Source: Opitutia bacterium | GTDB taxonomy: Bacteria > Verrucomicrobiota > Verrucomicrobiia > Opitutales > T3Sed10-336 | Assembly (NCBI GenBank): GCA_050506795.1 | Contig: JBJHCF010000014.1 | Location: 2,846 to 66,845, forward strand | DNA: 64,000 bases | Direction: 5' to 3' | Part shown: piece after piece, positions 1-64,000 of the stretch | How positions within the stretch are numbered: the first letter of the stretch is position 1 | How the letters are laid out: every line of letters begins with the position of its first letter | Position numbers and translations under genes: made by a program | The notes under the pieces: model-generated | The model's input: the letters and a program-made list of their open reading frames with translations, nothing else | What the model was told of the DNA's origin: nothing | Databases searched by the model: none

Positions 1-3000
1 CCAACTGGACCTGTTGTCTTCCGACCTATGATCAGAACGCCCAGGTGATAGGGCAGTGGATCCAGTGGATGGATGAGACCCCATGGATCGAGCGTTATTC
101 GATCTACCGTTGGGTGCAGGCGGAGCGGGATATGTTCTTTAGCGACGGCTCTTTCACTCCCGCCGGAGAGGTCTATCGCGACCAGGTTTCGCCCCTGGCC
201 TACCAACAGGTTGTTCCCGAAGGCGCCGGTCCGGAGGCGTTTTACGCCTTTCGCGGCGACCTGCTGGATCACTCGGGGAACGGCAATAACGGCCTTTCAG
301 TTGGGGTCCCCGCCATCGTCCCGGGAAATCTCGGAAACGCCCTTTCACTGGACGGGGCTCACGATTACATTCGCCTGCCGGCCAATGTGGGCGACAGTTC
401 CAGTTTCACCTTTGCGGCCTGGGTCAATTGGAACGGCGGCCGAAACTGGCAACGGATCTTCGACCTGGGTGATGGCACCGGTCGGTTCCTCATGTTAACG
501 CCCAGATCGAATGAAAACACATTGCGCTTCACCATTCGAAGGGACGGTACCAGCCGGCAGATCGACGCCCCCGCGCTGACGACCGGCGATTGGCATCACA
601 TCGCGGTGACGATCGAGGGCAACACGGGCGGCTTGTATGTTGACGGTGAGCTGGTGGCGTCGAATACGGATATGGTTCTGCGGCCCATCGACATTGGGAC
701 GCGAACGAACTACCTCGGAAAGAGCCGGTTCGGCTCGGATCCATTGTTCAATGGAAAACTGGAGGATGTGCGCTTTCTGAACCGGGCCTTGAGCCCCGCC
801 GAAATCATGGCGCTGGCTTCGACGGATGAAGCTCCGGCGTTCGGTTCCGGGCAACTGGTCCTGGAGGAAGCGACAGTCTGGAAGCCTTACCTTACGTCAA
901 TCTCGGGTGAGCTTGTAGCCCATGGAGCCGGGGAGGTTCGCTTTCGGAAAATCGGCGGCCCCGGCTGGCTTTCGATCGCCGGCGACGGTCGTCTGATGGG
1001 AGTTCCGGGACCTCATGATTCGGGAACCAACACGTTTCGGGTCAAGGCGCGGGATGCCCGCGGCAATGTCGATATCGCGATGCTGACGGTTCACGTGAGG
1101 GAGCATACGGGCTTGCAGGCGCTGTATGAGTTTAAGGATGACGCCGATTCCTTGGTGGGCGAAGCCCATGGGGAACCGGTCGGTTCGCCCTCCTATATTT
1201 CCAGGGGGGTTACGGCGATCAATTTCAACGGGGAGAACCAGTATGTCAGACTTCCGTCGAGCCTTGGGAAAAGCGACGAACTGACGGTGGCGACCTGGGT
1301 TCTATGGCGCGAAGGGGCCCGGAATCAGAGGATTTTCGATTTTGGCAACGGGAGCGGAGAGTCAATGTATTTGAGTCCCGCGGGCGGTCCAGGCGAGGGC
1401 AAGTTCAGGTTCGTAATCGAAAAGGGAGGTGTCAAAGAGATCGTCGAGGCCGCCGAACCTTTGCCCACGAGTCGATGGTTTTACGTCAGCGTTACCCTGG
1501 GGGGAGGGGAAGTGCGCCTTTTCAAGGAGGGGGAATTGGTGGCGGCCGGTCCGGTGGGGCTCACACCCGCCGACCTTAGGCCGGCCGGCAACTTCATCGG
1601 CCGCGCACAACCGGACGTCGCAGCTTTTTTGGACGGCGGGGTTCGTCGGTTCGCGATTTTCAACCAGGCGCTTTCCGGGTTTCAGATCCGGGAACTGAGG
1701 TTGAGTGAAGCGCCCGCGTTCGAGCCGGCCCCATTCGTCATGCCGGACGCATATCCGGGTGAAGACTACGCGGCATCCGTGGCCGGTCTGGCGACGGACC
1801 CGGACGGCCGGGAACCTCTTCGTTACGAAAAAGTGACCGGACCGGGATGGCTGCGGGTTAGACCCGGGGGGCAAATTGTGGGGACGCCGAGTTGGGCCGA
1901 CGCGGGGTATAACCTCTTCACCGTTCGCGCAAGTAATTCGGCGTTTGCGGGGGTGGACGGACGAATGTTGGTTTATGTCCCCGGAGGCGACGACCTGGTG
2001 ACTCACTATCAATTCCAGGGTGACGCTCGGGACGGTGCCGGGGAGCGCGATGGGGATCTTTTCGGACCGGTAAACTTTGTTCCCGGGAGATTCGATGAGG
2101 CAGCCTCCTTTAATGGAAGCGATACCTACGTGAGCTTGCCGGAGAGCACCGGAATGCTTGCGGGTCAGACACTTTCAATGCGCATTCGTTGGGACGGGGG
2201 GGCGGACTGGCAGCGGGTCTTCGAGTTCGGCAATAGCACGGAGCAGCGCTTGTTTCTATCTCCCACAGTGGGAAATTCCATGCGACTGGCATTGATGACG
2301 CCGCAGGGCGATTATTCTCTGGATACGGATCCGCTGATGTCGGGCGAATGGTATCATCTGGCGCTTGTCCTGGGTGTGGAGAAGATCCGCTTCTTTGTAA
2401 ACGGTATTCACAGTGGGACGATGTCTCATGCGCGAGGCGCGAGCCGCTTCAGACCGGAATTCAACTATCTGGGGCGCAGTCAGACGGCGAATCGGCATTT
2501 CCGGGGATTGATCGATGATTTCCGAATTTATGGAAGGTTGCTGGAGGAGGAGGAAACCGAGACGCTGGCCACAACTTTGTTTGTGCAGGCGGAGATCGGG
2601 GAGTCCTCGTATGGGGAATGGGCGGCCGGATTTCCGTTTCCGCCGGGTTCGGACGGTCCCGGTTTCGATCCGGATGGGGATGGCGTCGCCAACCTGCTGG
2701 AGTTTTTGTTTGGAGGAGATCCTTTGGTGCCGGGGAGTGCGCTTCGGCCGACAGTCTCCAGGGAGATTGGTGGCAAACTTGGAGCCGAGGCGTATCCGGA
2801 TAAGCATTATCTGACGTTGACGGTGCGGGTGCGAAAGGATCGGGAGGGGATCGTGCTGATTCCGCAGGCTTCCTTCTCGGTGGAAGGACTCAATTATTCG
2901 GGAGCTTCCGATCAAGTCCGGCAAGCGGGGCCGCCGGTTCCCGACGGCAAGTTTGAGGTGATTACCTACTATTTTACCGAACCGATCGAAAATTCTCCGG

Positions 3001-3047
3001 AAGGCCGAGGCTTTATGCGCCTGTTGCTGGTGGGCGAGAACACCTGA
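1..3047 (+). CDS. Secreted multi-LamG (concanavalin-A-like lectin, Laminin_G_3) repeat protein; 5' end probably outside the window
   Basis: The frame of ORF 45..3047 stays open back to base 3 with no in-frame stop, so the true start is likely upstream. Repeated Laminin_G_3-type signatures ('GNALSLDGAHDYIRLP...FTFAAWVNWNGGRNWQRIFDLG', 'INFNGENQYVRLP...ATWVLWREGARNQRIFDFG', 'FNGSDTYVSLP...RIRWDGGADWQRVFEFG') alternate with Ig-like 'GPGWL' segments. C-terminal 'DPDGDGVANLLEFLFGGDP' motif. Confidence 0.75.
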   Translation, partial: NWTCCLPTYDQNAQVIGQWIQWMDETPWIERYSIYRWVQAERDMFFSDGSFTPAGEVYRDQVSPLAYQQVVPEGAGPEAFYAFRGDLLDHSGNGNNGLSVGVPAIVPGNLGNALSLDGAHDYIRLPANVGDSSSFTFAAWVNWNGGRNWQRIFDLGDGTGRFLMLTPRSNENTLRFTIRRDGTSRQIDAPALTTGDWHHIAVTIEGNTGGLYVDGELVASNTDMVLRPIDIGTRTNYLGKSRFGSDPLFNGKLEDVRFLNRALSPAEIMALASTDEAPAFGSGQLVLEEATVWKPYLTSISGELVAHGAGEVRFRKIGGPGWLSIAGDGRLMGVPGPHDSGTNTFRVKARDARGNVDIAMLTVHVREHTGLQALYEFKDDADSLVGEAHGEPVGSPSYISRGVTAINFNGENQYVRLPSSLGKSDELTVATWVLWREGARNQRIFDFGNGSGESMYLSPAGGPGEGKFRFVIEKGGVKEIVEAAEPLPTSRWFYVSVTLGGGEVRLFKEGELVAAGPVGLTPADLRPAGNFIGRAQPDVAAFLDGGVRRFAIFNQALSGFQIRELRLSEAPAFEPAPFVMPDAYPGEDYAASVAGLATDPDGREPLRYEKVTGPGWLRVRPGGQIVGTPSWADAGYNLFTVRASNSAFAGVDGRMLVYVPGGDDLVTHYQFQGDARDGAGERDGDLFGPVNFVPGRFDEAASFNGSDTYVSLPESTGMLAGQTLSMRIRWDGGADWQRVFEFGNSTEQRLFLSPTVGNSMRLALMTPQGDYSLDTDPLMSGEWYHLALVLGVEKIRFFVNGIHSGTMSHARGASRFRPEFNYLGRSQTANRHFRGLIDDFRIYGRLLEEEETETLATTLFVQAEIGESSYGEWAAGFPFPPGSDGPGFDPDGDGVANLLEFLFGGDPLVPGSALRPTVSREIGGKLGAEAYPDKHYLTLTVRVRKDREGIVLIPQASFSVEGLNYSGASDQVRQAGPPVPDGKFEVITYYFTEPIENSPEGRGFMRLLLVGENT

Positions 3048-3079
3048 TACATCAGTCACATACGGATGAACGGGTTACG

Positions 3080-4375
3080 TTAGAATCCGAAGAGGTTGGG
3101 AAGGAACATGGAGATCGATTCGACGTAGATAGTCAGCAACAGGACCGCGATCATGGTGAGGAAGAACGGGATCAAGGGTTTAATCACGTTGCTGACGGTG
3201 GTCTTGCCAATCCCGCAGCCGAGAAAGAGGGCGGTTCCTACTGGAGGGGTGCAAAGGCCGATACAGAGGTTCATGATCATGACGATGCCAAAGTGCACTG
3301 GATCGACCCCGAAATCCTCGACAACCGGAAGAAAAATGGGTGTGAAAATCAGTACGGCCGGCGTCATGTCCATGAAAATGCCGACGCCCAGAAGGATCAA
3401 GGTGATTATGAGAAGTATAACGTAAGGATTGTCCGTCAGGGCGAGCAGGGTGGCGGACAGGTTCTGCGGCACCTGCTCGTAAGCGAGAACCCATGACATC
3501 GCCATGGAAGTGCCGATCAGGAGCATGACCACGGAAGTGATGACCCCGGCCTGGAGGAGAAGCGGTGGCAGGTGGTGCAATTTGAGTTCCCGGTAGACGA
3601 AGAACCCGAGGAACAATGCGTAGAGCACGGCGATTGCGGAGGCTTCGGTGGGGGTGAAGATTCCGCCGAGAATCCCGCCCAGGACGATAAGGATCAGGAG
3701 CAGCGCGGGAGCCGCTTTGACGAGTCGAACCATAGTTTGGGAAAAGCCGACGCCTTCCGAACGTCCGTAATTTCGCCGGATTGAAAGGATTCCCGCCGTG
3801 ATCATCAATGCGACTCCCATCAGGATTCCCGGGAGAATTCCCGCAGCGAAAATGGCTACCACCGAAACACTGCCACCCGTGGCGAGCGAGTAGACGATCA
3901 TCACATTGCTGGGAGGAATCAGAAGCCCGGTCGTGGCGGATGTGATGGTGAGCGACGTGCTGAAATCCCGATCATACCCTTTCTCTCGCATAGCCGGAAT
4001 CATAAAACCCCCGACGGCTGAAACCGCCGCGGTGGCGGATCCGGAGATGGATCCGAACATCATGCAGGCGCCGACGTTGACCTGGGAAAGGCCGCCGCGA
4101 AAGCCTCCGACAGCTCCGTTGGCGAAATCGATCAGTCGCCGGGCGATTCCAGCTTGGCCCATGATCAGGCCGGAGAGGATGAAGAACGGGATGGCGAGCA
4201 GGGTGAAGCTTTCTATTCCCGTTGCGATCCGGTGGGCCTCGAGGGCGAAAGCCGGCATGTCGCCGACGGCGAGCAGGGCGAGCACCGTGGCGATTCCGAT
4301 GCTGAAGGCCACCGGAACGTTGAGCGCCAGGAGGAAAAGAAAGGAGATGACCAGGATGATAAACGGAATACTCAT
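3080..4375 (-). CDS. dctM: TRAP transporter large permease subunit (DctM family)
   Basis: 431-aa polytopic membrane protein with DctM-like sequence ('GSISGSATAAVSAVGGFMIPAM', 'LCTPPVGTALF'). Last gene of a minus-strand dctP-dctQ-dctM array. Confidence 0.9.
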   Translation of the reverse strand: MSIPFIILVISFLFLLALNVPVAFSIGIATVLALLAVGDMPAFALEAHRIATGIESFTLLAIPFFILSGLIMGQAGIARRLIDFANGAVGGFRGGLSQVNVGACMMFGSISGSATAAVSAVGGFMIPAMREKGYDRDFSTSLTITSATTGLLIPPSNVMIVYSLATGGSVSVVAIFAAGILPGILMGVALMITAGILSIRRNYGRSEGVGFSQTMVRLVKAAPALLLILIVLGGILGGIFTPTEASAIAVLYALFLGFFVYRELKLHHLPPLLLQAGVITSVVMLLIGTSMAMSWVLAYEQVPQNLSATLLALTDNPYVILLIITLILLGVGIFMDMTPAVLIFTPIFLPVVEDFGVDPVHFGIVMIMNLCIGLCTPPVGTALFLGCGIGKTTVSNVIKPLIPFFLTMIAVLLLTIYVESISMFLPNLFGF

Positions 4376-4418
4376 AGGTTGCGGAGGAGAAGTCTTTTGG
4401 GCGAAGCCCGACAGACCC

Positions 4419-4958
4419 CTAGGCCAGGTTCGTTTCGTCCCCGGGACCCTTGGAGTTCGTCGGATTCCGAACCGAGCGCCGCCTTACGAAGGCTTCATTG
4501 ACAAGTGCAAGGCTGTAGAGGGTTAGAAAGAAACCGCTGACCGGCAGGGCGGCGTAGACGGCGGCCATTGGGATCCCCATCGCCGGACTGCTCTGATCGT
4601 TGATCCAGACCTGGTGAACGAGGCGGAGCCCGCCGCCGAGGAGGACGCAGGTGGAAAAGAGGGCGACCATGAAATAGCCGAAAATCTCCGCCGCGAATTG
4701 CTTGCCGGAACTCAGCCTGGCAACGAAATAATCAATACCGAGATGAGCCCGAAGACGCAGGGCGACGCAGGCGCCAAGCAAACCGATCCAGATCATCAGG
4801 AAGGTCGCCAACTCCTCGGTCCAGTCACTGGGATCCCGAAGAATGTAGCGGGTGAAAACCTGCCAGACCACGACGCAGATGAGGGTCGCGAAGACCGACA
4901 TCACGAGGAAATCGAGAGCGCGGTCGAGGACGCGTTTAGCGGTGAGAAGCGGATTCAT
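4419..4958 (-). CDS. dctQ: TRAP transporter small permease subunit (DctQ family)
   Basis: 179 aa and hydrophobic, with about 4 TM segments. Sits between DctP-like and DctM-like genes. 23-nt overlap with the dctP stop. Confidence 0.8.
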   Translation of the reverse strand: MNPLLTAKRVLDRALDFLVMSVFATLICVVVWQVFTRYILRDPSDWTEELATFLMIWIGLLGACVALRLRAHLGIDYFVARLSSGKQFAAEIFGYFMVALFSTCVLLGGGLRLVHQVWINDQSSPAMGIPMAAVYAALPVSGFFLTLYSLALVNEAFVRRRSVRNPTNSKGPGDETNLA

Positions 4959-5964
4959 CGGTCGGCGTTGCGGCGCGGATTCTTTCGGCGAGATCGCCTA
5001 CCACGGTTCCTTCGAAATCGAGGAGAATCGACTGCACTCTCTCCTGAAATGGAGTGAGGTCCTGAAATTCGATCACTTCAACACCGGCCTCTTGGACCGC
5101 GATCAGGGCCACTTCTTCAGCCGTTTTCCAGATTTCGCGCTGGTAGGCGACGGAAACGGCGGCCGCTTTGAGGAGAGCCTCTTGATGTTCCGGGCTGAGC
5201 CGATCGAAAAGACGTGTTTGAATGACCAGCACATCCGGAAGCCGGAGATGTTCGTTGCGGGAGAAATACCGGGAGGCGAGGTAGTGGTTCGAGGTAAAGA
5301 AACTGGGTGGATTATTTTCCGCTCCATCGACGATTCCCTGTTGGAGCGCGGAGTAAAGTTCGCCCCAGCTCACCGGCGTCGGGGAGCCGCCAAGGGCCCG
5401 GACCATGCGAATGGCCATCTCGCTCTGCTGCACCCGGATGTTCAGGCCGCGCAGGTCGTCCGGTTCGCGAATCGGACGATCGCGCGTGTAGAAGCTCCGG
5501 GCTCCGGCATCGTAATAGCAAAGGCCGAGGAGATTGCGGTCCCTTCCCGATGCGAGAATCTCCGCCCCGATGGGTCCTTCGAGGACGTGCCACATATGTT
5601 CCCCGCTATCAAAGAGGAAAGGAAGACCGAAAACCTTGTATTCCTCCTGGAACGCCTCCAGTACCGCGGAGGAAGCTTTGGTCATGTCGAGCGCGCCGAG
5701 TTGCAGCAGTTCGAGCGACTCCCTTTCCGAGCCGAGTTGCTCGTTGGGATAGATCACGATGCGGACCTTTCCATCAGTTCGCTCGAGCAAATCATCTGCG
5801 AGTTTCTGCATCCCTAGATGGACGGGATGATTCGTGTTCAGCCCATGGCCGAGCCGAAGGATGGTGACCTCGGGATCCTGCCGCGCGCAGCTGAAAGAAA
5901 GGACCACTCCCGAGGCGAGTGCCAGTCCGGTTGCGACCTTCAGGAGTGAATCGACAAGGGACAT
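4936..5964 (-). CDS. dctP: TRAP transporter solute-binding protein (DctP family)
   Basis: ORF 4936..5997. Start chosen at ATG 5964 ('MSLVDSLLKVATGLALASGVVLSFSCARQD', lipoprotein-like signal), which removes the overlap with the upstream GH2 gene. 'LRLGHGLNTNHPVHLGMQKLAD...IYPNEQLGSE' is DctP-like. Confidence 0.85.
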   Translation of the reverse strand: MSLVDSLLKVATGLALASGVVLSFSCARQDPEVTILRLGHGLNTNHPVHLGMQKLADDLLERTDGKVRIVIYPNEQLGSERESLELLQLGALDMTKASSAVLEAFQEEYKVFGLPFLFDSGEHMWHVLEGPIGAEILASGRDRNLLGLCYYDAGARSFYTRDRPIREPDDLRGLNIRVQQSEMAIRMVRALGGSPTPVSWGELYSALQQGIVDGAENNPPSFFTSNHYLASRYFSRNEHLRLPDVLVIQTRLFDRLSPEHQEALLKAAAVSVAYQREIWKTAEEVALIAVQEAGVEVIEFQDLTPFQERVQSILLDFEGTVVGDLAERIRAATPTDESASHR

Positions 5965-5980
5965 TATACGGGTTGGACGA

Positions 5981-8900
5981 TCACAGGCCGCCCACATGAA
6001 AGTAGAGTGTGCCGTGGAGGGGCTCTTCGATCCTGCTGTGGTGGCTTCCCGGTCCCAACTGGTGGATGCCTCGGAATTTCGTTCCGATGGCGGGAATGGT
6101 GTGAAGAAAGGAAATGTCGCCGTCGGGCATTACGGAAGACGCACTCATTGGGTCGGGCCCGAAATTGGGAGAGAAAATTCTGGCAAACAGGTTCGGCGTA
6201 TCCGTGAGGACGGTGAGCTTTCCCTCCCGGGACGTCAAGCCCAGGCGGTAAATGTTGGCGAAATATCCTTTGAATTCGGGGACGGCCCAGGTCTGCCCGG
6301 GGATCGGGTCATTGTAGAGATTCGTGTGACTTCCGAGGCGGGTACCGTGCATCCGGTTTTTCCATACTCTGTAGGGGCCGGCGCCAATCCAGTCCTTGGC
6401 CAGGACCTGTTCCTCAGGGTAGTCGAAGGTGATGCCGGCGAACTCGAAGGTTCCGGAAAGATCCAGCCGGTAATCAAGCTTCAGCCAGCCGGACGGGTAG
6501 GCGGTCCAGCGGAAGTTCCAGCGGTCTTCGCGGGTGTGGATGACATAGGTCTCGCCCTCTCGACCGTGGGTAACCTCCCGGATTTCGGGAGTTTCCTTCG
6601 GAATGCGAATCTGGTGAATGCTCGTCCATTCGTTTTCGGAATTTCCGTGTCCGGTCAGGCGGAGGTAACGGGCGGTGAGATCGCCAACGTCGTAGGTTTC
6701 GGACGATGTGGACTGCCGGCGGCTATGGCCGTCGAAGACTTGCCGCCAGGATTCCCGGTCGTTGGAGGTTTCGATGGTGAATTCGAACCGGCGACGAGCG
6801 CCATGCTGCCAGTAAACCACGACCTCGGAGAAACTCCGCGGTTCACCGAGATCGAGTTCGATCCAGGCGCCGTCGCCCCGGGCCGACCACCGCGAACCGG
6901 TGTCGTCGTCGACCGCATTGGCGGCCCGGTTCGGTTGCTGCTCATGCCCGGCCCTGGCTGAGACAATCGGAGCGAAGTCGGTGGCCGCTCTCGCCGGCAC
7001 CAACCGGGGGCCGTTTCCAAAGGAAAAACGTTTTCCGCCTCGAAAGGCTTCTATGAGGTGGCCGCTCTCCAAATCGAATCGGGTCGTGGAGGGCCCGACT
7101 GACAGAGTCAGAATGCCGTCGTCTTCCTGCGCAAGCAGATGGCCCGGAGTCTCTTGAATCACGGATTCACGATACTCGGCCGGAGTGCGAACAGTCTGAC
7201 TCCAGGTAAAAAGTTCCGCTCCGTCCGGATCGTAGGCGGTGACGTAAAGCAGATCACGTTGGCGCCAGTCGTCCGGGAGATCGATCTTGATCCAGCCGCG
7301 TTCGCCCGGGCCGACGTCGGCTCTCTGGGCGAAGCCACGCTGGTGAACCGTGTAGCCGGCGGGAGTGATCTGCGGGTCCGCGAAATCCGCCCACTTCCAC
7401 TCGAAGAGGCATTGGTTCAAGCTGGTGAACGCGTACTCGTTTTCGACCGCGATCCGCCCGTCGAAGGAGCTGTCGAGCGGGGGCAGAGTGAGTTGCACGG
7501 GAGACCAGAGTTCCTTGATCGTATAAAAACTGCCGCCCTTTTCGCGGTAGGGGCCGACGATGCCGTCCGGCGCGTGGTTGCCGTCATTATCGATCCAGCC
7601 GTTCATGTCGGTGCGGACGACCCCTTCGTCGATGAGCGCCCAAATGAACCCCCCCGCTCCGACGGGAGAAGCCTTGATAGCGCTCCAGTAGTCATAGAGT
7701 CCGGCCCCGGCGCCGCCGTCGTAGAGGGCGTGCATGAACTCCGTCGGCATGTAGATGTTCGTTCCCTGGAGGCGGCGAATATGGTCGTCGTAGGGAGGGT
7801 AGTGGGCGGTGTCGATTCCGTTGAAGAGGGAAGGAGACACCCATGAGGGGGTCGGGTGAATGACGACGCGGTTCTGGGGGTCGTGCCGGCCGTATTCTTC
7901 GACCAGGTCGAAATTGTGGCCGCCCTCATTGCCGTTGGCCCAGAAGAGGATGCTCGGATGATTGACATCGCGCCGGACCATTCCCTCGACCAACTGCCGG
8001 CCCACGGTGGTGTCATAGGCGTCGTGCCATCCCGCCAGCTCGTTAATCACGTACAATCCGAGTTCATCGCAGGCTTCGAGGAAGTGTTTGTCGGGCGGGT
8101 AATGAGCCATGCGGACCGCGTTCATGTTCATTTCCTTCATCAACCGGACGTCATCGTAGCTGATCCGGCGATTCAAGGTCCGTCCCGTGTCTGGCCAGAA
8201 GGAGTGGCGGTTGACGCCTTTGAATAGAAGCTTCTCCCCGTTCAGGTAGATGCCGTCGCCTTCCCGGACTTCGATGGTGCGGAAACCAAAACGTTCGCGG
8301 ATCTGGTGTAAGGTCTCGTCGCCGTTCATCAGGCGGACTTTAGCGTAATAAAGCGCGGGCGTTTCGGCCGTCCACGTCTCGATGTCCGTCGCCTCGGTAC
8401 GAATGATCGCTTTCCCGGTATCGGACTGGAGGGACTTGGTGACCCGCTCGCCGACCGGGTTGCCCTGTCGGTCAAGAAGCTCCAAAATAATGGAATCGGC
8501 GGACCGGATGGGACCGAGGTGCACGTGCATGGTAAATTCACCATCCGCTTGGGCGTCGATTGCGGTCCAGTCGATGTATTCACTCGGACGAGCTTCCAGG
8601 AAAACCGGACGGAAGATGCCGCCGAAGACCCAGTAGTCGCCGTCGCGCTCCGCTCTCTCCACGGACTCGTTGGCGGAAACTTTGCTGACGGTGACTTCGA
8701 GGAGGTTGGGATTCTCGAAGTCGAGAAGATCGGTGATGTCGTAGTGAAACCGGTAGAATCCGCCCTGGTGTTCCGGGCCGGCGGAGGCGCCATTGATCTC
8801 GACTTTCGTATTGGTCATCGACCCCTCAAAAACGATCCGGACCCGGCGGTCCTCCCACTCGGCGGGCACCTCGAATGTGTGGCGGTATTTTCCCTGTTCA

Positions 8901-9157
8901 TCAGCCTTGGGCCTATCATGGCCGTAGTTGTAGGAGCCGAAACCATGTTGCTCCCATTGGGAGGGAACCGGGATGGTCGTCCAATAGCCGCTCTGGCGAC
9001 CCGCGGTGCAAAAGAACTCCCATTCGACCGTTTGGTCGCTTCCGGTCCCGGAAAGGTGGATCACCTCCGTCTCGGCGGATTCCGGGGATTCCGCCGAAAC
9101 GGAAGTCGCCAGGGCGAGTGCGCTGGATAACGTGAATAAAAGATTCTTTCGGAACAT
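5981..9157 (-). CDS. Glycoside hydrolase family 2 enzyme with C-terminal F5/8 type C (discoidin) module
   Basis: Signal peptide 'MFRKNLLFTLSSALALATSVSA'. GH2 sugar-binding region ('VEINGASAGPEHQGGFYRFHYDITDLL'). TIM-barrel motifs ('NAVRMAHYPPDKHFLEACDELGLYVINE', 'WANGNEGG'). Discoidin-like 'NAVDDDTGSRWSARGDGAWIELDLGEPRSFSEVVVYW'. Confidence 0.85.
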   Translation of the reverse strand: MFRKNLLFTLSSALALATSVSAESPESAETEVIHLSGTGSDQTVEWEFFCTAGRQSGYWTTIPVPSQWEQHGFGSYNYGHDRPKADEQGKYRHTFEVPAEWEDRRVRIVFEGSMTNTKVEINGASAGPEHQGGFYRFHYDITDLLDFENPNLLEVTVSKVSANESVERAERDGDYWVFGGIFRPVFLEARPSEYIDWTAIDAQADGEFTMHVHLGPIRSADSIILELLDRQGNPVGERVTKSLQSDTGKAIIRTEATDIETWTAETPALYYAKVRLMNGDETLHQIRERFGFRTIEVREGDGIYLNGEKLLFKGVNRHSFWPDTGRTLNRRISYDDVRLMKEMNMNAVRMAHYPPDKHFLEACDELGLYVINELAGWHDAYDTTVGRQLVEGMVRRDVNHPSILFWANGNEGGHNFDLVEEYGRHDPQNRVVIHPTPSWVSPSLFNGIDTAHYPPYDDHIRRLQGTNIYMPTEFMHALYDGGAGAGLYDYWSAIKASPVGAGGFIWALIDEGVVRTDMNGWIDNDGNHAPDGIVGPYREKGGSFYTIKELWSPVQLTLPPLDSSFDGRIAVENEYAFTSLNQCLFEWKWADFADPQITPAGYTVHQRGFAQRADVGPGERGWIKIDLPDDWRQRDLLYVTAYDPDGAELFTWSQTVRTPAEYRESVIQETPGHLLAQEDDGILTLSVGPSTTRFDLESGHLIEAFRGGKRFSFGNGPRLVPARAATDFAPIVSARAGHEQQPNRAANAVDDDTGSRWSARGDGAWIELDLGEPRSFSEVVVYWQHGARRRFEFTIETSNDRESWRQVFDGHSRRQSTSSETYDVGDLTARYLRLTGHGNSENEWTSIHQIRIPKETPEIREVTHGREGETYVIHTREDRWNFRWTAYPSGWLKLDYRLDLSGTFEFAGITFDYPEEQVLAKDWIGAGPYRVWKNRMHGTRLGSHTNLYNDPIPGQTWAVPEFKGYFANIYRLGLTSREGKLTVLTDTPNLFARIFSPNFGPDPMSASSVMPDGDISFLHTIPAIGTKFRGIHQLGPGSHHSRIEEPLHGTLYFHVGGL

Positions 9158-9433
9158 GTTGTCGTCACCTTGATCGACAGCCGTTATTGGCGCTCGATCG
9201 AATCAGAGTAGGACGGCTGTCGTCGCGGGCACGATAGGATGAATGTTTTATTTTTAGCATATCTGATGCACGACAAGCCATCCATGTGCGTCCTGGTAGG
9301 CTGTGCCGGCACTTGACCTCGTCAGGATGACTGGCGGAAAGTGTAGATGTGCGGGGAAGTGCGCATCATTGGTGCTATAAATGATACATACTTCCTATCG
9401 CATTGCGGGGTGAAACGGAGGTAACCTTAGGAT

Positions 9434-10870
9434 GTGCAAAAAGTACATCCCACAATTGTTATCATTGGAGCGGGCAGCTTCTTTTTTGGGCGAAAGGCGA
9501 TCTGGGCCATGAACCGACTGGAAGGCCTTATGGGTGGGACCCTGCGATTGGTCGACACCGACCCGATGAATTTGGACAGGATGGCTCGCTTGGCGCGGAT
9601 GGCTGCGGAAAGTTCAGGTTCCGGGTCTCAGGTGGAGGCTTTTTCGGATTATCGCGACGCGTTGCCGGGCGCGGACTTTGTCGTGCTCAGTTTTTCCGAG
9701 AAAAACGCCCACTACCGGGGTATCGACTGCAAGGTGGCGGAGCGATTTGGTATTCGCATGTGCTCGGGCGATACGATCGGCCCGGGGGGTGTATTTCGCA
9801 CGCTGCGGGAGTTTCCGAAGATCCTGGAAATCGCTCGCGCCGTTGAGCGGGTCTGCCCGGAAGCTTGGGTGATAAACTACGTGAACCCTTCCGCCATCAT
9901 GGGAATTGGCTTGATGCGCTATTCCAATGCCAAGGCATTTGCGCTGTGTGATACCCACCATCTTCCTTTCAAGAAGGAAGAATATTTGAAGTTGATCGGT
10001 GAAGGTCCCGACCGATTGCGTGACTTTAATATCCGGATTGCCGGTGTGAATCATTTTACCTGGATGCTGGAAGCCGAACTGTCCGGCGAAGATGTGCTGC
10101 CGCGGATCCGCGATGCCTTCAGGGCTCATTCGCTAAGCGAGAAGGATGATGGTCATTCGAAAGGACGCTTCAACAACTTCATCACCGCGCAGTTGAGCGA
10201 TCTGTTCGGGGCCGTTCCCACTTGCACCGGTCATACCAAAGAGTATGTTCCTTATTATCAGAACCGGGCGGAGATTCCGGAAGCCATTCCCGCTTTGGCC
10301 GTGTTCGACGCCGAGGAACGGAAAAGGGCTACAGCCAAAATGTGGGAGGAGATCGATGCGATTCTGGCCGGAAAGGCGGGCATCGACGAGTTTTATGCTC
10401 GAGGGACTTCGGACCACGCGACGGACATTATCAACACCATGGTGGTTGCAGATGGCCGGAACTATTTTATCAACCGGACCAACACTGACTGTGTGGATGG
10501 TAGCGAACGCGCGGTGGGAAACCTCCCGAAGGACGCATTTCTGGAACTGGAGTGTTCCCTGGACCGGAATGGACCCAAGCCTTTGCCGGTGGGGAACTTT
10601 CCGTTGGGACTCAGGGCGCAACAGATGATGATCCTTGATGTGCACGAGTTGACGATCGAGGCGATCATGTCCCGGGACCGCGGCCTTTTGCTTCGCGCTT
10701 TGGCGATGGACCCGCTGGTCAACTCGATCGCGACGGCGGATGCGGTGATCGATGCCCTCTACGAGCAACAAAAAGAGGCGCTGCCTGATTGGTTGATGAA
10801 AAGTGAGGATACACTCGCTGATAAAGCTCTTAAGCCTGTGGCGGAAACCACTGCTCCTCAATTGTACTGA
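9434..10870 (+). CDS. Glycoside hydrolase family 4 (NAD+/Mn2+-dependent alpha-glycosidase type)
   Basis: GTG start with GGAGG 13 nt upstream. N-terminal Rossmann '[13 protein letters not shown]', then 'GDTIGPGG' and 'INYVNP', which are typical GH4 signatures. Confidence 0.8.
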
Positions 10871-10910
10871 TGTACTGATTTTGCAACCGAAAACAACAAC
10901 AACGATCCTT

Positions 10911-11639
10911 ATGCAAAGAAGACACAATTCACACGGATGTCCGTGGAGTCCCGCCTTTACCCTGATCGAACTGCTGACCGTGATCGCGATTATCGGCATC
11001 CTGGCGGCGATCTTGATCCCGGTCGTCGCACAGGTCAGGGAGTCCGCCCGAGCTGCACAATGTGTATCGAATCTTCGTCAAATAGGACTGGCGTTGCAGC
11101 TCTACGCGGAAGACAACCAGGGTTTTCTTCCCATGGCGACAAACGACCACTCGAGGCCGACGCCCAGGATATCGGACCCGCAATGGTCGGACGCTTTGTA
11201 TGAATACCTCCCTCAGCGGGAGGCCCGCGGTGGCGGCGCCGCGCACGAAATTTTCGCCTGTCCAAGTGCCGCCAGGTCGTGGGGTATAGATCCTCAAAGT
11301 GTCAATCGATCTTATTCGTACACTGGCGCCGGATTGGGCCTGCGCAACGGAACATTGAGCCCTTTTCAACGTCGAAGGGTGGGGACGATCATCGATCATT
11401 CCCGGACCATGCTCGTAGTCGAGGGGGCGCGGAATGTGCCATGGTCGCAAAGTGTATCTAATGTGAATTGGGCCGCGCTTCGTAATAACCAGAGGCGGAG
11501 TTCGCCCGAGGCTGTCGATTTTCTTCACAACGACCGAATGAACGTGCTTCATGTCGACGGAAGCGTTCATAGCTTGCCTTTTGTGGAATTGAGGGATATC
11601 ACGGAAGAACAGTGGACCGGCATGTTTCGTCAGAGGTAG
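10911..11639 (+). CDS. Prepilin-type N-terminal cleavage/methylation domain protein (DUF1559 / H-X9-DG type)
   Basis: ORF 10803..11639. ATG at 10911 gives '[38 protein letters not shown]', a type IV pilin-like leader. C-terminal '[15 protein letters not shown]' fits the H-X9-DG motif. Confidence 0.85.
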
Positions 11640-11647
11640 ATCCGATT

Positions 11648-13063
11648 ATGAAAAAACCACTCGTTTTGGAAAAGTCCCCACGGACCGCCAAGGCAAGAGG
11701 GGGCCTTTCGCTGCTGCCTGTCGTACTGGGAGTGTTCAGCTCGTTTTCCACAGCCTTGATCGCTTCGCAGCCGAACCTGATCTTCATCATGGCCGATGAC
11801 CTCGGCTATCACGATCTTGGCTCTTACGGGCAGACGGAAATCCAGACTCCTCATCTTGACCGGCTGGCCGAAAACGGATTGCGCTTTACCGATGTTTACG
11901 CCGGGTCGACGGTTTGCGCTCCGGCGCGCAGTGCTTTGATGACCGGGCAGCATACGGGGAATACTCTTATCCGGGGCAATTTTCCGGCCGAAGGTGGCGT
12001 CGTTGACATGAATGGAAATCGGAGGCTGCCCCTTCGCGCTGAGGATGTGACGGTGGCGGAGGTTTTAAAAGAGGCCGGGTATTTTACCGGCATGACCGGA
12101 AAATGGGGGCTTGGTGAGCCGGATTCGACCGGCGAACCGAATCTGCAGGGGTTCGATGAATGGTTCGGATTTCTGAATCAACGTCACGCCCACAGTTACT
12201 ATCCGGAGTTTCAGTGGCATAATCGCGAACGTGTGGAGTTCCCGGGCAATAAAGATGGTGGAGAGGAGCACTATTCGCACGATCTTCACACGGAATTCGC
12301 GTTGGATTTCATCCGCCAGGCGGCCGAAAGGGAGGATCCCTTTTTTCTTTACCTGCCGTACCAGATTCCGCACTCCCGGTATGAAATCCCCTCCGTGGCT
12401 CCTTATGAACACCGCGATTGGTCGGCTGACGCCAAAGTGCATGCTGCGATGATCACGCGTATGGATCGGGATATCGGAAGGATGATGGATCTGCTGGGCG
12501 AGCTTGAGCTCGATGGGGAGACGATAGTCTTCTTCACCTCCGACAATGGTGCCGCAAGGCGCTGGAGTGGCACGTTTGATTCTTCCTATCCCCTGCGCGG
12601 TCAGAAGCGTGACCTTTACGAAGGAGGGATCCGGGTTCCGATGATTGTTCACGGACCTGGGATTCCCGCTGGGAAAATCAGCGATGCTCCCTGGTATTTT
12701 CCGGATGTCATGCCCACTTTTGCTGAACTGGCAGGTGTGGAGGATGCCGTTCCCGAGGGAATCGACGGTGTCAGCGTGGTCGAGGTCCTCCTCGGAGGAG
12801 ATCAGCCGGAGCTGAGGAACCGGGCGATGTACTGGGAGTTCTTTGAGCGCGGCTTTGACCAGGCTGTGCGTCTGGGCGAATGGAAAGCGGTGCGGAAGTG
12901 GGGCGATCCCCTGGAGCTTTACAATCTGAGCGATGACATCGGCGAGGAGAACGATGTCGCCATGGAACACCCCGACTTGGTGGCGAAATTCGAGGCGATG
13001 ATGATCGAGATACGCACTCCCAGCCGCTATTGGCCGTCTCCCCTCGACGAGAAGGCTTTATGA
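11648..13063 (+). CDS. Arylsulfatase (S1 formylglycine-dependent sulfatase)
   Basis: ATG at 11648 ('MKKPLVLEK...', signal-like). 'PNLIFIMADDLGYHDLG' and the canonical FGly motif 'CAPARSALMTGQH' (C-x-P-x-R). 'FTSDNGA' downstream. Confidence 0.9.
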   Translation: MKKPLVLEKSPRTAKARGGLSLLPVVLGVFSSFSTALIASQPNLIFIMADDLGYHDLGSYGQTEIQTPHLDRLAENGLRFTDVYAGSTVCAPARSALMTGQHTGNTLIRGNFPAEGGVVDMNGNRRLPLRAEDVTVAEVLKEAGYFTGMTGKWGLGEPDSTGEPNLQGFDEWFGFLNQRHAHSYYPEFQWHNRERVEFPGNKDGGEEHYSHDLHTEFALDFIRQAAEREDPFFLYLPYQIPHSRYEIPSVAPYEHRDWSADAKVHAAMITRMDRDIGRMMDLLGELELDGETIVFFTSDNGAARRWSGTFDSSYPLRGQKRDLYEGGIRVPMIVHGPGIPAGKISDAPWYFPDVMPTFAELAGVEDAVPEGIDGVSVVEVLLGGDQPELRNRAMYWEFFERGFDQAVRLGEWKAVRKWGDPLELYNLSDDIGEENDVAMEHPDLVAKFEAMMIEIRTPSRYWPSPLDEKAL

Positions 13064-14982
13064 TTGGACGAGCGGGTTTAACCGGTATGCGTATGAAGAT
13101 CCGGCAAAAGAAACAGCTTTCGCTCGTTCGAACTTCGTCGGTGGGTGTGGCGGCCCTTCTTGGGATCGTATCCGCAGCCGCCGCTACAGCGGAGGAGCGT
13201 GAACGGCCGAATATCCTTCTCATCGCTTCCGAGGATAACTCCGTTCACTTTATGGAGCATTTCCATCCCGGCGGCGCGGCGCTTCCCAATATCGAGCGGC
13301 TTGCCGAGAACGGTATCACCTTCGACCGCACTTTCTCAAACGCTCCGGTCTGTTCGGTGGCGCGGACCACGGTGATTACTTCCGCCTACGCGCCCCGGAT
13401 CGCCACCCACCATCACCGGAGGATGCGGACAGCCATTCTGCCCCCGGGATGGGAGCTGTTTCCCTCGTATTTGCGCGAGAACGGGTATCATACAGTGAAG
13501 CGAGGGAAAAAGGATTTCAACGTCGTTGAAGGCGATCCCTGGAGCCGGGATGGTGACGGAGCCCATTGGCGGAGCCGTCCCGACGAGGAGACGCCTTTCT
13601 TCATGATGCGAACCATTCACGTTACGCACGAGGGCCGGTTGCACTTTGACGAGGATTCCGTCCGTGACAATTCGACCTGGCACGATCCGGATCAAGTGGA
13701 CGTCTTTCCCTATCTGCCCGATACCGAATTGACTCGTTACACCCATGCCTTTTATCTGGACCGTCACCTGGAGATGGACGCCCAGGTGGGTGGGATCCTG
13801 GGGGAGTTGGAGTCGGACGGGCTCAGTGACAGCACCATTATCATTTATTACGGCGACCATGGCGGGGTTCTTCCCCGCAGCAAAGGCTACCTCTACGAAG
13901 GAGGGGTTCACGTGCCGATGGTGGTTTACATTCCCGAGAAATTTCAGCACCTGTCGCCCTTCGAGCCCGGAAGCCGGGTGGACGGCTTCGTGGAATTCGT
14001 CGATTTTGGTCCCACGGTGTTGAATCTTGCCGGAATCGAGATCCCCGCGCATATGGACGGGAGACCTTTTCTGGGTCCCGGCATTACCGGCGAACAGGTT
14101 GAGGAACGCGATGAGACTTTCAGTTATGCCGATCGTTTTGATGAAAAATGCGATATGGTGCGGGCCGTCCGGAAAGGAGACTTCAAGTACATACGCAATT
14201 TCTGGTCTCATCATCCGGCGGGGTTGGTCAACGGGTACCGGTATCAACAACTTGCCTACCAGGAGTGGCGCGATTTGTATGTCGCGGGTGGGTTGAATGA
14301 GGTTCAGAGGGCGTTCTTTGAAGCGCGTCAGCCGGAGGAATTGTACGATTTGGTCTCCGATCCGCATGAGACCAGAAATCTCGCCCGGGATCCGGAGTAT
14401 GCGGAAGTGCTGGAGGATATGCGCGGGCGGCTCCGTCTGCGCATGCGCGGCATGCCGGACCTGGGAATGTTTCCGGAAAGTTATTTATTGGAACACGCCG
14501 TGGATGAACCTTTGGCATTCGGACAGCGCAATACGACCCGGGTCGGCGAGCTATTGAAGGTGGCCGACCTGGCCCTCCTGCCGTTTGACGAAGCCCGGAC
14601 CGGGATTGTGGCGGCACTGGAGGCCGACGATCCGTGGAAGTGTTTCTGGGCCTTGATCGCGTGTTCGCGTTTTGGCGCGGAGGCCGGGGAAATGGAGTCC
14701 AGGGCGAGGACTCTCTCCGGCGACGGTTTCTTGCCGGTGCGGATTGCCGCCGCGGAATTCCTGGGTGTTCTGGGAACTGAAGACGCTCTGCCGATTCTGT
14801 ATGAATTGGCGCGGACGGCGACCGTTCAGGCCGATGCGGCCCTGGCGTTGAACGCGATGACTTATTTGCGTGATGAGCTCGGATACGAACTCGATCCGGC
14901 TCTGCTCAAGCTGAATCCGGACCTGCAAAGGAATCAGGTGGCCCGGCGCCTGGAGTATTTGCAGGAGAGGAGCGTTCGCTGA
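13060..14982 (+). CDS. Sulfatase-family protein with C-terminal HEAT-like repeats and a non-canonical active-site motif
   Basis: ORF 13030..14982. ATG 13060 overlaps the previous stop (ATGA). ATG 13093 ('MKIRQKK...AAAATAEE', signal-like) is an alternative start. 'PNILLIASEDNS', 'YYGDHGG' and 'GGVHVPMVVY' are sulfatase-like, but the FGly position reads 'CSVARTTVITS'. The C-terminus ('PVRIAAAEFLGVLGTEDALPILYELART') is HEAT-like. Confidence 0.8.
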   Translation: MIGRAGLTGMRMKIRQKKQLSLVRTSSVGVAALLGIVSAAAATAEERERPNILLIASEDNSVHFMEHFHPGGAALPNIERLAENGITFDRTFSNAPVCSVARTTVITSAYAPRIATHHHRRMRTAILPPGWELFPSYLRENGYHTVKRGKKDFNVVEGDPWSRDGDGAHWRSRPDEETPFFMMRTIHVTHEGRLHFDEDSVRDNSTWHDPDQVDVFPYLPDTELTRYTHAFYLDRHLEMDAQVGGILGELESDGLSDSTIIIYYGDHGGVLPRSKGYLYEGGVHVPMVVYIPEKFQHLSPFEPGSRVDGFVEFVDFGPTVLNLAGIEIPAHMDGRPFLGPGITGEQVEERDETFSYADRFDEKCDMVRAVRKGDFKYIRNFWSHHPAGLVNGYRYQQLAYQEWRDLYVAGGLNEVQRAFFEARQPEELYDLVSDPHETRNLARDPEYAEVLEDMRGRLRLRMRGMPDLGMFPESYLLEHAVDEPLAFGQRNTTRVGELLKVADLALLPFDEARTGIVAALEADDPWKCFWALIACSRFGAEAGEMESRARTLSGDGFLPVRIAAAEFLGVLGTEDALPILYELARTATVQADAALALNAMTYLRDELGYELDPALLKLNPDLQRNQVARRLEYLQERSVR

Positions 14983-15188
14983 AGCAATCCCATTCCGGGG
15001 CGCGAATGCAGCCTGTAAAAAGAAAGAACGGAAAACAGTAATCAAGGCGTGGCTCATGCGACCGACGCCGACAGCTTGATGGCGGACCGAGTGAATGCTC
15101 TGTGTTTCGTTCGGAGGCCAACGGCTCTTTGACGCGTAGAATACGATAGGGGAGAGAACACTGCGGTTGACCGGAACCGCTCCATCAT

Positions 15189-16502
15189 GTGAGACTCTGG
15201 TTTATGGCCGGGATGTTTCGACTTTTCACGTTATTGGGAGCCGGGATCCGATGGTGCGGATCGGGCTTGCGCGGAACCGGGAGAATTTTTTGTTCGACCG
15301 GGGTGGCGGCTTTGTTTTTAGCGAGCGTGGAAGCGCGAACACCCGATGCCGGCGAGGACGAACCTCTTGTCCTGCTTGAAAGGCACCTGCGGGCTCACGG
15401 CCTTTCCGGGGTGGAAAGCGCATCATTCGCAGACACTCCCCTGAGCGAGGAACAAGCCCGCCGGGCCGGAGAGATGCTTTGGGAGGCCCAGGTTCATCGA
15501 ACGCGTGAAACCCGGTCCGAGATATTCGCGTCAGAAGAACTTGAATACGAAGGGTACCGGATGCCTTTCTGGCACACCGTTTACGGCGAGCGTCCGCCGG
15601 CGGGGCGGAGCCTTTACCTTTCCCTTCACGGCGGGGGCGGGACTCACCCCAGCGTGAACGACAGGCAGTGGGAGAATCAGAAACGGCTTTATCGGCCTGA
15701 CGAGGGCGTTTATGTGGCGCCCCGGGCGCCCACCGACACGTGGAATCTGTGGCACCAGCCGCACATCGACGTCCTCTTCGACCGTTTGCTTGCAGATCTG
15801 TTTGTGTTCGGCGACGTCAATCCCGACCGCGTGTACCTGATGGGTTACAGTGCCGGAGGCGACGGCGTTTACCAATTGGCGCCGCGAATGTCGGATCGCT
15901 TCGCCGCCGCCGCCATGATGGCCGGCCATCCGAACGACGCGCGCATCGAAGGTCTGCGGAATATTCCTTTCACCTTGCACATGGGAGCGGAGGATTCGGC
16001 CTATGACCGCAACCGGGTGGCACGGCAATGGGGGCAAGGATTATCCGAACTGCGTGAGGCGGATCCGGACGGGTATGTCCATTGGGTCGAGATCTATGAG
16101 GGCAAAGGGCACTGGATGGACGGTGAGGATGCCGCGGCGCTTCCCTGGATGGCTTCGCATGAGCGCGACTTGCGCCCCGAAAGGATCGTCTGGGTGCAAC
16201 ACGGCGTTCCGCATCGAAGGTATTATTGGCTGGCCGTCGAAGGTCCCCGGCTCGGCGCCGAGATCGTGGTCGAGAGACACGGACAGGTGATCGAGATCGT
16301 AAGCTGGGAGGAGCAGGGAGAACTCGCCATAAGGCTTGATGACACCATGCTCAACCTCGACGAACCGGTATCGGTGCGCCACGCGGACCGGGAACTCTTC
16401 CGAGGCGACGTCCCCCGGACGGTCGCCGTCCTCACACGCACCCTCAGGGAACGCGAAGATCCCCGCGGCCTGTTTCCGGCGGAGATCCGATTGGAGCCGT
16501 AG
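15189..16502 (+). CDS. Alpha/beta-hydrolase fold esterase (putative carbohydrate esterase)
   Basis: 'LSLHGGGG' (oxyanion-like) and nucleophile elbow 'GYSAGGDG' (G-x-S-x-G). Start uncertain: GTG 15189 or downstream Met codons. Confidence 0.65.
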   Translation: MRLWFMAGMFRLFTLLGAGIRWCGSGLRGTGRIFCSTGVAALFLASVEARTPDAGEDEPLVLLERHLRAHGLSGVESASFADTPLSEEQARRAGEMLWEAQVHRTRETRSEIFASEELEYEGYRMPFWHTVYGERPPAGRSLYLSLHGGGGTHPSVNDRQWENQKRLYRPDEGVYVAPRAPTDTWNLWHQPHIDVLFDRLLADLFVFGDVNPDRVYLMGYSAGGDGVYQLAPRMSDRFAAAAMMAGHPNDARIEGLRNIPFTLHMGAEDSAYDRNRVARQWGQGLSELREADPDGYVHWVEIYEGKGHWMDGEDAAALPWMASHERDLRPERIVWVQHGVPHRRYYWLAVEGPRLGAEIVVERHGQVIEIVSWEEQGELAIRLDDTMLNLDEPVSVRHADRELFRGDVPRTVAVLTRTLREREDPRGLFPAEIRLEP

Positions 16503-16750
16503 TATTTAAACCGGATGGGGACAGGTACAGGGCCGTCGCTCCGCCCCTCCCTTCGAACCGGACGTGTGGATCTCTCCCGGCGCGCCGGTACCCTCCAAGC
16601 GCAATTGTTTTCCCATTGATCCTTCGTTTCACTCCGCCGGAAACTTCGGGAGATCAAAGCCGAGATAATCAAGCGAACGCACGATTCCTTGACTTGCCGG
16701 CAAGATTTTTACGAGTCTCGACAGATCCATGCTTAGTTTTTGGGTCTGTT

Positions 16751-17935
16751 ATGAATAAAAAAACATTGCGTGCAGGGATTGTCGGCTCCGGGTTTGCGGC
16801 GAATTTCCACTACGATGCGTTGTGGCGGGTTCACGGCGTGAACGTCGATGTTGTCGGCGTGTATTCGCCCAATTCCGAAAATCGGAAGAGCTTTGCGGAG
16901 AAGCGGGGTATCCAGGCATTTGAAACCCTGGAAGCGCTGCTGGAGGCCGTCGACGTCATTCACGTGTGCTCGCCGGCCGTTACCCACGAGCCGGTCGCAG
17001 TCGCCGCCTTGGAGCGCGACAAGTGGATTATCGTGGAGAAACCCTTCACAGGCTATTTCGGCGACGGCAGTGAGGATTTCGACGGCGACACCTTCGCGCG
17101 TCAGGACGCCCTTGACGGAGCCGCGGCCAGCATTCGGCGGATACTGGCCGCGGAGCGGAAGAGCAAGGGGAAGATTCTGTACGCGGAAAACTGGGTTTAC
17201 GCCCCGGCGATTCAGAAGGAGGCTGAGATCCTGCGAAAAACCGGTGGGCAGATTCTGTGGATGCATGGCGAAGAATCGCATTCCGGCTCTCACTCGTCCG
17301 CCTATGGCCTCTGGAGGCTGGCCGGAGGTGGGTCTCTCATGGGGAAGGGGTGTCATCCCCTGACCGCCGCACTGTACCTGAAGCAGGTCGAGGGCAGGGC
17401 GCGTGACGGACGGCCGATTCGTCCCGCTTCGGTCAGTTCCCGCACCCACGCGGTGACCCGCAATCCGAGTTTCCGCGACGAAGGCCATCTCCGCACCGGC
17501 TACACCGATATCGAGGACTTTTCCATGGTGCATGTGGTTTTCGAAGACGGCATGTTTGCGGACATTTTTGCCAGTGAGATCGTAATGGGCGGTGTTCACA
17601 ATTGGCTGGAAGTCAATGCCAGCAACCATCGGGCAATATGTAATATTAATCCGAATACGGCTATGCAAACCTTCAACCCGGTCGAGTCCCAGTTCAACGA
17701 TATCTATGTCGTGGAGAAAGTCGGTACGAAACAGGGATGGGCGCCGACTTCTCCGGACGAAGACTGGTTCACCGGCTATCAACACGAAATGGAGGCCTTC
17801 TACCGAAACGTGGCGTACGGAACACCGATTGAAAGTGATTCCCGGTTGGCGGCCGATTGCATCGCCACGATTTACGCGGGGTATATTTCAGCCGAGCGGA
17901 AGGGCGCCGAGGTCCCTGTCCCGCTTTTTGAATAG
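16751..17935 (+). CDS. Gfo/Idh/MocA family oxidoreductase
   Basis: ORF 16616..17935. ATG 16751 gives 'MNKKTLRAGIVGSGFAANFH' (Rossmann). 'IIVEKPF' motif is typical of the family. Confidence 0.85.
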   Translation: MNKKTLRAGIVGSGFAANFHYDALWRVHGVNVDVVGVYSPNSENRKSFAEKRGIQAFETLEALLEAVDVIHVCSPAVTHEPVAVAALERDKWIIVEKPFTGYFGDGSEDFDGDTFARQDALDGAAASIRRILAAERKSKGKILYAENWVYAPAIQKEAEILRKTGGQILWMHGEESHSGSHSSAYGLWRLAGGGSLMGKGCHPLTAALYLKQVEGRARDGRPIRPASVSSRTHAVTRNPSFRDEGHLRTGYTDIEDFSMVHVVFEDGMFADIFASEIVMGGVHNWLEVNASNHRAICNINPNTAMQTFNPVESQFNDIYVVEKVGTKQGWAPTSPDEDWFTGYQHEMEAFYRNVAYGTPIESDSRLAADCIATIYAGYISAERKGAEVPVPLFE

Positions 17936-18022
17936 GTCAGCCTATATGCGCCGGTTGCTTGCAGAATCGATCACCTGACAGGTTCTTGAAAATAGGGCCA
18001 TTTTGAAATCCGGAACTCCGCG

Positions 18023-18772
18023 TTAGTGTATTTGCCGCTCTTTAAAGTGCCGGCGATACTGGCGGGGGGAGAGGCCGATATATTTCCGGAAGACCCGGCA
18101 GAAATAGAAGGAGTCCTGGTATCCGATCTTCTCGGCGACGGCTGATACCGGGAGTTCGCTTTCGATCAGCCATTGGGCGGCGCGTTGCACTCGCAATCGA
18201 GCGAAGAAGCGCAGCGGAGAGGTGCCGCTGTGGGAACGGAAAAGGGCGGAGAATTGGGGTACGGAAAGGCTGACGGTGCTCGCGAACTCATTGAGCGAAC
18301 AGGAGCGCGTGAGGTTGTTACGCATGTAGTCCATGGCGGCTTGAATACGTGGATCTATACGCGGTTCGGGCCTGGCTCTTTTATGAAGCATGTGCCGCAA
18401 CCGATTGACGATGTGAAGTAAATATTCGCTTAGAATAGCGGCATCACTCGGATCGTTCGACTGCGCCGCGAGTTCCAGGGTTGATTCGAACAGCGAAAAA
18501 AGGCCTTCGATGCCCTGGACCGAAAGGAGTGGGCTCTCCTTGGATATTTGTAGTATCTCGATTATCTGCAGGGCGCTTTTTCCGGAAAAATGCATCCAGT
18601 AGATGCTCCAGGGCGCCGATTCGTCCGCCCCGTAGCTGTGGGGAATTCCAGCCGGAATGATCAGGATGTGCTGGGGAGGAATGACCCAGGACCGGTTGCG
18701 GATAAAGGCCCGGCCGGTGCCGCTTCGGTTGTAGATGAGGATGTGTTCGTTGATTCCCTCCGTCCGGTCCAC
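18023..18772 (-). CDS. AraC family transcriptional regulator (cupin sensor + HTH)
   Basis: The C-terminal 100 aa carry the AraC-type double HTH ('LNEFASTVSLSVPQFSALFRSHSGTSPLRFF...VAEKIGYQDSFYFCRVFRKYIGLSPRQYR'). The N-terminus is cupin-like. Confidence 0.9.
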   Translation of the reverse strand: MDRTEGINEHILIYNRSGTGRAFIRNRSWVIPPQHILIIPAGIPHSYGADESAPWSIYWMHFSGKSALQIIEILQISKESPLLSVQGIEGLFSLFESTLELAAQSNDPSDAAILSEYLLHIVNRLRHMLHKRARPEPRIDPRIQAAMDYMRNNLTRSCSLNEFASTVSLSVPQFSALFRSHSGTSPLRFFARLRVQRAAQWLIESELPVSAVAEKIGYQDSFYFCRVFRKYIGLSPRQYRRHFKERQIH

Positions 18773-19033
18773 CCAGTGAAAGCGGGTTTCCGGAAAGTGG
18801 CCGATGTCCGTGATACAAAATTCCCGGGAAACCGGTGCCTCCAGTGCAACACGGCGCCATTCCTCGGAGCGGCGGATCAGGCGCTGCGAGGAGAATCCTT
18901 CCCGAATTCGCCGGGGAGGATCCTGGCGGGCGCTGCCCGTTTCCTTTTGGGTCTCGCGCCGTATGGTGCCGGCGCTCGCTACTTGTTTCTTTTTGGGGTT
19001 CGCCTTGATGGTAGTGGTATCTCTCTGTCGATG

Positions 19034-22000
19034 TCAGCGGTTGAATCCGGGAACGATGCCCAGATCGCGCACGTCGGTGTCGGCCGGCGCGGTGTGGAGT
19101 TCGAGATTGGCGATCGAACCGTGACCGCCATGGCCGTTCTTTATGATCAAGCGAAAATAGCGGGCGCGGGCGACTTCGTCAAAGGTTACCGTAACCGCGT
19201 CGCGGCCGGATCCGAACGCTCCCGGTTCCCCCCAGAGCTTCCAGATTTCGCCATTCTCACTGATTTCGACCGCGTAATCGCCAATACGTCCGTTGGCCTG
19301 GTCCTGACGCGGCAGATAGGTGAAACCGCCAATCTGTTTTTCCTCCAGCAGATCAATCTCAAAGTTAAAGGGAGGACGGGCGTCGCGGGTCCAGTCGGAA
19401 TGCCAGATGGTTTCAGGATTTCCATCGACGGCGTTGCCGGGAGGGTGGTCAGGATGCGAACTCGAAGCGCGGGCAACGAGAGTGACTTCACCGATCAGCT
19501 CCCGCAGGTCCTCGACAGCCAGTTCGGTTTGCGGATCGAAATCGGCGGAGCCCAGGTAGGCGATGATGCTTCGCCGTAACTGCCGCGCGGCGATACGGGT
19601 CTCCAGGTCGGTACTGATGTCGAGGGTGCAGACGAGGAGCTTGCCTTGTCCAATCCTGGCTTCGAAGATGCCGGTGGGCAGTGCATTGCGGTTGTATTTG
19701 TCGACGAAGCGAAAAGGTTTTTCGATCGAGGGGTCCAGACCGTCCAGGTCGACGGTGGTCGAGGTCGCCAGCAACTCCCACCATTGCCAGTCGGTGTGGG
19801 TGGAGGTCGGAAACTTCCGGAATACCGGGTGCCCGGGATTGATCGTGGCGCCGAGGGTGCCGGGTTGATTCGGGAAGTGGAGCGGACTCCAGAAGACCGG
19901 GATAAACCGGCCTTGAATCGGTCTCTTGATCGCCCCCGGCTCCGGAAGCAAGAGGACGGTTTCGCCGGACTCCAGCGCGGCAAGAACCTCCTCGTTCATC
20001 CCCCGGGCGGTCATGAATCCCGGGTCCTCTTTATCCGCCGGTGCGGTTGCCGGGTAGACCCAGATCGACCAGGAGTTCTCGGCGTTGGCGTCCGGGATCC
20101 TGACGGTCAGCGTGAGCCGGCGAGCGGTCTCTACCTCGGAGAGATCCTGACGAATTTTTCCCAGTGGATTGGCATTCCCGAGCGGAACGGAATCGACCGA
20201 AAAACGGCCCTCGCCAACGGTTTGATCCTCGTCGCTCAGGATCCAGAATGCGGTGACGTCTTGCATCGGGCTCTCACCGAAATGGGCGACTTCGGCGGTC
20301 GCTGTGAATTCCTCGGAGTTCTCCCAGGTCATTTTCTCCATGCGGATCAGGGGCACGGTGGGGGCGTTGAAACGGCGGAATTCTTCCGCGGTAATCAGGC
20401 TTTTCGACTCCCAGAAGGCGTCGAGCAAGCCGACGGTGGCGGTGGATTGTCCCGGGAAGTCCTGCAACTGGAGGAGTTGAATTCCGGACAAATCGGGAGT
20501 GCGCAGCGCCCGTTCGATGTCCTCTTTGTAAAGGATAGCGGCCAGTTTACCCGAGTCCCGGGTGTAAATGGGAGCTTCATGCAAACGTCCTTTGGCTTCG
20601 AGATCGTTGCGGATCGCTTCCCAGGCGGTGGGACGAAAGGGGCTGTCGTACTTCTCGTATTTCGGAATTTCCTCCAGGTTTGGGTAATTGTTGTACTGAC
20701 CGACCTCGTGCGTCACCAGGGGAATGGATACCGAGGACAGGCCTCTGCTGTAGTCGCTCTCGGTATTGGGTTTGGTCTGGTTGAGGAAGCCTTGGCCCCG
20801 CACCCAGTCGGCCGTGGTTTGTTGGGTGACGAAAAAATCGTCCTCCGGTCCTGGAGTCCGGCCGCGCGGCGAGAACGTGAACGAGGTGGAAGTGAAAAGC
20901 AGGTCCGGCTCCAGCGAACGAAAGTGCGCGACCATTTCGTCCATGGCCTGGAGTTCGCCTTCCACTTCGTTGCCGAGGGAAAACATGACGAAGGACGGGT
21001 GATTACCGTATTCACGGAATATCCGTTCGCCTTCGGTCCGGAAATACGCGTCGACCTGGGGCCGCCGGCCCATGTGAAAAGACCAGTTCGGAAGCTCGAC
21101 TTGCAGGTAGATGCCGAGGCGGTCGGCGGCTTCGAAGGCGGCCCTGGGGGGAGCCCAGGAGTGAAATCGGACATGATTCAGACCGAAGTCCCGCGCCGTT
21201 TCGAAGATGCGGGTCCACTCGTCACCGGTCATGTCGGGATGTCCCGTCTTTGGGAAGATCAGGCATTCGAGATTGCCGCGCAGGAAGGCGCGCCGACCGT
21301 TGACCAGCAGGTGCCGGCCTTCGGCCTCGAACGTGCGCAACCCGAACGATTCCGTCACCACCGAGTCTCCGGAAGGTCCGGTGAGGGTGGCGGTCATTTC
21401 GTGGAGAACGGGATTAAATTCCGACCACCGGGGGGCGTCTTCCCTCATGGGGACGGAGTAGGTGTGCGTTGACGTTCCCGGACCGACAGGTACGTCGTTC
21501 GAACGGGCTTCCCCGTATCCGCCGGCAAGACTCAGTTCCAGAGCGACCCGCCGGCGACGGTCGCTGAGGTTCAGGATCTCGACGGTGGCTTCCACACCGG
21601 AAAGGTCCGCTTTGGGGCGGATACGGAGATGGGAAATATGCACCTCCGGCCGGGCGTGCAATTCGAGCCGCCCCACCAGGCCGTTCCAAATCGATTGGGT
21701 TTCTTCGGTGTAGGCGTGGCCGATGCCGATGGGGAGTTTCTCACGGTTGTCGACCCGCACGGTGATCGTGTTGCTTTCCCCGGGACGCAGCAAATCACCG
21801 AGTTCGTGCCGATGGGGCGTCGACAAACTGTCCTGGAAGGCCTCGACCCGTTGTCCGTTGATCCAGACCTTGGTGCTCCAGATGACCCGCTCCAGCAGCA
21901 GTTCGACGTGCCGGCCTTCCCAGTCGGAGGGAATGTCGATGGTTCGCTGGTACCATGCCGGACCGATGTATGCGAATTTCTGATGCAGATGCTGCATGGC

Positions 22001-22231
22001 CGGCCGTTCGAGATTGATCTCGATATCGAGCGGCTCCCCAATACCCGCCCGCGCCGTTGTTCCGGGGAGGGTGATGTCTTTTTCGAACGTCACGGAACCC
22101 GGTCCGGAAACCAGCCACTGGTTTTCGGGGTCCAGGGCCAGGCGCCAGTTTCCGGAGAGGTCGATTTTACCGGCGTTAGTCATCAGTGGCATAAGTAGGA
22201 AAATGGATGTGATGCAAAGGATTTGGTGCAT
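19034..22231 (-). CDS. GH2-type glycoside hydrolase (sugar-binding domain protein) with C-terminal F5/8 type C module
   Basis: Signal peptide 'MHQILCITSIFLLMPLMTNA'. 'VWINGQRVEAF', 'LNHVRFHSWAPP...LGIYLQVELPNW', 'SLGNEVEG'. C-terminal 'NAVDGNPETIWHSDW'. Paralog of 27515..30748. Confidence 0.8.
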   Translation of the reverse strand: MHQILCITSIFLLMPLMTNAGKIDLSGNWRLALDPENQWLVSGPGSVTFEKDITLPGTTARAGIGEPLDIEINLERPAMQHLHQKFAYIGPAWYQRTIDIPSDWEGRHVELLLERVIWSTKVWINGQRVEAFQDSLSTPHRHELGDLLRPGESNTITVRVDNREKLPIGIGHAYTEETQSIWNGLVGRLELHARPEVHISHLRIRPKADLSGVEATVEILNLSDRRRRVALELSLAGGYGEARSNDVPVGPGTSTHTYSVPMREDAPRWSEFNPVLHEMTATLTGPSGDSVVTESFGLRTFEAEGRHLLVNGRRAFLRGNLECLIFPKTGHPDMTGDEWTRIFETARDFGLNHVRFHSWAPPRAAFEAADRLGIYLQVELPNWSFHMGRRPQVDAYFRTEGERIFREYGNHPSFVMFSLGNEVEGELQAMDEMVAHFRSLEPDLLFTSTSFTFSPRGRTPGPEDDFFVTQQTTADWVRGQGFLNQTKPNTESDYSRGLSSVSIPLVTHEVGQYNNYPNLEEIPKYEKYDSPFRPTAWEAIRNDLEAKGRLHEAPIYTRDSGKLAAILYKEDIERALRTPDLSGIQLLQLQDFPGQSTATVGLLDAFWESKSLITAEEFRRFNAPTVPLIRMEKMTWENSEEFTATAEVAHFGESPMQDVTAFWILSDEDQTVGEGRFSVDSVPLGNANPLGKIRQDLSEVETARRLTLTVRIPDANAENSWSIWVYPATAPADKEDPGFMTARGMNEEVLAALESGETVLLLPEPGAIKRPIQGRFIPVFWSPLHFPNQPGTLGATINPGHPVFRKFPTSTHTDWQWWELLATSTTVDLDGLDPSIEKPFRFVDKYNRNALPTGIFEARIGQGKLLVCTLDISTDLETRIAARQLRRSIIAYLGSADFDPQTELAVEDLRELIGEVTLVARASSSHPDHPPGNAVDGNPETIWHSDWTRDARPPFNFEIDLLEEKQIGGFTYLPRQDQANGRIGDYAVEISENGEIWKLWGEPGAFGSGRDAVTVTFDEVARARYFRLIIKNGHGGHGSIANLELHTAPADTDVRDLGIVPGFNR

Positions 22232-22261
22232 GGCGGAGGTGACGGGTTTTCAAAGGTTCGA

Positions 22262-25200
22262 TTACAGTCTGCCGTGTTCGAGGGCCTGATGCAGATTGAT
22301 GGCGTGTTGGTCTTCGTTGGTGAATGCGAGTGTCCGGCCGAGGTGCTCGCGGGCCTGGTCCGAATTTCCCAGCCCGTGGTGCGCGAGTGCGATGAGTAGA
22401 TGGTTTTCGGCATCGCGCCGTTCTTGCAGGGACTCGTTGAAGACGAGAAGGTTTGGCAGCGAAGTGGCGAAGTAGGGAACCCGGGCCTTTTCCCTAAGGC
22501 GGTTGCCGGCGAATCGCAGCATATCTTCAAGTACCATGCGCGCTTCGGCGTCCCGACCCAACTCGTGCAGCGAAAAAGCGCGGTAGTAGGAGAGGGGACT
22601 GTGGGAGGTGAGCGTCATTTCCGCGAAATCACCCTCTTCGGAGGCGGCGCGGGCAAACGACTCGGCGGCTTCCTCGGAACGCCCCATTGCCTTCAGGCTG
22701 CACCCGATCCAGTAACGGACGTCGGCCTGGGCCTGCAACAGGTGATAGGCTTCGCCCAGTGATTGTGGCGTATCCATGGCTTGGATGAAGTGCGCGTGCG
22801 CGGATTCGGCGTCGCCCTGTTCCAGCGCCTGCCGACCCAACAGGAGGTGAGCGGTGGTGTATTGGCCGAGCACGGCCCCTTCGCCGCCTTCCCAAGGGTG
22901 AAACCGGCGGGAGAGCAAAAGGTCCAGGGCTTCCCGAGGACGTCCGGTCAGATTGTAAAGACGCGCCAGCCCGACCGCGCCGTCGTCGCGTTCCAGGACC
23001 AGGTCGCGGCGCTCCTCCAGGAAGGCCAACCGGTCTTCGAGGGGTTCGTTGCGTTTGGCGCGCAATTGATCGAATTCCACGACCAGCCGGGCATCGGAGG
23101 GCTCCGCTTGAATAGCCTTTTCGTAGGCCTGGCGGGCGGCGTCTTTGTCGTCGCGAACATTCCAATACGCGATGCCGAGGTTCCGATGGACCGCCCCCCA
23201 GTCGGCGCCTTCGTTCACCGCCCGCTCCCAGGCGCCCACGGCTGCCTCGCGCCGTTTCGCATCGTAAAGGAAATTTCCGTAAGCGTAGGCGGCGGCCGGG
23301 TCCGGACGCCCGGGTGCGAGCGTCCATTCCAGGACGAGCTGTTCGTGCAACCGCGAGGGAAAGAAACGGTCGGGATCGGGAGCGTCCGGCAATTGGGCGG
23401 GGTCGCGTCGCAGCCACGCCAGTACGTACCGCGTCATGGGTGTTCTGGAAGCCGGGTTGGGGACGGCGACCGGGGTCACCGGCGAGGCGTGATGGCACTC
23501 GATTAGTGCGGCGGCGTCTTCAAAGAAGCCCGCATCGGCATAATCGAACGCGAGGTCGAGAATGGTCTGGGCATCGTTGCGGGTGAGTTCGAGGAAGGTT
23601 TTTTGGTCGTCTTCGATCAACGCCAATTCCCAACGCGCCCAATGGTCGAGGGGATCCGTTTCCAGGAGCGCCAGCAGGATTCGTCGGGCCTCGTCGTGCT
23701 TACCGGCGTGACGCCGCAGAACGGCCCGCAGGACGTGGGCTTTGTTGTGGTCGGCATTGGTCCGCAACGATTCCTCGAGGTGGCGTTCCGCGTTTGAGTG
23801 AGAACCCTGGAGGCAGTCGATGCCGGCCAGTTGATAATGGGCGGCGGAGCGCCATTCGTAATTCCAAGTCGCTTTTTGGAACCGTTCGCGGGCTTTGGCG
23901 ATGTCGTCCATAAAGCGCGCGGCGACTCCGCTGTAGTAGTGGGCTTCGCCGGTCGCGGGGTTGGGATGACGCAAGGTGAGTCGGTCGATGGCATGGTCGA
24001 AGTGCTCCGAGGCGCGACTGAAATCGCCCGCGCGCAGGGCGCGGCGGCCGAGGGCGATGCGACAGCGGACGTCTCCGGGGTCGCGCTGCAGGCCTTCCTC
24101 CCAGTAGGGCTCGGGGGCGCGGGTGGCGTGACGGTACTGTTCGAGGTGTTCGCCGGTGAAGTACAGTTCGTCGACGGAAGCAATGTCGGCGGGGGCGGGC
24201 GGTTCGGTGGCCATCTTTCGGTTGCGGGTGAGTTGCGAACGTTCCGCCGGACGGTACTCGAGGAGCGGGGCGCCGGAACTGTCTTCGAGCAACAGGTGGA
24301 GCTCGGCGGGCGATTCGCCGGAAAAGATCAGGGAGCGGTTTTTCCAGGATTGTCCCGGACGGAGGTCAACCGTTTCCGAAAGCAGAATCCGGTCTCCGTG
24401 TTTGAGAACCACGCGGGCGCCGGAGACGGCCCGGGGGGCGCAGGCGCCGATTTCGATCGTGCGGTCCTTGTGGACCACGAGGCGCAGGGCCGCGTTTTCA
24501 TCGGCCTGCTGCACCGGTCCAATGTCCCGGATCGGCCACCAGAACTGGGAAAAGGTTTTGGTTTCGTAGGGGAGAAGGTAACTGAAATCGGGCTGGTTGT
24601 CGGTGAACACACCGGCCATCAATTCGATGTAGGGAACAACCTGTCCTGAGCCTGACGAAGGGTCGGTCAGTTCCCGGTCCCAGGCCCATCCGAACTCATG
24701 GTTGCCCCAGGTCCACTGTTTCTTCCCCGGGGCGATATGCTTGTCGGCGACGTGCACGAAGCCCCCCTGCCGGGCATGGTCGTAGCCGCCGAAAAAGGAA
24801 TAGCGGGTTTCGCAGACCATGTAGGACATGGGAACCGGAATGTTCTTGTACCAGGAGATATCGTTCCGCCCCGGGCGTTGCGAGTAATCGACTCCGTAGT
24901 AGTGGCCCGAAGCTTCGGGGAAGGTGGTCATGGCGCGGACCGCGTGGTCGGCGACATAGGTGACGTCATCGGGAAAGAACGACTGGTAGCGGTCGTGCGC
25001 CGCGGCGGCGACGTTGGCCCACCAGAGGAAGGTCCGGGTCAGGGGCGTGCGGTTGTAGAGCCGGGCTCGCAGTTCGATCAGCGAAGAGTCCGGACGCAGC
25101 CGCAACCCGTGCATGCCCTTCATGCGGTCGAAGGGATCGTGTTCGGACATCCAGACGGTCTTGGCGCCGTCGGGTTCGTCTTCAATCCAGACATCGGCGG

Positions 25201-25591
25201 GTAGGAAGGTTCCCGGCCGATGGTGTTGGGGCCAATTGAATTCAACGCCCCCGGAAATCCAGGGCCCCGCCAGACCGACCAGGGCGGGTTTGATGACGTC
25301 GTTGCGGTAGAGGAAGTCGTAGTCTTCGTTGGTTTTATCCTGGCCGATGTAAATACGCCCCCCGATCTCCGGAAGCAGGACCAGACGAACAAAATCGTTT
25401 TCCAGTCGGGCCGACTGATAGGGGGTGTCGACCGGTTCGTCGTACACCTTGTCGATAAACGGAATCGGGTAAACCTTGCCCGAGGATCCCTGATAGACCC
25501 TGTTCTCAAAGAAGAGCGGATTCTTTTCCGGAATGCCCACCGGGTAGGTGGGAAGGTTACGCGACTCGAGTTTGGCGATGACTTCGGACAT
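22262..25591 (-). CDS. DUF5107 domain protein with C-terminal TPR repeats
   Basis: The N-terminus 'LPTYPVGIPEKNPLFFENRVYQGSSGKVYPIPFIDKV' matches my recollection of DUF5107 family N-termini. The C-terminal half is rich in TPR-like helical repeats. Confidence 0.75.
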   Translation of the reverse strand: MSEVIAKLESRNLPTYPVGIPEKNPLFFENRVYQGSSGKVYPIPFIDKVYDEPVDTPYQSARLENDFVRLVLLPEIGGRIYIGQDKTNEDYDFLYRNDVIKPALVGLAGPWISGGVEFNWPQHHRPGTFLPADVWIEDEPDGAKTVWMSEHDPFDRMKGMHGLRLRPDSSLIELRARLYNRTPLTRTFLWWANVAAAAHDRYQSFFPDDVTYVADHAVRAMTTFPEASGHYYGVDYSQRPGRNDISWYKNIPVPMSYMVCETRYSFFGGYDHARQGGFVHVADKHIAPGKKQWTWGNHEFGWAWDRELTDPSSGSGQVVPYIELMAGVFTDNQPDFSYLLPYETKTFSQFWWPIRDIGPVQQADENAALRLVVHKDRTIEIGACAPRAVSGARVVLKHGDRILLSETVDLRPGQSWKNRSLIFSGESPAELHLLLEDSSGAPLLEYRPAERSQLTRNRKMATEPPAPADIASVDELYFTGEHLEQYRHATRAPEPYWEEGLQRDPGDVRCRIALGRRALRAGDFSRASEHFDHAIDRLTLRHPNPATGEAHYYSGVAARFMDDIAKARERFQKATWNYEWRSAAHYQLAGIDCLQGSHSNAERHLEESLRTNADHNKAHVLRAVLRRHAGKHDEARRILLALLETDPLDHWARWELALIEDDQKTFLELTRNDAQTILDLAFDYADAGFFEDAAALIECHHASPVTPVAVPNPASRTPMTRYVLAWLRRDPAQLPDAPDPDRFFPSRLHEQLVLEWTLAPGRPDPAAAYAYGNFLYDAKRREAAVGAWERAVNEGADWGAVHRNLGIAYWNVRDDKDAARQAYEKAIQAEPSDARLVVEFDQLRAKRNEPLEDRLAFLEERRDLVLERDDGAVGLARLYNLTGRPREALDLLLSRRFHPWEGGEGAVLGQYTTAHLLLGRQALEQGDAESAHAHFIQAMDTPQSLGEAYHLLQAQADVRYWIGCSLKAMGRSEEAAESFARAASEEGDFAEMTLTSHSPLSYYRAFSLHELGRDAEARMVLEDMLRFAGNRLREKARVPYFATSLPNLLVFNESLQERRDAENHLLIALAHHGLGNSDQAREHLGRTLAFTNEDQHAINLHQALEHGRL

Positions 25592-25619
25592 GGTGAAGAA
25601 AGGTTACCGGTGGCGGTTG

Positions 25620-27194
25620 TTACCAGAAGATAATGAAGAACAGGGCGACGGCGGCGATGACGAGGCCTCCGGCGATCTTGACCACCGGTTCGGTGCGAAC
25701 GTCCATTTCTTTACGAACGGGCAGCACCCGCGGAACACTGAGCGGACGAATCGCGGTGATGGCCGCCATCACCGCGAAGATAAGGACAAAGCACCACAGC
25801 ACCTGGATGAGAAAATGCATTTCAAAGAGCGGTTCACTGAGGATTCGACTGAAAAGTCCTTGCTTGGTAAGCAATTGGAAGGCGCTGTAAAAGACCGGTC
25901 CGAGGACCAGGGCGGCGACTCCGGCGGCTGCCGGCGCCCGCGGCAACATAAAGGCGCCCAGAAACGCGGCCACCACGCCCGGCCAGATAAAGCCCTGGAA
26001 CTGCTGGATGAACTGGAATACACGATCCGTGAGCAGCGGGGCGATCAGGCAGGCGATGACCACAAAGGCAACGGTCAATATCCGGCCAAGCCGCACCAGG
26101 TGCTTCTGCGAGGCCTCTCGCGAGAGGAGCCGTTGGTAGACGTCGATGGTGGCGATGGTGGAGGCGGAGTTCAGCATGGAAGCCAGGGTGCTGACAATCG
26201 CTCCCGCCATGGCCGCGAGAATGAAACCTCGCAGGCCCGGACCGATGAGCTCCCGGATAAGCGTGGGGTAGGCCCGGTCGGATTGTTCGGCAATCTCCTG
26301 GAGAAAGAGGCCGCCGGCCATGATGCCCGGCATGACAATGGCGAAGGGGACCAACAGCCAAAGGGCGCCGGCGAAGACCATTCCGAGTTGCCCGTCTTTC
26401 AGGGTGCGGGCGGCCAGGTTTCGCTGAACGATGAACTGGTTCAGGCCGCAGTAATAAATCATGACGATCCACAATCCGAATACCACCGCGTGCCAGGGCA
26501 GGTTCGGATCATCCGCGGGAAGCACCATGTGTAGGCTGTCCGCGTGCCGCGTCGTGAATTCGGTCCATCCGCCCACCGCGTTGAGCGAAACGAAGAAGAT
26601 GATCATGCCGCCCACCAGGAGCGCGAGCCCCTGAATGAGGTCTGCGTAGGCAATGGCTCTGAGACCGCCGGAGGCGGCGTAAACTGTTCCAATGGCGCCG
26701 ACGATCCAGACGGCCTGGTTGAAGGGAATCCCAAAAATGACGTCGAGCGCCGTGGCCCCGGTATAAAGCACCGCGGTGAGCAGCACCCCCACATAAATGA
26801 TCACGGTCAATAGTGCCATGATCGTCCTCGCGGTCGCGTTGTAGCGGAACTCGAGGAATTCCGGCATCGTGTAGATGCCCGCCCGGAGGAACCGGGGCAA
26901 CAGGGTGACCGCGATCACTACGATGAAGACCGCCCCCAGCAATTGCCAGGCGCTGACCGCCAGCCCGACCTCACCCGCGCCCTCCCCGGACATTCCCACC
27001 ATCTGTTCCGAGGAAATGTTGGCGGCGACAATGGAGATGCCGATCAGCGGCCAGGTCAAGCGCCGTCCAGCGAGGAAAAAATCGGAAGTGTTTTCGCTGT
27101 GCCCGATAACCCCGCGGCTTCGCCAGAGACTGAACGAAACCACAAAAATAAAAAACCCCGCGAAAAGCAGAACGTCGATTAAAGTGATTTGCAT
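25620..27194 (-). CDS. Sodium:solute symporter (SSS/SGLT family)
   Basis: 524 aa with about 13-14 TM segments. 'FFLAGRRLTWPLIGISIVAANISSEQMVGMSG' is the typical SSS N-terminal signature. Confidence 0.9.
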   Translation of the reverse strand: MQITLIDVLLFAGFFIFVVSFSLWRSRGVIGHSENTSDFFLAGRRLTWPLIGISIVAANISSEQMVGMSGEGAGEVGLAVSAWQLLGAVFIVVIAVTLLPRFLRAGIYTMPEFLEFRYNATARTIMALLTVIIYVGVLLTAVLYTGATALDVIFGIPFNQAVWIVGAIGTVYAASGGLRAIAYADLIQGLALLVGGMIIFFVSLNAVGGWTEFTTRHADSLHMVLPADDPNLPWHAVVFGLWIVMIYYCGLNQFIVQRNLAARTLKDGQLGMVFAGALWLLVPFAIVMPGIMAGGLFLQEIAEQSDRAYPTLIRELIGPGLRGFILAAMAGAIVSTLASMLNSASTIATIDVYQRLLSREASQKHLVRLGRILTVAFVVIACLIAPLLTDRVFQFIQQFQGFIWPGVVAAFLGAFMLPRAPAAAGVAALVLGPVFYSAFQLLTKQGLFSRILSEPLFEMHFLIQVLWCFVLIFAVMAAITAIRPLSVPRVLPVRKEMDVRTEPVVKIAGGLVIAAVALFFIIFW

Positions 27195-27514
27195 GAAGTG
27201 AACGCTGATTTCGTGCCGTCCATTTTAGTGACGAAGCTGTCGTAAGAGAATAGACGATTTCCTGAAAAATCTGGACGATCTTATGGTCATGGGGGGAACT
27301 TTTTACGTGAGATTTGGGCGTGACGGTACACAGGGGAGCTGAAAGAGGATCAATTTCACGGAGATACCCTCGGTTCCTTCATGGGAGTCTGATTCATTTT
27401 CTTGATGACGGTCTAATGGCCGGATGTTGAGGGCGGGACGTGATAAAAATATCCAGATATTCCAGAAGATCTTCCATTCTCATGAGCTGTCTTTTTGAAT
27501 AAAATTCAGGTCGA

Positions 27515-30500
27515 ATGATATCACGAGTCATCAAAATCCTTATTTGTATGAGCCTTCCAACGGTTTGTGGAGCGGCGAACTCACTCGATTTGACGGGTGA
27601 GTGGCGGTTTGCGCTGGATCCCGAGAAGCAGTTCGCCGAAATCGAGGCGTCCGAGTGGCGGTTTCCGGATGTGATCCGGCTTCCCGGAATGGTGACCGCT
27701 CAGGGGTTCGGCGAAGAGCCGTCGATGGAGACGGAATGGACCGGGGATACCTGGCGCCATCCGGAGATGTTTACGGAATTTCAGGACCCGGATAATTTCA
27801 AGTTTCCGTTCTTCCTGCAACCTCCGCTTTATTATGTGGGGGCCGCCTGGTATCAACGCGAGGTCGAGATCCCGGCGGACTGGCGCGGCGACGATGTCTG
27901 GCTCCACCTGGAGCGACCCCATTGGCATACCACAGTCTGGATCAACGGTGAGAAGAGAGGGGGCGGGGAGGCACTCGGGACGCCGCACGATATCAATCTC
28001 GGAAGTCTCCCTGCAGGACGGCACACGCTGACCCTTCGCATCGACAACACGCTCGATATTGTGAATCCGGGTCCTTCGGCCCACAGTGTCACCGACCATA
28101 CCCAGGGAAACTGGAACGGCACGGTCGGCGCCCTCGAATTGAGGCGGCGGCCGGTGAACCGAATCGACGATCTCCAGGTGTTTCCGCGTAACAGCGGAAA
28201 GGTTCGTGTCTGGATTGACGGATACGCGGCCGGAGAGGGAACGGTGACGGTCCGGATCGCGCATCGGGAGACTCCCGGGAAGGTGGTCGGCCGGGGATCG
28301 GTCGCGGTCAACGGGAGCGGGGGTAAGTTCACTCGGGAGATACTGGTTCACATGGAGGAAGAACCCAAACTCTGGGACGAATTCGATCCGCAATTGTACG
28401 AGATCTCGGCGGCGCTGGAAATCGACGGCGCCGTCAACGAGACCCTGACTTCCCGTTTCGGCTTTCGCGAAGTGGATTCTCGTGACGGACAGCTCTACAT
28501 CAACGATCGCCCGCTCTATCTGCGCGGCACCCTGGAGTGCGCGGTTTTTCCCTTGACCGGGCATCCGCCGCTCGACGTCGAGTCGTGGAAACGAATCATC
28601 CGGATCTGCCAGGATTTCGGTTTGAATCACATCCGGTTCCATTCCTGGTGTCCCCCGGAAGCTGCGTTTATCGCCGCGGACGAGCTCGGCTTTTATTTCC
28701 AGGTCGAAGCCTCCACCTGGGCGAACGACGGCGCACTTCTTGGCAGCGGTCAGCCACTCGACGAGTGGGTGCGGCGGGAGACGGAGCGGATGGTGCGATA
28801 TTATGGAAACTATCCGAGCTTCCTGCTCTATGCCCATGGCAACGAACCGCACGGCCCCAATCATGCCGACTGGCTCCAGGACTTTGTCGCGGAGTGGCGG
28901 GAACGCGATGAGCGGCGCCTTTACACCACCGGAGCCGGCTGGACGGTTCGTCCCGGGTCCGACTTTCATTCCATCGCCGGCCCCCGTCTCCACCGCTGGG
29001 GAGAGGGGATGAATTCACGAATGAACCGTCTGCCGCCATCAACCGATTTCGACTGGTCGCACCATGTACTCAACCACAGCGATGCCCCGATCGTGTCCCA
29101 TGAAATCGGACAATGGTGCGCGTACCCGAATTTTGAGGAGATCGAAAAATACACCGGCTTTTTTCAGCCGAACAACCTGAAAATCTTCCGGACCTACGCC
29201 GAACGGCACGAACTTCTTTCACAGACTCGGGACTTTCTGAGGGCCTCAGGAAAATTGCAGGTGCTCGCGTACAAACACGATATTGAAGCCGCCCTGCGAA
29301 CCGAGAATTTCGGTGGATTTCAGCTTCTGAACCTGAATGACTTCCCGGGGCAGGGGACGGCCCTGGTCGGGGTTGTCGATGCGTTTTGGGACGAAAAGGG
29401 CTACGTCACCGCCGAGGAGTTTTATCGTTTCTCCGGACCTGTGGTTCCGCTCGCCCGGATGGAACAAATGATCTTTACCACCGATGACATCGTTCGGGCG
29501 GAATTACAGTTGTCACACTTCGGACCGGACCGGTTCGAGAATCTGGAAATCACCTGGGAACTTGCGGCGGGCGAGACAATCGTCGCGCAAGGGGTGCTTC
29601 CGGCGCGTGATTTCGAGCCGTTCGCCCTGTATGATCTCGGTTCGATCGAGGTCTCGCTCAGACCGGACGATTTTCCAGCCGAATTGGCCCCGGCGAAGCT
29701 GACGTTAACGGTCGGCGCCAAAGGCGAGGATTTCTCCAATTATTGGGAAGTGTTCGTGTATCCGGCGGAATTGGAAACGCCGGAAACGGACGTGGCCGTT
29801 ACCGCCGATCTCGAGGAAGCACTGGGCCACCTGGAAAAAGGGGCGTCGGTCCTATGGTTGCCGTCATCCTCTCGTATCGCGAACGATCCCGAGCGTCCCC
29901 TCGTGCAGGGCTTTTCTCCGATCTTCTGGAACACCGCCTACACCAATTGGCAACCTCCGCACACGCTCGGTTTGTTGATTGACCCGCAGCATCCGGCCTT
30001 TGGCGATTTCCCCACCGATTTCCACTCCAACTGGCAATGGTGGGAAATCCAGAAAGGCGCCCAGCCCTTCATTCTGACCGAACACCCCGATCTGTTGCCG
30101 CTGGTGCAGATGATCGACGACTGGACCACCAATCGCCGGATCGGCCTGGTGTTCGAGGCCAAAGTGGGTGACGGCAGGTTGATCGCCAGCAGCGCGGATC
30201 TGGCCTCGGAGCTTAGTGAACGGCCTGCGGCGCGGCAGCTTCGTAGGTCGTTGCTCGAGTATATGAACGGCGATCGGTTTTCCCCTCCCGTGAGCCTGGA
30301 GGAGGCGGATTTGAGGAAACTGTTGCGTCCGGAGCCGGTCGTCCAACGCCTTGGAGCCACGATCCACGCGGAGAGTGAAGAGCCGGGATTCGAGGCGGAA
30401 TTGGTCCTGGATGGAAATGCTTCCACGTTCTGGCACACCGAGTTTTCCGATCGCAGGCCGGAACTTCCGCATGCCTTGAGCGTAAGCTGGCCGGAAGCGG

Positions 30501-30748
30501 TCACGATCTCGGGACTGATCCTGAGCCAGCGTCAGGATGGATCATTGAATGGCCAGGTGCGGGAGATCGAACTGCTCGATGCCCAGGGGAATTCCCTGGT
30601 CCGCGCGGAGGTGCCCGCTCACGCGCTGAACCACGCGATCAAGCTTTCGGATTCCATTGAGTCGAGTTCTCTGGCCCTTCGGGTGATTAACAGCCATAGT
30701 GGTCCCTACGCGAGCCTGGCCACCTTGGACCTCATTTTAGGTGATTGA
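27515..30748 (+). CDS. GH2-type glycoside hydrolase with C-terminal F5/8 type C module (paralog of 19034..22231)
   Basis: Signal peptide. 'LTGEWRFALDPEKQF' (compare 'LSGNWRLALDPENQW' in the paralog), 'VWINGEKRG', 'LNHIRFHSWCPP...LGFYFQVEASTW', 'HGNEPHG'. C-terminal 'LVLDGNASTFWHTEF'. Confidence 0.8.
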   Translation: MISRVIKILICMSLPTVCGAANSLDLTGEWRFALDPEKQFAEIEASEWRFPDVIRLPGMVTAQGFGEEPSMETEWTGDTWRHPEMFTEFQDPDNFKFPFFLQPPLYYVGAAWYQREVEIPADWRGDDVWLHLERPHWHTTVWINGEKRGGGEALGTPHDINLGSLPAGRHTLTLRIDNTLDIVNPGPSAHSVTDHTQGNWNGTVGALELRRRPVNRIDDLQVFPRNSGKVRVWIDGYAAGEGTVTVRIAHRETPGKVVGRGSVAVNGSGGKFTREILVHMEEEPKLWDEFDPQLYEISAALEIDGAVNETLTSRFGFREVDSRDGQLYINDRPLYLRGTLECAVFPLTGHPPLDVESWKRIIRICQDFGLNHIRFHSWCPPEAAFIAADELGFYFQVEASTWANDGALLGSGQPLDEWVRRETERMVRYYGNYPSFLLYAHGNEPHGPNHADWLQDFVAEWRERDERRLYTTGAGWTVRPGSDFHSIAGPRLHRWGEGMNSRMNRLPPSTDFDWSHHVLNHSDAPIVSHEIGQWCAYPNFEEIEKYTGFFQPNNLKIFRTYAERHELLSQTRDFLRASGKLQVLAYKHDIEAALRTENFGGFQLLNLNDFPGQGTALVGVVDAFWDEKGYVTAEEFYRFSGPVVPLARMEQMIFTTDDIVRAELQLSHFGPDRFENLEITWELAAGETIVAQGVLPARDFEPFALYDLGSIEVSLRPDDFPAELAPAKLTLTVGAKGEDFSNYWEVFVYPAELETPETDVAVTADLEEALGHLEKGASVLWLPSSSRIANDPERPLVQGFSPIFWNTAYTNWQPPHTLGLLIDPQHPAFGDFPTDFHSNWQWWEIQKGAQPFILTEHPDLLPLVQMIDDWTTNRRIGLVFEAKVGDGRLIASSADLASELSERPAARQLRRSLLEYMNGDRFSPPVSLEEADLRKLLRPEPVVQRLGATIHAESEEPGFEAELVLDGNASTFWHTEFSDRRPELPHALSVSWPEAVTISGLILSQRQDGSLNGQVREIELLDAQGNSLVRAEVPAHALNHAIKLSDSIESSSLALRVINSHSGPYASLATLDLILGD

Positions 30749-30769
30749 GGCCGGCATGGAGTTTATACA

Positions 30770-32221
30770 ATGAATAAAATAAGGATAAGCGAAACCGTAT
30801 TGGCGCTGGTTGGTGCGGTAGTGGCCGGTTTGCTTTCGATCGGAACCGTATCATCCGCGAACTCCACCGTTGCGGAAGAAGCCTCGGCATCTGACGGGAA
30901 TTCGACGCGCGTCTTGAGTGGTTTGCCCGCCGTTCAGACTCTTTCGGCTTCGGAGACGAACGCCGTCGCCTCGGTTCTGCAGGGCCGGATTGTGGAAATG
31001 GGCGCCGCCGGGAACGTCGAAGTGTTTTTCCGGTGGCACAGAGATCCCGAGATCGCCATACGGTCCCCTTACGAGGACTTGGACTGGGACACTGTCAATC
31101 AATATAAGAGTGCCTTTCACGTGCACCGGCGCGGATACTCGGTCCAGGATGTTGTTGAGATGCACGAGAACTATGGATACGATGTATTCGCCCTTACCGG
31201 GAATTGGGAGCATTTCCCAACGAGTTCCGATACGATGCTGACTATCGACGGAGTCGAGCACAACCACGGTTTCCAACACCTCGTGTACCTTTTTGGAACC
31301 TATTCCAGTGAGCCCGGAAAAGATTTCGACCGGTCGATCGAGGACGCGAAGGCGGACGGGGGTCTTCTGCTGATGGCTCATCTGAACGATCCCGGCCGAC
31401 ACGACCTCTCCGTGGACCAGTTCTATGACTACCTGACCCGGCACGAACATATGGTTGGAATCGAGATTATAAGCCGAAACTACATGCCCCAGCCGAATAG
31501 TGGGGATAATATCCATCCGCATCGTCGCGGTAAGGGAAACTACGTCCGTGTCGGGCGAATCTGGGATGCGATGCTCAAGAACTACGGGGTGAAAACATGG
31601 GGTTCGGCGTGGGCGTTTGGGGTGACGGATGGGTATCCGGATCACATTGACCGAGTGGAGTTCACGGAGGGACAGACCATTTTTAATTCCAGTTGGCAGC
31701 GCGTTTTGGCTCCGGAGAGGACCGAGGCGGCGATTCGTAAGGGCGTCGAATCCGGAACCTCTTTCTTTGTCAGCAACATGGGCGATCAGGAAATGGAGCC
31801 GCCCATGGTAAGGAGGATCGATGTGAACGGGGATACGATAGAACTCACGATCGACGGCGAGTATGAGAAGGTGAAATGGATCTTCGACCAGGAGACGGTG
31901 CAGACCGGGGAAACCTTTCGGATTTCGGAACGGCGTTCCGGTCAAAACTATGTTCGTTTTGAAATATGGACCCACACGGGCTATTACGAGGCCGACATTG
32001 TCGGTTCACAGCCCATCTTCTTAACCGGGGGACCCGAGTGGATTGAAACCGAGACGATTACGTCCGGAGAGGAGGGGGCTTTTTCAGCCCGAATCACCGG
32101 ACTGGAATCGGGAAGCACCTACTTTTTCCAGGCGGTTGTTCGGGATGAAACCGGTGCGGAAATGACCGGGGAGACGCAAACCTTCACTACCGCCGCCGCC
32201 TTGTCGCCTTCCAGCGATTAG
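30770..32221 (+). CDS. Secreted hypothetical protein (possible PHP-like metal-dependent hydrolase N-domain, Fn3-like C-terminus)
   Basis: Signal-like N-terminus. 'FHVHRRGYSVQDVVEMHENYGYDVFALTGNWEH' and 'MAHLNDPGRH' resemble PHP-domain His motifs. The C-terminus 'GSTYFFQAVVRDETGAEMTGETQTFTT' is Fn3-like. Function not established. Confidence 0.45.
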   Translation: MNKIRISETVLALVGAVVAGLLSIGTVSSANSTVAEEASASDGNSTRVLSGLPAVQTLSASETNAVASVLQGRIVEMGAAGNVEVFFRWHRDPEIAIRSPYEDLDWDTVNQYKSAFHVHRRGYSVQDVVEMHENYGYDVFALTGNWEHFPTSSDTMLTIDGVEHNHGFQHLVYLFGTYSSEPGKDFDRSIEDAKADGGLLLMAHLNDPGRHDLSVDQFYDYLTRHEHMVGIEIISRNYMPQPNSGDNIHPHRRGKGNYVRVGRIWDAMLKNYGVKTWGSAWAFGVTDGYPDHIDRVEFTEGQTIFNSSWQRVLAPERTEAAIRKGVESGTSFFVSNMGDQEMEPPMVRRIDVNGDTIELTIDGEYEKVKWIFDQETVQTGETFRISERRSGQNYVRFEIWTHTGYYEADIVGSQPIFLTGGPEWIETETITSGEEGAFSARITGLESGSTYFFQAVVRDETGAEMTGETQTFTTAAALSPSSD

Positions 32222-32268
32222 CAAGGGATGCCTCCCGGGGTTGTTATCGGAGAAGCCCTTAATGAAGC

Positions 32269-32685
32269 CTAGATTTCGATCAACATATTGGCGTATTTCC
32301 GATGCTCGCCGAACCAGCGTATGATTTCACCATCAGCGGTGACCAACGGCTGTTGCAAAACGAGCGCGGTGGCGACAATCATGCGGTCCGCTGGATCGCC
32401 ATGGAAGTCCTGGAGCCGGGCGCTCAAGGTCGCGATGGCGACGGTCAACGGCTGGATGAAAACCGGGGGACGGGTGTTTTCTTCAATCCATTCCGTAACC
32501 GATGGGGACAAGCCCAGTCTGCCTTTTTCGGCGAGCATGGACACTTCCCACAAGGCTATCGCCGGGAGCGTGCACCGGCCATCGTAATCGGCGAGAAAAC
32601 CACACCTTTTATCCCCGCCGCAAGCCCAGACCCAGGCATGGGTGTCCAACACGACCGAAGTAGGCACGGCCTCACCCTTCGACAT
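32269..32685 (-). CDS. vapC: PIN-domain toxin (VapC family)
   Basis: 138 aa. 'VVLDTHAWVW' (first acidic PIN motif) and 'DPADRMIVATALVLQQPLVTADGEI' (C-terminal PIN motif). 14-nt overlap with the upstream antitoxin. Confidence 0.85.
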   Translation of the reverse strand: MSKGEAVPTSVVLDTHAWVWACGGDKRCGFLADYDGRCTLPAIALWEVSMLAEKGRLGLSPSVTEWIEENTRPPVFIQPLTVAIATLSARLQDFHGDPADRMIVATALVLQQPLVTADGEIIRWFGEHRKYANMLIEI

Positions 32686-32896
32686 TCCAGCGCTCTCCGG
32701 TGGTCAGAATGTCTCCTTTTATCGCGGTCCGGTTTTTCGAGCGTCCGAAAAGAGTCCGGCCGCCGCCACCGCCCACCGGAACCAGACGCGCCGCCGCACG
32801 ACCGTGACGCGTGATAACAACGGTTTCACCTCCGCTTTCCACCTGCTCGATCAAACGCAAACACTTAGCTTTGAATTGGGTCACCGTGATTTCCAT
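32672..32896 (-). CDS. Phd/YefM family antitoxin
   Basis: 74 aa. 'MEITVTQFKAKCLRLIEQVESGGETVVITRHGRAAARLVPV' is a typical Phd/YefM N-terminus. Confidence 0.85.
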   Translation of the reverse strand: MEITVTQFKAKCLRLIEQVESGGETVVITRHGRAAARLVPVGGGGGRTLFGRSKNRTAIKGDILTTGERWNVEG

Positions 32897-33102
32897 AAAA
32901 ATACCCTAGTCAGCCCATAGTCATTGTCAAGAATGGTTTTTGGCATTTCGTGCCCGGACGAAGCGGTGTTTCAATCCGCGCGCCCCGTGTGGGGCGCGAC
33001 ACCATGCTCGATCAGACCTTCGGCGGTCAGCCTGTTTTCCACCCAAACCTGTTCCATGTGGATAAGACAGAAGAGCCAATGTTGCAGGGCGAAAGGGGGG
33101 GC

Positions 33103-33555
33103 TCAGATCGTCCTTGGCGTAGTTCGACGTTTAGAATTCCTCTTTTCGCGAAAAGGGTTGATGACACGAACTCCATCGTAGTTCTGTTCATGATTGAAAT
33201 CCTCCGAATAGAGCGCGGTGCATTCGCCGTCATTTGCTGATGCGACGATGATGGCGTCCCCGTGTGAAAGGCCGTAACGCAAGTGAATGCGCTGGGCGGC
33301 GAGGTAGGTATCGACGGTGAGCGGCAGGATTTCGAATCGCAGCCAGCGGCTGACCCAGTCCTTTTCCTGATCACGAGAATGGTTCAGCTTCTTGGGATTT
33401 CGAGCGTTGGCCGTGAATTCGTTCAGAACCTGCACTGAAATGAGCAGACCACGCTGAAGCAGGAGTTCGCGCGCTATCCTGGTCTTACGTGGAACCGGCA
33501 CGACCTCGTTGGCGGCGTAAACCAGAATATTCGTATCAACGAAGGCGTTCGGCAT
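33103..33555 (-). CDS. vapC: PIN-domain toxin (VapC family)
   Basis: 150 aa. 'FVDTNILVYAANE' and 'HGDAIIVASANDGECTALYSEDF' PIN motifs. Overlaps the upstream antitoxin by 20 nt. Confidence 0.85.
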   Translation of the reverse strand: MPNAFVDTNILVYAANEVVPVPRKTRIARELLLQRGLLISVQVLNEFTANARNPKKLNHSRDQEKDWVSRWLRFEILPLTVDTYLAAQRIHLRYGLSHGDAIIVASANDGECTALYSEDFNHEQNYDGVRVINPFREKRNSKRRTTPRTI

Positions 33556-33799
33556 AGATCTCGTCGCGGGTCAGGGGTTTGACCACCTTTTTCGATGATT
33601 TCGCCCTGGAATCGGCTATGCGATAAAGTTCCTCAAGCGAAGCGATACGTTGCGCCTCGGGATCCGATTCCTTCGCTTCTTCCGACGCCAGGAAATCCCG
33701 CACCATCGCGCTCACGGAGGTGCCCCGCTTCGCGGCCCGGATTCGTGCCTTGCGGTAAGTTTCCTCGTCGATCTTCAACGTGATGTTCTTTGTTTTCAT
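33536..33799 (-). CDS. Ribbon-helix-helix (CopG-like) antitoxin
   Basis: 87 aa. 'ITLKIDEETYRKARIRAAKRGTSVSAMVRDFL' has an RHH pattern. Coupled to the VapC gene. Confidence 0.75.
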   Translation of the reverse strand: MKTKNITLKIDEETYRKARIRAAKRGTSVSAMVRDFLASEEAKESDPEAQRIASLEELYRIADSRAKSSKKVVKPLTRDEIYAERLR

Positions 33800-34044
33800 A
33801 ATGGCACATTAACTGTGCGTCTGTGCCAAGTCAAGACTGGCACTAATGTAACACCCTTGTCCTGGATGCCGACCATTTCAGTGTTTAAGTGCGTTGGAGG
33901 TGGGTGGTCAAAACTTCGATCAATCCACCGCCGCCCAACATCCTGGCCTGTCGGGGATTCCGTGAGGGAAAGGCTTGCGAAGGAGGTAGGGGACTGGTTT
34001 CCTTGGCATTGGATTTCCAACGCCCGGCCCCGGCCGTCCCAAAA

Positions 34045-36453
34045 ATGCGCACCCAGACCGAAGCCGATACTTGCCGCACGCTTGTCCTGCCCAGGCTTTA
34101 TGCCGCGGGCTGGAACGACGACCAGATTGCCGAGCAGCGTACATTTACGGACGGACGGATTGTGGTCACGGGAAACAAAGCGTGGCGGCGTCCGCGGAAG
34201 CGGGCCGATTACCTCCTTCGGCACCGGCCGGGGCTGCCGCTGGCGGTCATCGAAGCCAAGGCGGCTCACCGTCACCCCTCCGACGGCATCCAACAAGCCA
34301 GGGAGTACGCGGAGATACTCGATCTTAAGTTCGCCTACACCACCAACGGCCGCGAAATCCTCGAATTCGACTTCATCACCGGCAAAGAGACCCTCCTCAA
34401 GGAGTTCCCGACTCCCCGGCAACTCCTCCGCCGCCTCAACGCCTACCTCGGCCTGCCGTCCGCCGAGCAGCAAAAGCGCTTTTTCGACCCGCCGCCTCAC
34501 GCGCCCTCCGCCAAGGAACCGCATTACTACCAGCAAATCGCCGTCAACCGCACCGTCCGGGCCATCCTCCAGGGCCGGCGTCGAACCCTGCTCACCATGG
34601 CCACCGGCACCGGCAAGACCGTTGTCGCCTTCCACATCTGCTGGAAACTCTGGTCCGCCAAGTGGAACGCCAAGAACGACCCCACCCGCAAACCCCGCAT
34701 CCTCTACCTCGCCGACCGAAAGTTCCTGGTCGATGACCCCAAGGACAAAACCTTCGCTCCCTTCGGCGACGCCCGCCACAAGATCGAGGGCGGCGCCGTT
34801 GTCCAAAGCCGCGAACTCTACTTCTCCACCTACCAGTCCCTCGCCCGCGACGAGAATCGCCCCGGCCTCTACAAGGAATTCGCGCGCGACTTCTTCGATC
34901 TCGTGATCGTGGACGAGTGCCATCGCGGCAGCGCCCGCGACGAGTCCAACTGGCGCGAAATCCTCGAATACTTCGAGCCCGCTTACCAACTCGGCATGAC
35001 CGCCACCCCGCTGCGCGAGGAAAACCGCGATACCTACCTCTACTTCGGCAACCCCCTCTACACCTACAGCCTGAAACAAGGCATCGACGACGGATTCCTC
35101 GCTCCCTACCGCGTCCATCGCATCGTCACCGAATGGGACGCCGCCGGCTGGCGCCCCAGCAAGGACGACCTCGACCGCTACGGACGCCGTATCCCCGACG
35201 AACTTTACGGCACCCCCGACTTCGAGAAACGCGTCGCGCTGTTCAAACGCACCGAAGCCATCGCCCATCACCTCACCGCCTTCCTCAAGCGCACCGACCG
35301 CTTCGCCAAGACCATCGTCTTCTGCGTGGACCAGGAACACGCCGCCGAGATGCGCACCCTCCTCAACAACCTCAACGCCGACCTCGTCCGGCAACACCCC
35401 GACTACGTCGCCCGCGTCACCGCCGACGAAGGCGACACCGGCCGGGGCCACATGCAGCGCTTCCAGGATGTGGAAACCCGCAGCCCCGTCATACTCACGA
35501 CGTCGCAACTCCTCACCACCGGCCTCGACGCCCCCACCTGCCGCAACGTCGTCCTCGTGCGCCTCGTCAACTCCATGGTCGAGTTCAAGCAAATCATCGG
35601 CCGCGGCACCCGCGTCCGCGAGGAATACGGGAAACTCTGGTTCAACATCCTCGACTACACCGGCGCCGCCACCCGCAACTTCGCCGACCCGGAATTCGAC
35701 GGCGAGCCCGCCTTCGCCGACCGGGAGGAAATCGACGCCGAAGGCAACACCACCAAAACCGACATCGAACAACACGAACAAACCGCCCCCGACGAGAACG
35801 AACCTCCCGCAGGCGACGACGGCGCTACCCGATACGACGAACCTCCGGATCCATACGGCCCGGACACACCCCCGCCGGAGCGCCGCAAATTCTACTACGA
35901 CGGCGGCCAGGTGGAAATCGCCACCGAACTCGCCTATGAACTCGACCCCGACGGCAAACAACTCCGCGTGATCCAGCTCACCGACTACACCGCCGAAAAG
36001 GTCCGCACCCTCTGCGCCGACCCCGACGAACTCCGCGCCCGCTGGACCGACGCCGCCCAACGCGCCGAAATCATCCAACAACTCGCCGACCGCGGCATCG
36101 ACTTCCAGCAAGTCGCCCTCTAGGCCGGCCAACCTGACGCCGACCCCTTCGACCTCCTCTGCCACCTGGGCTTCAATGCCCCGATCCACACCCGCCGCCA
36201 ACGCGCCGACCGGGTAAAGAAAGACCAAGCCGAATTCTTCGCTCTGTTTGGTGCGGAAGCCCGCGAAATCCTGACCGACCTCCTCGAGAAGTACGCCGCC
36301 GACGGCGAACTATCCTTCTCCCTACCCGACGTCCTCAAAGTCCCGCCGGTTTCCCAACACGGCAACGTGAACGAAATCATCGGCAAATTCGGCAACTCGG
36401 AAAAGCTCCGGGATGCGGTAAATCAACTGCAAGTTCTGCTGTATGCCTCATAG
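34045..36453 (+). pseudogene. hsdR: Type I restriction enzyme R-subunit-like gene (EcoEI/type IB-like: N-terminal PD-(D/E)xK nuclease, ResIII/DEAD helicase, EcoEI_R_C tail) interrupted by an in-frame TAG at 36121-36123
   Basis: ATG 34045 gives 'MRTQTEADTCRTLVLPRLYAAGWNDDQI...ADYLLRHRPGLPLAVIEAKA' (nuclease motif). 'YYQQIAVN', 'MATGTGKT' (Walker A), 'VIVDECHRG' (DExH), 'TSQLLTTGLDAP', 'QIIGRGTR'. After the TAG the same frame continues without a stop to TAG 36451-36453: 'AGQPDADPFDLLCHLGFNAPIHTRRQRADRVKK...VLKVPPVSQHGNVNEIIGKFGNSEKLRDAVNQLQVLLYAS'. This is the conserved EcoEI_R_C-type tail. The stop is codon 693 of 802. Confidence 0.8.
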
Positions 36454-36499
36454 ACACGCCAACCCTGGAGTGCGGTGGCATCACACCGCTTTGAAGCCG

Positions 36500-36519
36500 G
36501 ATCCCGGCGCGCCGGGATC
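36500..36519. promoter_or_regulatory. Perfect 20-nt palindrome GATCCCGGCGCGCCGGGATC between hsdR and the HigBA-like pair (possible operator or terminator stem)
   Basis: Read directly. 47 nt after the final hsdR stop and 69 nt before the higB-like ATG. No U-tract follows, so its role is unresolved. Confidence 0.25.
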
Positions 36520-36587
36520 GCCCCGAAAGAAAACCGCGGAAAGGTCCGCGCACCCCACGGTTCACATCAAATTTGTTGTTGCTGCGT

Positions 36588-36941
36588 ATGGAATTCACAG
36601 TAGAGTTTTATGAATCGAAAGAAGGACGGTGTCCGATGCGTGAATTTCTCGACGATCTCAAGGCAACCGATCCCGGCGATTTTGCTGCCGTTGTCGCCGG
36701 GCTGGCCAAGCTGCGCATCAGCCAGTACCACCGCCCGCCGCTCTCCAAGGCGCTCGGCGACGGTTTGCTGGAACTGCGCCACGTCGGCAAGCTCAATACC
36801 CGCGTGCTTTGGTTTTTTGTGAAAGGACGCCGCATCGTCGCCGTTCATGGTATCCGCAACAAAGGCCAGAGCATTCCCGCCCGCGATCTCGCAACGGCTC
36901 GGGCACGCAGGACCGACTGGCTGGAAAGGCATCGCCCATGA
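36588..36941 (+). CDS. higB: RelE/ParE-superfamily toxin (HigB-like, phage Gp49-like/DUF891 type)
   Basis: ATG 36588 gives 'MEFTVEFYESKEGRCPMREFLDDL...GDGLLELRHVGKLNTRVLWFFVKGRRIVAVHGIRNKGQSIPARDL', a typical Gp49-like killer. The stop overlaps the next ATG (ATGA at 36938). Confidence 0.8.
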   Translation: MEFTVEFYESKEGRCPMREFLDDLKATDPGDFAAVVAGLAKLRISQYHRPPLSKALGDGLLELRHVGKLNTRVLWFFVKGRRIVAVHGIRNKGQSIPARDLATARARRTDWLERHRP

Positions 36942-37291
36942 AGAAGGCGAATTTCGATCAATACCTGGAGGAACAACTCAAGGATCCCGAGTTCGCCCAA
37001 CGCTTTGCGAAGGCAGGCGAGGCATGGGAGTTGGCGCTTGAGATCGCCCGCCTTCGCGAAGAAGCCGGCCTTTCTCAAAAGGAACTCGCCAAACGCCTCG
37101 GAACCACCCAGCAACAAATCAGCCGTATCGAGTCCCCGGCCTACGAAGGCCATTCCCTAAGCATGCTCCGCCGCCTGGCGGCCGCACTCGATAGGGACGT
37201 GAAAGTGATCTTTGAACCTCGGCATCGCGAGAAAACCCACGCCGTGAACGAGAAACCCGCCCGTTACAGAACCCGAGGGACAAAAAGATGA
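36938..37291 (+). CDS. higA: XRE-family HTH antitoxin (HigA-like)
   Basis: 'LREEAGLSQKELAKRLGTTQQQISRIESPAYEGHSLSMLRRLAAALD' is a classical Cro/C1 HTH. Translationally coupled to the toxin. Confidence 0.85.
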   Translation: MKKANFDQYLEEQLKDPEFAQRFAKAGEAWELALEIARLREEAGLSQKELAKRLGTTQQQISRIESPAYEGHSLSMLRRLAAALDRDVKVIFEPRHREKTHAVNEKPARYRTRGTKR

Positions 37292-37393
37292 CAACTCGTC
37301 GGACACACCGCATTTGATATTCAAAGACAAGCTGGGCCGCACTACCGTCAACGACGCGGCACTTTACGAACGGCTAAAAAAGGAATTTGCACC

Positions 37394-37606
37394 ATGAAGA
37401 AAGCGAAAAAGCCATCACTCACACAACAGGCGACACAGGCCATGGCTGATGCCGTCGCCAAGGTAATCGAGGACCACCGCCGCCGGGCAAAGCCGATGGC
37501 TGTTTGGCGTGATGGCAAGGCGGTCTGGATTCCCGCCCCTGAAGCCGGCGCTCTCCGCGAGACGACGGCTCCTTATCGCGTCAAATCCGGCCGCAAAAAA
37601 CCTTAG
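37394..37606 (+). CDS. Small basic hypothetical protein (70 aa)
   Basis: ATG-initiated ORF in an otherwise tight + strand array, 7 nt upstream of the next gene. No recognised domain. Confidence 0.4.
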   Translation: MKKAKKPSLTQQATQAMADAVAKVIEDHRRRAKPMAVWRDGKAVWIPAPEAGALRETTAPYRVKSGRKKP

Positions 37607-37613
37607 ACCGACA

Positions 37614-38066
37614 ATGCCAAACAAACAAAAAACCCAATTTCAACAAGATTTCCCCACCGCTGAAGTGCTTTCGCCGGAGTTGAAAGCTCTGTTGGCTGAC
37701 ACCCGTCCCGTCGAGAGCCTCGATCTCGACGATTTGGCCGCCTCGGTGCGCGATCTTGATCGCGATCCGGAACACGTAGCCGAAACCCTGAAAGGGGTTT
37801 TCGTGGAAGACGTCTTGCGCGCCCTGGAAGAAGAAGGGATGAACAAGAGCCGGCTCGGCAAAACCCGGCAGCAGATCTCCTACCTGCTGAATGAGGAGAA
37901 GCTGAACAATTTCACCATCGAGACCATGGCCGAAATGGCCGCCGCACTCGGACGGCATCTGGTTGTCCGGATGCTTGGGCCGAACGAACGGGTGCGGATC
38001 GAGCCGACCAACTGGCCGACCGCTATCGAGGATTGTGAGCGTGACGCAAAAACCTCCAGGGAGTGA
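37614..38066 (+). CDS. HTH (XRE-like) domain protein with acidic N-terminal extension (150 aa)
   Basis: ORF 37509..38066. ATG 37614 gives 'MPNKQKTQF...'. The C-terminal 'MNKSRLGKTRQQISYLLNEEKLNNFTIETMAEMAAALGRHLVV' is HTH-like, with HigA2-like architecture. Confidence 0.55.
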   Translation: MPNKQKTQFQQDFPTAEVLSPELKALLADTRPVESLDLDDLAASVRDLDRDPEHVAETLKGVFVEDVLRALEEEGMNKSRLGKTRQQISYLLNEEKLNNFTIETMAEMAAALGRHLVVRMLGPNERVRIEPTNWPTAIEDCERDAKTSRE

Positions 38067-38095
38067 GCCCACGAACGTTCCTGTGAAAGCTGTAA

Positions 38096-38200
38096 CGCGA
38101 CGATGTGCGGGCCTTCTGGATCGCTACCGACCAACGCGCCGAAATTCTCCAACAACTCACCGAACCCGGCATCCTTCAATCAACTCGCCTACCCGCATTG
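38096..38200 (+). pseudogene. Remnant of a second hsdR-type 3' end
   Basis: Translation 'RDDVRAFWIATDQRAEILQQLTEPGI' (38096-38173) aligns with 'DPDELRARWTDAAQRAEIIQQLADRGI' of the hsdR gene at about 36020-36100. DNA similarity continues for about 25 nt more with an indel. Preceded by an in-frame TAA and has no start. Confidence 0.7.
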
Positions 38201-38257
38201 CTCGGAACATATCCTTTTTGTACTCGACTGCCATAGCGTCGGCTTCAACCTAACGAC

Positions 38258-41200
38258 ATGTCCACCCGCTTCTTTACCAACGCAGGCACGAAGACGCTCT
38301 TCGCCAAATTGGAAGGGGTGTTCCATCACAATCCCGATATTGAGCGATTCGACGCCCTCGTTGGCTACCTGCGCGCCTCCGGCTACTTTGCACTGCGGCC
38401 ACACCTTTCCAAGGTTTCGAAAGTTCGCATCCTCGTTGGGATCGACGTGGATGAAATCGTTTCCGACTACCACAAGCGAGGACTCCTCTTCCTCGCCGAT
38501 CCGACCAAGGCCCTCGAGGATTTTCAGAGCCGTCTCAAGGCCGACATTCAAAACGCCGAATACCGGGCCGATATTGAGGCTGGCATTTTGAGTTTCGTGG
38601 AGGATGTCGTCTCCGGAAAACTGACGATCAAGGCTCACCCCACGAAGCGGTTGCACGCTAAGATCTACATATTTCTTCCCATCGGCTGGTGCGAGCACAA
38701 ACCCGGCGCCGTTATCACGGGCTCATCGAATTTAACCGCCGCCGGACTCGGCGTCGAGGAGCAGTCGCGCAATTACGAGTTCAACGTCCTCCTTCACGAC
38801 TATGACGATGTGAAATTCGCGTCCGACGAGTTCCATAAACTTTGGGAGGAATCTGTCGATGTTCTGCCCAAAACCGTCCTGGCGGTTCGCGATTCCACCT
38901 ACCTTGCAACCACAATCACCCCCTACGAACTCTACTACAAACTTCTCGCCGAATACTTTGGTCCGGCGGTGGATTACGATCCCAACGCCGTCTCAGACCT
39001 TCCCGACGGCTTCAAACGCCTGAGTTACCAAATTGACGCTGTGAACAACGGTTATCGTCTACTTGAAAGGCACAATGGCTTTTTCCTTTCCGATGTCGTC
39101 GGCCTCGGAAAAACCGTCGTGGCGTGTCTCATCGCGCGGAAATTCTTTTTCCATAACGGGTTTCCCGACCATCGCTCCAACACACTCGCGATCTGTCCGC
39201 CTGCGATGGAGGATGATTGGCGTGAAACTAAAGACCGCTTCCGCCTCGACAACTTCGACATCGTTACCAACGGCTCACTACACAAGGTCCGCAATCCGCA
39301 AAAATACGACCTCATCATTATCGACGAGGCCCACAAGTTCCGCAACGACACCGCCGAAGCCTTTGACGATCTCCAGCGCCTCTGTAAATCCGGCACATTG
39401 CGCAAATTGTCCGACGGATCCGTTGCCGAAAAGAAGGTCATCCTCGTCTCGGCTACTCCGCTCAATAACGCTCCGCAAGACATCCGCAACCAGCTTGCCC
39501 TGTTCCAGGATCTGAAGCGCTCCACGCTCAGCGTTGGCAACCTCCAGCACTTCTTCGCGCAGTGTGACCGTGAGTTCCGCGCGGCCAAGAGGGAACCGAA
39601 TATTGAGGCCGCACGCCGAGCGGTGGTCGCTATCTACGAGCGCATCCGCACCAAGGTCATCAGCGAGATCATCGTTCGACGCACCCGCACGGATCTCCAC
39701 GAAAATGAAGACTACCGTCGCGATTTGGAAGAGCAGGGTGTGCAGTTCCCGCAAATCGAGCGGCCCCGGCACATTCTCTACCCGTTGACACCGGAGCTTG
39801 AGGCACTCTACGACCGCACCATCCAGATGCTCACCTCTGGGACCCCGACCAGCCTTACCTATAACCGCTACCGCGCCCTGACATTCCTGCGTGCCGACCT
39901 CAAGAAGAAGTATCACAACGCCGATCGCATCTCCCAGCAACTCGCCACCATCATGCGCACCTTGCTGGTGAAGAGGCTCGATAGCTCCTTCTACGCCTTC
40001 ACCGCCTCCCTACGCCGCTTTCAGGAAGCCACCCGCGTCATGATCGAAATGTTCGAGCGCGGCACCATTTACATCGCCCCCAACCTGCCGGTGAATCAGC
40101 TCATCCTCGAAGGGCGCGAAGAGGATCTTGTTTCCCTGATCGCCGAAAAACGGGATGCCGATCCCACCATCGAGGTTTGCGAACCCGCGGATTTTTCCGA
40201 TGACCTTCTCTCCGGGCTCCGCCTCGATCTTGATCGTGTGGCACCCATCCTCGCCGACTGGGAGGAAGTGGTCGCCTCCAATCAGGATCCCAAGTTCGAC
40301 CTGTTTTTACGCCGTCTGCGCGACGAACTGCTCAACCGCGAAATCAACCGTGACGGCAAACTCGTTGTCTTCTCCGAATCCCGTGAGACGACCGATTACC
40401 TCACCAAGCGCCTTTCCATCGCCGGAATTGACCGCGTCCTCACCGTCGACGCGGGTAACCGTAACGCCAGCCGCGACGATATCCGCGCCAACTTCGACGC
40501 CAATTACCCCGGCAAGCGGCGCAATGACTACGATCTCATCATCTCCACCGAAGTGCTCGCCGAGGGCGTCAACCTGCATCGTTCCAACATTATAGTTAAT
40601 TACGATACCCCGTGGAACTCCACCCGCCTCATGCAGCGCATCGGCCGCGTTAACCGCATCGGTTCGCTCGCGCCCCGAGTCTTCATCTACAACTTCTACC
40701 CGACCGCGCGCGTGGATGACGACATCGAGCTGCGCAAGAAGGCCATCATGAAGCTTCAGGCCTTCCACTCCGCCCTCGGCGAGGATAGCCAAATTTACTC
40801 GACCGATGAAGAAGTGGATACCTTCGGCCTCTTCGACAAGACCCCCGAGGACAACGAGCGCGACGAGCGTCTCACACTCCTCATGGAATTACGCCGCTTC
40901 CGTGCCGAGAATCCGGAGCAGTTCCGCCGCCTCGCGAAACTTCCCGCCCGCTGCCGCGTCGGGCGTGCCGACGCCGTCCGCGCCCGAAGCACTATTGCCT
41001 TCATCCGCAATGCCCACCGCGACGCCTTCTATCGCATTCAGCCCGATGCCGACCCCGAGGAAATCAGCTTTACCGAAGCAGCCATTGAGTTCCGCGCCAC
41101 CCACATCGATGAACCCGCGATTCCCCTGCACGCGGAGCACCATGCGCAGGTCAATACCGCCACCGCCGCTTTCCGCGAGGCGGTCGTCGCCGACACACTC

Positions 41201-41566
41201 GCGCCGCTGGCGGTCGAGGCGAAACAAGGACCCAATGAAAAACGCGCTCGCGACTTTGTGGATGCATTTCTCGCCTTCGACTTCATCAGCGATGAAGAGC
41301 GCCGCCTCATCCGCCTCGCCAAGCTCGCACTAGCCCGCGCCCGCTACGCGAGCCTTCAACGCGAAATCAACAAACTCCAGCGTAACACGAAAAAGGTGAA
41401 GGTGACTCCCGCCGTCCTCGCCGATAAACTTTTCGACATCCTCCGGGAGTATAAGCTGGAGGACATGGAAAATCAGGGTGTTGGCGTGACCGAGGCCATC
41501 CGTCGGGCCGAAACCGAGCCCGAGATCATCCTCACCGAATCCTTCGACCATCTGACCCAAGCATGA
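38258..41566 (+). CDS. PLD-family (HKD) nuclease domain fused to an SNF2/DEAD-type helicase (1102 aa)
   Basis: N-terminal HKD motif 'RLHAKIYIF...ITGSSNLTAAGL' (about 38654-38737). Helicase motifs 'VVGLGKTVVA', 'IIIDEAHKFRN' (about 39323), 'LVSATPLNN', 'STEVLAEGVNLH', 'LMQRIGRVNRIGS'. The stop overlaps the next start (ATGA 41563-41566). Confidence 0.85.
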   Translation: MSTRFFTNAGTKTLFAKLEGVFHHNPDIERFDALVGYLRASGYFALRPHLSKVSKVRILVGIDVDEIVSDYHKRGLLFLADPTKALEDFQSRLKADIQNAEYRADIEAGILSFVEDVVSGKLTIKAHPTKRLHAKIYIFLPIGWCEHKPGAVITGSSNLTAAGLGVEEQSRNYEFNVLLHDYDDVKFASDEFHKLWEESVDVLPKTVLAVRDSTYLATTITPYELYYKLLAEYFGPAVDYDPNAVSDLPDGFKRLSYQIDAVNNGYRLLERHNGFFLSDVVGLGKTVVACLIARKFFFHNGFPDHRSNTLAICPPAMEDDWRETKDRFRLDNFDIVTNGSLHKVRNPQKYDLIIIDEAHKFRNDTAEAFDDLQRLCKSGTLRKLSDGSVAEKKVILVSATPLNNAPQDIRNQLALFQDLKRSTLSVGNLQHFFAQCDREFRAAKREPNIEAARRAVVAIYERIRTKVISEIIVRRTRTDLHENEDYRRDLEEQGVQFPQIERPRHILYPLTPELEALYDRTIQMLTSGTPTSLTYNRYRALTFLRADLKKKYHNADRISQQLATIMRTLLVKRLDSSFYAFTASLRRFQEATRVMIEMFERGTIYIAPNLPVNQLILEGREEDLVSLIAEKRDADPTIEVCEPADFSDDLLSGLRLDLDRVAPILADWEEVVASNQDPKFDLFLRRLRDELLNREINRDGKLVVFSESRETTDYLTKRLSIAGIDRVLTVDAGNRNASRDDIRANFDANYPGKRRNDYDLIISTEVLAEGVNLHRSNIIVNYDTPWNSTRLMQRIGRVNRIGSLAPRVFIYNFYPTARVDDDIELRKKAIMKLQAFHSALGEDSQIYSTDEEVDTFGLFDKTPEDNERDERLTLLMELRRFRAENPEQFRRLAKLPARCRVGRADAVRARSTIAFIRNAHRDAFYRIQPDADPEEISFTEAAIEFRATHIDEPAIPLHAEHHAQVNTATAAFREAVVADTLAPLAVEAKQGPNEKRARDFVDAFLAFDFISDEERRLIRLAKLALARARYASLQREINKLQRNTKKVKVTPAVLADKLFDILREYKLEDMENQGVGVTEAIRRAETEPEIILTESFDHLTQA

Positions 41567-44500
41567 CCCGCGACGAATTCCGCTCCCTCCTTCAATCCCC
41601 CTATGACCGCTCGCGGTGGCTGGCGGCACTCCCGGCCTTCCTGCCCGCGATCGAAATCTTCGCGCGGCCACAATCGCTCGATTTTTCGACCGAGGCGGTC
41701 AGTTCCGCCGTGCAACTCGCCCGCATCCCACTGCCCGACGACCGCAACGTCGCCGTGCTCGAAGTCCGCGTCAGCGGCCAGGTGGATCTGCAACGCAATC
41801 GCGCGGGCCTGCGCAAGCTCGTCGCCCGCTACATCGGCTCGCCTTCGGCGGATGCCGTGCTCGCCTTTTTTGTCGGCGCTTCACCGGACTACCGTTTCTC
41901 CTTTGCCGCCCGCACCAACGCCATCACCACCGACGGCCAACATGAGCAAAAGGATACGGCTCCCCGCCGCTACACCTACCTCTTTGGTCCCGGCCAACCC
42001 TGCCGCACCGCGGTGGAACGCTTTGAACTGCTGCGTTCGCTTGGAAACCGCACGCAACTCGCCGATCTCATCAATGCCTTCCAGGTCGAGCCGCTGTTCA
42101 AAGAGTTTTACCGCGACTACGGAAGAGTTTTTGATGCCGTTGAAAACCATATCCGCCCGTCTCTCACCGGAAAGGAGCCGCTGCGCCTCTTCACCCAGCG
42201 TCTCTTCAACCGTCTCATGTTTCTGGCTTTCGTCGAGCGCAAGGGCTGGTTAAAGATGGGGGAACGCACGGACTACCTTGCCGCGCTGTGGGACGACTAC
42301 ACGAGCAAGCGCCGTACCGCGTCCGCCTCCGCCAACTTTTACGCCGACCGCCTGGTCCCGCTTTTCTTCGAGGGATTGAATCAACCCGACCGCGCCCCCG
42401 GCACCGTCGATCCGCGCTTTGGCGCCGTGCCCTACCTCAACGGCGGACTCTTTGAATACGCCGAAGACGGCACCGACCGCCTGCCCAAACTCCGCGTGCC
42501 CGATGAGGCCATCGCTCTCATCCTCGACCCCGAGACCGGCCTCTTTTCCCGCTATAATTTCACTGTGGTCGAGGACGACCCTTTCGAGAAAACTGTGGCC
42601 GTCGATCCCGAGATGCTCGGCAAGGTTTTTGAGGAACTCGTCACCGGCCGCCATGAACAGGGCAGCTACTACACGCCCAAGCCCATCGTCGCCTTCATGG
42701 CCCGCGCCGCCCTGGTTGAGCACCTTGCCGACCGCTGCCCGGGCGAACCCCGCGCCGCCCTGGAAGCCTTTGTCCACGAGGACGACGCCTCCGGACTCCA
42801 CGATCCCGAGGCCGTGCACCGGGCATTGATCACCATCAAAGTCTGCGATCCCGCCTGTGGTTCCGGCGCCTACCTGCTCGGCATGCTACACGAGCTGCTC
42901 GATCTGCGCACTCGCATCTTCGCCTCACGGCAAAAGGCCGATCCCGAGACCGCCTACCAACGCCGCCTCCAGATCATCGAGCGCAACCTCTACGGGGTTG
43001 ATAAAGACGCCTTCGCCGTCAATATCGCCCGCCTGCGCCTTTGGCTCGCCCTCGCGGTCGAGTTCGAAGGCCCGGTCCCGCCACCCCTGCCCAACCTCGA
43101 TTTCAAAATCGAGATCGGTGACGCCCTCGCCGCCCCCGCGCCCCAGGACATTTTTCAACGCCCGGCGGTCGAAGAGTTTCGCGACAGAAAGGCCGCTTAC
43201 CTCCGCGCCCACGGCGAAGAGAAGGAGAAACTAAAGGCCGAACTCGACCAAATCCGCGCCGATCTCGCCCTCTGGCAGCAGGCCGACCTCTCCGGCCATG
43301 GCTTCAACTGGGCCGTCGAATTCGCCGAAGTGTTTCTACCCGACGCTGAGGAACGCGCCTTGCTCGGCGACCTGCTCGTGCAAGAAGACGCACCGCCCTC
43401 CGTCCGGCCAGGCGGCTTCGACATCATCGTCGCCAATCCGCCCTACGTGCGCATGGAGTTGATCAAGCCGCAAAAACCCATCCTGCGCAAACGCTTCCCC
43501 CAAGTCCACGCCGAGCGGGCCGACCTCTACGTCTATTTCTACGCCCGCGCCCACGAACTCCTCCGGCCCGGCGGTGTCGCCGCCTTCATCTCCTCCAATA
43601 AATGGCTCCGCGCCGGCTACGGCGAAAAACTTCGCCAACATCTGCTCGATGATCAGGCGTTTCGGCTGGTTATGGACTTTGGGGCCTTGCCGGTCTTCCA
43701 ATCCGCGACCGCTTACCCATGTATTTTCGTTTGGCAGAAGCAAGACCGCGGTGAAATTTCAACAGCGTGGGCCAAGGTGACAGATTTGGATCGCTGCTAC
43801 GCTGACGGGGTTCGGCAGCACTTTCTTTCGCTGAATACTCAGGTGCCTGCAGATCAGTTCGGCGTTGGTCGGCCACGCTTGGCTACGGGTGCGACTGCCA
43901 ACCTTAAAGACAAGATGGTGCAGAATGGCCGTCGGTTGGGAGAGGTTTGCAACGGGCTTTTGGGTTGGGGAGTTAAAACGGGCCTAAACGAAGCGTTCAT
44001 CATTGACGAGGCGACACGCAACCGCCTGATCCATGAGACCCCGGATGCAAGTGAGATCATAAAGCCTCTCGTTGCAGGCAACGACGTCAGGCGGTTCGAC
44101 GTCCAATTTCGCCGGAAGTATCTAATCTATGCCTACCGCGGAATAGAAGTTTCTCGGTATCCATCCATCGAGCGGCATTTAAGGCCGTTTCGCTCCTTCA
44201 AGAACGCTAAGGGCCAAACCGTTGGTCTGGATCATCGTGCGACTAAGCAGGAGTGGTATGAATTGCAGCAACCCCAGATGGCCTATAAGAACTACTTCGA
44301 GAGCCGGAAAATCATTTATCCTGACATTGGCAAAGAGCTTCGTTTTGCAATGGACGATGTAGGCTATTACGGTGCGAATACGACCTACTTTTTACCGGTC
44401 GCGGATTGGTTTCTTTGCGGTGTGCTTAACTCGTCTCCAGTTCTGAAATGGATCGAGCTTAGCTTGGCCGACATTCGAGGCGGCTACCTCCGTTTCTTCG

Positions 44501-45594
44501 GCCAACACATGGAACAGCTTCCCATACCCGACGCATCTCCGGCCGACCGCGAGATCGTCGGCAACCTCGCCAAGCAGGCCCAGACCCTCCACGCCCAACG
44601 CCGTGCCCGCAGCGAGCAATTTCTCCGTGCCCTCGGGCTGGATCCGGCCGACAGCACCTCGCGCAACCCGCTGGAGCAGCCGTGGTCCCTTGCGTCCGAC
44701 GACTATGCAAAACGCGTCCGCAAGCTTCAGGGCCGCGCCGCGGACCTAAAACTCTATGAAGCAGCGCGTGACGAAACGGCTGCTCTGACAGAACAGATCG
44801 CCAAGGTCGAGGCCGAGATTGATGCCCGCGTGGCCGCCCTCTACGGCCTCGATGCCGAGGACCAGCGCTGGGCCGCCCAATCCGCCCCCGCCGACGGCAA
44901 GCAAACCCTCTTCTTCGATCTACTCGGCAAACTCAAGGGCCGCCGTGCTCACTTCTCGCTAACGGAAGTTCAGGCGGCCGTCAACGAGGCCGAACTCTCC
45001 CTCAGGGACGACACCCTGAAGGTTTACCTCAGCGAGGCGACCCAACAGGGGCTCATCCACGATGCCGGACGCGGTTGGTATACCCGCCACGCCAAACCGC
45101 TCAAACTGGATCCCAAACCGGTGCAAAAGCTCATTCGCGCGACCAAAAAAGCGCTGCCGCTACTCGACTTTTGCGCCTGGAGCACCGCCCAGCTCAACCC
45201 GTGGATGCAGCACCTCCTCGCCCAGCCCGTCGCCTTTCTCTACGTGCCCCGCGATACCCTCGAATCCGTCGGCGAAACCCTCCGCGCTCAGGGCTGGAAT
45301 GTCGCCGTCAACCCCGGCAAAAACGCCGCCCGCGAAGTGGTGCCCGGCGAGAAAACCGTCGTCCTCCGCCCCAGCCATTCCAAGCAGCCCCCGGATCACA
45401 ATCACCACGCCGCTCCCGAGCAAATCCTCGTCGAATTACTAATCGAAACCGAAGCCCTTGCGCTCATGGATGATTCCGAAGCCCGTGCCGCATGGATCGC
45501 TGCCACCGAAAGTGGTTCTGTGAAAATGGCTGAGATCAAACGATTTGCGGAATTCAAACATCTCCAATGGGACGATATTTGGCCAGCTAACTAA
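41563..45594 (+). CDS. Eco57I/PglX-like gamma-class N6-adenine DNA methyltransferase with TaqI_C-like TRD and a C-terminal AbiEi-antitoxin-like extension (1343 aa)
   Basis: 'LFNRLMFLAFVERKGWL' helical motif. Motif I 'VCDPACGSGAYLLG' (about 42841-42880). Motif IV 'IVANPPYV' (NPPY at 43435-43446). TRD motif 'GVKTGLNEAFIIDE'. 'ARVAALYGLDAEDQRW' is typical of the end of such MTases. A further ~240 aa follow (see the feature at 44875..45594). Confidence 0.85.
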   Translation: MTRDEFRSLLQSPYDRSRWLAALPAFLPAIEIFARPQSLDFSTEAVSSAVQLARIPLPDDRNVAVLEVRVSGQVDLQRNRAGLRKLVARYIGSPSADAVLAFFVGASPDYRFSFAARTNAITTDGQHEQKDTAPRRYTYLFGPGQPCRTAVERFELLRSLGNRTQLADLINAFQVEPLFKEFYRDYGRVFDAVENHIRPSLTGKEPLRLFTQRLFNRLMFLAFVERKGWLKMGERTDYLAALWDDYTSKRRTASASANFYADRLVPLFFEGLNQPDRAPGTVDPRFGAVPYLNGGLFEYAEDGTDRLPKLRVPDEAIALILDPETGLFSRYNFTVVEDDPFEKTVAVDPEMLGKVFEELVTGRHEQGSYYTPKPIVAFMARAALVEHLADRCPGEPRAALEAFVHEDDASGLHDPEAVHRALITIKVCDPACGSGAYLLGMLHELLDLRTRIFASRQKADPETAYQRRLQIIERNLYGVDKDAFAVNIARLRLWLALAVEFEGPVPPPLPNLDFKIEIGDALAAPAPQDIFQRPAVEEFRDRKAAYLRAHGEEKEKLKAELDQIRADLALWQQADLSGHGFNWAVEFAEVFLPDAEERALLGDLLVQEDAPPSVRPGGFDIIVANPPYVRMELIKPQKPILRKRFPQVHAERADLYVYFYARAHELLRPGGVAAFISSNKWLRAGYGEKLRQHLLDDQAFRLVMDFGALPVFQSATAYPCIFVWQKQDRGEISTAWAKVTDLDRCYADGVRQHFLSLNTQVPADQFGVGRPRLATGATANLKDKMVQNGRRLGEVCNGLLGWGVKTGLNEAFIIDEATRNRLIHETPDASEIIKPLVAGNDVRRFDVQFRRKYLIYAYRGIEVSRYPSIERHLRPFRSFKNAKGQTVGLDHRATKQEWYELQQPQMAYKNYFESRKIIYPDIGKELRFAMDDVGYYGANTTYFLPVADWFLCGVLNSSPVLKWIELSLADIRGGYLRFFGQHMEQLPIPDASPADREIVGNLAKQAQTLHAQRRARSEQFLRALGLDPADSTSRNPLEQPWSLASDDYAKRVRKLQGRAADLKLYEAARDETAALTEQIAKVEAEIDARVAALYGLDAEDQRWAAQSAPADGKQTLFFDLLGKLKGRRAHFSLTEVQAAVNEAELSLRDDTLKVYLSEATQQGLIHDAGRGWYTRHAKPLKLDPKPVQKLIRATKKALPLLDFCAWSTAQLNPWMQHLLAQPVAFLYVPRDTLESVGETLRAQGWNVAVNPGKNAAREVVPGEKTVVLRPSHSKQPPDHNHHAAPEQILVELLIETEALALMDDSEARAAWIAATESGSVKMAEIKRFAEFKHLQWDDIWPAN
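44875..45594 (+). other. AbiEi-like (type IV TA antitoxin, wHTH + C-terminal domain) region fused in-frame to the methyltransferase
   Basis: 'FSLTEVQAAVNEAELSLRDDTLKVYLSEATQQGLIHDAGRGWYTR' fits the AbiEi wHTH pattern ending in G-x-[LI]-x(3,4)-RG-x-Y. It is followed by 'AAPEQILVELLIETE', and the gene immediately downstream is AbiEii. Assigned by pattern recognition only. Confidence 0.55.
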
Positions 45595-45641
45595 CGCCAC
45601 AAATTCAAAAAATATGGCATTAGTTAATCGCATGTGAAGTT

Positions 45642-46745
45642 ATGTTCTCGGATCAGATTTACACCCGCGCCTGGGCCGACCGGGAACGCAAGAAGCTGGG
45701 AAATTGCGATCCCGGCTTGCTCGAAAAATGCGTCCGGGCGCTGACCCTGTTGGGGCATCTGGCGGAAAGCGAGCTCCCCTTTATGTTCAAAGGCGGCACC
45801 AGCATCCTACTTCACCTGCCGGAGATCCGCCGCCTCTCGATCGACATCGACATTGTTTCCCCGGCTTCGGATGCCGATCTGAACCGCGTCGTCGCTCAAA
45901 TCGCCCAGACCGCTCCCTTCATTCGCAGCGAAGAAGACATTCGCGGGACTGCTTCGGGACGCGAACTCTTGCCCAACCGCCGTCACTTCAAGTTCTGGTT
46001 CCCCAGCGAACGCGCCCAAACCGGAGAGGACTTCGTCCTGCTCGACGTGGTGCGGGAGGAGCACTGTCCGCATGACACCGTGACCTTGCCTATCCGCACC
46101 TCTTTCCTTGTCCCGGACCGGGAGATCACCGTCACGCTGCCCAGCATTGAGAGCCTGCTCGGCGATAAGCTCACCGCCTTTGCCCCGACGACGACCGGCA
46201 TCCGCCTGCGGAAGCACGGGGGAGAACCCGGCGATGTCATGCAAGTGGCGAAACAACTCTTCGATGTCGGCGTCCTCTTCGAACACGCTACCGATTTTGA
46301 GGCAGTCGCCCGCGCCTACAACGGCGTACAGGCGCAGGAATCCGGCTACCGGGACAATCTCCACACCCGCGAGGCCAGCCTCACCGACACCCTAAACGCC
46401 TGTCTCGGAATCACAGGTGAAGGGGTGCGCTACGCCCCGCCTACCCTCTTTCCCGAAAGGGCTTTGCTCCTCGATGGTTTCCATCGCCTACGGGGACACC
46501 TGACTCGAAGTCCTCCCAACGACAATGCCCGGCGCATTCTCGCCGCCCGCGCCGGTGTCTTGGCCGCGCATTTGCAAGCCAACCGGCTTCTCGACTTCTC
46601 CAGCGCCCGCTACACCCAAAGTCCCGATCAAATCGAGGCCCTGCGCGCTGCCACCCTAAACAACCACCCCCACGGCTGGCTAGACCGCATCAAGCAAACC
46701 AACCCGGAAGCCTACCACTACTGGCACCTCGGCCTGAATCTCTAA
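45642..46745 (+). CDS. abiEii: AbiEii/AbiGii-family nucleotidyltransferase toxin (type IV TA, DUF1814)
   Basis: 'FMFKGGTSILLHLPEIRRLSIDIDIV' matches the AbiEii GGT...R.S.D.D nucleotidyltransferase motif. 'LLGDKLTAF' is the second motif. Starts 48 nt after the MTase stop. Confidence 0.85.
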   Translation: MFSDQIYTRAWADRERKKLGNCDPGLLEKCVRALTLLGHLAESELPFMFKGGTSILLHLPEIRRLSIDIDIVSPASDADLNRVVAQIAQTAPFIRSEEDIRGTASGRELLPNRRHFKFWFPSERAQTGEDFVLLDVVREEHCPHDTVTLPIRTSFLVPDREITVTLPSIESLLGDKLTAFAPTTTGIRLRKHGGEPGDVMQVAKQLFDVGVLFEHATDFEAVARAYNGVQAQESGYRDNLHTREASLTDTLNACLGITGEGVRYAPPTLFPERALLLDGFHRLRGHLTRSPPNDNARRILAARAGVLAAHLQANRLLDFSSARYTQSPDQIEALRAATLNNHPHGWLDRIKQTNPEAYHYWHLGLNL

Positions 46746-46782
46746 CTGCAAATCACTTATCCACGTGGAACCGCCACCCCCA

Positions 46783-46800
46783 AATCGCCTCTTAATCAGT
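46783..46800 (+). promoter_or_regulatory. 18-nt motif AATCG(C/A)CTCTTAATCAGT, site 1 (upstream of the Zn-ribbon gene)
   Basis: Read directly. Identical except for one base to 48309..48326, upstream of the protease gene. Confidence 0.4.
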
Positions 46801-46925
46801 CACACCACCCCGGCCGACAATGGAATTTCGGAATGGCTCGGCCTGCGGCTCATGCGGGAGGGACAACTTACCGTTCCGGCGAACGTGATCGCAATATATC
46901 AATAAACGTAATATAAGGCCCGCTA

Positions 46926-48167
46926 ATGCTCAATGCATTCATTCATCCACCGTTTCATAACTGTCCTTATTGCGGTGCGCAAAAGACGTTCGGCAGAATC
47001 TCGGTTGGGGACGAGCACTATATCCGTGAATGCAAGTCGTGTGGAAAGCGGAAGCGGATTCGACTTCCTCCACTTAAAAAGCGGGTGATCTACTTGGATC
47101 AGTGGTTTCTCAGTGATTTGACCAAGCTCGACGATTCTAGGTTTGATCGTTCGAAGTTCAGACAACACCAGAGGTTTTTCGAGGAGGCTAACGATCTGCT
47201 GCATGATCTTGTCAGGCTCAAACTGGTGATTTGCCCCGCGAGCCCGATTCATTTCCGCGAATCAATTAGGTCAGCCAAAGTCGCACCAAAACGGGTGCTT
47301 GCCGTTCTAAAAGACCTCTCATGCGGCATCGTCCTTAAGGATCCTGACCAAGTTTTGTGCCATCAAGTTGAGCAGGCTCTAGACTGTTGGATCTCTGGAA
47401 GAGATTGCAACCATGACATCTATGCGCAGGAGATAGCCAAAGGTAAAATCAACTCATGGGCATCCGCTCAACTCAGTCACGACTTCACGCCTTATCGATG
47501 TTGTGAGCAGCAGCGCTTCGAAACCGAAAAAGATAGGCGTGCGGATCGACTGAGGTCCGTCATTAGCCGTTGGAAGCACCAATGCGCTAGAAGCTTCAGC
47601 GAAGACTTTGAAGAGGAGCGTCGAAGCGTCGCAAACACGTTCAGATTGAAGTGGGCAGATTTAGTGAACGATGCCGGAGCTTGCACAACGGATGGGCAGG
47701 AAGATGCGCTTTGGCGTCTTCTTGGGAATGATCGTGCCCACCTATTATCCAGGGCGATCAGAAAGATTGATCGACCTGAGGATCTCCGTGAGTTTTTTCA
47801 GTCGAAGGAGTATTATGGCATCCCGGCGATCAACGTTGAAGCCACGATCTGGGCGACCATTGCTCATATGGTCCAAGCTGGATCGAAAAACCTCGAAGAC
47901 CCCGGCCTCGGCAATGATGTCGCCTTTATCTCACGGTACCTCCCTTACGTTGATGTGCTTTGTGTGGACCGTGCTTTGTTCAATGCGCTTTCGCATCCTC
48001 ACTGTAAATCAGTCATCCGGGGCCGAGAGGTATTCTGCCTCAAAAATGGCAAAGAAAGCTTTCTCAAATTTCTGCGCGATCTTAGGATTTCGCCGGAGGC
48101 CAGGAGAAACGAGAAGCTCTTGGATGAAATCTATTCAACACACGGTCGAGGCCAACACTCAAAATAA
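46926..48167 (+). CDS. Hypothetical protein with N-terminal Zn-ribbon (CPYC...CKSC); possible split PIN-like acidic motifs
   Basis: 413 aa, ATG start, clearly lower GC than the flanks. 'CPYCGAQKTFGRISVGDEHYIRECKSCGK' (46962-47042). 'VIYLDQWFL' and 'NDVAFISRYLPYVDVLCVDRALF' loosely resemble the first and last PIN motifs but lie about 300 aa apart. No family recognised. Confidence 0.6.
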   Translation: MLNAFIHPPFHNCPYCGAQKTFGRISVGDEHYIRECKSCGKRKRIRLPPLKKRVIYLDQWFLSDLTKLDDSRFDRSKFRQHQRFFEEANDLLHDLVRLKLVICPASPIHFRESIRSAKVAPKRVLAVLKDLSCGIVLKDPDQVLCHQVEQALDCWISGRDCNHDIYAQEIAKGKINSWASAQLSHDFTPYRCCEQQRFETEKDRRADRLRSVISRWKHQCARSFSEDFEEERRSVANTFRLKWADLVNDAGACTTDGQEDALWRLLGNDRAHLLSRAIRKIDRPEDLREFFQSKEYYGIPAINVEATIWATIAHMVQAGSKNLEDPGLGNDVAFISRYLPYVDVLCVDRALFNALSHPHCKSVIRGREVFCLKNGKESFLKFLRDLRISPEARRNEKLLDEIYSTHGRGQHSK

Positions 48168-48308
48168 GATTCCGACAACAAACCCTCCGCAGGATCGCCG
48201 TGATTGGCGGGCGGGCGTGATTCTTGTTGAAGGAAGACAGAAGACGTCAGGTAACATGAAAGGGGAAACCTTTGGATTTGGGCTATACTAGAGCCTGTCC
48301 CAAGTTGC

Positions 48309-48326
48309 AATCGACTCTTAATCAGT
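48309..48326 (+). promoter_or_regulatory. 18-nt motif AATCG(C/A)CTCTTAATCAGT, site 2 (upstream of the protease gene)
   Basis: Read directly. 55 nt upstream of ATG 48381. Confidence 0.4.
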
Positions 48327-48380
48327 GATTTTTTTAATATTTTCGTTCAATTGGTACAATTCGAAATTTTAAGGGAATGC

Positions 48381-49370
48381 ATGGGCCTTGCCACTGAAAT
48401 ACTAAGATTCTTCCATATGGACTTTTCCGGACGCTCTAAGGCGCAAACTGTTCGGACTATCGAGGACTTTTCAAAGCTCAAACCCGAATGGCAAGAAACG
48501 CTTGATCTGGGGAGCGTCTTCAGGAATTGTTCGCATTTAGAACAACATGGATACCTTTTTGAAGCCACCTCTCGGCATCCTCACCCTATCCTTGGCCGAT
48601 CCTATGTTTCGCCTAGTTTCGATTATCGGCGTGCAGAGTATGGTGAGTATGATTTCATAGGCCATGGTTTCGGTTTAATCGTCGAAAAGCTCGGCCCAGC
48701 AGTACGCCCTGTCGTTGTGTCAAAGGCAGATGGAGAGGAAGATATTGGAACTTGTTTCCTTCTGGGAAATCAACAAACTATCGTCACCGCCCGTCATGTA
48801 GTGGAGGGAATGGCGCGCATTGTTATCCCTGATCCTGAAGGCAATCCTATAAGAATTCGTCAAATCACAGTTTCCGAAAACCCAAATCTTGACGTAGCTG
48901 TCATTCTTGCTGAATCTATATTGTCTAACCTACCTTGCTTTCGCTGTAGTGAATCGAACATTCTCGATGAGGTTCTTTGCCTTGGTTTTCCTCCGATCCC
49001 GGGATTCGAAGCTACGTTGATTGCGGATCTTGCAACTATTAATTCCGAAATTAGGGCATCGCGTGGTCGTGTGGTCGCATTGAGCGATTCGTATCTGGAC
49101 CGACAGAGTTACATTTTAATAAATGCGCGAGTCAAAGGTGGAAATAGCGGCGGTCCAATCGTTAATCGGCAGGGATATGTAGTGGCTATTCTCGTTCAGG
49201 CTTCCATGAGCTCGGAAGATTTGCATAGCCTTGATTCTCTTGGATATGGTGTCGCTACTCCTAAAGGTGAATGGATTGGGCTTTTTAGGGAATCGGAAAC
49301 AGGTATATGTTCCGGAGTTGATCTGCCATTTGAGAACTTTCCAGATGGTGGATTTCGAACAAAACTTTAG
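48381..49370 (+). CDS. Cytoplasmic trypsin-like (S1/Trypsin_2) serine protease with an unknown ~120-aa N-terminal domain
   Basis: ORF 48351..49370. ATG 48381 is preceded by AAGGGA (spacing 4 nt). Catalytic triad context 'IVTARHVV' (His), 'NLDVAVIL' (Asp), 'KGGNSGGPIV' (Ser, about 49140-49157). No signal peptide. Confidence 0.8.
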   Translation: MGLATEILRFFHMDFSGRSKAQTVRTIEDFSKLKPEWQETLDLGSVFRNCSHLEQHGYLFEATSRHPHPILGRSYVSPSFDYRRAEYGEYDFIGHGFGLIVEKLGPAVRPVVVSKADGEEDIGTCFLLGNQQTIVTARHVVEGMARIVIPDPEGNPIRIRQITVSENPNLDVAVILAESILSNLPCFRCSESNILDEVLCLGFPPIPGFEATLIADLATINSEIRASRGRVVALSDSYLDRQSYILINARVKGGNSGGPIVNRQGYVVAILVQASMSSEDLHSLDSLGYGVATPKGEWIGLFRESETGICSGVDLPFENFPDGGFRTKL

Positions 49371-49380
49371 GGCGGACTGC

Positions 49381-49490
49381 AAGACGTTCAGGTCTCGACC
49401 TTTGACAAGATGCTCATCGGGGCCGAAGGAATAGCTCCGTCAATTTTCGCCGGTGCTGCTCCAAGAATTCCGAATCCGGAACGCAGCGTT
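49381..49490 (+). repeat. ~110-bp repeat, copy A (partner at 52868..52975)
   Basis: Hand alignment. The core 'aattttcgccggtgctgctccaagaattccgaatccggaacgcagcg' versus 'aatttttcccggtgctggtccaagaaatccaaatccggaacaaagcg' has 7 mismatches in 47 positions. The upstream 'aagacgt..gac(c/t)tt(t/c)gacaa(g/a)at(g/t)ctca' part also aligns. Confidence 0.8.
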
Positions 49491-49574
49491 CGGGCAGGGC
49501 AATCCGCGTCCCTTCGAAGTGCAGGAAGTTTTCGTGGAGACTTTCCAGGGTAAGACGGTGACGGACGTTTCGGC

Positions 49575-49991
49575 TTACACGCCCAGATACTGATGAAAAA
49601 CAGTGAAGCGTCGCGGCAGATGATGGACCGTTTCACTGATGCGCTTTTCGCCGGGGACAATTTTGGAATCGACCAGGGTTTTCGGGTTTGTGCACTTCAG
49701 CTTTTCCGCATTTTTTTGAATTGCGGCGGCTATTGAGACGCGCGCTTCGGCAACGTGTCCGTCGAAGACGTATCCCAGCATCCCACCAAACGCGAGTCCG
49801 CGTGCGTACCGGCCCTTCACGAAGCACAGCATTCCCTGTTCGCCGGTCACGTACTCGGACACCAATGAGTGCCAGCCCGAAGGAAACGTGACGTGCAGCC
49901 GTTTGGCTTCCGTGAGAAAGTAGGGCCAGGGTTTCTTCGCGCCGGTCGCAGCCAGAAAGGCAAGGTCTCCTCGTCCCAATGGTTTTTTCAT
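49575..49991 (-). CDS. Hypothetical protein, possibly frameshifted or truncated
   Basis: ORF 49575..50273, but its N-terminal 94 codons run through repeat copy 1. The first ATG outside the repeat is 49991 ('MKKPLGRGDLAFLAATG...'). An adjacent frame continues stop-free to 49414. No domain recognised. Confidence 0.35.
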   Translation of the reverse strand: MKKPLGRGDLAFLAATGAKKPWPYFLTEAKRLHVTFPSGWHSLVSEYVTGEQGMLCFVKGRYARGLAFGGMLGYVFDGHVAEARVSIAAAIQKNAEKLKCTNPKTLVDSKIVPGEKRISETVHHLPRRFTVFHQYLGV

Positions 49992-50087
49992 CGCGTTGCG
50001 CCGGTCGTAGATGGGGATTTCACGTAACAGCTCGATCGGGCGTCTGCGAAATTCGAGAAGGCCGTTGGGGTCAGCCCTTAAATTAAA

Positions 50088-50352
50088 AGTTAGGGGTACA
50101 AGCAAAGGACATCGGTTACACTTCAATATGGCAATTATGCCATGGAAGAAGAGTGTTCCGAGTGAAACGACAAGACTGGGTTTGCAGAGAACTGGACCAC
50201 CGACGGACGAAAAAGAACGATTTGTCGTACTGGTCGGGAGGCATTTTGTTTGCCCACGAAAGGCACGAAACACACGAAAGGGGAGAGGGAGGGCATTGGT
50301 CTGAGCGAAAGTGGTGGTTCATTTTTCGTGTGTTTCGTGGGCAAATTTTCCT
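50088..50352 (+). repeat. Hairpin-containing intergenic repeat family, copy 1 (~265 bp)
   Basis: Shares '(a)gttaggggtacaa', 'ggacatcggttac', 'tgccatggaagaag', 'ggaccaccga(c/t)ggacgaaaaagaacgatt', 'tttgcccac(g/a)aaag(g/a)c(a/g)cgaa(a/t)cacacgaaag' and 'ttcgtgtgtttcgtggg(c)caa(a/t)t(t/c)ttcc' with copies 2 and 3. Internal inverted repeat tttgcccacgaaa...cacacgaaa / tttcgtgtgtttcgtgggcaaa (50248-50279 / 50323-50345). Confidence 0.85.
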
Positions 50353-50551
50353 GAGATCAGGAAGTCGGGCTTAAAACACCGAGCTGCGTGGCGGAGTGGT
50401 GACGTGGTGGCACCGCCTTTCTTCGGACGGCGGAGGGTGGCGGGACGTGGGAGCTAAGAGTGCCGCGCAGACGAATGTGCGATCTCGGATCAGCCAGATT
50501 TTATAAAATGACTCTTTACATTCAGACGTCTAATTGTAAAATACGGATCTC

Positions 50552-51700
50552 ATGATTGCACGACCTTTCTGGGAAAAGCGCATTCGCGAGGCGTGGGAGC
50601 GGGCGCCGATCGCATGGCTCGCGGGGGTACGTCGGGTTGGAAAGACGACGCTCGCGAAGTTCTTTCGCGATGGCGAGTACCTGAACTGTGATCTGGCCCG
50701 CAATCGGGAGCGGTTGTCGGATCCGGAATTCTTCTTTCAGCAATGCGACGCCGGATTGATCGTGCTGGATGAAGTTCATAAGTTGGAGGATCCAAGCGAA
50801 GTTCTGAAAATCGCAGCGGATGAGTTTCCGGAAAAGCGTATCCTTGCCACTGGTTCTTCAACCTTGGCCGCCACTTCAAAATTCAGAGACAGTTTGACCG
50901 GGCGAAAACGCGTGGTCTTTCTACCCCCCGTGCTGGCGTCGGAATTGAAGGCATTCGGAAAGGCGTCGCTGGAGGATCGCCTCTTGTGGGGCGGTTTGCC
51001 ACCGTGCCTTCTCGGCTCCGGCTCCGATCCCGAGTTTTACAGTGAATGGTTCGACTCCTATTTTGCCAGGGATGTCCAGGAATTGTTCCGTGTCGGCAAG
51101 CGTACGGAATTTCTGAAGCTCACGGAATTATTGTTGCGCAACAATGGAGGACTGGCGGACATCACGACACTGGCAAAGCATAGCGGTCTCACCCGCCCCA
51201 CGGTGATGAACTACCTCGATATACTGGAAATCACCCATGTGATACACCGTTTGCGTCCGTTCCATAACGGCGGGAAGCGTGAACTGCTCGCCCGACCCAA
51301 AATTTACGGCTTCGACACCGGTTTCGTGTGCTACACCCGCGCGTGGTCCGAACTGCGCCCGGAGGACCGTGGAGGCCTTTTGGAAAATCTCGTACTCGAT
51401 CTCCTCAAGGCCGCCCTCCCCACGACGCCCCCGCTCTATTGGAGGGACAAACAGGACCGTGAAATCGATTTCGTCCTGCCCGGCAAACGCGACCACACGA
51501 TCGCTGTCGAGTGCAAATGGAGCAGCACAAAGTTCAATCCTTCAAACCTCGAGGTCTTTCGGCGCTATTACCCCAAAGGGGAAAATCTGGTCGTCACCGC
51601 AGGACCCGGAGACTCGGAGAGGCGACGTTTCGGTCAACTTGAAGCAACCGTCGTACCGGTTTATCGGCTGTTGGATTGGATGGACGCGCGCAAGAGTTAG
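50552..51700 (+). CDS. AAA-type ATPase with DUF4143 C-terminal domain
   Basis: Walker A 'GVRRVGKTTLA', Walker B 'LIVLDEVH'. The C-terminal 'YWRDKQDREIDFVL...AVECKWS' restriction-endonuclease-like fold is typical of the AAA_14/DUF4143 family. Confidence 0.85.
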   Translation: MIARPFWEKRIREAWERAPIAWLAGVRRVGKTTLAKFFRDGEYLNCDLARNRERLSDPEFFFQQCDAGLIVLDEVHKLEDPSEVLKIAADEFPEKRILATGSSTLAATSKFRDSLTGRKRVVFLPPVLASELKAFGKASLEDRLLWGGLPPCLLGSGSDPEFYSEWFDSYFARDVQELFRVGKRTEFLKLTELLLRNNGGLADITTLAKHSGLTRPTVMNYLDILEITHVIHRLRPFHNGGKRELLARPKIYGFDTGFVCYTRAWSELRPEDRGGLLENLVLDLLKAALPTTPPLYWRDKQDREIDFVLPGKRDHTIAVECKWSSTKFNPSNLEVFRRYYPKGENLVVTAGPGDSERRRFGQLEATVVPVYRLLDWMDARKS

Positions 51701-51995
51701 GGGGTACAACCCAAAGACATCGGTAACAGTTATCCCAAGGACATCGGTTACACATCGGCGTGGCGTTTATGCCATGGAAGAAGGCCGTTCGGAGCGGAGC
51801 GACAAGACCGGGTTCGGAGAGAGGCGGACCACCGATGGACGAAAAAGAACGATTTCCCGTACGGGCCGGGAGGTATTTGTTTGCCCACAAAAGGCGCGAA
51901 TCACACGAAAGGGGGAGAACGGAGGTTATCGCTCTGAGCGAAAGCGGCGGCTCGTATTTCGTGTGATTCGTGTGTTTCGTGGGCCAATTTTCCTG
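51697..51995 (+). repeat. Hairpin-containing intergenic repeat family, copy 2 (~300 bp)
   Basis: Begins at the ATPase stop codon ('agTTAGggggtacaac'). Same blocks as copy 1, plus a duplicated 'acatcggtaacagttatcccaaggacatcggttac' submotif. Confidence 0.85.
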
Positions 51996-52051
51996 GCAAG
52001 CAAACGCGAGGGTGGCACTCGCCTCGCGGCCTTCACGAACTTCGGGATCGT

Positions 52052-52873
52052 TCAAGGTGGAGGCGGATCGGCGACCGGTTCACTCCTATCGGAGACCCCG
52101 GAACTTTCCGGACTTTCTTCTCCATCCGGGTTCGCTCCTTCGTGCAATACACCGGAGTCACCCGGTTCCATCGGAGCGCGGCTCGCCGCCAGATATACCA
52201 GCGACGCGACGACAAAAAGAGATATCGGGGCGAGCACCACGGCTGCGAGCATCACCACAATCCTCCTCGGCCAGGGATTCGCCAGGTCTGCTTCTCTTGT
52301 CTTGAATGCCCGCAACAATCCAACGAGCACCGCCACTAAACCGAGCCCGATGCCGATCATCACACCGATAATCACCACAATCCCGGTGGCGCCGGCGCCC
52401 TCCCGCGCCAGTTGCGGCAAGAGTAGTGACAGAAGAATCAGTCCAATCGGCACGGCGAAACCTGTCGCGATTATCCAGAAGACCCGGCGGGACCACGTTC
52501 CCGTTTCCCAGGATTCGGGTCGCGAGCCGTTGTCCGCCGATTTGCGCGCATTGCTCCTTTTCCCTCCTTCCGTATCAGATTGTGCCGCATCTCTTCGGTC
52601 GTCCTGCAATGTGGCCGAGATCGTCTCCAGATGCGTTTTCATCTGCCCGGCCTGCTGATAGCGCCTGTCCGGTTCCCTTTCGAGCGCTCGCAATACCACT
52701 TCGTCGAGGCGGACATCGATCCGAACCTTCCGGGACGGAAGCTCCAACGGAGTACCCGGGAGTTCTCCGGTAAGCATCTGATAGAGCATGACACCCAACG
52801 CATAGATGTCCGCCCGATGGTCCACAGCGCGCGGACTCTCTTTCTGCTCGGGGGCCAAGGCACCGAGAAGACG
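52052..52873 (-). pseudogene. 5'-truncated Ser/Thr protein kinase (C-lobe plus C-terminal TM region only)
   Basis: The translation starts inside subdomain VIII: '(G)ALAPEQKESPRAVDHRADIYALGVMLYQMLTGELP...LERALEREPDRRYQ'. Hydrophobic segments follow. An in-frame TGA lies at 52874-52876, with no N-lobe upstream. The break coincides with repeat copy B. Confidence 0.75.
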
Positions 52874-52975
52874 TCACGTCTTGACTTTCGACAAAATTCT
52901 CACGGGAGGGCACAGAGTCGTCCCGTTAATTTTTCCCGGTGCTGGTCCAAGAAATCCAAATCCGGAACAAAGCGC
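52868..52975 (+). repeat. ~110-bp repeat, copy B (partner at 49381..49490)
   Basis: See copy A. Same orientation. Confidence 0.8.
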
Positions 52976-53016
52976 TTTCGTGACCTGGAGTCCCTCACCC
53001 AATACAGTCAAAACCC

Positions 53017-53817
53017 TCAGGGGGCCTCCAGCAGTCGGCGCAACACCACGGGAGCTTGTGTGCCTTCAACCGCAAAGTGGATTTCGTCGTGGGCTACGTT
53101 CACGCAAATGACTTTGAAAGCCCCGGCACCGACTTCGACGGTAAACTCCTGACCTGTCGCGACAAGGCTGTCGTTTATGAGTGCGATTGTTTCACCACCG
53201 CGTTCCATCGTTCCGGTGAATCGAAGGTATCGTTCGAGCACGGAACCGAGGACGATCTCCGCGGCGATGCTCTTTCCGGCTTCAAGCTCCTGCGCTCGCT
53301 CTCGGGCATTCCGGACGGCGTCGATCGGAAGCGATTGGAGCAGCCGTGTCTCCATGCTCCCGTGGCTATTCCGCCCACCCGGATGACGCTCCGCAACCAC
53401 AAGCCAGTAATATGCCATCTCATGGTCCCTCTCAACGCCGCGACCATAATAAAATCCTTCAGCCAGTAGCCCGGTGGAACGGCTGCTTCCGAGATCGGCG
53501 GCCCACGCGGCCCAAATGATTCCTTCGTCATACGACGCGGACAAATACGTCCTACCCGGAAGGCGTCCCATCAGGAACGTTGCCAACTGTTCCATTGCGG
53601 GAGGATAATGCTGGTCGGCGGATTTCCGTAGCCACATTATGAAATCTTCCCTGTCCCGAAAAGTATTGGCGAAACGGTATTGCGCCTCGGCATCACCCTC
53701 TTCTGCCTGCACCTTAAGTGCGGCCAGATTGGGGTCCCTGTTTGTTTGTGCGTTCAAGGTTAAACCGGAGAGCCCAAGCAAGCTGACAATCAGCGCGAAA
53801 ACTTTGAGGCGCAGCAT
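53017..53817 (-). CDS. Sel1-like (TPR-type) repeat protein, secreted
   Basis: ORF 53017..53868. ATG 53817 gives the signal peptide 'MLRLKVFALIVSLLGLSGLTLNA'. 'AEEGDAEAQYRFANTF...ADQHYPPAMEQLATFLM' and 'AADLGSSRSTGLLAEGFYYGRGVERDHEMAYYW' are Sel1 repeats. Confidence 0.75.
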   Translation of the reverse strand: MLRLKVFALIVSLLGLSGLTLNAQTNRDPNLAALKVQAEEGDAEAQYRFANTFRDREDFIMWLRKSADQHYPPAMEQLATFLMGRLPGRTYLSASYDEGIIWAAWAADLGSSRSTGLLAEGFYYGRGVERDHEMAYYWLVVAERHPGGRNSHGSMETRLLQSLPIDAVRNARERAQELEAGKSIAAEIVLGSVLERYLRFTGTMERGGETIALINDSLVATGQEFTVEVGAGAFKVICVNVAHDEIHFAVEGTQAPVVLRRLLEAP

Positions 53818-54026
53818 AATAGTCTTAGAGTATGAAAGAAGTCCCCGAAAACAATCGGAATTTCCCAAGGCAGTGGGGATTCGCAGGGCGGGATCCGCCG
53901 GCGGTCAAAATTAGTGAGGCGGACATTCCTGTCTGCGAAGTATTGAGGAGGGAGCACAGACAGGAATGGCTGTGTCACTGTCCTTGGCGACCGAAAGATG
54001 CCGGATTTCCATATTCGGCGTGCCGG

Positions 54027-54322
54027 AGCGGTACAACCCAGAGACATCGGTAACCGTTATCCCATGGTCATCGGTTGCCCTTTATCGTGGCGTTTACGCC
54101 ATGGAAGAAGGCCGTTCGGAGCGGATCCGACAAGACCGGGCTCGGAGAGAGTCGGACCACCGATGGACGAAAAAGAACGATTTGCCGTACTGGTCGGGAG
54201 GCATTTTTTTTGCCCACGAAAGACACGAAACACACGAAAGAGGAAGAGGGGAGGGCATTGGTCTGAGCGAACGAGGTGGCTCGTTTTTCGTGTGTTTGGT
54301 GTGTTTCGTGGGCAAATCTTCC
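54027..54322 (+). repeat. Hairpin-containing intergenic repeat family, copy 3 (~296 bp)
   Basis: Same blocks as copies 1 and 2. Lacks the 'gttagggg' 5' block. Single-nt indels relative to copy 2 break any common reading frame. Confidence 0.85.
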
Positions 54323-54512
54323 TTCCTGCCTGTCCTTACAAGGCACAAACAAACCTTGGGATTAAATATTCAATGCGGTGTGTGCCATTGCGGTTGTTGT
54401 CCGAGAACGGACGCTTGGTGCGCCGTCCGTTCACTGTTTGCCGGAGAAAAGGGGGGCGCGGGATTCAGCGAGGCGGAGTGGGGGACGCTGATCGAGTCAT
54501 GATTGGAGTGTA

Positions 54513-54920
54513 TTAGACTTTGGTTCTCGGGAAATGACGGACTCGAGGCAGATTCTCAAAATGGTCATCCTGCGTCCAGAGAGTCGCATCGCGGACGAGC
54601 GCGAGCGCGTAAATCAACGAATCGGCGAGCGGGAGCTTGTGTTTGATGAAAAGGTCGGCCGCCGCAACGGCGATCTCTTCGTCGATGGAAACGACGATTC
54701 CGGACCGCATCGATTGGGTGACCCTGTCCGCCATTTCGCGGGTGCGTTGTTTGAGGACGACCTTGCGAACCTCGGCGATGACGATGGCGGGAACGATCAA
54801 TTCGGGCAGTTTTTTCAGGACCGGAGCAAAATGCCGGGTGTTGGGGCCGTCGTCCAAACACTCGATCCAGGCTGACGAATCCAGAAGGTCGAGCCGGGCA
54901 GACTTGGCTTGTTTGCTCAC
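54513..54920 (-). CDS. vapC: PIN-domain toxin (VapC family)
   Basis: 135 aa. 'LLDSSAWIECL' and 'LADSLIYALALVRDATLWTQDDHF' PIN motifs. 4-nt overlap with the antitoxin. Confidence 0.85.
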   Translation of the reverse strand: MSKQAKSARLDLLDSSAWIECLDDGPNTRHFAPVLKKLPELIVPAIVIAEVRKVVLKQRTREMADRVTQSMRSGIVVSIDEEIAVAAADLFIKHKLPLADSLIYALALVRDATLWTQDDHFENLPRVRHFPRTKV

Positions 54921-55132
54921 AGCTCCCGATCCTCCTCACGCTCGAACTCCAGCGGCTCACCTTTTCTCTTCAAGTAGCCGATCAGTTGATCCGGGGACAG
55001 GATTGGACGCAGCTCGATGCCGCCCTCTTTTTCGGTGACCTGGAGTTTCTGGCCAGGTTTGAGGGCAAGCTTTCGCCGAACATCCTTCGGGATGACGATT
55101 TGGAATTTGGGTGATATTGTGGAAGTTGTCAT
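54917..55132 (-). CDS. AbrB/MazE/SpoVT-type antitoxin (71 aa)
   Basis: ATG 55132 inside ORF 54917..55513 gives 'MTTSTISPKFQIVIPKDVRRKLALKPGQKLQVTEKEGGIELRPI', a typical swapped-hairpin AbrB-fold antitoxin. Confidence 0.8.
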   Translation of the reverse strand: MTTSTISPKFQIVIPKDVRRKLALKPGQKLQVTEKEGGIELRPILSPDQLIGYLKRKGEPLEFEREEDREL

Positions 55133-55463
55133 ACGAAAGGAATATCGTAAAACAAGAATGAATTTGCAAGAGAATTGTTCAAAGGAGGAAAGCGTCGGTA
55201 TTGGTCGGTGCATTCCGGGAGGGCGGACTGGCGGCGGATCAGCCCGCGGACGTTCGCCCATGACGGGTTGCGGTGGTCCATGCGGATACGTTCCGGGCAC
55301 GAACGGCAGTCTATTGTTAGACGCCGGAATGGTTTGAAAATCCAGCGCCGTCCATAGTGAGTGTGCTCGACGAAAATTCCAAGGCGCGATAGATTCACCC
55401 AATCTCCTCAATGGCGTTTCCGCTTGGAATTCACCTCTAACAGTTCGAATCAAGGTTTTGCTG

Positions 55464-56459
55464 ATGAATGCCTCGCTCATTATCTCGGGAGTTCTCTTCG
55501 CCTGGGGCAGCATGCTTGCCGCCGAAGCACTTACGGAACGCTCGTTCGAGGAGATTGATGGCGACCGGCCGGCCAGCTCCGATCACCACGCCCCTGCTCA
55601 GGTTTCGGATCCCGGGAGCGAGGGGGAAAACGGTGTCGAGGTCCCCGCAGGATTGCGTGTCTTTACCGCCGGGCATAGTTTGCATTGGTATGTCCCGGAC
55701 ATCCTGACCGAGTTGGCGGCGGCATCCGGAATCGAGGGACATGCGAAGGTGGGCGTGCAGAGTATCGGCGCCTCGCGCACCATTCAGCACTGGGATCTCG
55801 GTGGAGGGCAAAATGAAGCCCGAAGGGCGCTGGAGCGAGGGAATGTCGACGTGATGACCCTGTCCCCGATTCAGTTTCCGGACGAGGGCATCGACAATTT
55901 CGTCAGGCTCGGACTGGAGCACAATCCGGATATGACATTCGTCGTTCAAATCTCCTGGGGCGGTCCCGATATCGATAACCAGGACTTCAGTTTTGCCGCT
56001 CTCCGTACGATACCCGACAGGGAGGTTTCCCCTGAACGCCTCAGGACCATGAACGAAAGAAACGTAAGAGCCGGCGAGGCCCATGCCGAAAAGATCAACG
56101 ACCACTATGGACGGCAGGTTGTCGTTCTCGTGCCGTCGTCGCAGGCCCTTGTTTCGTTGCGCACGATGATTTATAACGATGAGATCCCCGGCGTGCCGAG
56201 ACAGGCGGAACTGTTTACCGACAATATTGGACACCCGGCTCCACCGTTGGAAGCGCTTAACGCTTATCTGCATTATGCCGTCATTTACGGACTCAGCCCC
56301 GTTGGGTTGCCGGTTCCGGAGGTATTGAAGAACTCCGGAAAGCCGGAGTGGAGCAACGAGAAGTTCAATCTCACCTTGCAGAACTTGGCCTGGGAAACCG
56401 TAAAGAACTATTCCCCGAGCGGCGTAGTATCATATGCGCCGCTTCTTGATGGGGAGTAG
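55464..56459 (+). CDS. Secreted hypothetical protein (possibly SGNH/GDSL-like hydrolase fold)
   Basis: ATG 55464 gives the signal 'MNASLIISGVLFAWGSMLAAEA'. No firm motif. Assignment tentative. Confidence 0.4.
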   Translation: MNASLIISGVLFAWGSMLAAEALTERSFEEIDGDRPASSDHHAPAQVSDPGSEGENGVEVPAGLRVFTAGHSLHWYVPDILTELAAASGIEGHAKVGVQSIGASRTIQHWDLGGGQNEARRALERGNVDVMTLSPIQFPDEGIDNFVRLGLEHNPDMTFVVQISWGGPDIDNQDFSFAALRTIPDREVSPERLRTMNERNVRAGEAHAEKINDHYGRQVVVLVPSSQALVSLRTMIYNDEIPGVPRQAELFTDNIGHPAPPLEALNAYLHYAVIYGLSPVGLPVPEVLKNSGKPEWSNEKFNLTLQNLAWETVKNYSPSGVVSYAPLLDGE

Positions 56460-57896
<1,437 letters not shown>

Positions 57897-58260
57897 GGAT
57901 ACCTGGCAACGAGCCTTTGTCCGCGACGGAGTTCGGCGCTGATCTCCAGGAAATAAGGGATGTTCTGGTCGGACCGCACTGTGAAATTCAGCGACGGACC
58001 GCATCCCGGACCCGTCTGGGACGAGTGAGAAAACCAACGAAAGATGACCGGACAGCCGAACGGAAGAACCTTTTTGACGATCCCGCCTATGCCGAGGTTC
58101 CGCCGGGACCTCACGGATCGCCTGATGAACTGGTTTGTCCGGCAACAGCTTCAATTCGGCGGCCGCGGAGGGCGGACATTTAGCCAAGTGAAGATCATGA
58201 ACACCCTGAAGTAGGGGCCGATAAAGGAGGGCGGTGCCGAGCCCTCGGAACGGAAAACCG

Positions 58261-59706
58261 ATGAGCCGTGTTTGTTCTCTGTTGCCTGTAAAAACCTTTT
58301 CCTGCGTTATGATCGTCGTTGTTGTGGGTATCGGCACTATGTTTAGTGGAAGCACAAAAGGCGGGGAAACGCCCGCGGCGCGGGGAGGCGGTGTGGAACG
58401 GCAGGTCACCGCTGCGGCGCAGGGGCATATTCTCACCAACACGGGGGTCTGGTCGCCGGACGGCGCGTGGCTCGTTTACGACGTCCGCGAACGTGGCGAG
58501 GTGTTCAGTGGAGACCGCATCGAACGGGTGAACGTGGAAACCGGAGAAGTGGAGCTTCTTTATCGGAGCCGCAACGGCGCCAAGTGCGGGGTGGTCACGT
58601 ACAGTCCGGTGGAGGAAAAGGTGGTCTTTATCCACGGACCCGAAAATCCCACCGACGAGTGGTCCTACGCGGCCAATCGCCGTCGCGGGGTAGTCGTCGA
58701 CGTCACCGGAGAACGGGAGCCGTTCACGCTCGACGCCCGTGATCTGACCGAGCCGCTCACGCCTGGGGCGTTGCGGGGCGGAACCCACGTTCACGTTTTC
58801 AGCGGTGACGGGCAATGGTTGAGTTTCACCTATGAGGATTACCTCCTGGAACGGATCGAGGAGGAAAGGGAAGGGCGGGAGATCAATCTTCGGAATGTCG
58901 GGGTGTCGATTCCCGCGGGACCGGTGATCGTCGGCAGGGATCACCCCCGAAATCACGACGGCGAGTATTTCAGTGTCCTGGTCTCCGATACGGTTGCGGA
59001 TCCCGAACCGGGAAGCGACCGGATTGCCCGGGCGTTCGAGGACGCGTGGGTGGGGACAGGCGGCTATCTTCGTCCGGACGGAACCCGTATGGAACGCGCT
59101 CTGGCCTTCCAGGGACTGGTTCGCGCGCCCGGCGGAGAGCTAATATCCGAGGTTTTTATCGCCGACCTTCCGCATGACTTGACCCGGCCCTCGGAGGCGG
59201 GGCCTCTTGAGGGCACCCTGACCACCCGTCCGCGTCCGCCCGCCGGTGTCGTGCAACGCCGGTTGACCTATACCGCGGATCGGAAATATCCCGGATTGCA
59301 GGGGCCCAGGCACTGGCTGCGCAGTTCCCCGGACGGCTCGCGGATCGGGTTTTTTATGAAAGACGATACGGGGATCGTTCAGTTCTGGACGGTTTCGCCC
59401 AACGGAGGGGAGCCCCGCCAGATCACATCGAATGCATGGGACCCGACATCGGCCTTTAGTTGGAGCCCCGATGGCCGATGGGTGGCTTATGCGATGGACA
59501 ATAGTATTTTCATGACGGATACCGCCACCGGCGAGAGTCGTCGTCTGACCGCGCGAACAGGCGACGAGCGTGCGCCGACGCACCATGCGTGCGTGTTTTC
59601 TCCGAACGGACTCAGGCTCGCCTACCTGCGGACCGTGCCTGCCGGACAGCGGGTTTTTAAACAGATCTTCGTGCTGGAAGTTTCCGCCGCTCCCGAAAGC
59701 GAATAG
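58261..59706 (+). CDS. DUF3748-like / PD40 beta-propeller protein
   Basis: ORF 58234..59706, ATG 58261. 'GHILTNTGVWSPDGAWLVYDVRERG...IERVNVETGEVELLY' resembles DUF3748 N-termini. 'WSPDGRWVAY' and 'FSPNGLRLAY' are PD40-type repeats. Confidence 0.6.
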   Translation: MSRVCSLLPVKTFSCVMIVVVVGIGTMFSGSTKGGETPAARGGGVERQVTAAAQGHILTNTGVWSPDGAWLVYDVRERGEVFSGDRIERVNVETGEVELLYRSRNGAKCGVVTYSPVEEKVVFIHGPENPTDEWSYAANRRRGVVVDVTGEREPFTLDARDLTEPLTPGALRGGTHVHVFSGDGQWLSFTYEDYLLERIEEEREGREINLRNVGVSIPAGPVIVGRDHPRNHDGEYFSVLVSDTVADPEPGSDRIARAFEDAWVGTGGYLRPDGTRMERALAFQGLVRAPGGELISEVFIADLPHDLTRPSEAGPLEGTLTTRPRPPAGVVQRRLTYTADRKYPGLQGPRHWLRSSPDGSRIGFFMKDDTGIVQFWTVSPNGGEPRQITSNAWDPTSAFSWSPDGRWVAYAMDNSIFMTDTATGESRRLTARTGDERAPTHHACVFSPNGLRLAYLRTVPAGQRVFKQIFVLEVSAAPESE

Positions 59707-59988
59707 AGATGATCGGCGGCATGGGCCTGGCGGGCATGCCGCTCGGTTCGACCGAAGTCGACGACGTGCTCGTGATTTATCAGGCCCAAAGCGGCACGGT
59801 GACGACGGGCGACCGGGAACTCATTCCCGCCACCAATTTGTCCGGCTGAAGCGACTCCTTCGGGCGCTCCAGCCGACTGGGCGTATTACCGTCAATTGAT
59901 TTTGGCCGGAATTTGTGATCTCAGCGTGTCACTGGGCCAGGTTTTTCGCTATAGGAATCAACGAGATAATTCAATATAGGTTGCACCA

Positions 59989-61473
59989 GTGAAGAAAAAA
60001 ATCCAAGCGAACTCCAATAGGAAATCATCCACGTCCAATGCGGGGGTTAAAGGAAGCGCGTTGATCGGATTGGCGGCCGGGCTGCTTTCCGTGAATCCGG
60101 CCGTTGGATCGTCACCGTTGGAGGCGGTGCGGGGAAGTCAGCCGAACATCATCTTTATCATGGCCGATGATCTGGGGTATGGCGACCTGAGTGCCCTGGG
60201 CCAGACAAACTTTCAAACCCCTAATCTCGACAAGATGATGGAAGAGGGTCTGTTCCTGTCCAACCATTACGCGGGTTCCACGGTGTGCGCGCCTTCGCGT
60301 GCGGCGTTGCTCACCGGCAACCACACCGGCCGCGTGTGGCAGCGGGCCAATTTCATTCCGGGACCCCCGCGCGAGCAAATCGAATTTCGGCGCGATCCCC
60401 ACGATATCACTATTGCAACCCGCCTCCAAGAAGCCGGGTACCATACCGCGATGATCGGGAAATCCGGGGTGGCCTGTAACAGCGATGACCCGGATCTACC
60501 CAACGACAAAGGCTTCGATCATTTCTTCGGGTTCCTGGCCCACCAGGCGGCGCACCGGTTTTACCCGGAAGAATTGACCCGGAACGGGGAAACGGTCGCA
60601 TTGCCGCACAACGAAGGGCACGAGGGTAGAATCTACAGCGGGGACCTGTTTCTGGACGAAAGCCTGCGCTACCTGGATGAACGGGCCGGGAGCGGGCAGC
60701 CGTTTTTCCTGCATCTGGCGCTGCAGCAGCCCCATGCGGACCTTTCGGTGCCGGATGAGTTCGAGTCGCCGTTTGTCGGGCGATTCGAGGAAGTTCCGCG
60801 CCCCACAGGAGGCTACCGAGACGCGCCGCATCCTGCGGCCACCTACGCAGGAATGGTCCTTTCCGTCGATCACACCGTCCGTCGCGTTCTTCAGAAGTTG
60901 CGCGAACTGGGAATTGAAGAGAATACCCTGGTGATTTTTTCCTCGGACAACGGTTCCTATTCCGAAGGCGGCTATCACTACAGCATGCACGATTCGAACG
61001 CGCCCTTTCGCGGGGGGAAGCGCGATCTGTATGAAGGTGGCATCCGGGTACCGACGATTGCCTGGTGGCCCGGCACTGTGAAGGCGGGAAGCCGCACCGA
61101 CCATGTCTCGGCGTTCTGGGATTTTCCCGCCACCGCGCTGGAACTGGCGGGAGTGACGGTGCCCGAAGAATTTGACGGAATCTCCTACCTTCCGGCGTTG
61201 CTGGGGTTGGAAGACGAGCAGCCCGCGCACCGGTACCTGTACTGGGAGTTTCACGAACTAGGGGGGCGTCAGGCCGTGCGGTATGGCGACTGGAAGGGCG
61301 TTCGCTTGAACGTACACAACAATCCCGATGCGCCCCTGGAGCTGTACAACCTCGCCGAGGATCCAGCGGAGCAAAACGATGTAGGGGGGCAGCACCCGGA
61401 TGTCGTTGAGCGTATCCTCGGATTCATGCGCGAAGCCCATGAACCGAACGAGCATTTCCGACTCTACGAATGA
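59989..61473 (+). CDS. Arylsulfatase (S1 formylglycine-dependent)
   Basis: GTG start. 'PNIIFIMADDLGYGDL', canonical 'CAPSRAALLTGNH', 'FSSDNGS', 'GGKRDLYEGGIRVP'. Confidence 0.9.
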   Translation: MKKKIQANSNRKSSTSNAGVKGSALIGLAAGLLSVNPAVGSSPLEAVRGSQPNIIFIMADDLGYGDLSALGQTNFQTPNLDKMMEEGLFLSNHYAGSTVCAPSRAALLTGNHTGRVWQRANFIPGPPREQIEFRRDPHDITIATRLQEAGYHTAMIGKSGVACNSDDPDLPNDKGFDHFFGFLAHQAAHRFYPEELTRNGETVALPHNEGHEGRIYSGDLFLDESLRYLDERAGSGQPFFLHLALQQPHADLSVPDEFESPFVGRFEEVPRPTGGYRDAPHPAATYAGMVLSVDHTVRRVLQKLRELGIEENTLVIFSSDNGSYSEGGYHYSMHDSNAPFRGGKRDLYEGGIRVPTIAWWPGTVKAGSRTDHVSAFWDFPATALELAGVTVPEEFDGISYLPALLGLEDEQPAHRYLYWEFHELGGRQAVRYGDWKGVRLNVHNNPDAPLELYNLAEDPAEQNDVGGQHPDVVERILGFMREAHEPNEHFRLYE

Positions 61474-61479
61474 AGCGAG

Positions 61480-62601
61480 TCAGGGCGATTTAACCAGGCG
61501 GAATCCGGTGTGGATGGCGCCGGAGTCGGGCTCGCCGCGGCCGCGGGTGCCGACCATGTAGCGGGTGCAGTACTGATCGGTGCAGAGGAAGGATCCGCCG
61601 CGGGTGACGCGTTTGGGGAGGTGGGGTTCGTTGGGGTCGAAACCGCTGGCCGGGCCGGTGGGATTGCGAACCGCTTCGTCGGCATTGGCGCGGCGGGCGT
61701 AGGTGTCCGGACGGTACCAGTCGGCCGTCCATTCCCAGACGTTGCCGCCCATATCGTACAGCCCGTAACCGTTGGCGGGAAACCGGGCGACGGGGGCCAG
61801 GCCCTCAAAGCCGTCATCCGCCGTGTTTTCCACGGGGAAGCGTCCCTGCCAGATGTTGGCGGCCCAGTCACCGTCCGGCTTCAGCTCGCGCCCCCACGGG
61901 TACGGATTGCCGGTGAGGCCGCCGCGGGCGGCGAACTCCCATTCCGCCTCCGTGGGCAGGCGTTTTCCCGCCCAATCCGCATAGGCCTCGGCGTCTTCCC
62001 AGGCAATATGCACCACGGGGAGATCGGGTTTGTCGTCAACTGACGACCCCGGCCCGAACGGAGCATGCCAGGACGCACCGGGAGTCCACTGCCACCACTG
62101 GGTGAAATTGTTGGGATTGTCGACTCGTGAGGGGTAAACGAAGACGAGCGCTCCCGGTACGAGGTTCTCTTCGGCTACGCCGGGAAACTCCGCCGGGTCC
62201 AATGGGCGTTCCGCAACGGTTTGGTATCCGGTTGCTTCGACGAAGCGGGCGAACTGCGCGTTGGTGACCGGGGTCTTGTCCATCCAGAAGCCGTCCACAT
62301 ACACGCGGTGAATTGGTCGCGCGTCCGCCATGGCATCGCGGCCGCCGGACGGAAGACTCCGGGGGTCGGCGATGCCCATTGAAAATTCTCCTCCCGGGAT
62401 CCATACCATGCCGTCGGGCGCCGGTTCATCAGGAAGCGCCTCGTTTTCCACGGTCGGCTCGAATTGGGAGTGGAACCGGCTCCAGGCATCGTCGGCAGAA
62501 GCTCCGGTCGTCATAAGCAGGAAGAGTGAGAGTGAAATCTTACCAACTGAGAAGTACACCATGGTTTGGGTCAATAGAAGGGTGTACCCGATGAATTTCA
62601 A
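61480..62601 (-). CDS. Formylglycine-generating enzyme (FGE/SUMF1 family)
   Basis: 'MVWIPGGEFSMG', 'RVYVDGFWMDKTPVTNAQFARFVEATGY', 'RLPTEAEWEFAARGG', 'GNVWEWTADWY', 'RGGSFLC'. Convergent with the sulfatase, 6 nt apart. Confidence 0.9.
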   Translation of the reverse strand: MKFIGYTLLLTQTMVYFSVGKISLSLFLLMTTGASADDAWSRFHSQFEPTVENEALPDEPAPDGMVWIPGGEFSMGIADPRSLPSGGRDAMADARPIHRVYVDGFWMDKTPVTNAQFARFVEATGYQTVAERPLDPAEFPGVAEENLVPGALVFVYPSRVDNPNNFTQWWQWTPGASWHAPFGPGSSVDDKPDLPVVHIAWEDAEAYADWAGKRLPTEAEWEFAARGGLTGNPYPWGRELKPDGDWAANIWQGRFPVENTADDGFEGLAPVARFPANGYGLYDMGGNVWEWTADWYRPDTYARRANADEAVRNPTGPASGFDPNEPHLPKRVTRGGSFLCTDQYCTRYMVGTRGRGEPDSGAIHTGFRLVKSP

Positions 62602-62823
62602 CCTCCGAAATATGATTTTTCCTCCCGGGAATATCGATCAGCTTCGCCCCGCTGCCTCCGATTGCTCCTCGGCCGGAAGTATACACCGAGGTCACTGCCG
62701 GCCTGCAACAAACATCTGTAGTGTCGATTGGGCCGCTGGTGGAGATCAAGAGAATCCGACTGGCAGCAGTCCCGGGAAGTAAACAAGTCCTTCGGACTTA
62801 ACGTCGATTGATCGAGGTACGGA

Positions 62824-64000
62824 GTAAGCGTCCGGTCGTCTGCCCCCTTCACGGACGGCGCTGTGCGTGGTAGGCTTGAGTGAGTTCTTTCTCAGATGGC
62901 TTAGAACCGAGAGTTGTGGACCGGCGTGTTAGCCGAAGGGGTGTTGCCGTTTAAGTGCAATAGAAGCCGTTACGTTTTCTATCGAGAGGTCGTTACGATC
63001 TCTACGTCGGCTTTTATTGGCGGAACGCCAGGCTTCCACTTCGAGGGCAACAGGGCGCTCAGGTCGTCCTGGTTTGTCATTGCCGGCAGCTTGCCAAGGA
63101 CCTCGCGCAGGTAGTGGTGAGGGTTGATTCCATGGCGGCGGCAGGAAGCAATGATGGAATAGAGTATCGCCGAACGCCCACCTGCCTGCGGATGACCGAT
63201 GAACAGCCAATTTCTTTTCCCGAGCGCCGAGGGCCGGATGGCGTTTTCGACCAAGTTGTTGTCGATCTCAGTGTGACCGAGCCGGCTGTGGGCGACAAGG
63301 CTCTCCCATTGGTTGAGGAGATAAAAGCAGGCCTTTCCCAGCAGGGACTTCGGGAGGGCTCTTTGCTGGAGCTTTTCGGCGGTGCGCTTGAGCAGTTGGA
63401 GAGTCAATCCAAAGTGCGAGGACCTCAGGCTCGATCTGAGGGCGCGGCCGCTCTGGCGGCGATCTTTCCACTCCCGTTCATAGCGATAGAGATGGCCGAT
63501 CAGGCGCAGCATGTGCAGGGCCGCCACGGGAGACTCTTTCAAGGCTTCGTGGAACTTGCGGCGAGCGTGCGCCCAGCAGCCGACGTGGTCGATTGATCCA
63601 CTGCCTTTGGCGAATCCCGCATATGCCTGGTATCCATCGCCTTGCAATGTTTCACGGTAGTTTGGCAGGAGCTTCGGCAGTTCGTCATGGCTACGGGAGA
63701 GCCGCCAAGCGAAGACGACATCCCCGCCGGGTCTGCTGATTACCCAGAGCCAACCTTGGGTGGTTTTGCCTCGTTTAACATCCGGGTCGTGACATCGAAC
63801 CGGCGTTTCATCGACCTGGACGTATCCGCTTTCTCGTAACCTACAAAGCATCAACTTGTAGATCGGTTCAAGGGCCTCGGCCGCCAAAGCTATCCAGTTG
63901 GCCATCGTTTGGCGGGCGATTTTAGCGCCCCAGCGCTCGAACATCTTTTCCTGACGGTAAAGCGGAAGATGATCGGCGTATTTGGACATTGCCACCCAGG
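62824..64000 (-). mobile_element. IS66-family insertion sequence, one end (element continues beyond the window)
   Basis: Terminal 'GTAAGCGTCCGG' at 62824 has the GTAAGCG start typical of IS66-family inverted repeats, 155 nt outside the transposase stop. Transposase ORF inside. Confidence 0.7.
62979..64000 (-). CDS. tnpC: IS66 family transposase (TnpC), N-terminus outside the window
   Basis: 'KYADHLPLYRQEKMFERWG', 'YVQVDETPVRCHDP', 'GWLWVISRPGG', 'LQGDGYQAYAGF', 'HVGCWAHARRKF' and 'ENAIRPSALGRKNWLFIG'-type motifs. The frame is open to the window edge. Confidence 0.85.
   Translation of the reverse strand, partial: WVAMSKYADHLPLYRQEKMFERWGAKIARQTMANWIALAAEALEPIYKLMLCRLRESGYVQVDETPVRCHDPDVKRGKTTQGWLWVISRPGGDVVFAWRLSRSHDELPKLLPNYRETLQGDGYQAYAGFAKGSGSIDHVGCWAHARRKFHEALKESPVAALHMLRLIGHLYRYEREWKDRRQSGRALRSSLRSSHFGLTLQLLKRTAEKLQQRALPKSLLGKACFYLLNQWESLVAHSRLGHTEIDNNLVENAIRPSALGKRNWLFIGHPQAGGRSAILYSIIASCRRHGINPHHYLREVLGKLPAMTNQDDLSALLPSKWKPGVPPIKADVEIVTTSR

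Follow-up and report, generated by a model that had tools for sequence, protein, structure and literature searches.

A conserved HKD-Snf2/adenine-methylase gene pair with an optional, methylase-fused AbiE-family cassette: a putative two-layer defence locus

Introduction

Three consecutive genes in the stretch of DNA analysed here (64 kb, hereafter the window) encode a nuclease-helicase fusion, a giant adenine methylase and an AbiEii toxin. A sequence-only reading described them as a two-protein restriction-modification (R-M)-like system with an abortive-infection toxin wired onto it, fitting no defined architecture. Which of these genes form a conserved unit, how is the toxin connected to it, which protein would cut DNA, and is the locus a variant of a named defence system?

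Organization of the locus

The three forward-strand open reading frames (ORFs) of the sequence-only reading and the overlap of the first two were reproduced by ORF calls and a sequence check, and all the motifs it quoted for genes 1 and 2 were present in the translations. Gene 1 (38258–41566, + strand; 1102 aa) encodes a fusion of an HKD (PLD-family) nuclease with a Snf2-type SF2 ATPase/translocase. Its stop codon overlaps the start codon of gene 2 in an ATGA (41563–41566, +; ATG 41563–65, TGA 41564–66), suggesting translational coupling. Gene 2 (41563–45594, +; 1343 aa) encodes an N-terminal domain, an Eco57I-type gamma N6-adenine methylase, a TaqI_C domain and an AbiEi-like domain. Gene 3 (45642–46745, +; 367 aa), encoding an AbiEii-family nucleotidyltransferase toxin, starts 48 nt past the last base of gene 2, as claimed, leaving a 47-nt spacer. 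The pair of genes 1 and 2 is flanked in the window by vapBC, a broken hsdR and higBA-like genes.

The nuclease part of gene 1 is a domain with a single HKD motif (38555–38845, +; residues ~100–196; H133-x-K135 ... G155-S-S-N158), contained in HAKIYIF (133–139) and GSSNLT (155–160). It was covered in Pfam by PLDc_2 (100–196; E 7e-6; 26.3 bits, just under the gathering score of 27) and RE_NgoFVII (116–194). The Snf2/SF2 motor core (39011–40837, +) contains GLGKT (283–287), DEAH (356–359), SAT (398–400) and QRIGRVNR (793–800), matched SNF2-rel_dom (1e-10), ResIII and Helicase_C (4e-17), and had the ATPase lobes of Chd1, ISWI and INO80 as PDB sequence matches. The claimed fusion of a PLD/HKD nuclease with an SNF2 helicase was thus borne out by Pfam, with PLDc_2 marginally below threshold. 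H133, K135 and G155–T160 were invariant across 15 homologues of gene 1, as were the helicase motifs in homologue alignment A1. An HKD active site is built from two single-motif chains, as in Nuc and BfiI; since gene 1 has one motif per chain, two chains would be needed for an active site.

The methylase core of gene 2 (42985–43746, +) carries the SAM motif DPACGSGAYL (429–438) and the catalytic motif NPPY (625–628), both invariant in homologue alignment A2. Pfam matches to Eco57I (5e-37, 475–712), N6_Mtase (615–728) and TaqI_C (1e-14, 835–988), together with the motifs, agree with the earlier assignment to the gamma-class N6A methylases with a TaqI_C-like target recognition domain (44065–44526, +). 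This domain was the most divergent part of gene 2 among homologues.

The conserved unit is a gene pair

More than 7000 homologues of gene 1 were found. Loci were collected by means of peptide patterns taken from gene 1 or from DUF6577, and their genes come from simple ORF calls; the counts are approximate. Where 2.5 kb or more of sequence followed the gene 1 homologue (65 loci), a gene 2-type Eco57I/TaqI_C methylase came next in 64, often at a spacing of −4 nt, and dozens of loci across several phyla shared this gene order. Sequence identity of gene 1 correlated with that of the gene 2 N-terminal domain (Spearman rho 0.87, n = 63). Among 924 neighbour ORFs, the recurring families were gene 1 (76 loci), the methylase (70) and AbiEii (19); the next family occurred in 9. 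In a PADLOC scan of 68 large co-directional neighbour ORFs, these matched 174 different families, none of them in more than 3 loci. AbiEii was found in 19–20 of 51 loci (~40%), and its slot was elsewhere occupied by an ABC/SMC-like ATPase or by nothing; some loci had no AbiEii but carried PIN, ORF6N or Bro-N genes as insertions between gene 1 and the methylase. Since ~60% of the loci with both gene 1 and the methylase had no AbiE cassette, the core function does not require it. The conserved unit is therefore the two-gene pair, not the trio, and it sits in defence islands. Co-occurrence exceeded chance for genes 1 and 2, with AbiEii optional.

An AbiEi-like domain fused to the methylase

Gene 2 is giant because an AbiEi-like antitoxin domain is fused in frame at its C-terminus. 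This domain (44878–45591, +; residues 1106–1343) follows the terminal 'LYGL' helix of the methylase, and residues ~1126–1334 matched DUF6577 in Pfam (1e-22) and AbiEi in PADLOC (3e-23 and 2e-20). DUF6577 did not resemble any solved AbiEi structure in sequence; on the basis of the PADLOC AbiEi models and gene pairing, the domain is a putative antitoxin and the cognate partner of the adjacent AbiEii. Gene 3 matched AbiEii in Pfam (1e-22) and, over its full length, in PADLOC (2e-81), confirming its earlier annotation as a nucleotidyltransferase toxin. Its catalytic GGTS...SIDIDIV motif is intact, with G51, G52, T53, D68 and D70 invariant in 18 homologues. Across this motif its profile weakly matched PDB chain 6Y56, annotated only as 'Uncharacterized protein', which we take to be MenT4. 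AbiEii followed in all 21 of the 23 loci with an AbiEi-like domain that had downstream room and an intact domain, and in loci with gene 1 homologues it was never seen without this domain. The fusion, which the sequence-only reading had missed, provides a concrete link for a toxin 'wired' onto the system, albeit one that only some loci carry.

Outside such fusions, 84 free-standing DUF6577 relatives were found, with AbiEii next downstream wherever the context was examined. These pairs indicate an autonomous two-gene module. The fused domain of gene 2 is 77% identical to a free-standing 253-aa protein (P0241), and gene 3 shares 76% identity with the toxin from the free-standing cassette. Free-standing cassettes lay directly behind R-M genes in 14 of 22 evaluable metagenome contexts and in 5 of 6 looked-up contexts; these were type I, MmeI-type, type IIG, type III-like and other Eco57I-type systems. 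Others adjoined housekeeping genes (L084-86, L133, L148), so the association with R-M systems could come from a preference for certain insertion sites, or from clustering in defence islands, instead of a functional coupling.

The cassette might accordingly be an independent, selfish module that lands 3′ of defence operons, its fusion having arisen when a stop codon was lost neutrally, without consequence for regulation. The close free-standing relatives, the patchy distribution on the gene 1 tree, the many pairs that have no cassette and the insertion of other toxin-antitoxin genes (VapC-PIN) into these operons all fit this explanation, which we nevertheless consider unlikely. The methylase-DUF6577 fusion is kept in ~70 of the best 120 protein clusters, spanning 54–80% identity and several phyla, and in-frame DUF6577 fusions have arisen separately on at least 3 other proteins (L112, L115, L163). 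Sites behind adenine-methylase R-M systems of at least five architectures were far commoner than other contexts. Even for an addiction module, the fusion would make antitoxin dosage methylase-dependent.

The N-terminal domain of the methylase

The N-terminal alpha/beta domain of gene 2 (41563–42072, +; residues 1–170) is family-specific and is not a recognisable nuclease. An AF2 model of residues 1–1125 (pLDDT 78) matched CamA, BseCI, MmeI, BpuSI and DrdV, and superposed on PglX/BrxX over ~1090 columns. The best PADLOC matches of gene 2 were to 'REase_MTase_IIG' (4e-94 and 1.5e-77, the latter to residues 172–530), and Milman et al. termed similar proteins 'Type II R-M enzyme homologous to Cj0031' (PMC9881135). 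By these similarities to MmeI, BpuSI, DrdV, PglX and Cj0031, gene 2 could be a self-sufficient Type IIG/IIL enzyme (like MmeI, Eco57I or Cj0031) with a divergent nuclease as its N-terminal domain, and gene 1 an accessory or independent neighbouring defence gene. In the modelled domain (pLDDT 89), the order of elements is alpha-beta-beta-beta-alpha-beta, as is typical for PD-(D/E)xK folds, and D59 and E67 are mostly kept (38 and 45 of 52 sequences, respectively). However, the position of the catalytic lysine, 69, is variable (R15, E8, K6 and H5 of 52), and the invariant residues are R80, R84, R111, R136 and R153. Foldseek against the PDB found nothing convincing and no nuclease (TM ≤ 0.33), hhalign against real MmeI_N and HSDR_N domains gave probabilities below 1%, and Pfam detected neither domain in gene 2. 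The cryptic nuclease suspected earlier was thus not found by structure, profile or conservation. Furthermore, the gene 2-type domain was always there when gene 1 was, and gene 1 is coupled to gene 2 by the 4-nt overlap and paired with it almost throughout; it lay upstream of all 19 DUF6577-fused methylases that had a gene 2-type N-terminal domain and enough upstream sequence. Sibling methylases with recognisable MmeI_N or HSDR_N nuclease domains (L147, L115) had no gene 1 partner. A self-sufficient gene 2 is improbable on these grounds, and gene 1, rather than gene 2, probably supplies cleavage, as no nuclease was detected in the N-terminus of gene 2.

Comparison with named systems

Methylases accompanied by HKD + SF2/Snf2 effectors are already known as a theme, with PbeA and Type-2 BR as examples (PMC12839542, PMC10853773); in both Pbe and Type-2 BR, restriction is predicted to be carried out by HKD+SF2 fusions (PMC10853773, PMC12839542). 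The HKD-Snf2/methylase pairing itself appears in passing, without a name, in Table 3 of PMC9881135. For the methylase-antitoxin fusion, no description was found in the literature. By curated criteria, the locus is not a member of DISARM, BREX, Hma/BR or Pbe. PADLOC models applied to 7 + 34 further ORFs of the window (E ≤ 1e-6) gave no match to DrmA/B/C, PglZ, BrxC/L or HmaC/DUF499, confirming for 41 ORFs that the DISARM and BREX cores are missing from the 64 kb, and none of DrmA/B, PglZ, BrxC and DUF499 was recurrent in related loci. The claim that the locus fits no architecture therefore holds for membership of these four systems, but the theme is recognised and the pairing already listed. 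All parts of the locus are of known kinds, and the pair is widespread and unnamed.

The pair could also act without cleaving unmethylated invaders, through BREX-like exclusion, modification-dependent (Type IV-like) activity or a housekeeping/epigenetic role. Among large enzymes, the modelled gene 2 appears structurally closest to PglX/BrxX, BREX shows no obvious DNA cutting, and, as PMC10853773 discusses, PbeA-type HKD-helicase systems were reported to work with no degradation detected. We give this explanation little credence, because the HKD catalytic residues are invariant, the context is that of defence islands, the recognition domain diverges fast, like R-M specificity subunits, and BREX partners were neither found in the window nor recurrent in related loci. 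A class 1 DISARM or BREX-type system in decayed or minimal form, with DrmD and DrmC fused, DrmMI/PglX kept and the cores lost or elsewhere, is very improbable: gene 1 matched DrmD (PADLOC 2e-38, second to 'HKD+Snf2' C3a139 at 1e-42; NCBIfam 4e-47) and gene 2, superposable on PglX/BrxX, matched DrmMI (2e-33) and PglX (4e-26), yet scores were far under the curated cut-offs (DrmD 161 against 610 bits, PglX 89 against 400), the cores were absent from the window, no partner family recurred among the scanned neighbours and the two-gene state is conserved across several phyla, unlike a remnant.

Proposed mechanism

The domain content, gene order, conservation, fusion, cassette mobility and absence of other core genes are directly established. 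From these sequence-level observations we propose, with moderate confidence, that the locus combines two layers: a split R-M-like pair and a tethered AbiE toxin-antitoxin cassette. The conserved pairing and the correlated identities uphold the two-protein part of the earlier R-M-like reading; self-marking and restriction are predicted activities.

The first layer would be a two-protein, ATP-dependent R-M-like system. Gene 2 would read a specific, probably asymmetric, DNA site via its TaqI_C-type domain and methylate an adenine in it (N6) with SAM, thereby marking host DNA. Gene 1, translationally coupled, would probably bind the family-specific N-terminal domain of gene 2 in a complex. Once an unmethylated site is found, the Snf2 motor of gene 1 may pull DNA and the HKD domain may cut it in a methylation-sensitive manner. 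With half an HKD active site per chain, cutting should need two gene 1 chains, which could be a standing dimer or two colliding complexes. Type ISP and Type III systems follow the same logic, but the locus splits the enzyme into two polypeptides and has an HKD nuclease instead of the usual PD-(D/E)xK nuclease.

The second layer would be the AbiE-family cassette, with the antitoxin on the methylase C-terminus and gene 3 as the toxin. MenT toxins modify tRNA 3′ ends, and the AbiEii toxin may be expected to inhibit translation, for instance through such a modification. Through the tether, the supply of antitoxin would depend on how much methylase is present and on whether it is intact. Loss of the operon, or shut-off, degradation or sequestration of the methylase by a phage, would then free the toxin and stop growth, which could serve abortive infection or addiction. 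An AbiE module that docks at R-M systems would thus appear to have become tethered to the methylase as a back-up or addiction layer, and the fusion suggests that the cell may kill itself if its methylase is lost or disabled.

Gene content of the locus

Three consecutive genes on the forward strand formed the module. ORF calls returned gene 1 (38258–41566, 1102 aa), gene 2 (41563–45594, 1343 aa) and gene 3 (45642–46745, 367 aa) with the coordinates and lengths proposed in the sequence-only reading, and every motif quoted there was found in the three translations. As described there, an ATGA overlap joined the first two genes, with the TGA of gene 1 and the ATG of gene 2 sharing positions 41563–41566. 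A spacer of 47 nt separated genes 2 and 3. Promoter and terminator scans inside the operon yielded nothing exceeding the shuffled background.

Gene 1 matched the Pfam families SNF2-rel_dom and Helicase_C, fell just below the cut-off for PLDc_2 (26.3 bits; cut-off 27) and matched the PADLOC model 'HKD+Snf2' (1e-42). It contained a single HKD motif, the residues of which were invariant among homologues. Gene 2 matched Eco57I, N6_Mtase and TaqI_C in Pfam, and contained the motifs of a gamma-class N6A methylase (SAM-binding, NPPY) and a TaqI_C/MmeI-type recognition domain. Gene 3 matched AbiEii in both Pfam (DUF1814/PF08843; 1e-22) and PADLOC (2e-81). Its nucleotidyltransferase motif GG[ST]...DxD was intact and invariant among homologues, and a comparison of the AbiEii profile with the PDB gave a marginal, motif-centred match (E 0.37) to chain 6Y56, which we take to be MenT4.

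Genomic surroundings

The module was located in a small defence and toxin–antitoxin island amid housekeeping genes (GH2 glycosidases, a TPR protein, a sodium:solute symporter) of a genome that is probably from Verrucomicrobiota. Upstream of it, vapBC-like and higBA-like pairs lay on either side of an orphan type I hsdR; gene 3 was followed by genes for a Cys-rich protein (413 aa), a trypsin-like protein and an ATPase with a DUF4143 domain. The HsdR frame (33889–36453, + strand; PADLOC REase_I, 2e-190) was interrupted by an in-frame TAG at 36121–36123 and ran on to 36453. As neither hsdM nor hsdS was present in the window, this hsdR is an orphan and probably inactive. It was flanked by a PIN/VapC gene with an upstream 87-aa ORF (33103–33799, − strand) and by a Gp49/HigB-like ORF overlapping an HTH_3 antitoxin-like ORF (36573–37291, + strand).

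The region directly after gene 3 (46926–49370, + strand) encoded the 413-aa protein, which had a Cys-rich N-terminus and no family assignment, and a 339-aa trypsin-like peptidase with weak PADLOC matches to RT-Protease_XI, PDC-M35A and LmuA. The two may be a further two-gene defence candidate. The ATPase that followed (AAA_14 and DUF4143 in Pfam; 50552–51700, + strand) was taken to be the one ORF of the scanned batch that matched PADLOC PDC-S01 (1e-52), and may extend the island. GC skew was negative over approximately 33–48 kb despite the + strand genes and positive in the flanks; this inversion suggests horizontal acquisition or inversion of the segment.

AbiEi-like domain fused to the methylase

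The last ~240 residues of gene 2 matched DUF6577 (Pfam, 1e-22) and, over nearly the full model length, two PADLOC AbiEi models (3e-23 and 2e-20). The domain started directly after the "RVAALYGL" helix. The length of related methylases lacking the fusion (~1100 aa) agrees with an end near this start. A free-standing DUF6577 protein of 253 aa (P0241) shared 77% identity with residues 1106–1343 of gene 2, and the AbiEii adjoining it shared 76% identity with gene 3. Based on these matches and identities, the C-terminal region does not belong to the methylase; the "giant" methylase is a fusion of a methylase with a putative antitoxin domain, and gene 3 is the cognate toxin of that domain. A cognate AbiEi, upstream of and co-directional with AbiEii, was thus found in the form of the fused domain (residues 1106–1343). 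The sequence-only reading of a restriction-modification (R-M)-like pair with an added toxin was largely right, but it had overlooked this antitoxin domain.

The antitoxin assignment rests on HMM matches and synteny, and a sequence-profile search of the DUF6577 domain against the PDB gave no match to AbiEi structures. The fused architecture occurred in about 70 of the top 120 protein clusters. In a literature search, we found no description of an AbiEi–methylase fusion or of AbiEii together with hsdR, and no paper mentioning DUF6577.

N-terminal domain of gene 2

A cryptic nuclease had been suspected in the N-terminal part of gene 2 (N-domain). In an AlphaFold model of residues 1–1125 (pLDDT 78), the methylase and recognition domain matched CamA and BseCI, and nearly the whole length matched PglX/BrxX, MmeI, BpuSI and DrdV; structure 8q56 was among the fold matches. 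The first ~140 residues formed an alpha/beta domain with the order alpha-beta-beta-beta-alpha-beta. Two acidic residues in the N-domain were partly conserved (D59 in 38/52 and E67 in 45/52 sequences), the position of the PD-(D/E)xK lysine was variable, and the invariant residues were arginines (R80, R84, R111, R136 and R153). A separate model of the N-domain (pLDDT 89) had no convincing Foldseek match in the PDB, its profile aligned with MmeI_N and HSDR_N domains from related loci at a probability of <1% (hhalign), and a Pfam search of gene 2 gave no match to either family. The variable lysine and the Foldseek and hhalign results therefore do not support a nuclease in gene 2, as far as sequence and model comparisons indicate. 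The N-domain is more likely an interface for gene 1 or for DNA. In line with this, methylases that did have a recognisable nuclease (loci L115 and L147) had no gene 1 partner.

Conservation of the gene 1–methylase pair

Scoring yielded over 7000 gene 1 homologues, the best of them in MAGs of Opitutus and Puniceicoccales. When one genome was scanned for each species, with retrieval biased by the peptide patterns used and with genes called as simple ORFs, 80 gene 1 loci (44–90% identity) were recovered. They spanned Verrucomicrobiota, Bacteroidota, Desulfobacterota, Cloacimonadota, Fibrobacterota, Spirochaetota, Gammaproteobacteria and others. A methylase of the gene 2 type followed gene 1 in 64 of the 65 loci with at least 2.5 kb of downstream sequence; these methylases included the family-specific N-terminal 400 residues, and many overlapped the gene 1 homologue by 4 nt. 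The expected co-occurrence of the three genes thus held for gene 1 and the methylase, whereas AbiEii was only optional.

When 924 neighbouring ORFs were clustered, the recurrent families were only gene 1 (76 loci), the methylase (70 loci) and AbiEii (19 loci). The next family (9 loci) was a ~620-aa ABC/SMC-like ATPase, which occupied the third position in the stead of AbiEii. Sequence identities of gene 1 and of the gene 2 N-domain co-varied (rho 0.87). The recognition-domain region diverged much faster among homologues, as expected of a specificity module. Large co-directional neighbours (68 ORFs scanned) matched 174 different PADLOC families, none of them in more than three loci. This mix is a defence-island context without a further conserved partner, and the conserved unit is the pair of gene 1 and the methylase.

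In annotated genomes, homologues of gene 1 were labelled "helicase-related protein" and those of gene 2 "Eco57I ... domain-containing protein". A plasmid collection contained, in an unannotated record, a full-length gene 1 homologue (51% identity) from the cultured Prevotella sp. oral taxon 299 F0039, in which the ORF order was the gene 1 homologue (1090 aa) followed by ORFs of 464, 1172, 626 and 290 aa. By size alone, these fit a methylase and then an ABC-type third gene. A PLD+SNF helicase beside a "Cj0031-like type II R-M" gene has been listed among inversion-prone loci, without analysis or a name (Milman et al., PMC9881135).

Several loci had additional genes in or next to the pair. VapC-type PIN genes were located between the core genes in L042, L046, L051, L062, L073, L075, L077 and L078, and a small upstream ORF accompanied the PIN gene in several loci (L042, L046, also L055). 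Other loci had ORF6N, Bro-N or HTH+M78 genes in this position. The ABC/SMC-like ATPase (SMC_N, AAA_15, AAA_23) was encoded in L009, L010, L011, L017, L020, L035, L037, L052 and L072. It overlapped or closely followed the methylase in most of them; in L035, two ORFs lay in between. Where it replaces the AbiE cassette, this ATPase may be an alternative back-up module. L072 contained two systems of a gene 1 homologue and a methylase in tandem. A ~1200-aa RecD/UvrD-like helicase (PADLOC PDC-S68, E=0 in L001) was found after AbiEii in L001 (15799–19575), L038 (9814–13449) and L039 (11886–13646).

Distribution of the AbiE cassette

Among the 51 gene 1 loci with at least 7 kb of downstream sequence, 20 had the AbiEi-like domain and 19 had AbiEii. 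The toxin was present in all 21 loci with an intact domain and downstream room (loci with the domain, n = 23), and in gene 1 loci it was never found without the AbiEi-like domain. The cassette was scattered across the gene 1 tree, which implies its repeated gain or loss. The cassette as a whole is optional and mobile, and its two parts are strictly paired.

With the domain alone as the query, 84 free-standing DUF6577 proteins of ~235 aa were recovered. Six of their contexts were examined, and AbiEii directly followed in each. The context was a type I operon in two cases and a housekeeping one in a single case; in the other three it was an N6_Mtase/MmeI_Mtase/Type_ISP_C enzyme of 1128 aa, an HSDR_N_2+N6_Mtase+Eco57I enzyme or a decayed MmeI-type gene. 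An independent metagenome scan for the domain returned 80 loci. Here, 28 were fusions to methylases of the gene 2 type, with gene 1 upstream in all 19 that had sufficient sequence. Further fusions joined DUF6577 to a type IIG enzyme with an HSDR_N nuclease (L115), to another Eco57I/TaqI_C enzyme (L112) and to an unknown 640-aa N-terminal region (L163). About 48 copies were free-standing, and 14 of the 22 evaluable ones were directly behind an R-M enzyme. Among these upstream enzymes were an MmeI-family member that was complete (L147), a Mod/Res pair of the type III-like kind (L145), a type I HsdR (L119) and several Eco57I/TaqI_C enzymes. From the contexts of free-standing and fused cassettes, this DUF6577-type AbiE subfamily docks by preference at the 3' end of R-M operons that include an adenine methylase, and the fusion in the window is an extreme form of the association. 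We found no description in the literature of a general R-M association of the DUF6577–AbiEii subfamily.

Cassettes directly downstream of R-M operons (type I, MmeI-type IIL, HSDR_N-type IIG and type III-like), free-standing or fused, were seen in L082, L087, L088, L090, L103, L115, L119, L145, L147 and others. In L110, the 1478-aa Eco57I/TaqI_C methylase ORF (286–4719) upstream of a free-standing DUF6577 gene held an in-frame IS200-like Y1 transposase domain (residues 671–746).

Comparison with known systems

By analogy, the locus would work most like a split Type ISP or Type III enzyme. Type ISP enzymes (LlaGI, LlaBIII) and, more loosely, Type III Mod/Res have the same parts: a nuclease, an SF2 translocase, a gamma N6-adenine methylase and a recognition domain. 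Type ISP enzymes methylate one strand at an asymmetric site, and cleavage needs two motors or nucleases to meet; both properties are probably shared here, the comparison having been tested on domain content. In Type ISP, however, the parts form a single chain with an Mrr/PD-(D/E)xK nuclease, whereas here two polypeptides are joined by the ATGA overlap, the nuclease is of the HKD/PLD type, the motor is Snf2-like and an antitoxin domain is appended. No Pfam match to Type_ISP_C was found in the genes of the locus.

In Type-2 BREX-related (BR)/Hma-like DUF499 systems, the predicted primary restriction effector is an N-terminal HKD endoDNase with a Swi2/Snf2 helicase; it is paired with an N6-adenine methylase, and auxiliary 'back-up' toxins are embedded in the loci (Rakesh & Krishnan 2026, PMC12839542). 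Gene 1 has the same fusion of HKD endoDNase and Swi2/Snf2 helicase, and this effector type is common to the pair in the window, Pbe and Type-2 BR systems (PMC12839542, PMC10853773). Type-2 BR systems are, however, defined by a DUF499 ATPase and DUF3780, with a DUF1156-type methylase (PMC12839542), whereas gene 2 is of the Eco57I/TaqI_C type. PADLOC gave no HmaC/DUF499-type match in the window, no large ATPase except the ~620-aa ABC/SMC-like one recurred beside the pair, and the small upstream ORFs had no Pfam match to DUF3780 or a DUF1156 methylase.

Class 1 DISARM likewise combines an Snf2 helicase, a PLD nuclease and an Eco57I-like adenine methylase, but its PLD nuclease DrmC is a separate protein, whereas PLD and Snf2 are one protein here. 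The absence of DISARM and BREX cores claimed in the sequence-only reading was borne out, as PADLOC scans of 7 + 34 window ORFs gave no match to DrmA/B/C, PglZ or BrxC/L. For DrmA/DrmB (DUF1998), this excepts a generic helicase-lobe similarity of gene 1 among the 41 window ORFs, and neither family was recurrent in the 80 related loci. PglZ and BrxC were not recurrent in related loci either, and BrxA/B had no PADLOC match in the window. Gene 1 scored 161 bits against NCBIfam DISARM_DrmD (cut-off 610) and gene 2 scored 89 bits against the best NCBIfam BREX MTaseX model (cut-off 400), although the fold resemblance to PglX is real. Membership in DISARM, BREX, Hma/BR, Pbe or Dpd was rejected: PADLOC and NCBIfam matches reflected only shared helicase and methylase cores, far below cut-offs, and no core partner was found.

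Type IIG/IIL enzymes (MmeI, Eco57I, BpuSI, DrdV, Cj0031) and PglX/BrxX resemble gene 2 in their helical spacer, gamma methylase and TaqI_C/MmeI-like recognition domain. Type IIG/IIL enzymes differ in having an N-terminal PD-(D/E)xK endonuclease in the methylase chain, none being recognisable in gene 2. Unlike both groups, the methylase in the window has an obligate motor-nuclease partner, without BREX partners. The Hma system itself is built differently: its nuclease is C-terminal and of the PD-ExK type, its methylase is m5C-like and its ATPase belongs to DUF499 (PMC11232893). The PADLOC name 'C3a139', that of the 'HKD+Snf2' model matched by gene 1, traces only to a catalogue of type III CRISPR accessory genes (PMC6546367), a context absent here.

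Genes 2 and 3 resemble AbiE type IV toxin–antitoxin systems and MenAT of M. tuberculosis, in which an AbiEii nucleotidyltransferase is preceded by an AbiEi-like partner. There, the antitoxin is free (~200–300 aa), whereas the DUF6577 domain here is carried on a 1100-aa methylase. PrrC is an anticodon nuclease kept in check by the type Ic R-M enzyme EcoprrI and set free upon phage attack on that R-M system. The likeness would lie in the concept of a translation-blocking toxin silenced by an R-M protein. PrrC belongs to another toxin family, with no homology found, whereas a dedicated antitoxin domain is here covalently attached to the methylase.

Proposed mechanism and significance

We propose a two-layer model, an R-M-like pair with a tethered AbiE cassette, with somewhat more confidence than doubt. 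Gene 2 would read a site and methylate adenine. Gene 1, co-translated and probably bound to the N-domain of gene 2, would add an ATP-driven Snf2 translocase and an HKD nuclease. PLD-family nucleases form one active site from two motifs, as established for Nuc and BfiI. Since each gene 1 chain has a single HKD motif, cleavage should need two chains, a requirement that would agree with the collision-dependent cleavage of Type ISP and Type III enzymes. The AbiEi-like domain of gene 2 would keep AbiEii silent, and by analogy with MenT toxins AbiEii probably blocks translation through tRNA 3'-end modification. The covalent tether would make antitoxin supply dependent on the methylase. Its outcome could be operon addiction, or a guard set off by phages that attack the methylase or shut it off. 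The phage inhibitor Ocr is known to target the BREX protein PglX, and structure 8q56 is among the fold matches of gene 2. We regard the guard reading of the tethered cassette as tentative and rather improbable.

Doubtful to a similar degree is the joint proposition that DUF6577–AbiEii is a general "R-M guard" cassette and that HKD-Snf2 with its methylase is a distinct split ISP-like class. The antitoxin would then monitor adenine-methylase restriction complexes (type I, IIG/IIL, III-like and the HKD-Snf2 pair) by docking or, in the window, by covalent fusion. Phage anti-restriction measures, whether they act by binding, degradation or shut-off of the methylase, would trigger tRNA-directed abortive infection, and the nuclease site of the pair would assemble only when two motors meet.

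The locus joins an unnamed, widespread HKD-Snf2/methylase R-M-like system to an R-M-docking AbiE cassette with a fused antitoxin, all built from parts of known kinds. If the model is true, this very common pair of genes would represent a family of ATP-dependent R-M-like systems unnamed by current classifiers, and the methylase–antitoxin fusion would be a simple two-layer defence in which restriction comes first and suicide second. A function would also be assigned to DUF6577. Because the cassette recurs behind many R-M types, it would suggest a general rule for slaving abortive-infection toxins to R-M systems; PrrC/EcoprrI, the classic example of such coupling, is otherwise rather isolated.

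Follow-up and report, generated by a model that had tools for sequence, protein, structure and literature searches.

The locus described here raises the question of whether a DNA methyltransferase can carry, as its own C-terminus, the antitoxin of a neighbouring AbiEii toxin. Within the window, the 64,000-nucleotide stretch of an Opitutia bacterium contig that was analysed, positions 41563-45594 of the forward strand form a single uninterrupted frame of 1343 amino acids with no internal stop codon. An earlier note, based on the sequence alone, had proposed that the methyltransferase frame runs approximately 240 amino acids past its usual C-terminus, and this was borne out; the frame is open throughout, and unfused orthologues of the enzyme end with '...ALYGL*' or '...ALYGLDAG*'. 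The segment ALYGLDAEDQRW occupies residues 1092-1103 of the fusion protein (nt 44836-44871), and the frame continues beyond it for 240 further residues, up to the TAA at 45592-45594; by chance, 239 codons without a stop would be expected approximately 3e-4 of the time at the local G+C content. The remaining strings quoted in the earlier note were likewise all located, GLIHDAGRGWYTR at 45049-45087, AAPEQILVELLIETE at 45409-45453, and FKGGTS and RRLSIDIDI in the gene that follows.

The fusion ORF is organized as an Eco57I/MmeI-type N6-adenine methyltransferase, an 11-residue linker, and a two-domain module of 229 amino acids. The methyltransferase core (residues 1-1103; 41563-44871, + strand) matches the Pfam families Eco57I (E = 5e-37, 128 bits), MmeI_Mtase (49 bits) and TaqI_C (55 bits), each above its cut-off, together with N6_Mtase and the PADLOC profile REase_MTase_IIG (3.7e-94). 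Within it are a helical spacer resembling that of MmeI, the gamma-class N6-adenine methyltransferase domain itself, with motif I (DPACGSGAYL) at 42847-42876 and motif IV (NPPY) at 43435-43446, the TaqI_C domain for target recognition and, at the end, a helix that closes with ALYGLDAEDQRW. These sequence features identify it as a gamma-class N6-adenine DNA methyltransferase with a recognition domain, of the Eco57I/MmeI-like type. The linker (AAQSAPADGKQ; 44872-44904, + strand) differs in length and sequence from one homologue to another, always in frame, and residues 1105-1108, the first four of the 239-amino acid stretch that was modelled, have pLDDT values below 50 in the AlphaFold model.

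Upstream of the methyltransferase, with a stop codon that overlaps its start (ATGA), is a gene encoding a PLD(HKD)-nuclease and SNF2 helicase of 1102 amino acids (38258-41566, + strand; Pfam PLDc_2, SNF2-rel_dom and Helicase_C; PADLOC 'HKD+Snf2', 1e-42). The same gene lies directly upstream of the methyltransferase in the related loci L005, L006, L008 and L010 and in most fused loci, and its product is presumed to be the restriction/translocase partner of the enzyme. The MmeI-type helical spacer, methyltransferase domain and C-terminal recognition domain are shared with the Type IIG enzymes of the MmeI family, but these carry an MmeI_N nuclease domain, whereas here the nuclease is provided by the separate PLD-helicase gene; the protein was not classed as a bifunctional Type IIG enzyme because neither MmeI_N nor any other nuclease profile matches residues 1-170, and the alignments to the PADLOC Type IIG profiles do not begin before approximately residue 170. 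The pairing of an HKD/PLD-Swi2/Snf2 helicase with an Eco57I/PglX-like N6-adenine methyltransferase is also known from the Type-2 BREX-related ('BR') and class 1 DISARM systems (PMC12839542). Membership in either was rejected on account of an incomplete gene set and of DrmD and PglX scores below their cut-offs. The DUF499 ATPase and DUF3780 were not found among the window ORFs scanned, DrmA/B/C models were not among the matches listed in a PADLOC scan of seven locus proteins, and the NCBIfam DrmD score of 161 bits falls far short of its cut-off (610), as do those of the PglX models (at most 89 bits; cut-offs of at least 400) and of the NCBIfam phospholipase-D anti-phage model. HEPN, Schlafen and other backup effectors are listed in the paper on the Type-2 BREX-related systems; the terms AbiE and DUF1814 are absent from its main text, and no AbiE-type module is described there (PMC12839542).

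The tail had been proposed to be an AbiEi-type antitoxin, and this stood insofar as PADLOC profiles, fold and synteny point to an AbiEi-like module; it did not stand for the named AbiEi and DUF6088 sequence families. With residues ~1105-1343 and with the 63 homologues, no Pfam match to AbiEi_1/3/4, any AbiEi_* model or DUF6088 was obtained at E values up to 10. The family is instead DUF6577 (PF20217), which the tail matches at E = 5e-24 and 85.5 bits (cut-off 27.8) over profile positions 1-187 of 204, as do all 63 aligned homologues. Two PADLOC AbiEi profiles, which are context-derived, also match the tail, PDLC02235 at 6.6e-25 (profile positions 13-223 of 240) and a second at 4.1e-22. The N-terminal domain of the module (44944-45090, + strand) is winged-helix-like with a near-invariant DAGRGWY motif, and its AlphaFold2 model (pLDDT 92.9) was matched by Foldseek to winged-helix domains and AbiEi. 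The C-terminal alpha/beta domain (45112-45579, + strand), presumed to be toxin-neutralizing, was recognized from the DUF6577 profile and from alignment of the model to AbiEi (6Y8Q) and Rv2827c (1ZEL), the two solved AbiEi-family antitoxin structures. These were the top two PDB matches of the tail model, albeit marginal ones (E ~1e-3, TM 0.29-0.34, rmsd > 15 A); the poor superposition may be read from the model as matching domains set in a different relative orientation. A family-profile sequence search against the solved AbiEi-family chains returned no match. The residues that are invariant in both domains are conserved equally in fused and free-standing forms. Given the PADLOC profiles, the fold matches and the position directly upstream of AbiEii, the tail was counted as AbiEi-like; its assignment as an AbiEi-like antitoxin module is well supported, and neutralization itself is suggested by analogy.

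The next gene (45642-46745, + strand) encodes a nucleotidyltransferase toxin of the AbiEii/MenT type (DUF1814) with 367 amino acids, as had been recognized from its FKGGTS...RLSIDIDI motifs. It matches PF08843 (1e-22; 81.5 bits, cut-off 22.5) and, over its full length, PADLOC AbiEii (1.8e-81), and the best PDB matches found by Foldseek for its AlphaFold2 model (pLDDT 93.2) are MenT3/TglT Rv1045 (probability 1.00, E = 3e-6). The FKGGTS motif is at 45786-45803 and RRLSIDIDI at 45828-45854; GGT, RRLSxDxD, DKLxAF and KQLFD are invariant motifs, and in an alignment of 64 toxins S66, D68 and D70 do not vary among the 63 sequences that cover those columns, the remaining one being gapped there. The catalytic core is intact. 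Ser66 (codon at 45837-45839), a putative phospho-acceptor, is the equivalent of AbiEii T65 and MenT3 S78. As also claimed previously, no separate antitoxin ORF accompanies the toxin; the gap between the fusion ORF and the toxin is 47 nt, and in the 180 nt beyond the toxin no ORF exceeds 46 amino acids or matches any family.

Comparison of fused and free-standing loci revealed a conserved inverted repeat (45588-45626, no strand assigned) composed of TAACTAACGCCA, a 15-nt A/T-rich spacer and TGGCATTAGTTA. Its 5' arm includes the TAA of the fusion gene, and 15 nt separate its 3' arm from the toxin ATG. Most loci, fused or free-standing, have the repeat at the matching place; its two arms co-vary between clades, and the only half-site copies in the window are these two, none being present at the 5' end of the operon. 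AbiEi represses its own operon via inverted repeats (PMC3985639), and by analogy with abiE the repeat is probably the operator to which the winged-helix domain would bind. An inverted repeat associated with the antitoxin is common to both systems, but that of AbiE is in the promoter upstream of the antitoxin, whereas the one here spans the antitoxin stop codon; because its place is between the two coding regions, unlike in S. agalactiae abiE, the operator role is an extrapolation. The repeat could instead be an RNA element; its fold as RNA is unremarkable (z = -1.35), and an Rfam search with it gave no match.

An identical 1343-amino acid protein is known from an NCBI record (P0085), and of the 120 best methyltransferase homologues, 66 (54-80% identical) bear the tail as well. 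At the level of genes, tail and methyltransferase core share one stop-to-stop frame in 37 of 82 distinct related loci, these fused loci being spread over Verrucomicrobiota, Acidobacteriota, Bacteroidota, Desulfobacterota and Pseudomonadota, and dozens of bacterial species have the design; the gene order [helicase][methyltransferase::DUF6577][AbiEii] is common to L003, L008/L009 and L010. A search for homologues in which the tail region is a separate gene identified free-standing proteins of 235-255 amino acids, up to 77% identical, that are encoded directly upstream of AbiEii and paired with the same toxin family. The AbiEii (DUF1814) gene is immediately downstream of DUF6577 in nearly all of 84 loci, and the two are co-inherited. 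In decayed loci, tail and toxin are lost together: L005 retains only the last tail residues (WRINQRH), the inverted repeat and a C-terminal remnant of the toxin, and L006/L037 have a frameshifted tail and no toxin. Fused and free-standing forms are intermingled in a tree, and this frequent switching shows that the covalent linkage is dispensable for the module to work. The earlier suggestion that the methyltransferase had captured an antitoxin was thus upheld to the extent that the fusion is real and its tail a complete AbiEi-like module, and not as a one-off capture, given its wide distribution and the interleaving of forms. In keeping with the statement of the earlier note that no such fusion was known to it, a literature search found nothing on DUF6577 and no description of an AbiEi-methyltransferase fusion.

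The locus is, with a good measure of confidence, best explained as an evolutionarily maintained fusion of a methyltransferase with an AbiEi-like antitoxin, accompanied by its cognate AbiEii toxin, in which the tail acts as an ordinary antitoxin with its supply tied to the methyltransferase. The methyltransferase and the upstream PLD-SNF2 helicase-nuclease would act as a restriction-modification-like system. If AbiEi/AbiEii and MenA3/MenT3 are a guide, the toxin would be bound and switched off by the tail's C-terminal domain, probably through induced auto-phosphorylation of Ser66 in RRLSIDID; antitoxins of the AbiEi and MenA kinds make their toxins auto-phosphorylate on the corresponding Thr/Ser (PMC11375011; bioRxiv 10.64898/2026.01.19.700257). 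The winged-helix domain would bind the inverted repeat upstream of the toxin start and thereby limit toxin expression. With the module on a short flexible linker, ordinary antitoxin behaviour is the most likely. A point against this reading is that the tail may be released as a separate product through internal initiation or cleavage. The synthesis, amount and turnover of the antitoxin would be those of the methyltransferase, such that the toxin would be tolerated only during synthesis of the full-length enzyme, and the pair would constitute a second-line growth-arrest (abortive-infection) or stabilizing layer wired to restriction-modification.

The proposed arrangement resembles AbiE and the homologous pairs MenA3-MenT3 (TakA-TglT) and Rv2827c-MenT4: the toxin is of the DUF1814 type, its core reads GG[ST] and R-x-[ST]-x-D-x-D, and before it is encoded a module here modelled as two domains, a winged helix at the N-terminus and another domain at the C-terminus. 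It differs in that the antitoxin belongs to another sequence family (DUF6577) and forms the C-terminal part of a 1343-amino acid methyltransferase, where the antitoxins of those systems are small proteins of their own. The combination is one of known kinds, AbiE toxin-antitoxin and restriction-modification, joined in a way for which no published description was found.

A second explanation, which is unlikely and had been raised in the earlier note, is that the tethered antitoxin serves as a guard, neutralizing AbiEii only while the methyltransferase or specificity subunit is in its normal state; the toxin would then be freed if a phage anti-restriction protein (a DNA mimic) bound the methyltransferase, if the enzyme were degraded, or if unmodified invading DNA titrated it away. 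PrrC-EcoprrI and Ronin (RonA-HsdMS) likewise place a toxic effector beside the modification/specificity genes of a restriction-modification system, and they provide the precedent; silencing of the effector depends on the adjacent restriction-modification proteins, and anti-restriction proteins set free toxins that methyltransferase/specificity complexes had restrained (bioRxiv 10.1101/2023.04.06.535777). In those systems, however, the toxin is held non-covalently by HsdMS with no antitoxin domain, whereas here the antitoxin is covalently appended and the toxin is a nucleotidyltransferase. Functional coupling with restriction-modification specificity subunits stays plausible given a second fusion type, in which DUF6577 is joined to an HsdS-like specificity subunit in proteins of ~700 amino acids; it arose independently of the methyltransferase fusion, and hence the module has been attached to two DNA-specificity proteins, one with TaqI_C and one HsdS-like. 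Free-standing DUF6577-AbiEii cassettes, too, are often located immediately 3' of genes for restriction-modification or other defence, namely Type I systems (L001, L039), a true MmeI-family enzyme (L061), an HSDR_N_2-methyltransferase (L019), RAMA (L050) and Piwi (L052), but some (L045, L089) adjoin unrelated genes. The interleaving of fused and free forms also counts against a requirement for covalent coupling, and the linker is short and flexible-looking with the module keeping its own invariant residues, as expected of an autonomous unit. Moreover, if neutralization is by phosphorylation, sequestration of the antitoxin would not free toxin that is already modified. Were such a guard to operate, an AbiEii tRNA-modifying toxin would report the state of a DNA-recognition subunit, and its trigger would remove repression at the inverted repeat together with toxin neutralization, converting failed restriction into abortive infection; a classical toxin-antitoxin pair would in this way have been turned into a covalent form of what PrrC and Ronin do.

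It is much less probable still that the tail serves the methyltransferase as a DNA-binding extension for regulation or recognition, akin to a controller-like winged helix, with the AbiEii-like gene as an unrelated neighbour or accessory enzyme. Methyltransferases with appended helix-turn-helix regulators exist, M.SsoII being an example, the N-terminal part of the tail is modelled as a winged helix, and DUF6577 is formally uncharacterized. Such an extension would nevertheless not account for the occurrence of DUF6577 and AbiEii as an autonomous two-gene unit away from methyltransferases, their joint loss, the confinement of the half-site to the side of the toxin gene, the existence of close orthologous methyltransferases without the tail, or the alignment of the whole module, including its C-terminal domain, with AbiEi-family antitoxins. 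Finally, that a sequencing or assembly error erased a stop codon or frameshift between two genes is scarcely credible; the related genome L004 has two annotated genes at this place, and shorter fragments occur among the database entries, but the L004 split is a frameshift within the methyltransferase at approximately residue 994 with the tail frame reading back through the methyltransferase C-terminus, the short entries end at contig ends, and the in-frame fusion proposed at the outset recurs as a continuous frame across 66 independent protein clusters and in 37 loci, which come from various studies and assemblers.

With the fusion read as a methyltransferase bearing an ordinary AbiEi-like antitoxin, DUF6577, a family listed in Pfam as uncharacterized, gains a likely function, and a candidate operator is placed in an unusual position between antitoxin and toxin genes. 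Proteins of 1340 amino acids annotated as 'methyltransferases' and of ~700 amino acids annotated as 'HsdS' may accordingly conceal a toxin-antitoxin component. Toxin-antitoxin and restriction-modification systems are usually seen as separate layers that are merely co-located in islands; here, the antitoxin would be physically part of the modification/specificity protein, a design that arose and persisted in many lineages and with two different fusion partners. The locus thus offers a testable system for how abortive-infection toxins are coupled to first-line defences, and for whether antitoxin supply reads out the integrity of restriction-modification.

The fused gene lies in a compact operon on the forward strand, in which a PLD(HKD)-SNF2 helicase gene (38258-41566) is followed by the gene for the 1343-aa fusion protein (41563-45594), the ATG of which overlaps the helicase stop codon and, starting 47 nt past the latter gene, by a 367-aa AbiEii gene (45642-46745). 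Residues 1-1103 of the fusion constitute a gamma-class N6-adenine methyltransferase, matching Eco57I (5e-37) together with MmeI_Mtase, TaqI_C and N6_Mtase, and containing the motifs DPACGSGAYL and NPPY. Residues 1092-1103 read 'ALYGLDAEDQRW', and orthologues free of the extension stop exactly there ('...ALYGL*' or '...ALYGLDAG*'). The frame in the window continues without a stop codon through an 11-residue linker, AAQSAPADGKQ, into a tail, the last 229 residues of which match Pfam DUF6577 (PF20217; 85.5 bits against a cut-off of 27.8) and the PADLOC AbiEi profiles (6.6e-25, positions 13-223 of 240). The next gene was identified as AbiEii by both PF08843 (1e-22) and PADLOC AbiEii (1.8e-81, full length), and among the window ORFs examined around fusion and toxin, no other was able to provide an antitoxin. 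An earlier note, made before any database search, had read these features correctly: the frame running past the usual methyltransferase C-terminus, the place of that terminus, the AbiEii neighbour and the absence of a separate antitoxin gene, with all of its quoted strings found where it had placed them. Residues 56-70 of the methyltransferase (41728-41772) hold 'PDD...LEVRV', which we take to resemble a degenerate PD-(D/E)XK motif where MmeI has its nuclease domain; the first 170 residues gave no nuclease profile match. Were this a true remnant, the enzyme would have had a Type IIG ancestor, its nuclease being replaced by the PLD-helicase partner.

The tail had been proposed to be an AbiEi-type antitoxin captured by the methyltransferase. 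None of 63 family members matched AbiEi_1/3/4 or DUF6088, the profiles then suggested; the tail is instead DUF6577, a small family with 357 matches at E <= 1e-3 among 1.84 billion representative proteins. Searches of PDB chains by sequence and profile returned nothing for the tail family (the family profile finding no solved structure) or for the toxin. With a structural model of the tail, the two best PDB matches were the two solved AbiEi-family antitoxins, viz. S. agalactiae AbiEi (6Y8Q; E = 9.8e-4, probability 0.97, 236 aligned columns) and M. tuberculosis Rv2827c (1ZEL). The TM-scores of these matches were low (0.29-0.34), perhaps because the two domains are oriented differently relative to each other, and the matches count as support, not proof, for kinship with AbiEi. 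The same region does occur as a separate gene: a search with just the tail found mostly free-standing homologues, 235-255 aa long and in some cases up to 77% identical, each encoded directly upstream of an AbiEii gene. The fold matches of the model coupled with this strict synteny make the tail a putative AbiEi-like antitoxin of a distinct family, outside the AbiEi sequence families. The proposal of an AbiEi-type antitoxin thus stands with respect to fold, PADLOC AbiEi profiles and synteny, and falls with respect to membership of AbiEi_1/3/4 or DUF6088.

An AlphaFold2 model of the toxin (pLDDT 93.2) matches MenT3/TglT (Rv1045) with a probability of 1.00, and the motifs FKGGT, RRLSxDxD, DKLxAF and KQLFD are invariant or almost so among 64 related toxins. 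Ser66 of the toxin aligns with the position of AbiEii T65 and MenT3 S78, residues that become auto-phosphorylated on antitoxin binding to render the enzyme inactive (PMC11375011; bioRxiv 10.64898/2026.01.19.700257; PMC7205606). We consider it likely that the pair is a toxin-antitoxin system of the ordinary AbiE type (Type IV/VII), the putative antitoxin of which now forms the C-terminal part of a methyltransferase. The C-terminal domain of the tail would neutralise AbiEii, probably by inducing auto-phosphorylation of Ser66, its winged helix would bind a repeat ahead of the toxin gene, and the fusion would couple the supply of antitoxin to the making and survival of full-length methyltransferase.

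This inverted repeat comprises a 5' arm at 45588-45599 (TAACTAACGCCA), a 15-nt A/T-rich spacer, and a 3' arm at 45615-45626 (TGGCATTAGTTA); the 5' arm includes the fusion stop codon, and 15 nt separate the 3' arm from the toxin ATG. A repeat occupies the same position in most of the related loci (L001-L090), fused and free-standing alike, and both arms covary between clades, being TTAACYAACGCCA / TGGCGTTAGTTAA in Verrucomicrobiota, CCCATTAACTCCGCA / TGCGGAGTTAATGGG in Desulfuromonadales, and GATCAACTAATGTCA / TGACAATAGTTGATC in a Bacteroidota MAG (L062). At some loci, the TAA of the 5' arm is replaced by CAA, with readthrough to a C-terminus of '..INQRH...' and termination at the TAA in the 3' arm. 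AbiEi of S. agalactiae binds two 23-bp inverted repeats and so represses its own operon (PMC3985639), and the recognition-helix region of the tail varies together with the repeat type, a covariation that is confounded by phylogeny. The alternative of an RNA hairpin between two cistrons was ranked below a DNA operator because no Rfam family matches the repeat, it folded as RNA no better than shuffled sequence (z = -1.35 for the window hairpin), and A-C mismatches between arms exceed G-T mismatches (42 vs 15); that the half-site has only these two copies in the window was also counted against an RNA element. Given the S. agalactiae precedent, the covariation of the recognition helix and the evidence against RNA, the repeat is read as a candidate operator through which the winged helix would control toxin expression, for which we put the chances at about even. 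Upstream of the helicase gene, where a half-site would point to control of the operon in its entirety, matches did not exceed chance level, and the upstream regions of free-standing loci have no inverted repeats in common. In locus L010, the operator-like repeat recurs as a second, perfect copy (TTAACCAACGCCA / inverted; 13977-14017) some 800 bp downstream of the toxin gene, flanked by a small Xre_MbcA_ParS_C-like gene on one side and an HTH_3 + Peptidase_M78 gene on the other.

Genes for restriction-modification or other defence functions are often found immediately 5' of a free-standing cassette, viz. Type I genes with a YgjP-like gene (L001, L039), an MmeI-type enzyme (L061), an HSDR_N_2-methyltransferase (L019), RAMA (L050) and Piwi (L052); at L046, L055 and L056, a related helicase-methyltransferase pair still precedes the free-standing tail gene. 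Exhaustive searching revealed a second class of fusion, of approximately 700 aa, with DUF6577 at the C-terminus of a Methylase_S (HsdS-like) protein (proteins P0378, P0387, P0365, P0412, P0345, P0409 and P0430; loci L091, 8001-10124, and L092, 8001-10091), the operons being ordered HSDR_N_2 + N6-methyltransferase, S::DUF6577, AbiEii; no typical repeat was observed at the junctions of L091 and L092. Two kinds of restriction-modification protein that bear DNA specificity have therefore acquired the antitoxin independently of each other. Invariant residues of both tail domains are all equally conserved in fused and free-standing proteins, and a neighbour-joining tree of the tail thoroughly interleaves the two forms; hence, the linkage has been made or broken many times. 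The earlier note had proposed an addiction device or a guard, the latter likened to PrrC with EcoprrI, with the toxin held in check by an antitoxin tethered to the methyltransferase. In favour of a guard are the known precedents of PrrC and Ronin and the fact that specificity subunits have independently acquired the module twice; against it are how often fused and free forms have replaced each other and the apparent autonomy of the module, and we regard it as rather improbable.

The closest 'unfused' orthologue, the methyltransferase P0116 of locus L005, is 76% identical to the fusion; past its stop codon (L005, 11297-11660), the end of the tail ('WRINQRH') is still encoded, together with the inverted repeat in intact form and the C-terminal ~20 residues of the toxin. 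L006 (9100-9800; the same as L037) has no toxin left, and its tail carries a frameshift. Neither P0116 nor P0140, the L006 methyltransferase, was accepted as an ancestral state devoid of the module, as both loci retain remnants of secondary deletion or decay. Judged by these remnants, the L005 methyltransferase is a deletion derivative, with antitoxin and toxin lost jointly in L005 and L006/L037. That the tail is not an antitoxin is unlikely in view of this joint loss with the toxin, the equal constraint on fused and free forms, and their interchangeability.

The fusion is real and widespread. An identical protein was already in the database (P0085), and PF20217 is on the same polypeptide in 66 of the 120 best full-length homologues (54-80% identity, 1338-1398 aa), one of them named 'DUF6577 family protein' by NCBI; several short entries, ended by contig ends, encode methyltransferase C-terminus, linker and tail in one frame. 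A scan of one genome per species found 172 stretches encoding tail relatives, 80 loci of which were kept and combined with loci fetched earlier to give 82 distinct loci; tail and methyltransferase core share one stop-to-stop frame in 37 of these 82. The loci are distributed among the Verrucomicrobiota (including Kiritimatiellia), Acidobacteriota, Bacteroidota, Desulfobacterota and Pseudomonadota, the order helicase, methyltransferase::DUF6577, AbiEii being common to L003, L008/L009 and L010; no relatives were found in the viral contigs scanned. A sequencing error joining two genes is unlikely given the identical database protein and the same continuous frame in so many homologues and loci. Locus L004 was rejected as a natural two-gene 'split' ancestor; it has a frameshift within the methyltransferase near residue 994.

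Upstream of the operon, a 744-aa HsdR-like ORF (33889-36123, forward strand) contains HSDR_N, ResIII, SWI2_SNF2, Helicase_C and part of EcoEI_R_C. No HsdM or HsdS partner was found among the window ORFs examined, and hence the ORF possibly encodes a Type I restriction subunit that is truncated or without partners. The other strand has a longer ORF here (33796-36228), probably spurious, that matches no family. Directly upstream of the helicase, a 185-aa ORF (37509-38066, forward strand) with weak HTH_3 and HTH_37 similarity (E about 0.01) may be an operon regulator; the small gene at this position differs by locus, being UPF0150-like in L005 and Fic in L008. Downstream of the toxin (46926-51700), G+C falls to 46-53%, and the genes encode a 413-aa protein that has a zinc ribbon at its N-terminus and matches no family, a trypsin-like protease of 339 aa (Trypsin_2) for which PADLOC gave weak matches to the models of RT-protease, LmuA and HamA, a 232-aa ORF without match, and an AAA_14/DUF4143 ATPase; these look like more defence-island cargo.

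The HKD-Snf2 helicase and N6-methyltransferase core resembles that of Type-2 BREX-related systems (PMC12839542) and DrmD/DrmMI of DISARM, but the other genes of these systems were not found among the window ORFs scanned and scores are far under the family cut-offs. By analogy, the toxin-antitoxin part would work as do AbiE and MenAT, although its antitoxin fails AbiEi-family sequence membership. As the earlier note had supposed, the fusion is apparently undescribed: the literature searched contained no description of DUF6577 or of an antitoxin-methyltransferase or antitoxin-HsdS fusion, nor did searches on AbiE with specificity subunits and on DUF1814 with methyltransferases. Unannotated examples are numerous in databases, and the domain is already called AbiEi by PADLOC profiles. 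The fusion is not a new principle; it recurrently wires one defence layer to another in a way that is undescribed and can be put to direct test.

Follow-up and report, generated by a model that had tools for sequence, protein, structure and literature searches.

Pairs formed by an MBL pro-nuclease and a trypsin-like protease have been acquired repeatedly by Hachiman, Avs, Lamassu and DRT systems (Tuck et al., Science 2025, PMC12799240). Two neighbouring genes within the 64-kb stretch of DNA that was analysed (the window) resemble these pairs (HamM/protease-HamA, Avs1, Lamassu, DRT) in that a separate predicted enzyme gene, gene 1, stands directly before gene 2, which encodes a cytoplasmic trypsin-like protease, and in that both genes lie beside an unrelated defence system. 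Gene 2 also matches the PADLOC protease modules of RT-Protease, LmuA and HamA. The locus departs from the described pairs in three ways. Gene 1 and its homologs gave no Lactamase_B/MBL match and no MBL was present among the Foldseek matches, the gene-2 protease carries an N-terminal domain of its own and forms a separate protein instead of a fusion with HamA, Avs, LmuA or RT, and the two window families are not co-inherited, whereas the published pairs co-evolve (PMC12799240).

Gene 1 can also be compared with HEC-09, an Hma-embedded candidate with a weak IF2B/5-like N-terminus and a NYN/PIN-like C-terminus for which published tests revealed no defence (Payne et al., bioRxiv 10.1101/2024.01.29.577857). 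Both are single genes within or beside helicase-methylase defence operons, both contain conserved aspartates that form a proposed metal-binding RNase site, and a weak eIF-5/eIF-2B-type Pfam match at the N-terminus was obtained for 4 of 60 gene-1 family members. Gene 1 differs from HEC-09 by a helical insertion of ~170 residues. Identity with HEC-09 was rejected, as none of the 60 family members matched it and only stray weak matches to unrelated PADLOC models were obtained; the presence of HEC-09 in PADLOC-DB v2 was deduced from the matches given by its HEC-01B and HEC-06 models. A third group for comparison are the solitary defence genes such as Rst_DUF4238 and the AbiU2-type HEPN genes. DUF4238 is a single-gene defence validated by experiment (PMC9122126). 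Like the genes studied here these are single genes with variable neighbours, located near integrases, restriction-modification genes and prophage ends, although they have no sequence relationship to gene 1 or gene 2.

The reading that we prefer, to which we give about an even chance, is that genes 1 and 2 are two independently mobile single-gene modules beside a helicase-methyltransferase-AbiE operon and not one system. Both genes are probably anti-phage; against the two-module reading stands that no experiment or direct homology links either family to defence.

A low-GC segment behind a defence operon

The two genes are appended at the 3' side of a defence operon on the + strand (38258..46745), which is context to the segment and lies outside it. 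The operon begins with a PLD-SNF2 helicase (38258-41566, + strand), continues with an Eco57I/MmeI-like N6-methyltransferase fused to an AbiEi-like C-terminus (41563-45594, + strand) and ends with AbiEii (45642-46745, + strand). Gene 1 (46926..48167, + strand) encodes a protein of 413 aa and gene 2 (48381..49370, + strand) a protein of 329 aa. The mechanical ORF start of gene 2 is a TTG at 48351, giving 339 aa, but the ATG at 48381 was taken as the start because 120 homologs of ~329 aa begin there. The genes are 213 nt apart and no terminator was predicted between them.

The GC content of the whole window is 0.583. The computed values for gene 1 are a GC of 0.498 and a GC3 of 0.536, and those for gene 2 are 0.462 and 0.379, while the three genes upstream of gene 1 have a GC of 0.58-0.62 and a GC3 of 0.72-0.75. 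When the 64 kb were scanned in stretches of 1240 nt, every stretch with a GC below 0.50 started within 46900-48600, making genes 1 and 2 the sole strong GC trough of the window, and the GC content rose again from ~49400. The drop over two + strand genes described in the first-pass annotation was thus recovered at 46926-48167 and 48381-49370, and its estimate of 42-47% GC holds for gene 2 but not for gene 1, which is at ~50%. The proposal that the segment is foreign is likewise upheld, since it is the GC and GC3 minimum of the window and both families lie below the GC of their flanks in other hosts (93% of 57 loci for the gene-1 family, 5 of 6 loci for the protease family). The low-GC segment is horizontally acquired DNA.

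Sequence and predicted structure of the two proteins

The product of gene 1 is cytoplasmic and consists of a Zn ribbon, an alpha/beta core and a helical insertion. The ribbon is as first described, with C13-P-Y-C16 followed after 19 residues by C36-K-S-C39; all four cysteines are invariant across 60 homologs, and the ribbon probably binds nucleic acid. In the same 60 homologs D58, E112 and D331 are invariant and D343 and D348 are conserved to 90% or more, so that the acidic motifs flagged in the first-pass annotation include two invariant (D58, D331) and two near-invariant (D343, D348) residues. The AF2 model of gene 1 has a pLDDT of 89.5 and a pTM of 0.89, with lower confidence for residues 181-200 and 251-280. 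It predicts strands at 53-57, ~100-104, 344-346 and 368-370 and a helical insertion of ~170 residues at ~158-327. D58 is placed past strand 1, E112 in the helix that follows strand 2, D331 ahead of strand 4 and D343 and D348 on either side of strand 4, so that in the model four conserved acidic residues appear at C-terminal strand edges of the alpha/beta core.

This predicted arrangement of four conserved acidic residues relative to strands 1, 2 and 4 of a parallel alpha/beta core is like that of the PIN/NYN nucleases (VapC, the NYN domain of MARF1). Unlike those nucleases, gene 1 has a core split by the large insertion, a Zn ribbon ahead of it and neither a Pfam or profile match to PIN, NYN or related families nor such a protein as a top Foldseek PDB match. 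Foldseek of the model against the PDB returned nothing at E<=1e-3 and PIN/NYN structures were absent from the top 50; in the PDB and BFVD no structural neighbour was found beyond the Zn ribbon. The gene-1 family profile had no match among PDB sequences. An hhalign comparison of the family with the VapC encoded in the window, itself a protein with no PDB relatives by phmmer and no homologs in the fetched loci, gave a probability of 0.2%. The invariant D58, E112 and D331 together with D343/D348 suggest that gene 1 is a metal-dependent nucleic-acid enzyme, and its assignment as a putative nuclease is judged solely from the conserved acidic residues and the predicted order of secondary structure elements.

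The earlier statement that gene 1 holds no recognisable domain is borne out by scans of the protein and 60 homologs against Pfam, NCBIfam, PHROG and PADLOC, which returned Zn-ribbon models only, and the family has no entry in any of these four collections. A word-indexed search retrieved the gene-1 protein alone and a full HMMER scan was needed to find its homologs, giving 794 cluster representatives at E<=1e-3, or ~800 clusters at 50% identity; a later profile search gave 13 proteins. The typical member has ~420 aa and is cytoplasmic. The gene-1 protein had no match in deposited phage genomes, and plasmid matches of the family are annotated only as 'hypothetical protein'. Gene 1 marks a sizeable 'dark' family with a confident predicted structure and invariant catalytic-looking residues. 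The family travels in hotspots of defence and mobile-element genes and offers an inexpensive single-gene candidate to screen for phage defence or plasmid exclusion. Under the two-module reading the Zn ribbon, joined to an alpha/beta core with acidic residues placed as in PIN/NYN-type nucleases, would make gene 1 a stand-alone metal-dependent nuclease-like effector with no dedicated partner, possibly serving phage defence or the conflict of mobile elements with each other.

Gene 2 encodes a cytoplasmic serine protease with an HtrA/DegS-like chymotrypsin-fold domain. The catalytic triad named in the first-pass annotation corresponds to H139, D171 and S256, which are invariant in 73 homologs and occur in the canonical order. 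The protease domain is C-terminal to a family-specific domain of ~110 aa and no further domain is present. The match to Trypsin_2 (1.8e-17) is above the gathering cut-off, and the AF2 model (pLDDT 85.8) matched DegP, DegS, DegQ, AlgW and Rv3671c in Foldseek with E ~1e-13 over ~210 columns, consistent with the double beta-barrel fold of S1 proteases. A signal-peptide-like or TM-like hydrophobic run was absent from all 73 family members, in agreement with the absence of a signal peptide reported at first, and a cytoplasmic location is supported for both proteins.

With the S1C proteases HtrA, DegP, DegS and MarP gene 2 shares the chymotrypsin fold and the His-Asp-Ser triad. It is not an HtrA/DegP proper, as the secretion signal or membrane anchor is lacking and no PDZ domain was found, and its NCBIfam scores are far under the curated HtrA and MarP cut-offs (56 vs 250 bits for MarP). 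Further differences are the novel N-terminal domain and the context of the family, which is one of mobile elements and not of housekeeping genes. Gene 2 also matched phrog_18002 (E 4.5e-83), where residues 4-293 align with profile positions 10-298 of 330; because this match spans the full length gene 2 is a member of PHROG 18002, a phage/prophage family with no functional annotation. The gene-2 protein was matched by IMG/VR prophage-like contigs but by no deposited phage genome, and a scan of the genome contigs with the single protease sequence gave one irrelevant distant match.

As the second module of the preferred reading, gene 2 would be a stand-alone cytoplasmic HtrA-like serine protease, in which the N-terminal domain presumably senses a trigger or controls oligomerisation and the protease, once activated, would act like an abortive-infection effector by cutting proteins of the host or the phage. 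Across its family the protease stands alone in prophage and defence hotspots. In a P2-like prophage the gene lies between the tail-fibre-assembly and tail-sheath genes, and in Nitrospina watsonii between housekeeping genes; elsewhere its neighbours are TIR_2, DUF4238/AbiU2, HEPN_LA2681 with a reverse transcriptase, and HipA. The PHROG 18002 family is a second single-gene candidate, found in classic prophage accessory-gene (moron) positions. Cytoplasmic trypsin-like proteases are being described in bacterial immunity in growing number, and this family would add a free-standing form to them.

Genomic context of the two families

The context of gene 1 was sampled in 87 loci, mostly short metagenomic contigs; of 403 confirmed gene-1 matches, 80 were inspected. 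At least 1 kb of sequence was available downstream in 55 of the loci and upstream in 63. All-vs-all BLASTP revealed no recurring neighbour family, and iterated jackhmmer clustering of 71 immediate same-strand neighbours revealed no remote conserved partner. The neighbours observed include HEPN_AbiU2, DUF4238, DpnII, an Eco57I-type MTase, a ClpB-like ATPase and a kinase, as well as TIR_2, a zeta toxin and GmrSD, and also integrases, a serine recombinase, RES and Dam. DUF4238 and AbiU2-type HEPN genes are the commonest neighbours of both families, which are in addition found near restriction-modification, TIR and integrase genes in other hosts. The association with defence islands or mobile elements anticipated in the first-pass annotation was therefore seen at multiple loci for both families. 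PADLOC v2 contains neither family as a defence system; it did match the protease domain of gene 2 to known protease modules, namely RT-Protease_XI (8e-15), LmuA (3.6e-11), PDC-M35A (3e-11) and HamA (1e-5).

The original view of the two genes as a self-contained sensor/effector pair did not survive this comparison, as the homologs are not syntenic. The protease HMM had no match in any of the 87 gene-1 loci and the gene-1 HMM had none in the protease loci (~11 distinct contexts). The genes occurred together solely in L097, which is a second copy of the window from this genome's own contig. The families never co-occur elsewhere and two independent stand-alone genes are for that reason most likely; the difference in GC3 (0.54 for gene 1 vs 0.38 for gene 2) may point to separate acquisition, both genes being foreign and adjacent. 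Genes of a defence island are not a system just because they are adjacent, on one strand and alike in composition, and the seeming protease/effector pair dissolved after ~100 related loci had been examined.

An alternative that we regard as unlikely is that gene 1 is a latent pro-enzyme activated through cleavage by the gene-2 protease, the pair being appended to the helicase-MTase-AbiE system. The gene order is that of the published pairs, in which a predicted enzyme lies upstream of a trypsin-like protease beside another defence system (PMC12799240), and the PADLOC matches of gene 2 are to the protease modules of such systems. The shared strand, the terminator-free gap between the genes and the presence of a 20-nt motif ahead of each start codon would also fit, and the low-confidence segments 181-200 and 251-280 of the gene-1 model could be cleavable loops. 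Set against this are the failure of the families to be inherited together elsewhere, the lack of an MBL fold in gene 1, and a protease that is C-terminal to a small domain where the published ones are fused to the N-terminus of a sensor enzyme. Solitary genes of both families are moreover abundant, the GC3 values of the two genes are separated by ~0.16, and the copies of the repeat lie around gene 1 and not around the pair. The adjacency, the co-orientation and the copy of the repeat before each start would also be consistent with lineage-specific co-regulation or with a newly formed pair.

A direct repeat and the possible movement of gene 1

A repeat with the consensus AATCG[C/A]CTCTTAATCAGT[C/G]A is present at 46783-46802 and again at 48309-48328. 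With <=3 mismatches allowed, the 64 kb contain no further match, and shuffled sequences predict 0. The left copy (AATCGCCTCTTAATCAGTCA, 46783..46802, + strand) lies 38 nt past the AbiEii stop and 143 nt ahead of the gene-1 ATG, and the right copy (AATCGACTCTTAATCAGTGA, 48309..48328, + strand) lies ~142 nt past the gene-1 stop and 53 nt ahead of the gene-2 ATG. An 18-nt motif shared by the upstream regions of both genes had been reported at first; a copy is indeed found upstream of each start, but the motif is 20 nt long and its copies bracket gene 1 alone, a third copy downstream of gene 2 being absent. The motif was also absent upstream of protease homologs elsewhere and in all other loci. 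Three candidate roles for the repeat were rejected: no sigma-70-like promoter site was found on the + strand, terminators were not in excess, and Rfam gave no match to an RNA element.

The copies bound a possible single-gene unit (46783..48328) in which gene 1 is flanked left and right by ~140 nt of non-coding DNA. This is a suggested unit and not a demonstrated mobile element, for which a parallel may be seen in L078, where a gene-1 homolog is the sole gene in 1.9 kb of DNA inserted at a tRNA-Ile 3' end. A 47-nt sequence from this tRNA-Ile end is repeated on both sides of the L078 insertion, the surrounding 13 kb contain no integrase, and the genes past the insertion are housekeeping genes. 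In L063 a perfect 14-nt repeat flanks the gene-1 homolog. Over all, a flanking repeat exceeds the range of shuffled sequences in only 3 of 74 testable gene-1 loci. A tRNA lies within ~1.2 kb of the gene-1 homolog in 3 of ~85 loci (L029, L078 and L087) and is immediately adjacent in L078 alone, and a general targeting of tRNA genes by gene 1 was rejected. The repeat-bracketed single-gene insertions of the window and L078 raise the testable question of how such solitary genes move.

Zn ribbons combined with a DEDD-like acidic set are common in transposases and nucleases. One improbable explanation of these observations is that gene 1 is not a defence gene but drives the movement of a minimal selfish element made of this one gene, as a site-specific recombinase, a transposase or a homing-type nuclease, with the 20-nt repeat of the window and the 47-nt tRNA-Ile repeat as attachment-site or target duplications. 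The nearly symmetrical bracketing of gene 1, the isolated homolog in the tRNA-Ile insertion, the flanking repeat in L063 and the lack of a conserved neighbour in a family found in chromosomes, plasmids and prophages all favour it. It is opposed by the scarcity of flanking repeats and of nearby tRNA genes, and by the many homologs that overlap an adjacent gene by 4-46 nt, which indicates embedding in operons and not a discrete element. Terminal inverted repeats were not found around gene 1, multiple copies were seen in none of the inspected loci, and neither Pfam, NCBIfam and PDB sequences nor Foldseek gave a transposase or recombinase match or fold. A single-gene island may equally be what is left of a larger element that had integrated.

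A stronger form, which we consider very unlikely, has the gene-1 family as the sole protein of an unrecognised minimal self-integrating element, whose Zn-ribbon/DEDD-type enzyme would insert its own gene site-specifically. The sites would be, for example, the tRNA-Ile 3' end in L078 and the 20-nt site beside AbiEii, and direct repeats of 14-47 nt would be left behind; this would explain both the absence of a conserved partner and the spread over chromosomes, plasmids and prophages. Hardly credible is an ordinary non-conflict role for one or both genes, for example in regulation by a Zn-ribbon protein or in protein quality control by a protease, the foreign look being due to local composition: the gene-2 protease domain does resemble the quality-control proteases HtrA/DegS and Zn ribbons are common in regulators (Foldseek matched those of Elf1 and NrdR), but both families are patchy, below flank GC across hosts, among mobile and defence genes and without a conserved housekeeping neighbourhood, and gene 2 lacks the HtrA signal peptide and PDZ domains and scores far under the curated cut-offs.

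The gene-1 homologs of Rhizobium and Mesorhizobium plasmids are located near conjugation genes. In one further locus (L083), relatives of the window helicase and MTase sit directly before the gene-1 homolog.

Composition and surroundings of the two genes

The GC content of the window (mean 0.583) was followed by sliding analysis over its whole length, and 1240-nt windows with a GC below 0.50 started only between 46900 and 48600. Gene 1 (46926–48167, + strand), which encodes a Zn-ribbon protein of 413 aa, has a GC of 0.498 and a GC3 of 0.536, and gene 2 (48381–49370, + strand), which encodes a cytoplasmic serine protease, has a GC of 0.462 and a GC3 of 0.379. The three genes upstream of gene 1 gave GC values of 0.58–0.62 and GC3 values of 0.72–0.75. 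Gene 2 was listed as an ORF of 339 aa with a TTG start at 48351; it was placed at 48381–49370 because approximately 120 homologs, all of about 329 aa, align from the ATG at 48381. The GC3 gap of 0.157 between the two genes, roughly four to five standard errors at such gene sizes, argues for separate histories. The first-pass annotation had correctly described the GC trough, the N-terminal CPYC-x19-CKSC motif of gene 1, the catalytic triad of gene 2 and a duplicated motif. The lack of a signal peptide in gene 2 was also borne out: none of the members of the two families begins with a hydrophobic stretch resembling a signal peptide.

Family matches of the Pfam/PADLOC type placed a PLD-SNF2 helicase (38258–41566) at the head of the upstream defence operon, followed by an overlapping Eco57I/MmeI-like N6-methyltransferase with a C-terminal AbiEi/DUF6577 domain (41563–45594) and by AbiEii (45642–46745). 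The overlap of the first two genes is ATGA, and the antitoxin-like AbiEi/DUF6577 part comprises the C-terminal ~200 aa of the methyltransferase. The region 38258–46745 joins, by physical fusion, an RM-like, Hma- or DISARM-like helicase-methylase module with an abortive-infection module of the type IV toxin-antitoxin kind. Downstream of gene 2, an ATPase with AAA_14 and DUF4143 domains (50552–51700) matches PDC-S01 (E 1e-52), which PADLOC lists as a candidate for single-gene defence. With this ATPase on one side and the helicase-methyltransferase-AbiEii operon on the other, both genes lie in a defence-rich region, as had been proposed.

Searches of Pfam, PADLOC, NCBIfam and PHROGs gave no match for a convergent ORF of 232 aa (49575–50273, − strand). 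Because its 5' part extends into the first copy of a ~240-nt repeat element, the product is more plausibly a shorter one of ~137 aa that starts at an internal ATG. Three copies of this element are present (50105–50345, 51737–51994 and 54065–54323; 61–91% identity), giving spurious ORFs whose translations resemble one another. The element, which includes a 22-nt inverted repeat (50249–50270/50324–50345), is similar to intergenic repeats of the REP or MITE type. Further downstream, a 135-aa VapC-like PIN toxin ORF and the ORF preceding it occupy 54513–55150 (− strand). The C-terminal ~70 aa of the preceding ORF look like an AbrB/SpoVT-type antitoxin when the translations are judged by eye, and a phmmer search gave no PDB relative of the VapC-like protein.

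Predicted properties of the gene products

A word-indexed homolog search with gene 1 returned only the self match. An exhaustive HMMER search of 1.84 billion cluster representatives gave 794 relatives at E≤1e-3, with 49 at E≤1e-30. Nearly all of the best 150 of the 794 are 380–515 aa in length (mostly 400–450) and align end to end at 23–32% identity. In a 60-sequence alignment, C13, C16, C36, C39, D58, P104, E112, W178, W216, E231 and D331 are invariant, and D343, D348, H109, S106, S113, Q59 and Q99 are at least 90% conserved; this conservation is enzyme-like. When gene 1 and 60 homologs were compared with Pfam, NCBIfam, PHROG and PADLOC models, nothing beyond weak Zn-ribbon families was found. 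On the Mesorhizobium onobrychidis plasmid pOM4 (locus L116, 6998–8196) the annotation divides the gene-1 homolog into two successive hypothetical proteins (227 and 175 aa), pointing to a pseudogene with a frameshift; two other loci, L030 and L044, also contain split homologs.

The structure prediction and Foldseek search proposed in the first-pass annotation were carried out for both proteins. The AlphaFold2 model of gene 1, built from the 60-sequence alignment (pLDDT 89.5, pTM 0.89), consists of a four-stranded ribbon followed by a core of alternating strands and helices (strands at 53–57, ~100–104, 136–137, 344–346 and 368–370), which is split by a helical insertion at ~158–327. D58 follows strand 1, E112 lies in the helix after strand 2, D331 starts the helix before strand 4, and D343 and D348 flank strand 4. 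In the model, the order of these acidic residues would correspond to that in PIN/NYN nucleases. Two motifs earlier described as faintly PIN-like coincide with these conserved acidic sites; the putative PIN-like fold drew no match by profile or Foldseek. Foldseek comparison of the model with the PDB and BFVD gave nothing at E≤1e-3, the ribbon alone resembled Elf1, NrdR and Lar-type ribbons, and a profile search of PDB sequences gave no match.

Gene 2 matched Trypsin_2 at 1.8e-17, and its His139, Asp171 and Ser256 are invariant in 73 homologs. Its model (pLDDT 85.8) is HtrA-like, the best PDB neighbours being the protease domains of DegP, DegS, DegQ, AlgW, MucD and Rv3671c (E ~1e-13 over ~210 columns), and no PDZ domain was found. 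The first ~110 residues form a family-specific helix/strand domain without a match. The whole protein matched PHROG 18002, of unknown function, at 4.5e-83, and PADLOC matches at domain level were to the protease modules of RT-Protease_XI, PDC-M35A, LmuA and HamA. Residues 206–222 (PIPGFEATLIADLATIN) are among the most conserved segments of the family, with G202, P204, P205 and F209 invariant, and form the sole region with a pLDDT below 50; they may be a regulatory or activation loop.

Occurrence and probable mobility of the two families

The two genes had been proposed to form a self-contained sensor/effector pair, and co-occurrence of their families, the decisive check and one already named in the first-pass annotation, was examined. 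The gene-1 loci retrieved were 80 metagenomic loci from 403 confirmed matches, 7 viral loci and several places found by exact look-up; among the loci in the HMM test, flanking sequence of 1 kb or more was available downstream in 55 and upstream in 63. The protease-family HMM detected no member of the protease family in any of them, and no gene-1 homolog was found in ~11 distinct contexts of the protease family. Elsewhere the two genes occur together only in a second assembly of the same organism. Neither BLASTP clustering nor an iterated profile search of the 71 genes directly beside it on the same strand revealed a recurrent neighbour of gene 1. On these results, along with the GC3 gap, the proposed pair is not supported: in the loci compared, the families are not co-inherited and gene 1 has no recurrent partner.

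Gene-1 homologs often overlap their immediate neighbours, by 4–46 nt. These neighbours include HEPN_AbiU2, DUF4238, DpnII, a ClpB-like ATPase, a Ser/Thr kinase-TPR-WD40 protein and an Eco57I-type methyltransferase, with TIR_2 genes, ADP-ribosylglycohydrolase, zeta toxin and GmrSD also represented. Tyrosine integrases, a large serine recombinase, RES toxin, Dam methylase and IS200-like genes were found as well, and relaxase and coupling-protein genes adjoin the homologs on Rhizobium and Mesorhizobium plasmids. In locus L083 (1–7248) a helicase (E 9e-117) and a methyltransferase (E 3e-77) like those of the window directly precede the gene-1 homolog, which overlaps the methyltransferase stop by 23 nt with no AbiE genes between them. 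Gene 1 is here found beside this helicase-methylase system for a second time, independently of the window. The contig ends 123 nt past the homolog.

In Nitrospina watsonii the protease family stands alone between housekeeping genes, and in Pseudomonas it adjoins DUF4238 and AbiU2. One further context places it near HEPN_LA2681 and a reverse transcriptase, and others beside HipA or an IS110 transposase. In a P2-like prophage (L099, 2797–9286) it lies between the tail-fibre/tail-fibre-assembly and sheath/tube genes, a place occupied in P2 by the non-essential Z/fun gene. The isolate-derived contigs of IMG/VR include ten near-identical copies, which come from at least two contexts. In Chryseobacterium salivictor (CP037954.1; L114, 6001–7427) it lies 8 nt upstream of the gene for a 139-aa TIR_2 protein, which may be a local protease-TIR pairing unlike the arrangement in the window; an LRR protein follows the TIR_2 gene, and SocA_Panacea is nearby. 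The GC of gene-1 homologs was lower than that of their flanks in 93% of 57 loci (median −3.8 points), and that of protease homologs in five of six loci, by 6–17 points. Given these GC differences and the varied defence and mobile-element neighbours, each family has the behaviour of a lone gene that moves independently and belongs to defence and mobile-element hotspots.

The duplicated motif had been described as shared by the two genes. Two copies of this 20-nt sequence are present (46783 and 48309, two mismatches), the only matches in the window, where none is expected by chance; they lie on either side of gene 1, 143 nt ahead of its start and ~142 nt past its stop, and no third copy was found downstream of gene 2. 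Flanking repeats were therefore tested as a trait of the gene-1 family, and direct repeats above the shuffle range were found in 3 of the 74 loci with both flanks: the window, L063 (14 nt, perfect) and L078 (5719–7690; 47 nt, perfect). The left copy in L078 is the 3' end of tRNA-Ile(GAT), an adjacency otherwise rare among gene-1 loci, and the 1.9 kb between the copies holds the gene-1 homolog only, with the housekeeping genes SCO1 and COX1 beyond the insertion. No integrase was found in this 13-kb locus. Protease homologs elsewhere lack the motif upstream, and it matched no promoter, terminator or Rfam model. It may be either a shared regulatory site or an insertion duplication, of which the latter fits the single-gene mobility of gene 1.

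With moderate confidence, we favour a picture in which two genes without relationship to each other, both solitary and horizontally mobile, lie next to a defence operon, one encoding an uncharacterised Zn-ribbon enzyme with a nuclease-like acidic site and the other a free-standing cytoplasmic HtrA-like protease. A functional pairing specific to this lineage is unlikely, and it is similarly improbable that gene 1 encodes a mobility enzyme. Each is a reasonable candidate for single-gene defence, of which DUF4238, a neighbour of both families, is a validated example against T7 (PMC9122126).

Comparison with known systems

The closest known analogue of the proposed pair is that of an MBL pro-nuclease and a trypsin-like protease, in which the protease unmasks the nuclease and which Hachiman, Avs, Lamassu and DRT have repeatedly acquired (PMC12799240). 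The window is like these pairs in its gene order and in having genes appended to another system, and differs in all three of their defining features, having no MBL nuclease, no sensor-fused protease and no co-evolution. The nearest described architecture to gene 1 is HEC-09, which combines a weak IF2B/5-like N-terminus with an NYN/PIN-like domain and gave no defence (bioRxiv 10.1101/2024.01.29.577857); none of 60 gene-1 family members compared with the PADLOC models, presumed to include HEC-09, matches it, and this identity was rejected. No new system emerges, but gene 1 belongs to a large unannotated family with a confident predicted structure that has no match, and there is a pattern of single-gene insertions bounded by repeats. 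The behaviour of gene-1 homologs fits well with the finding of Payne et al. that helicase-methylase and restriction-modification operons frequently harbour embedded defence genes (bioRxiv 10.1101/2024.01.29.577857).
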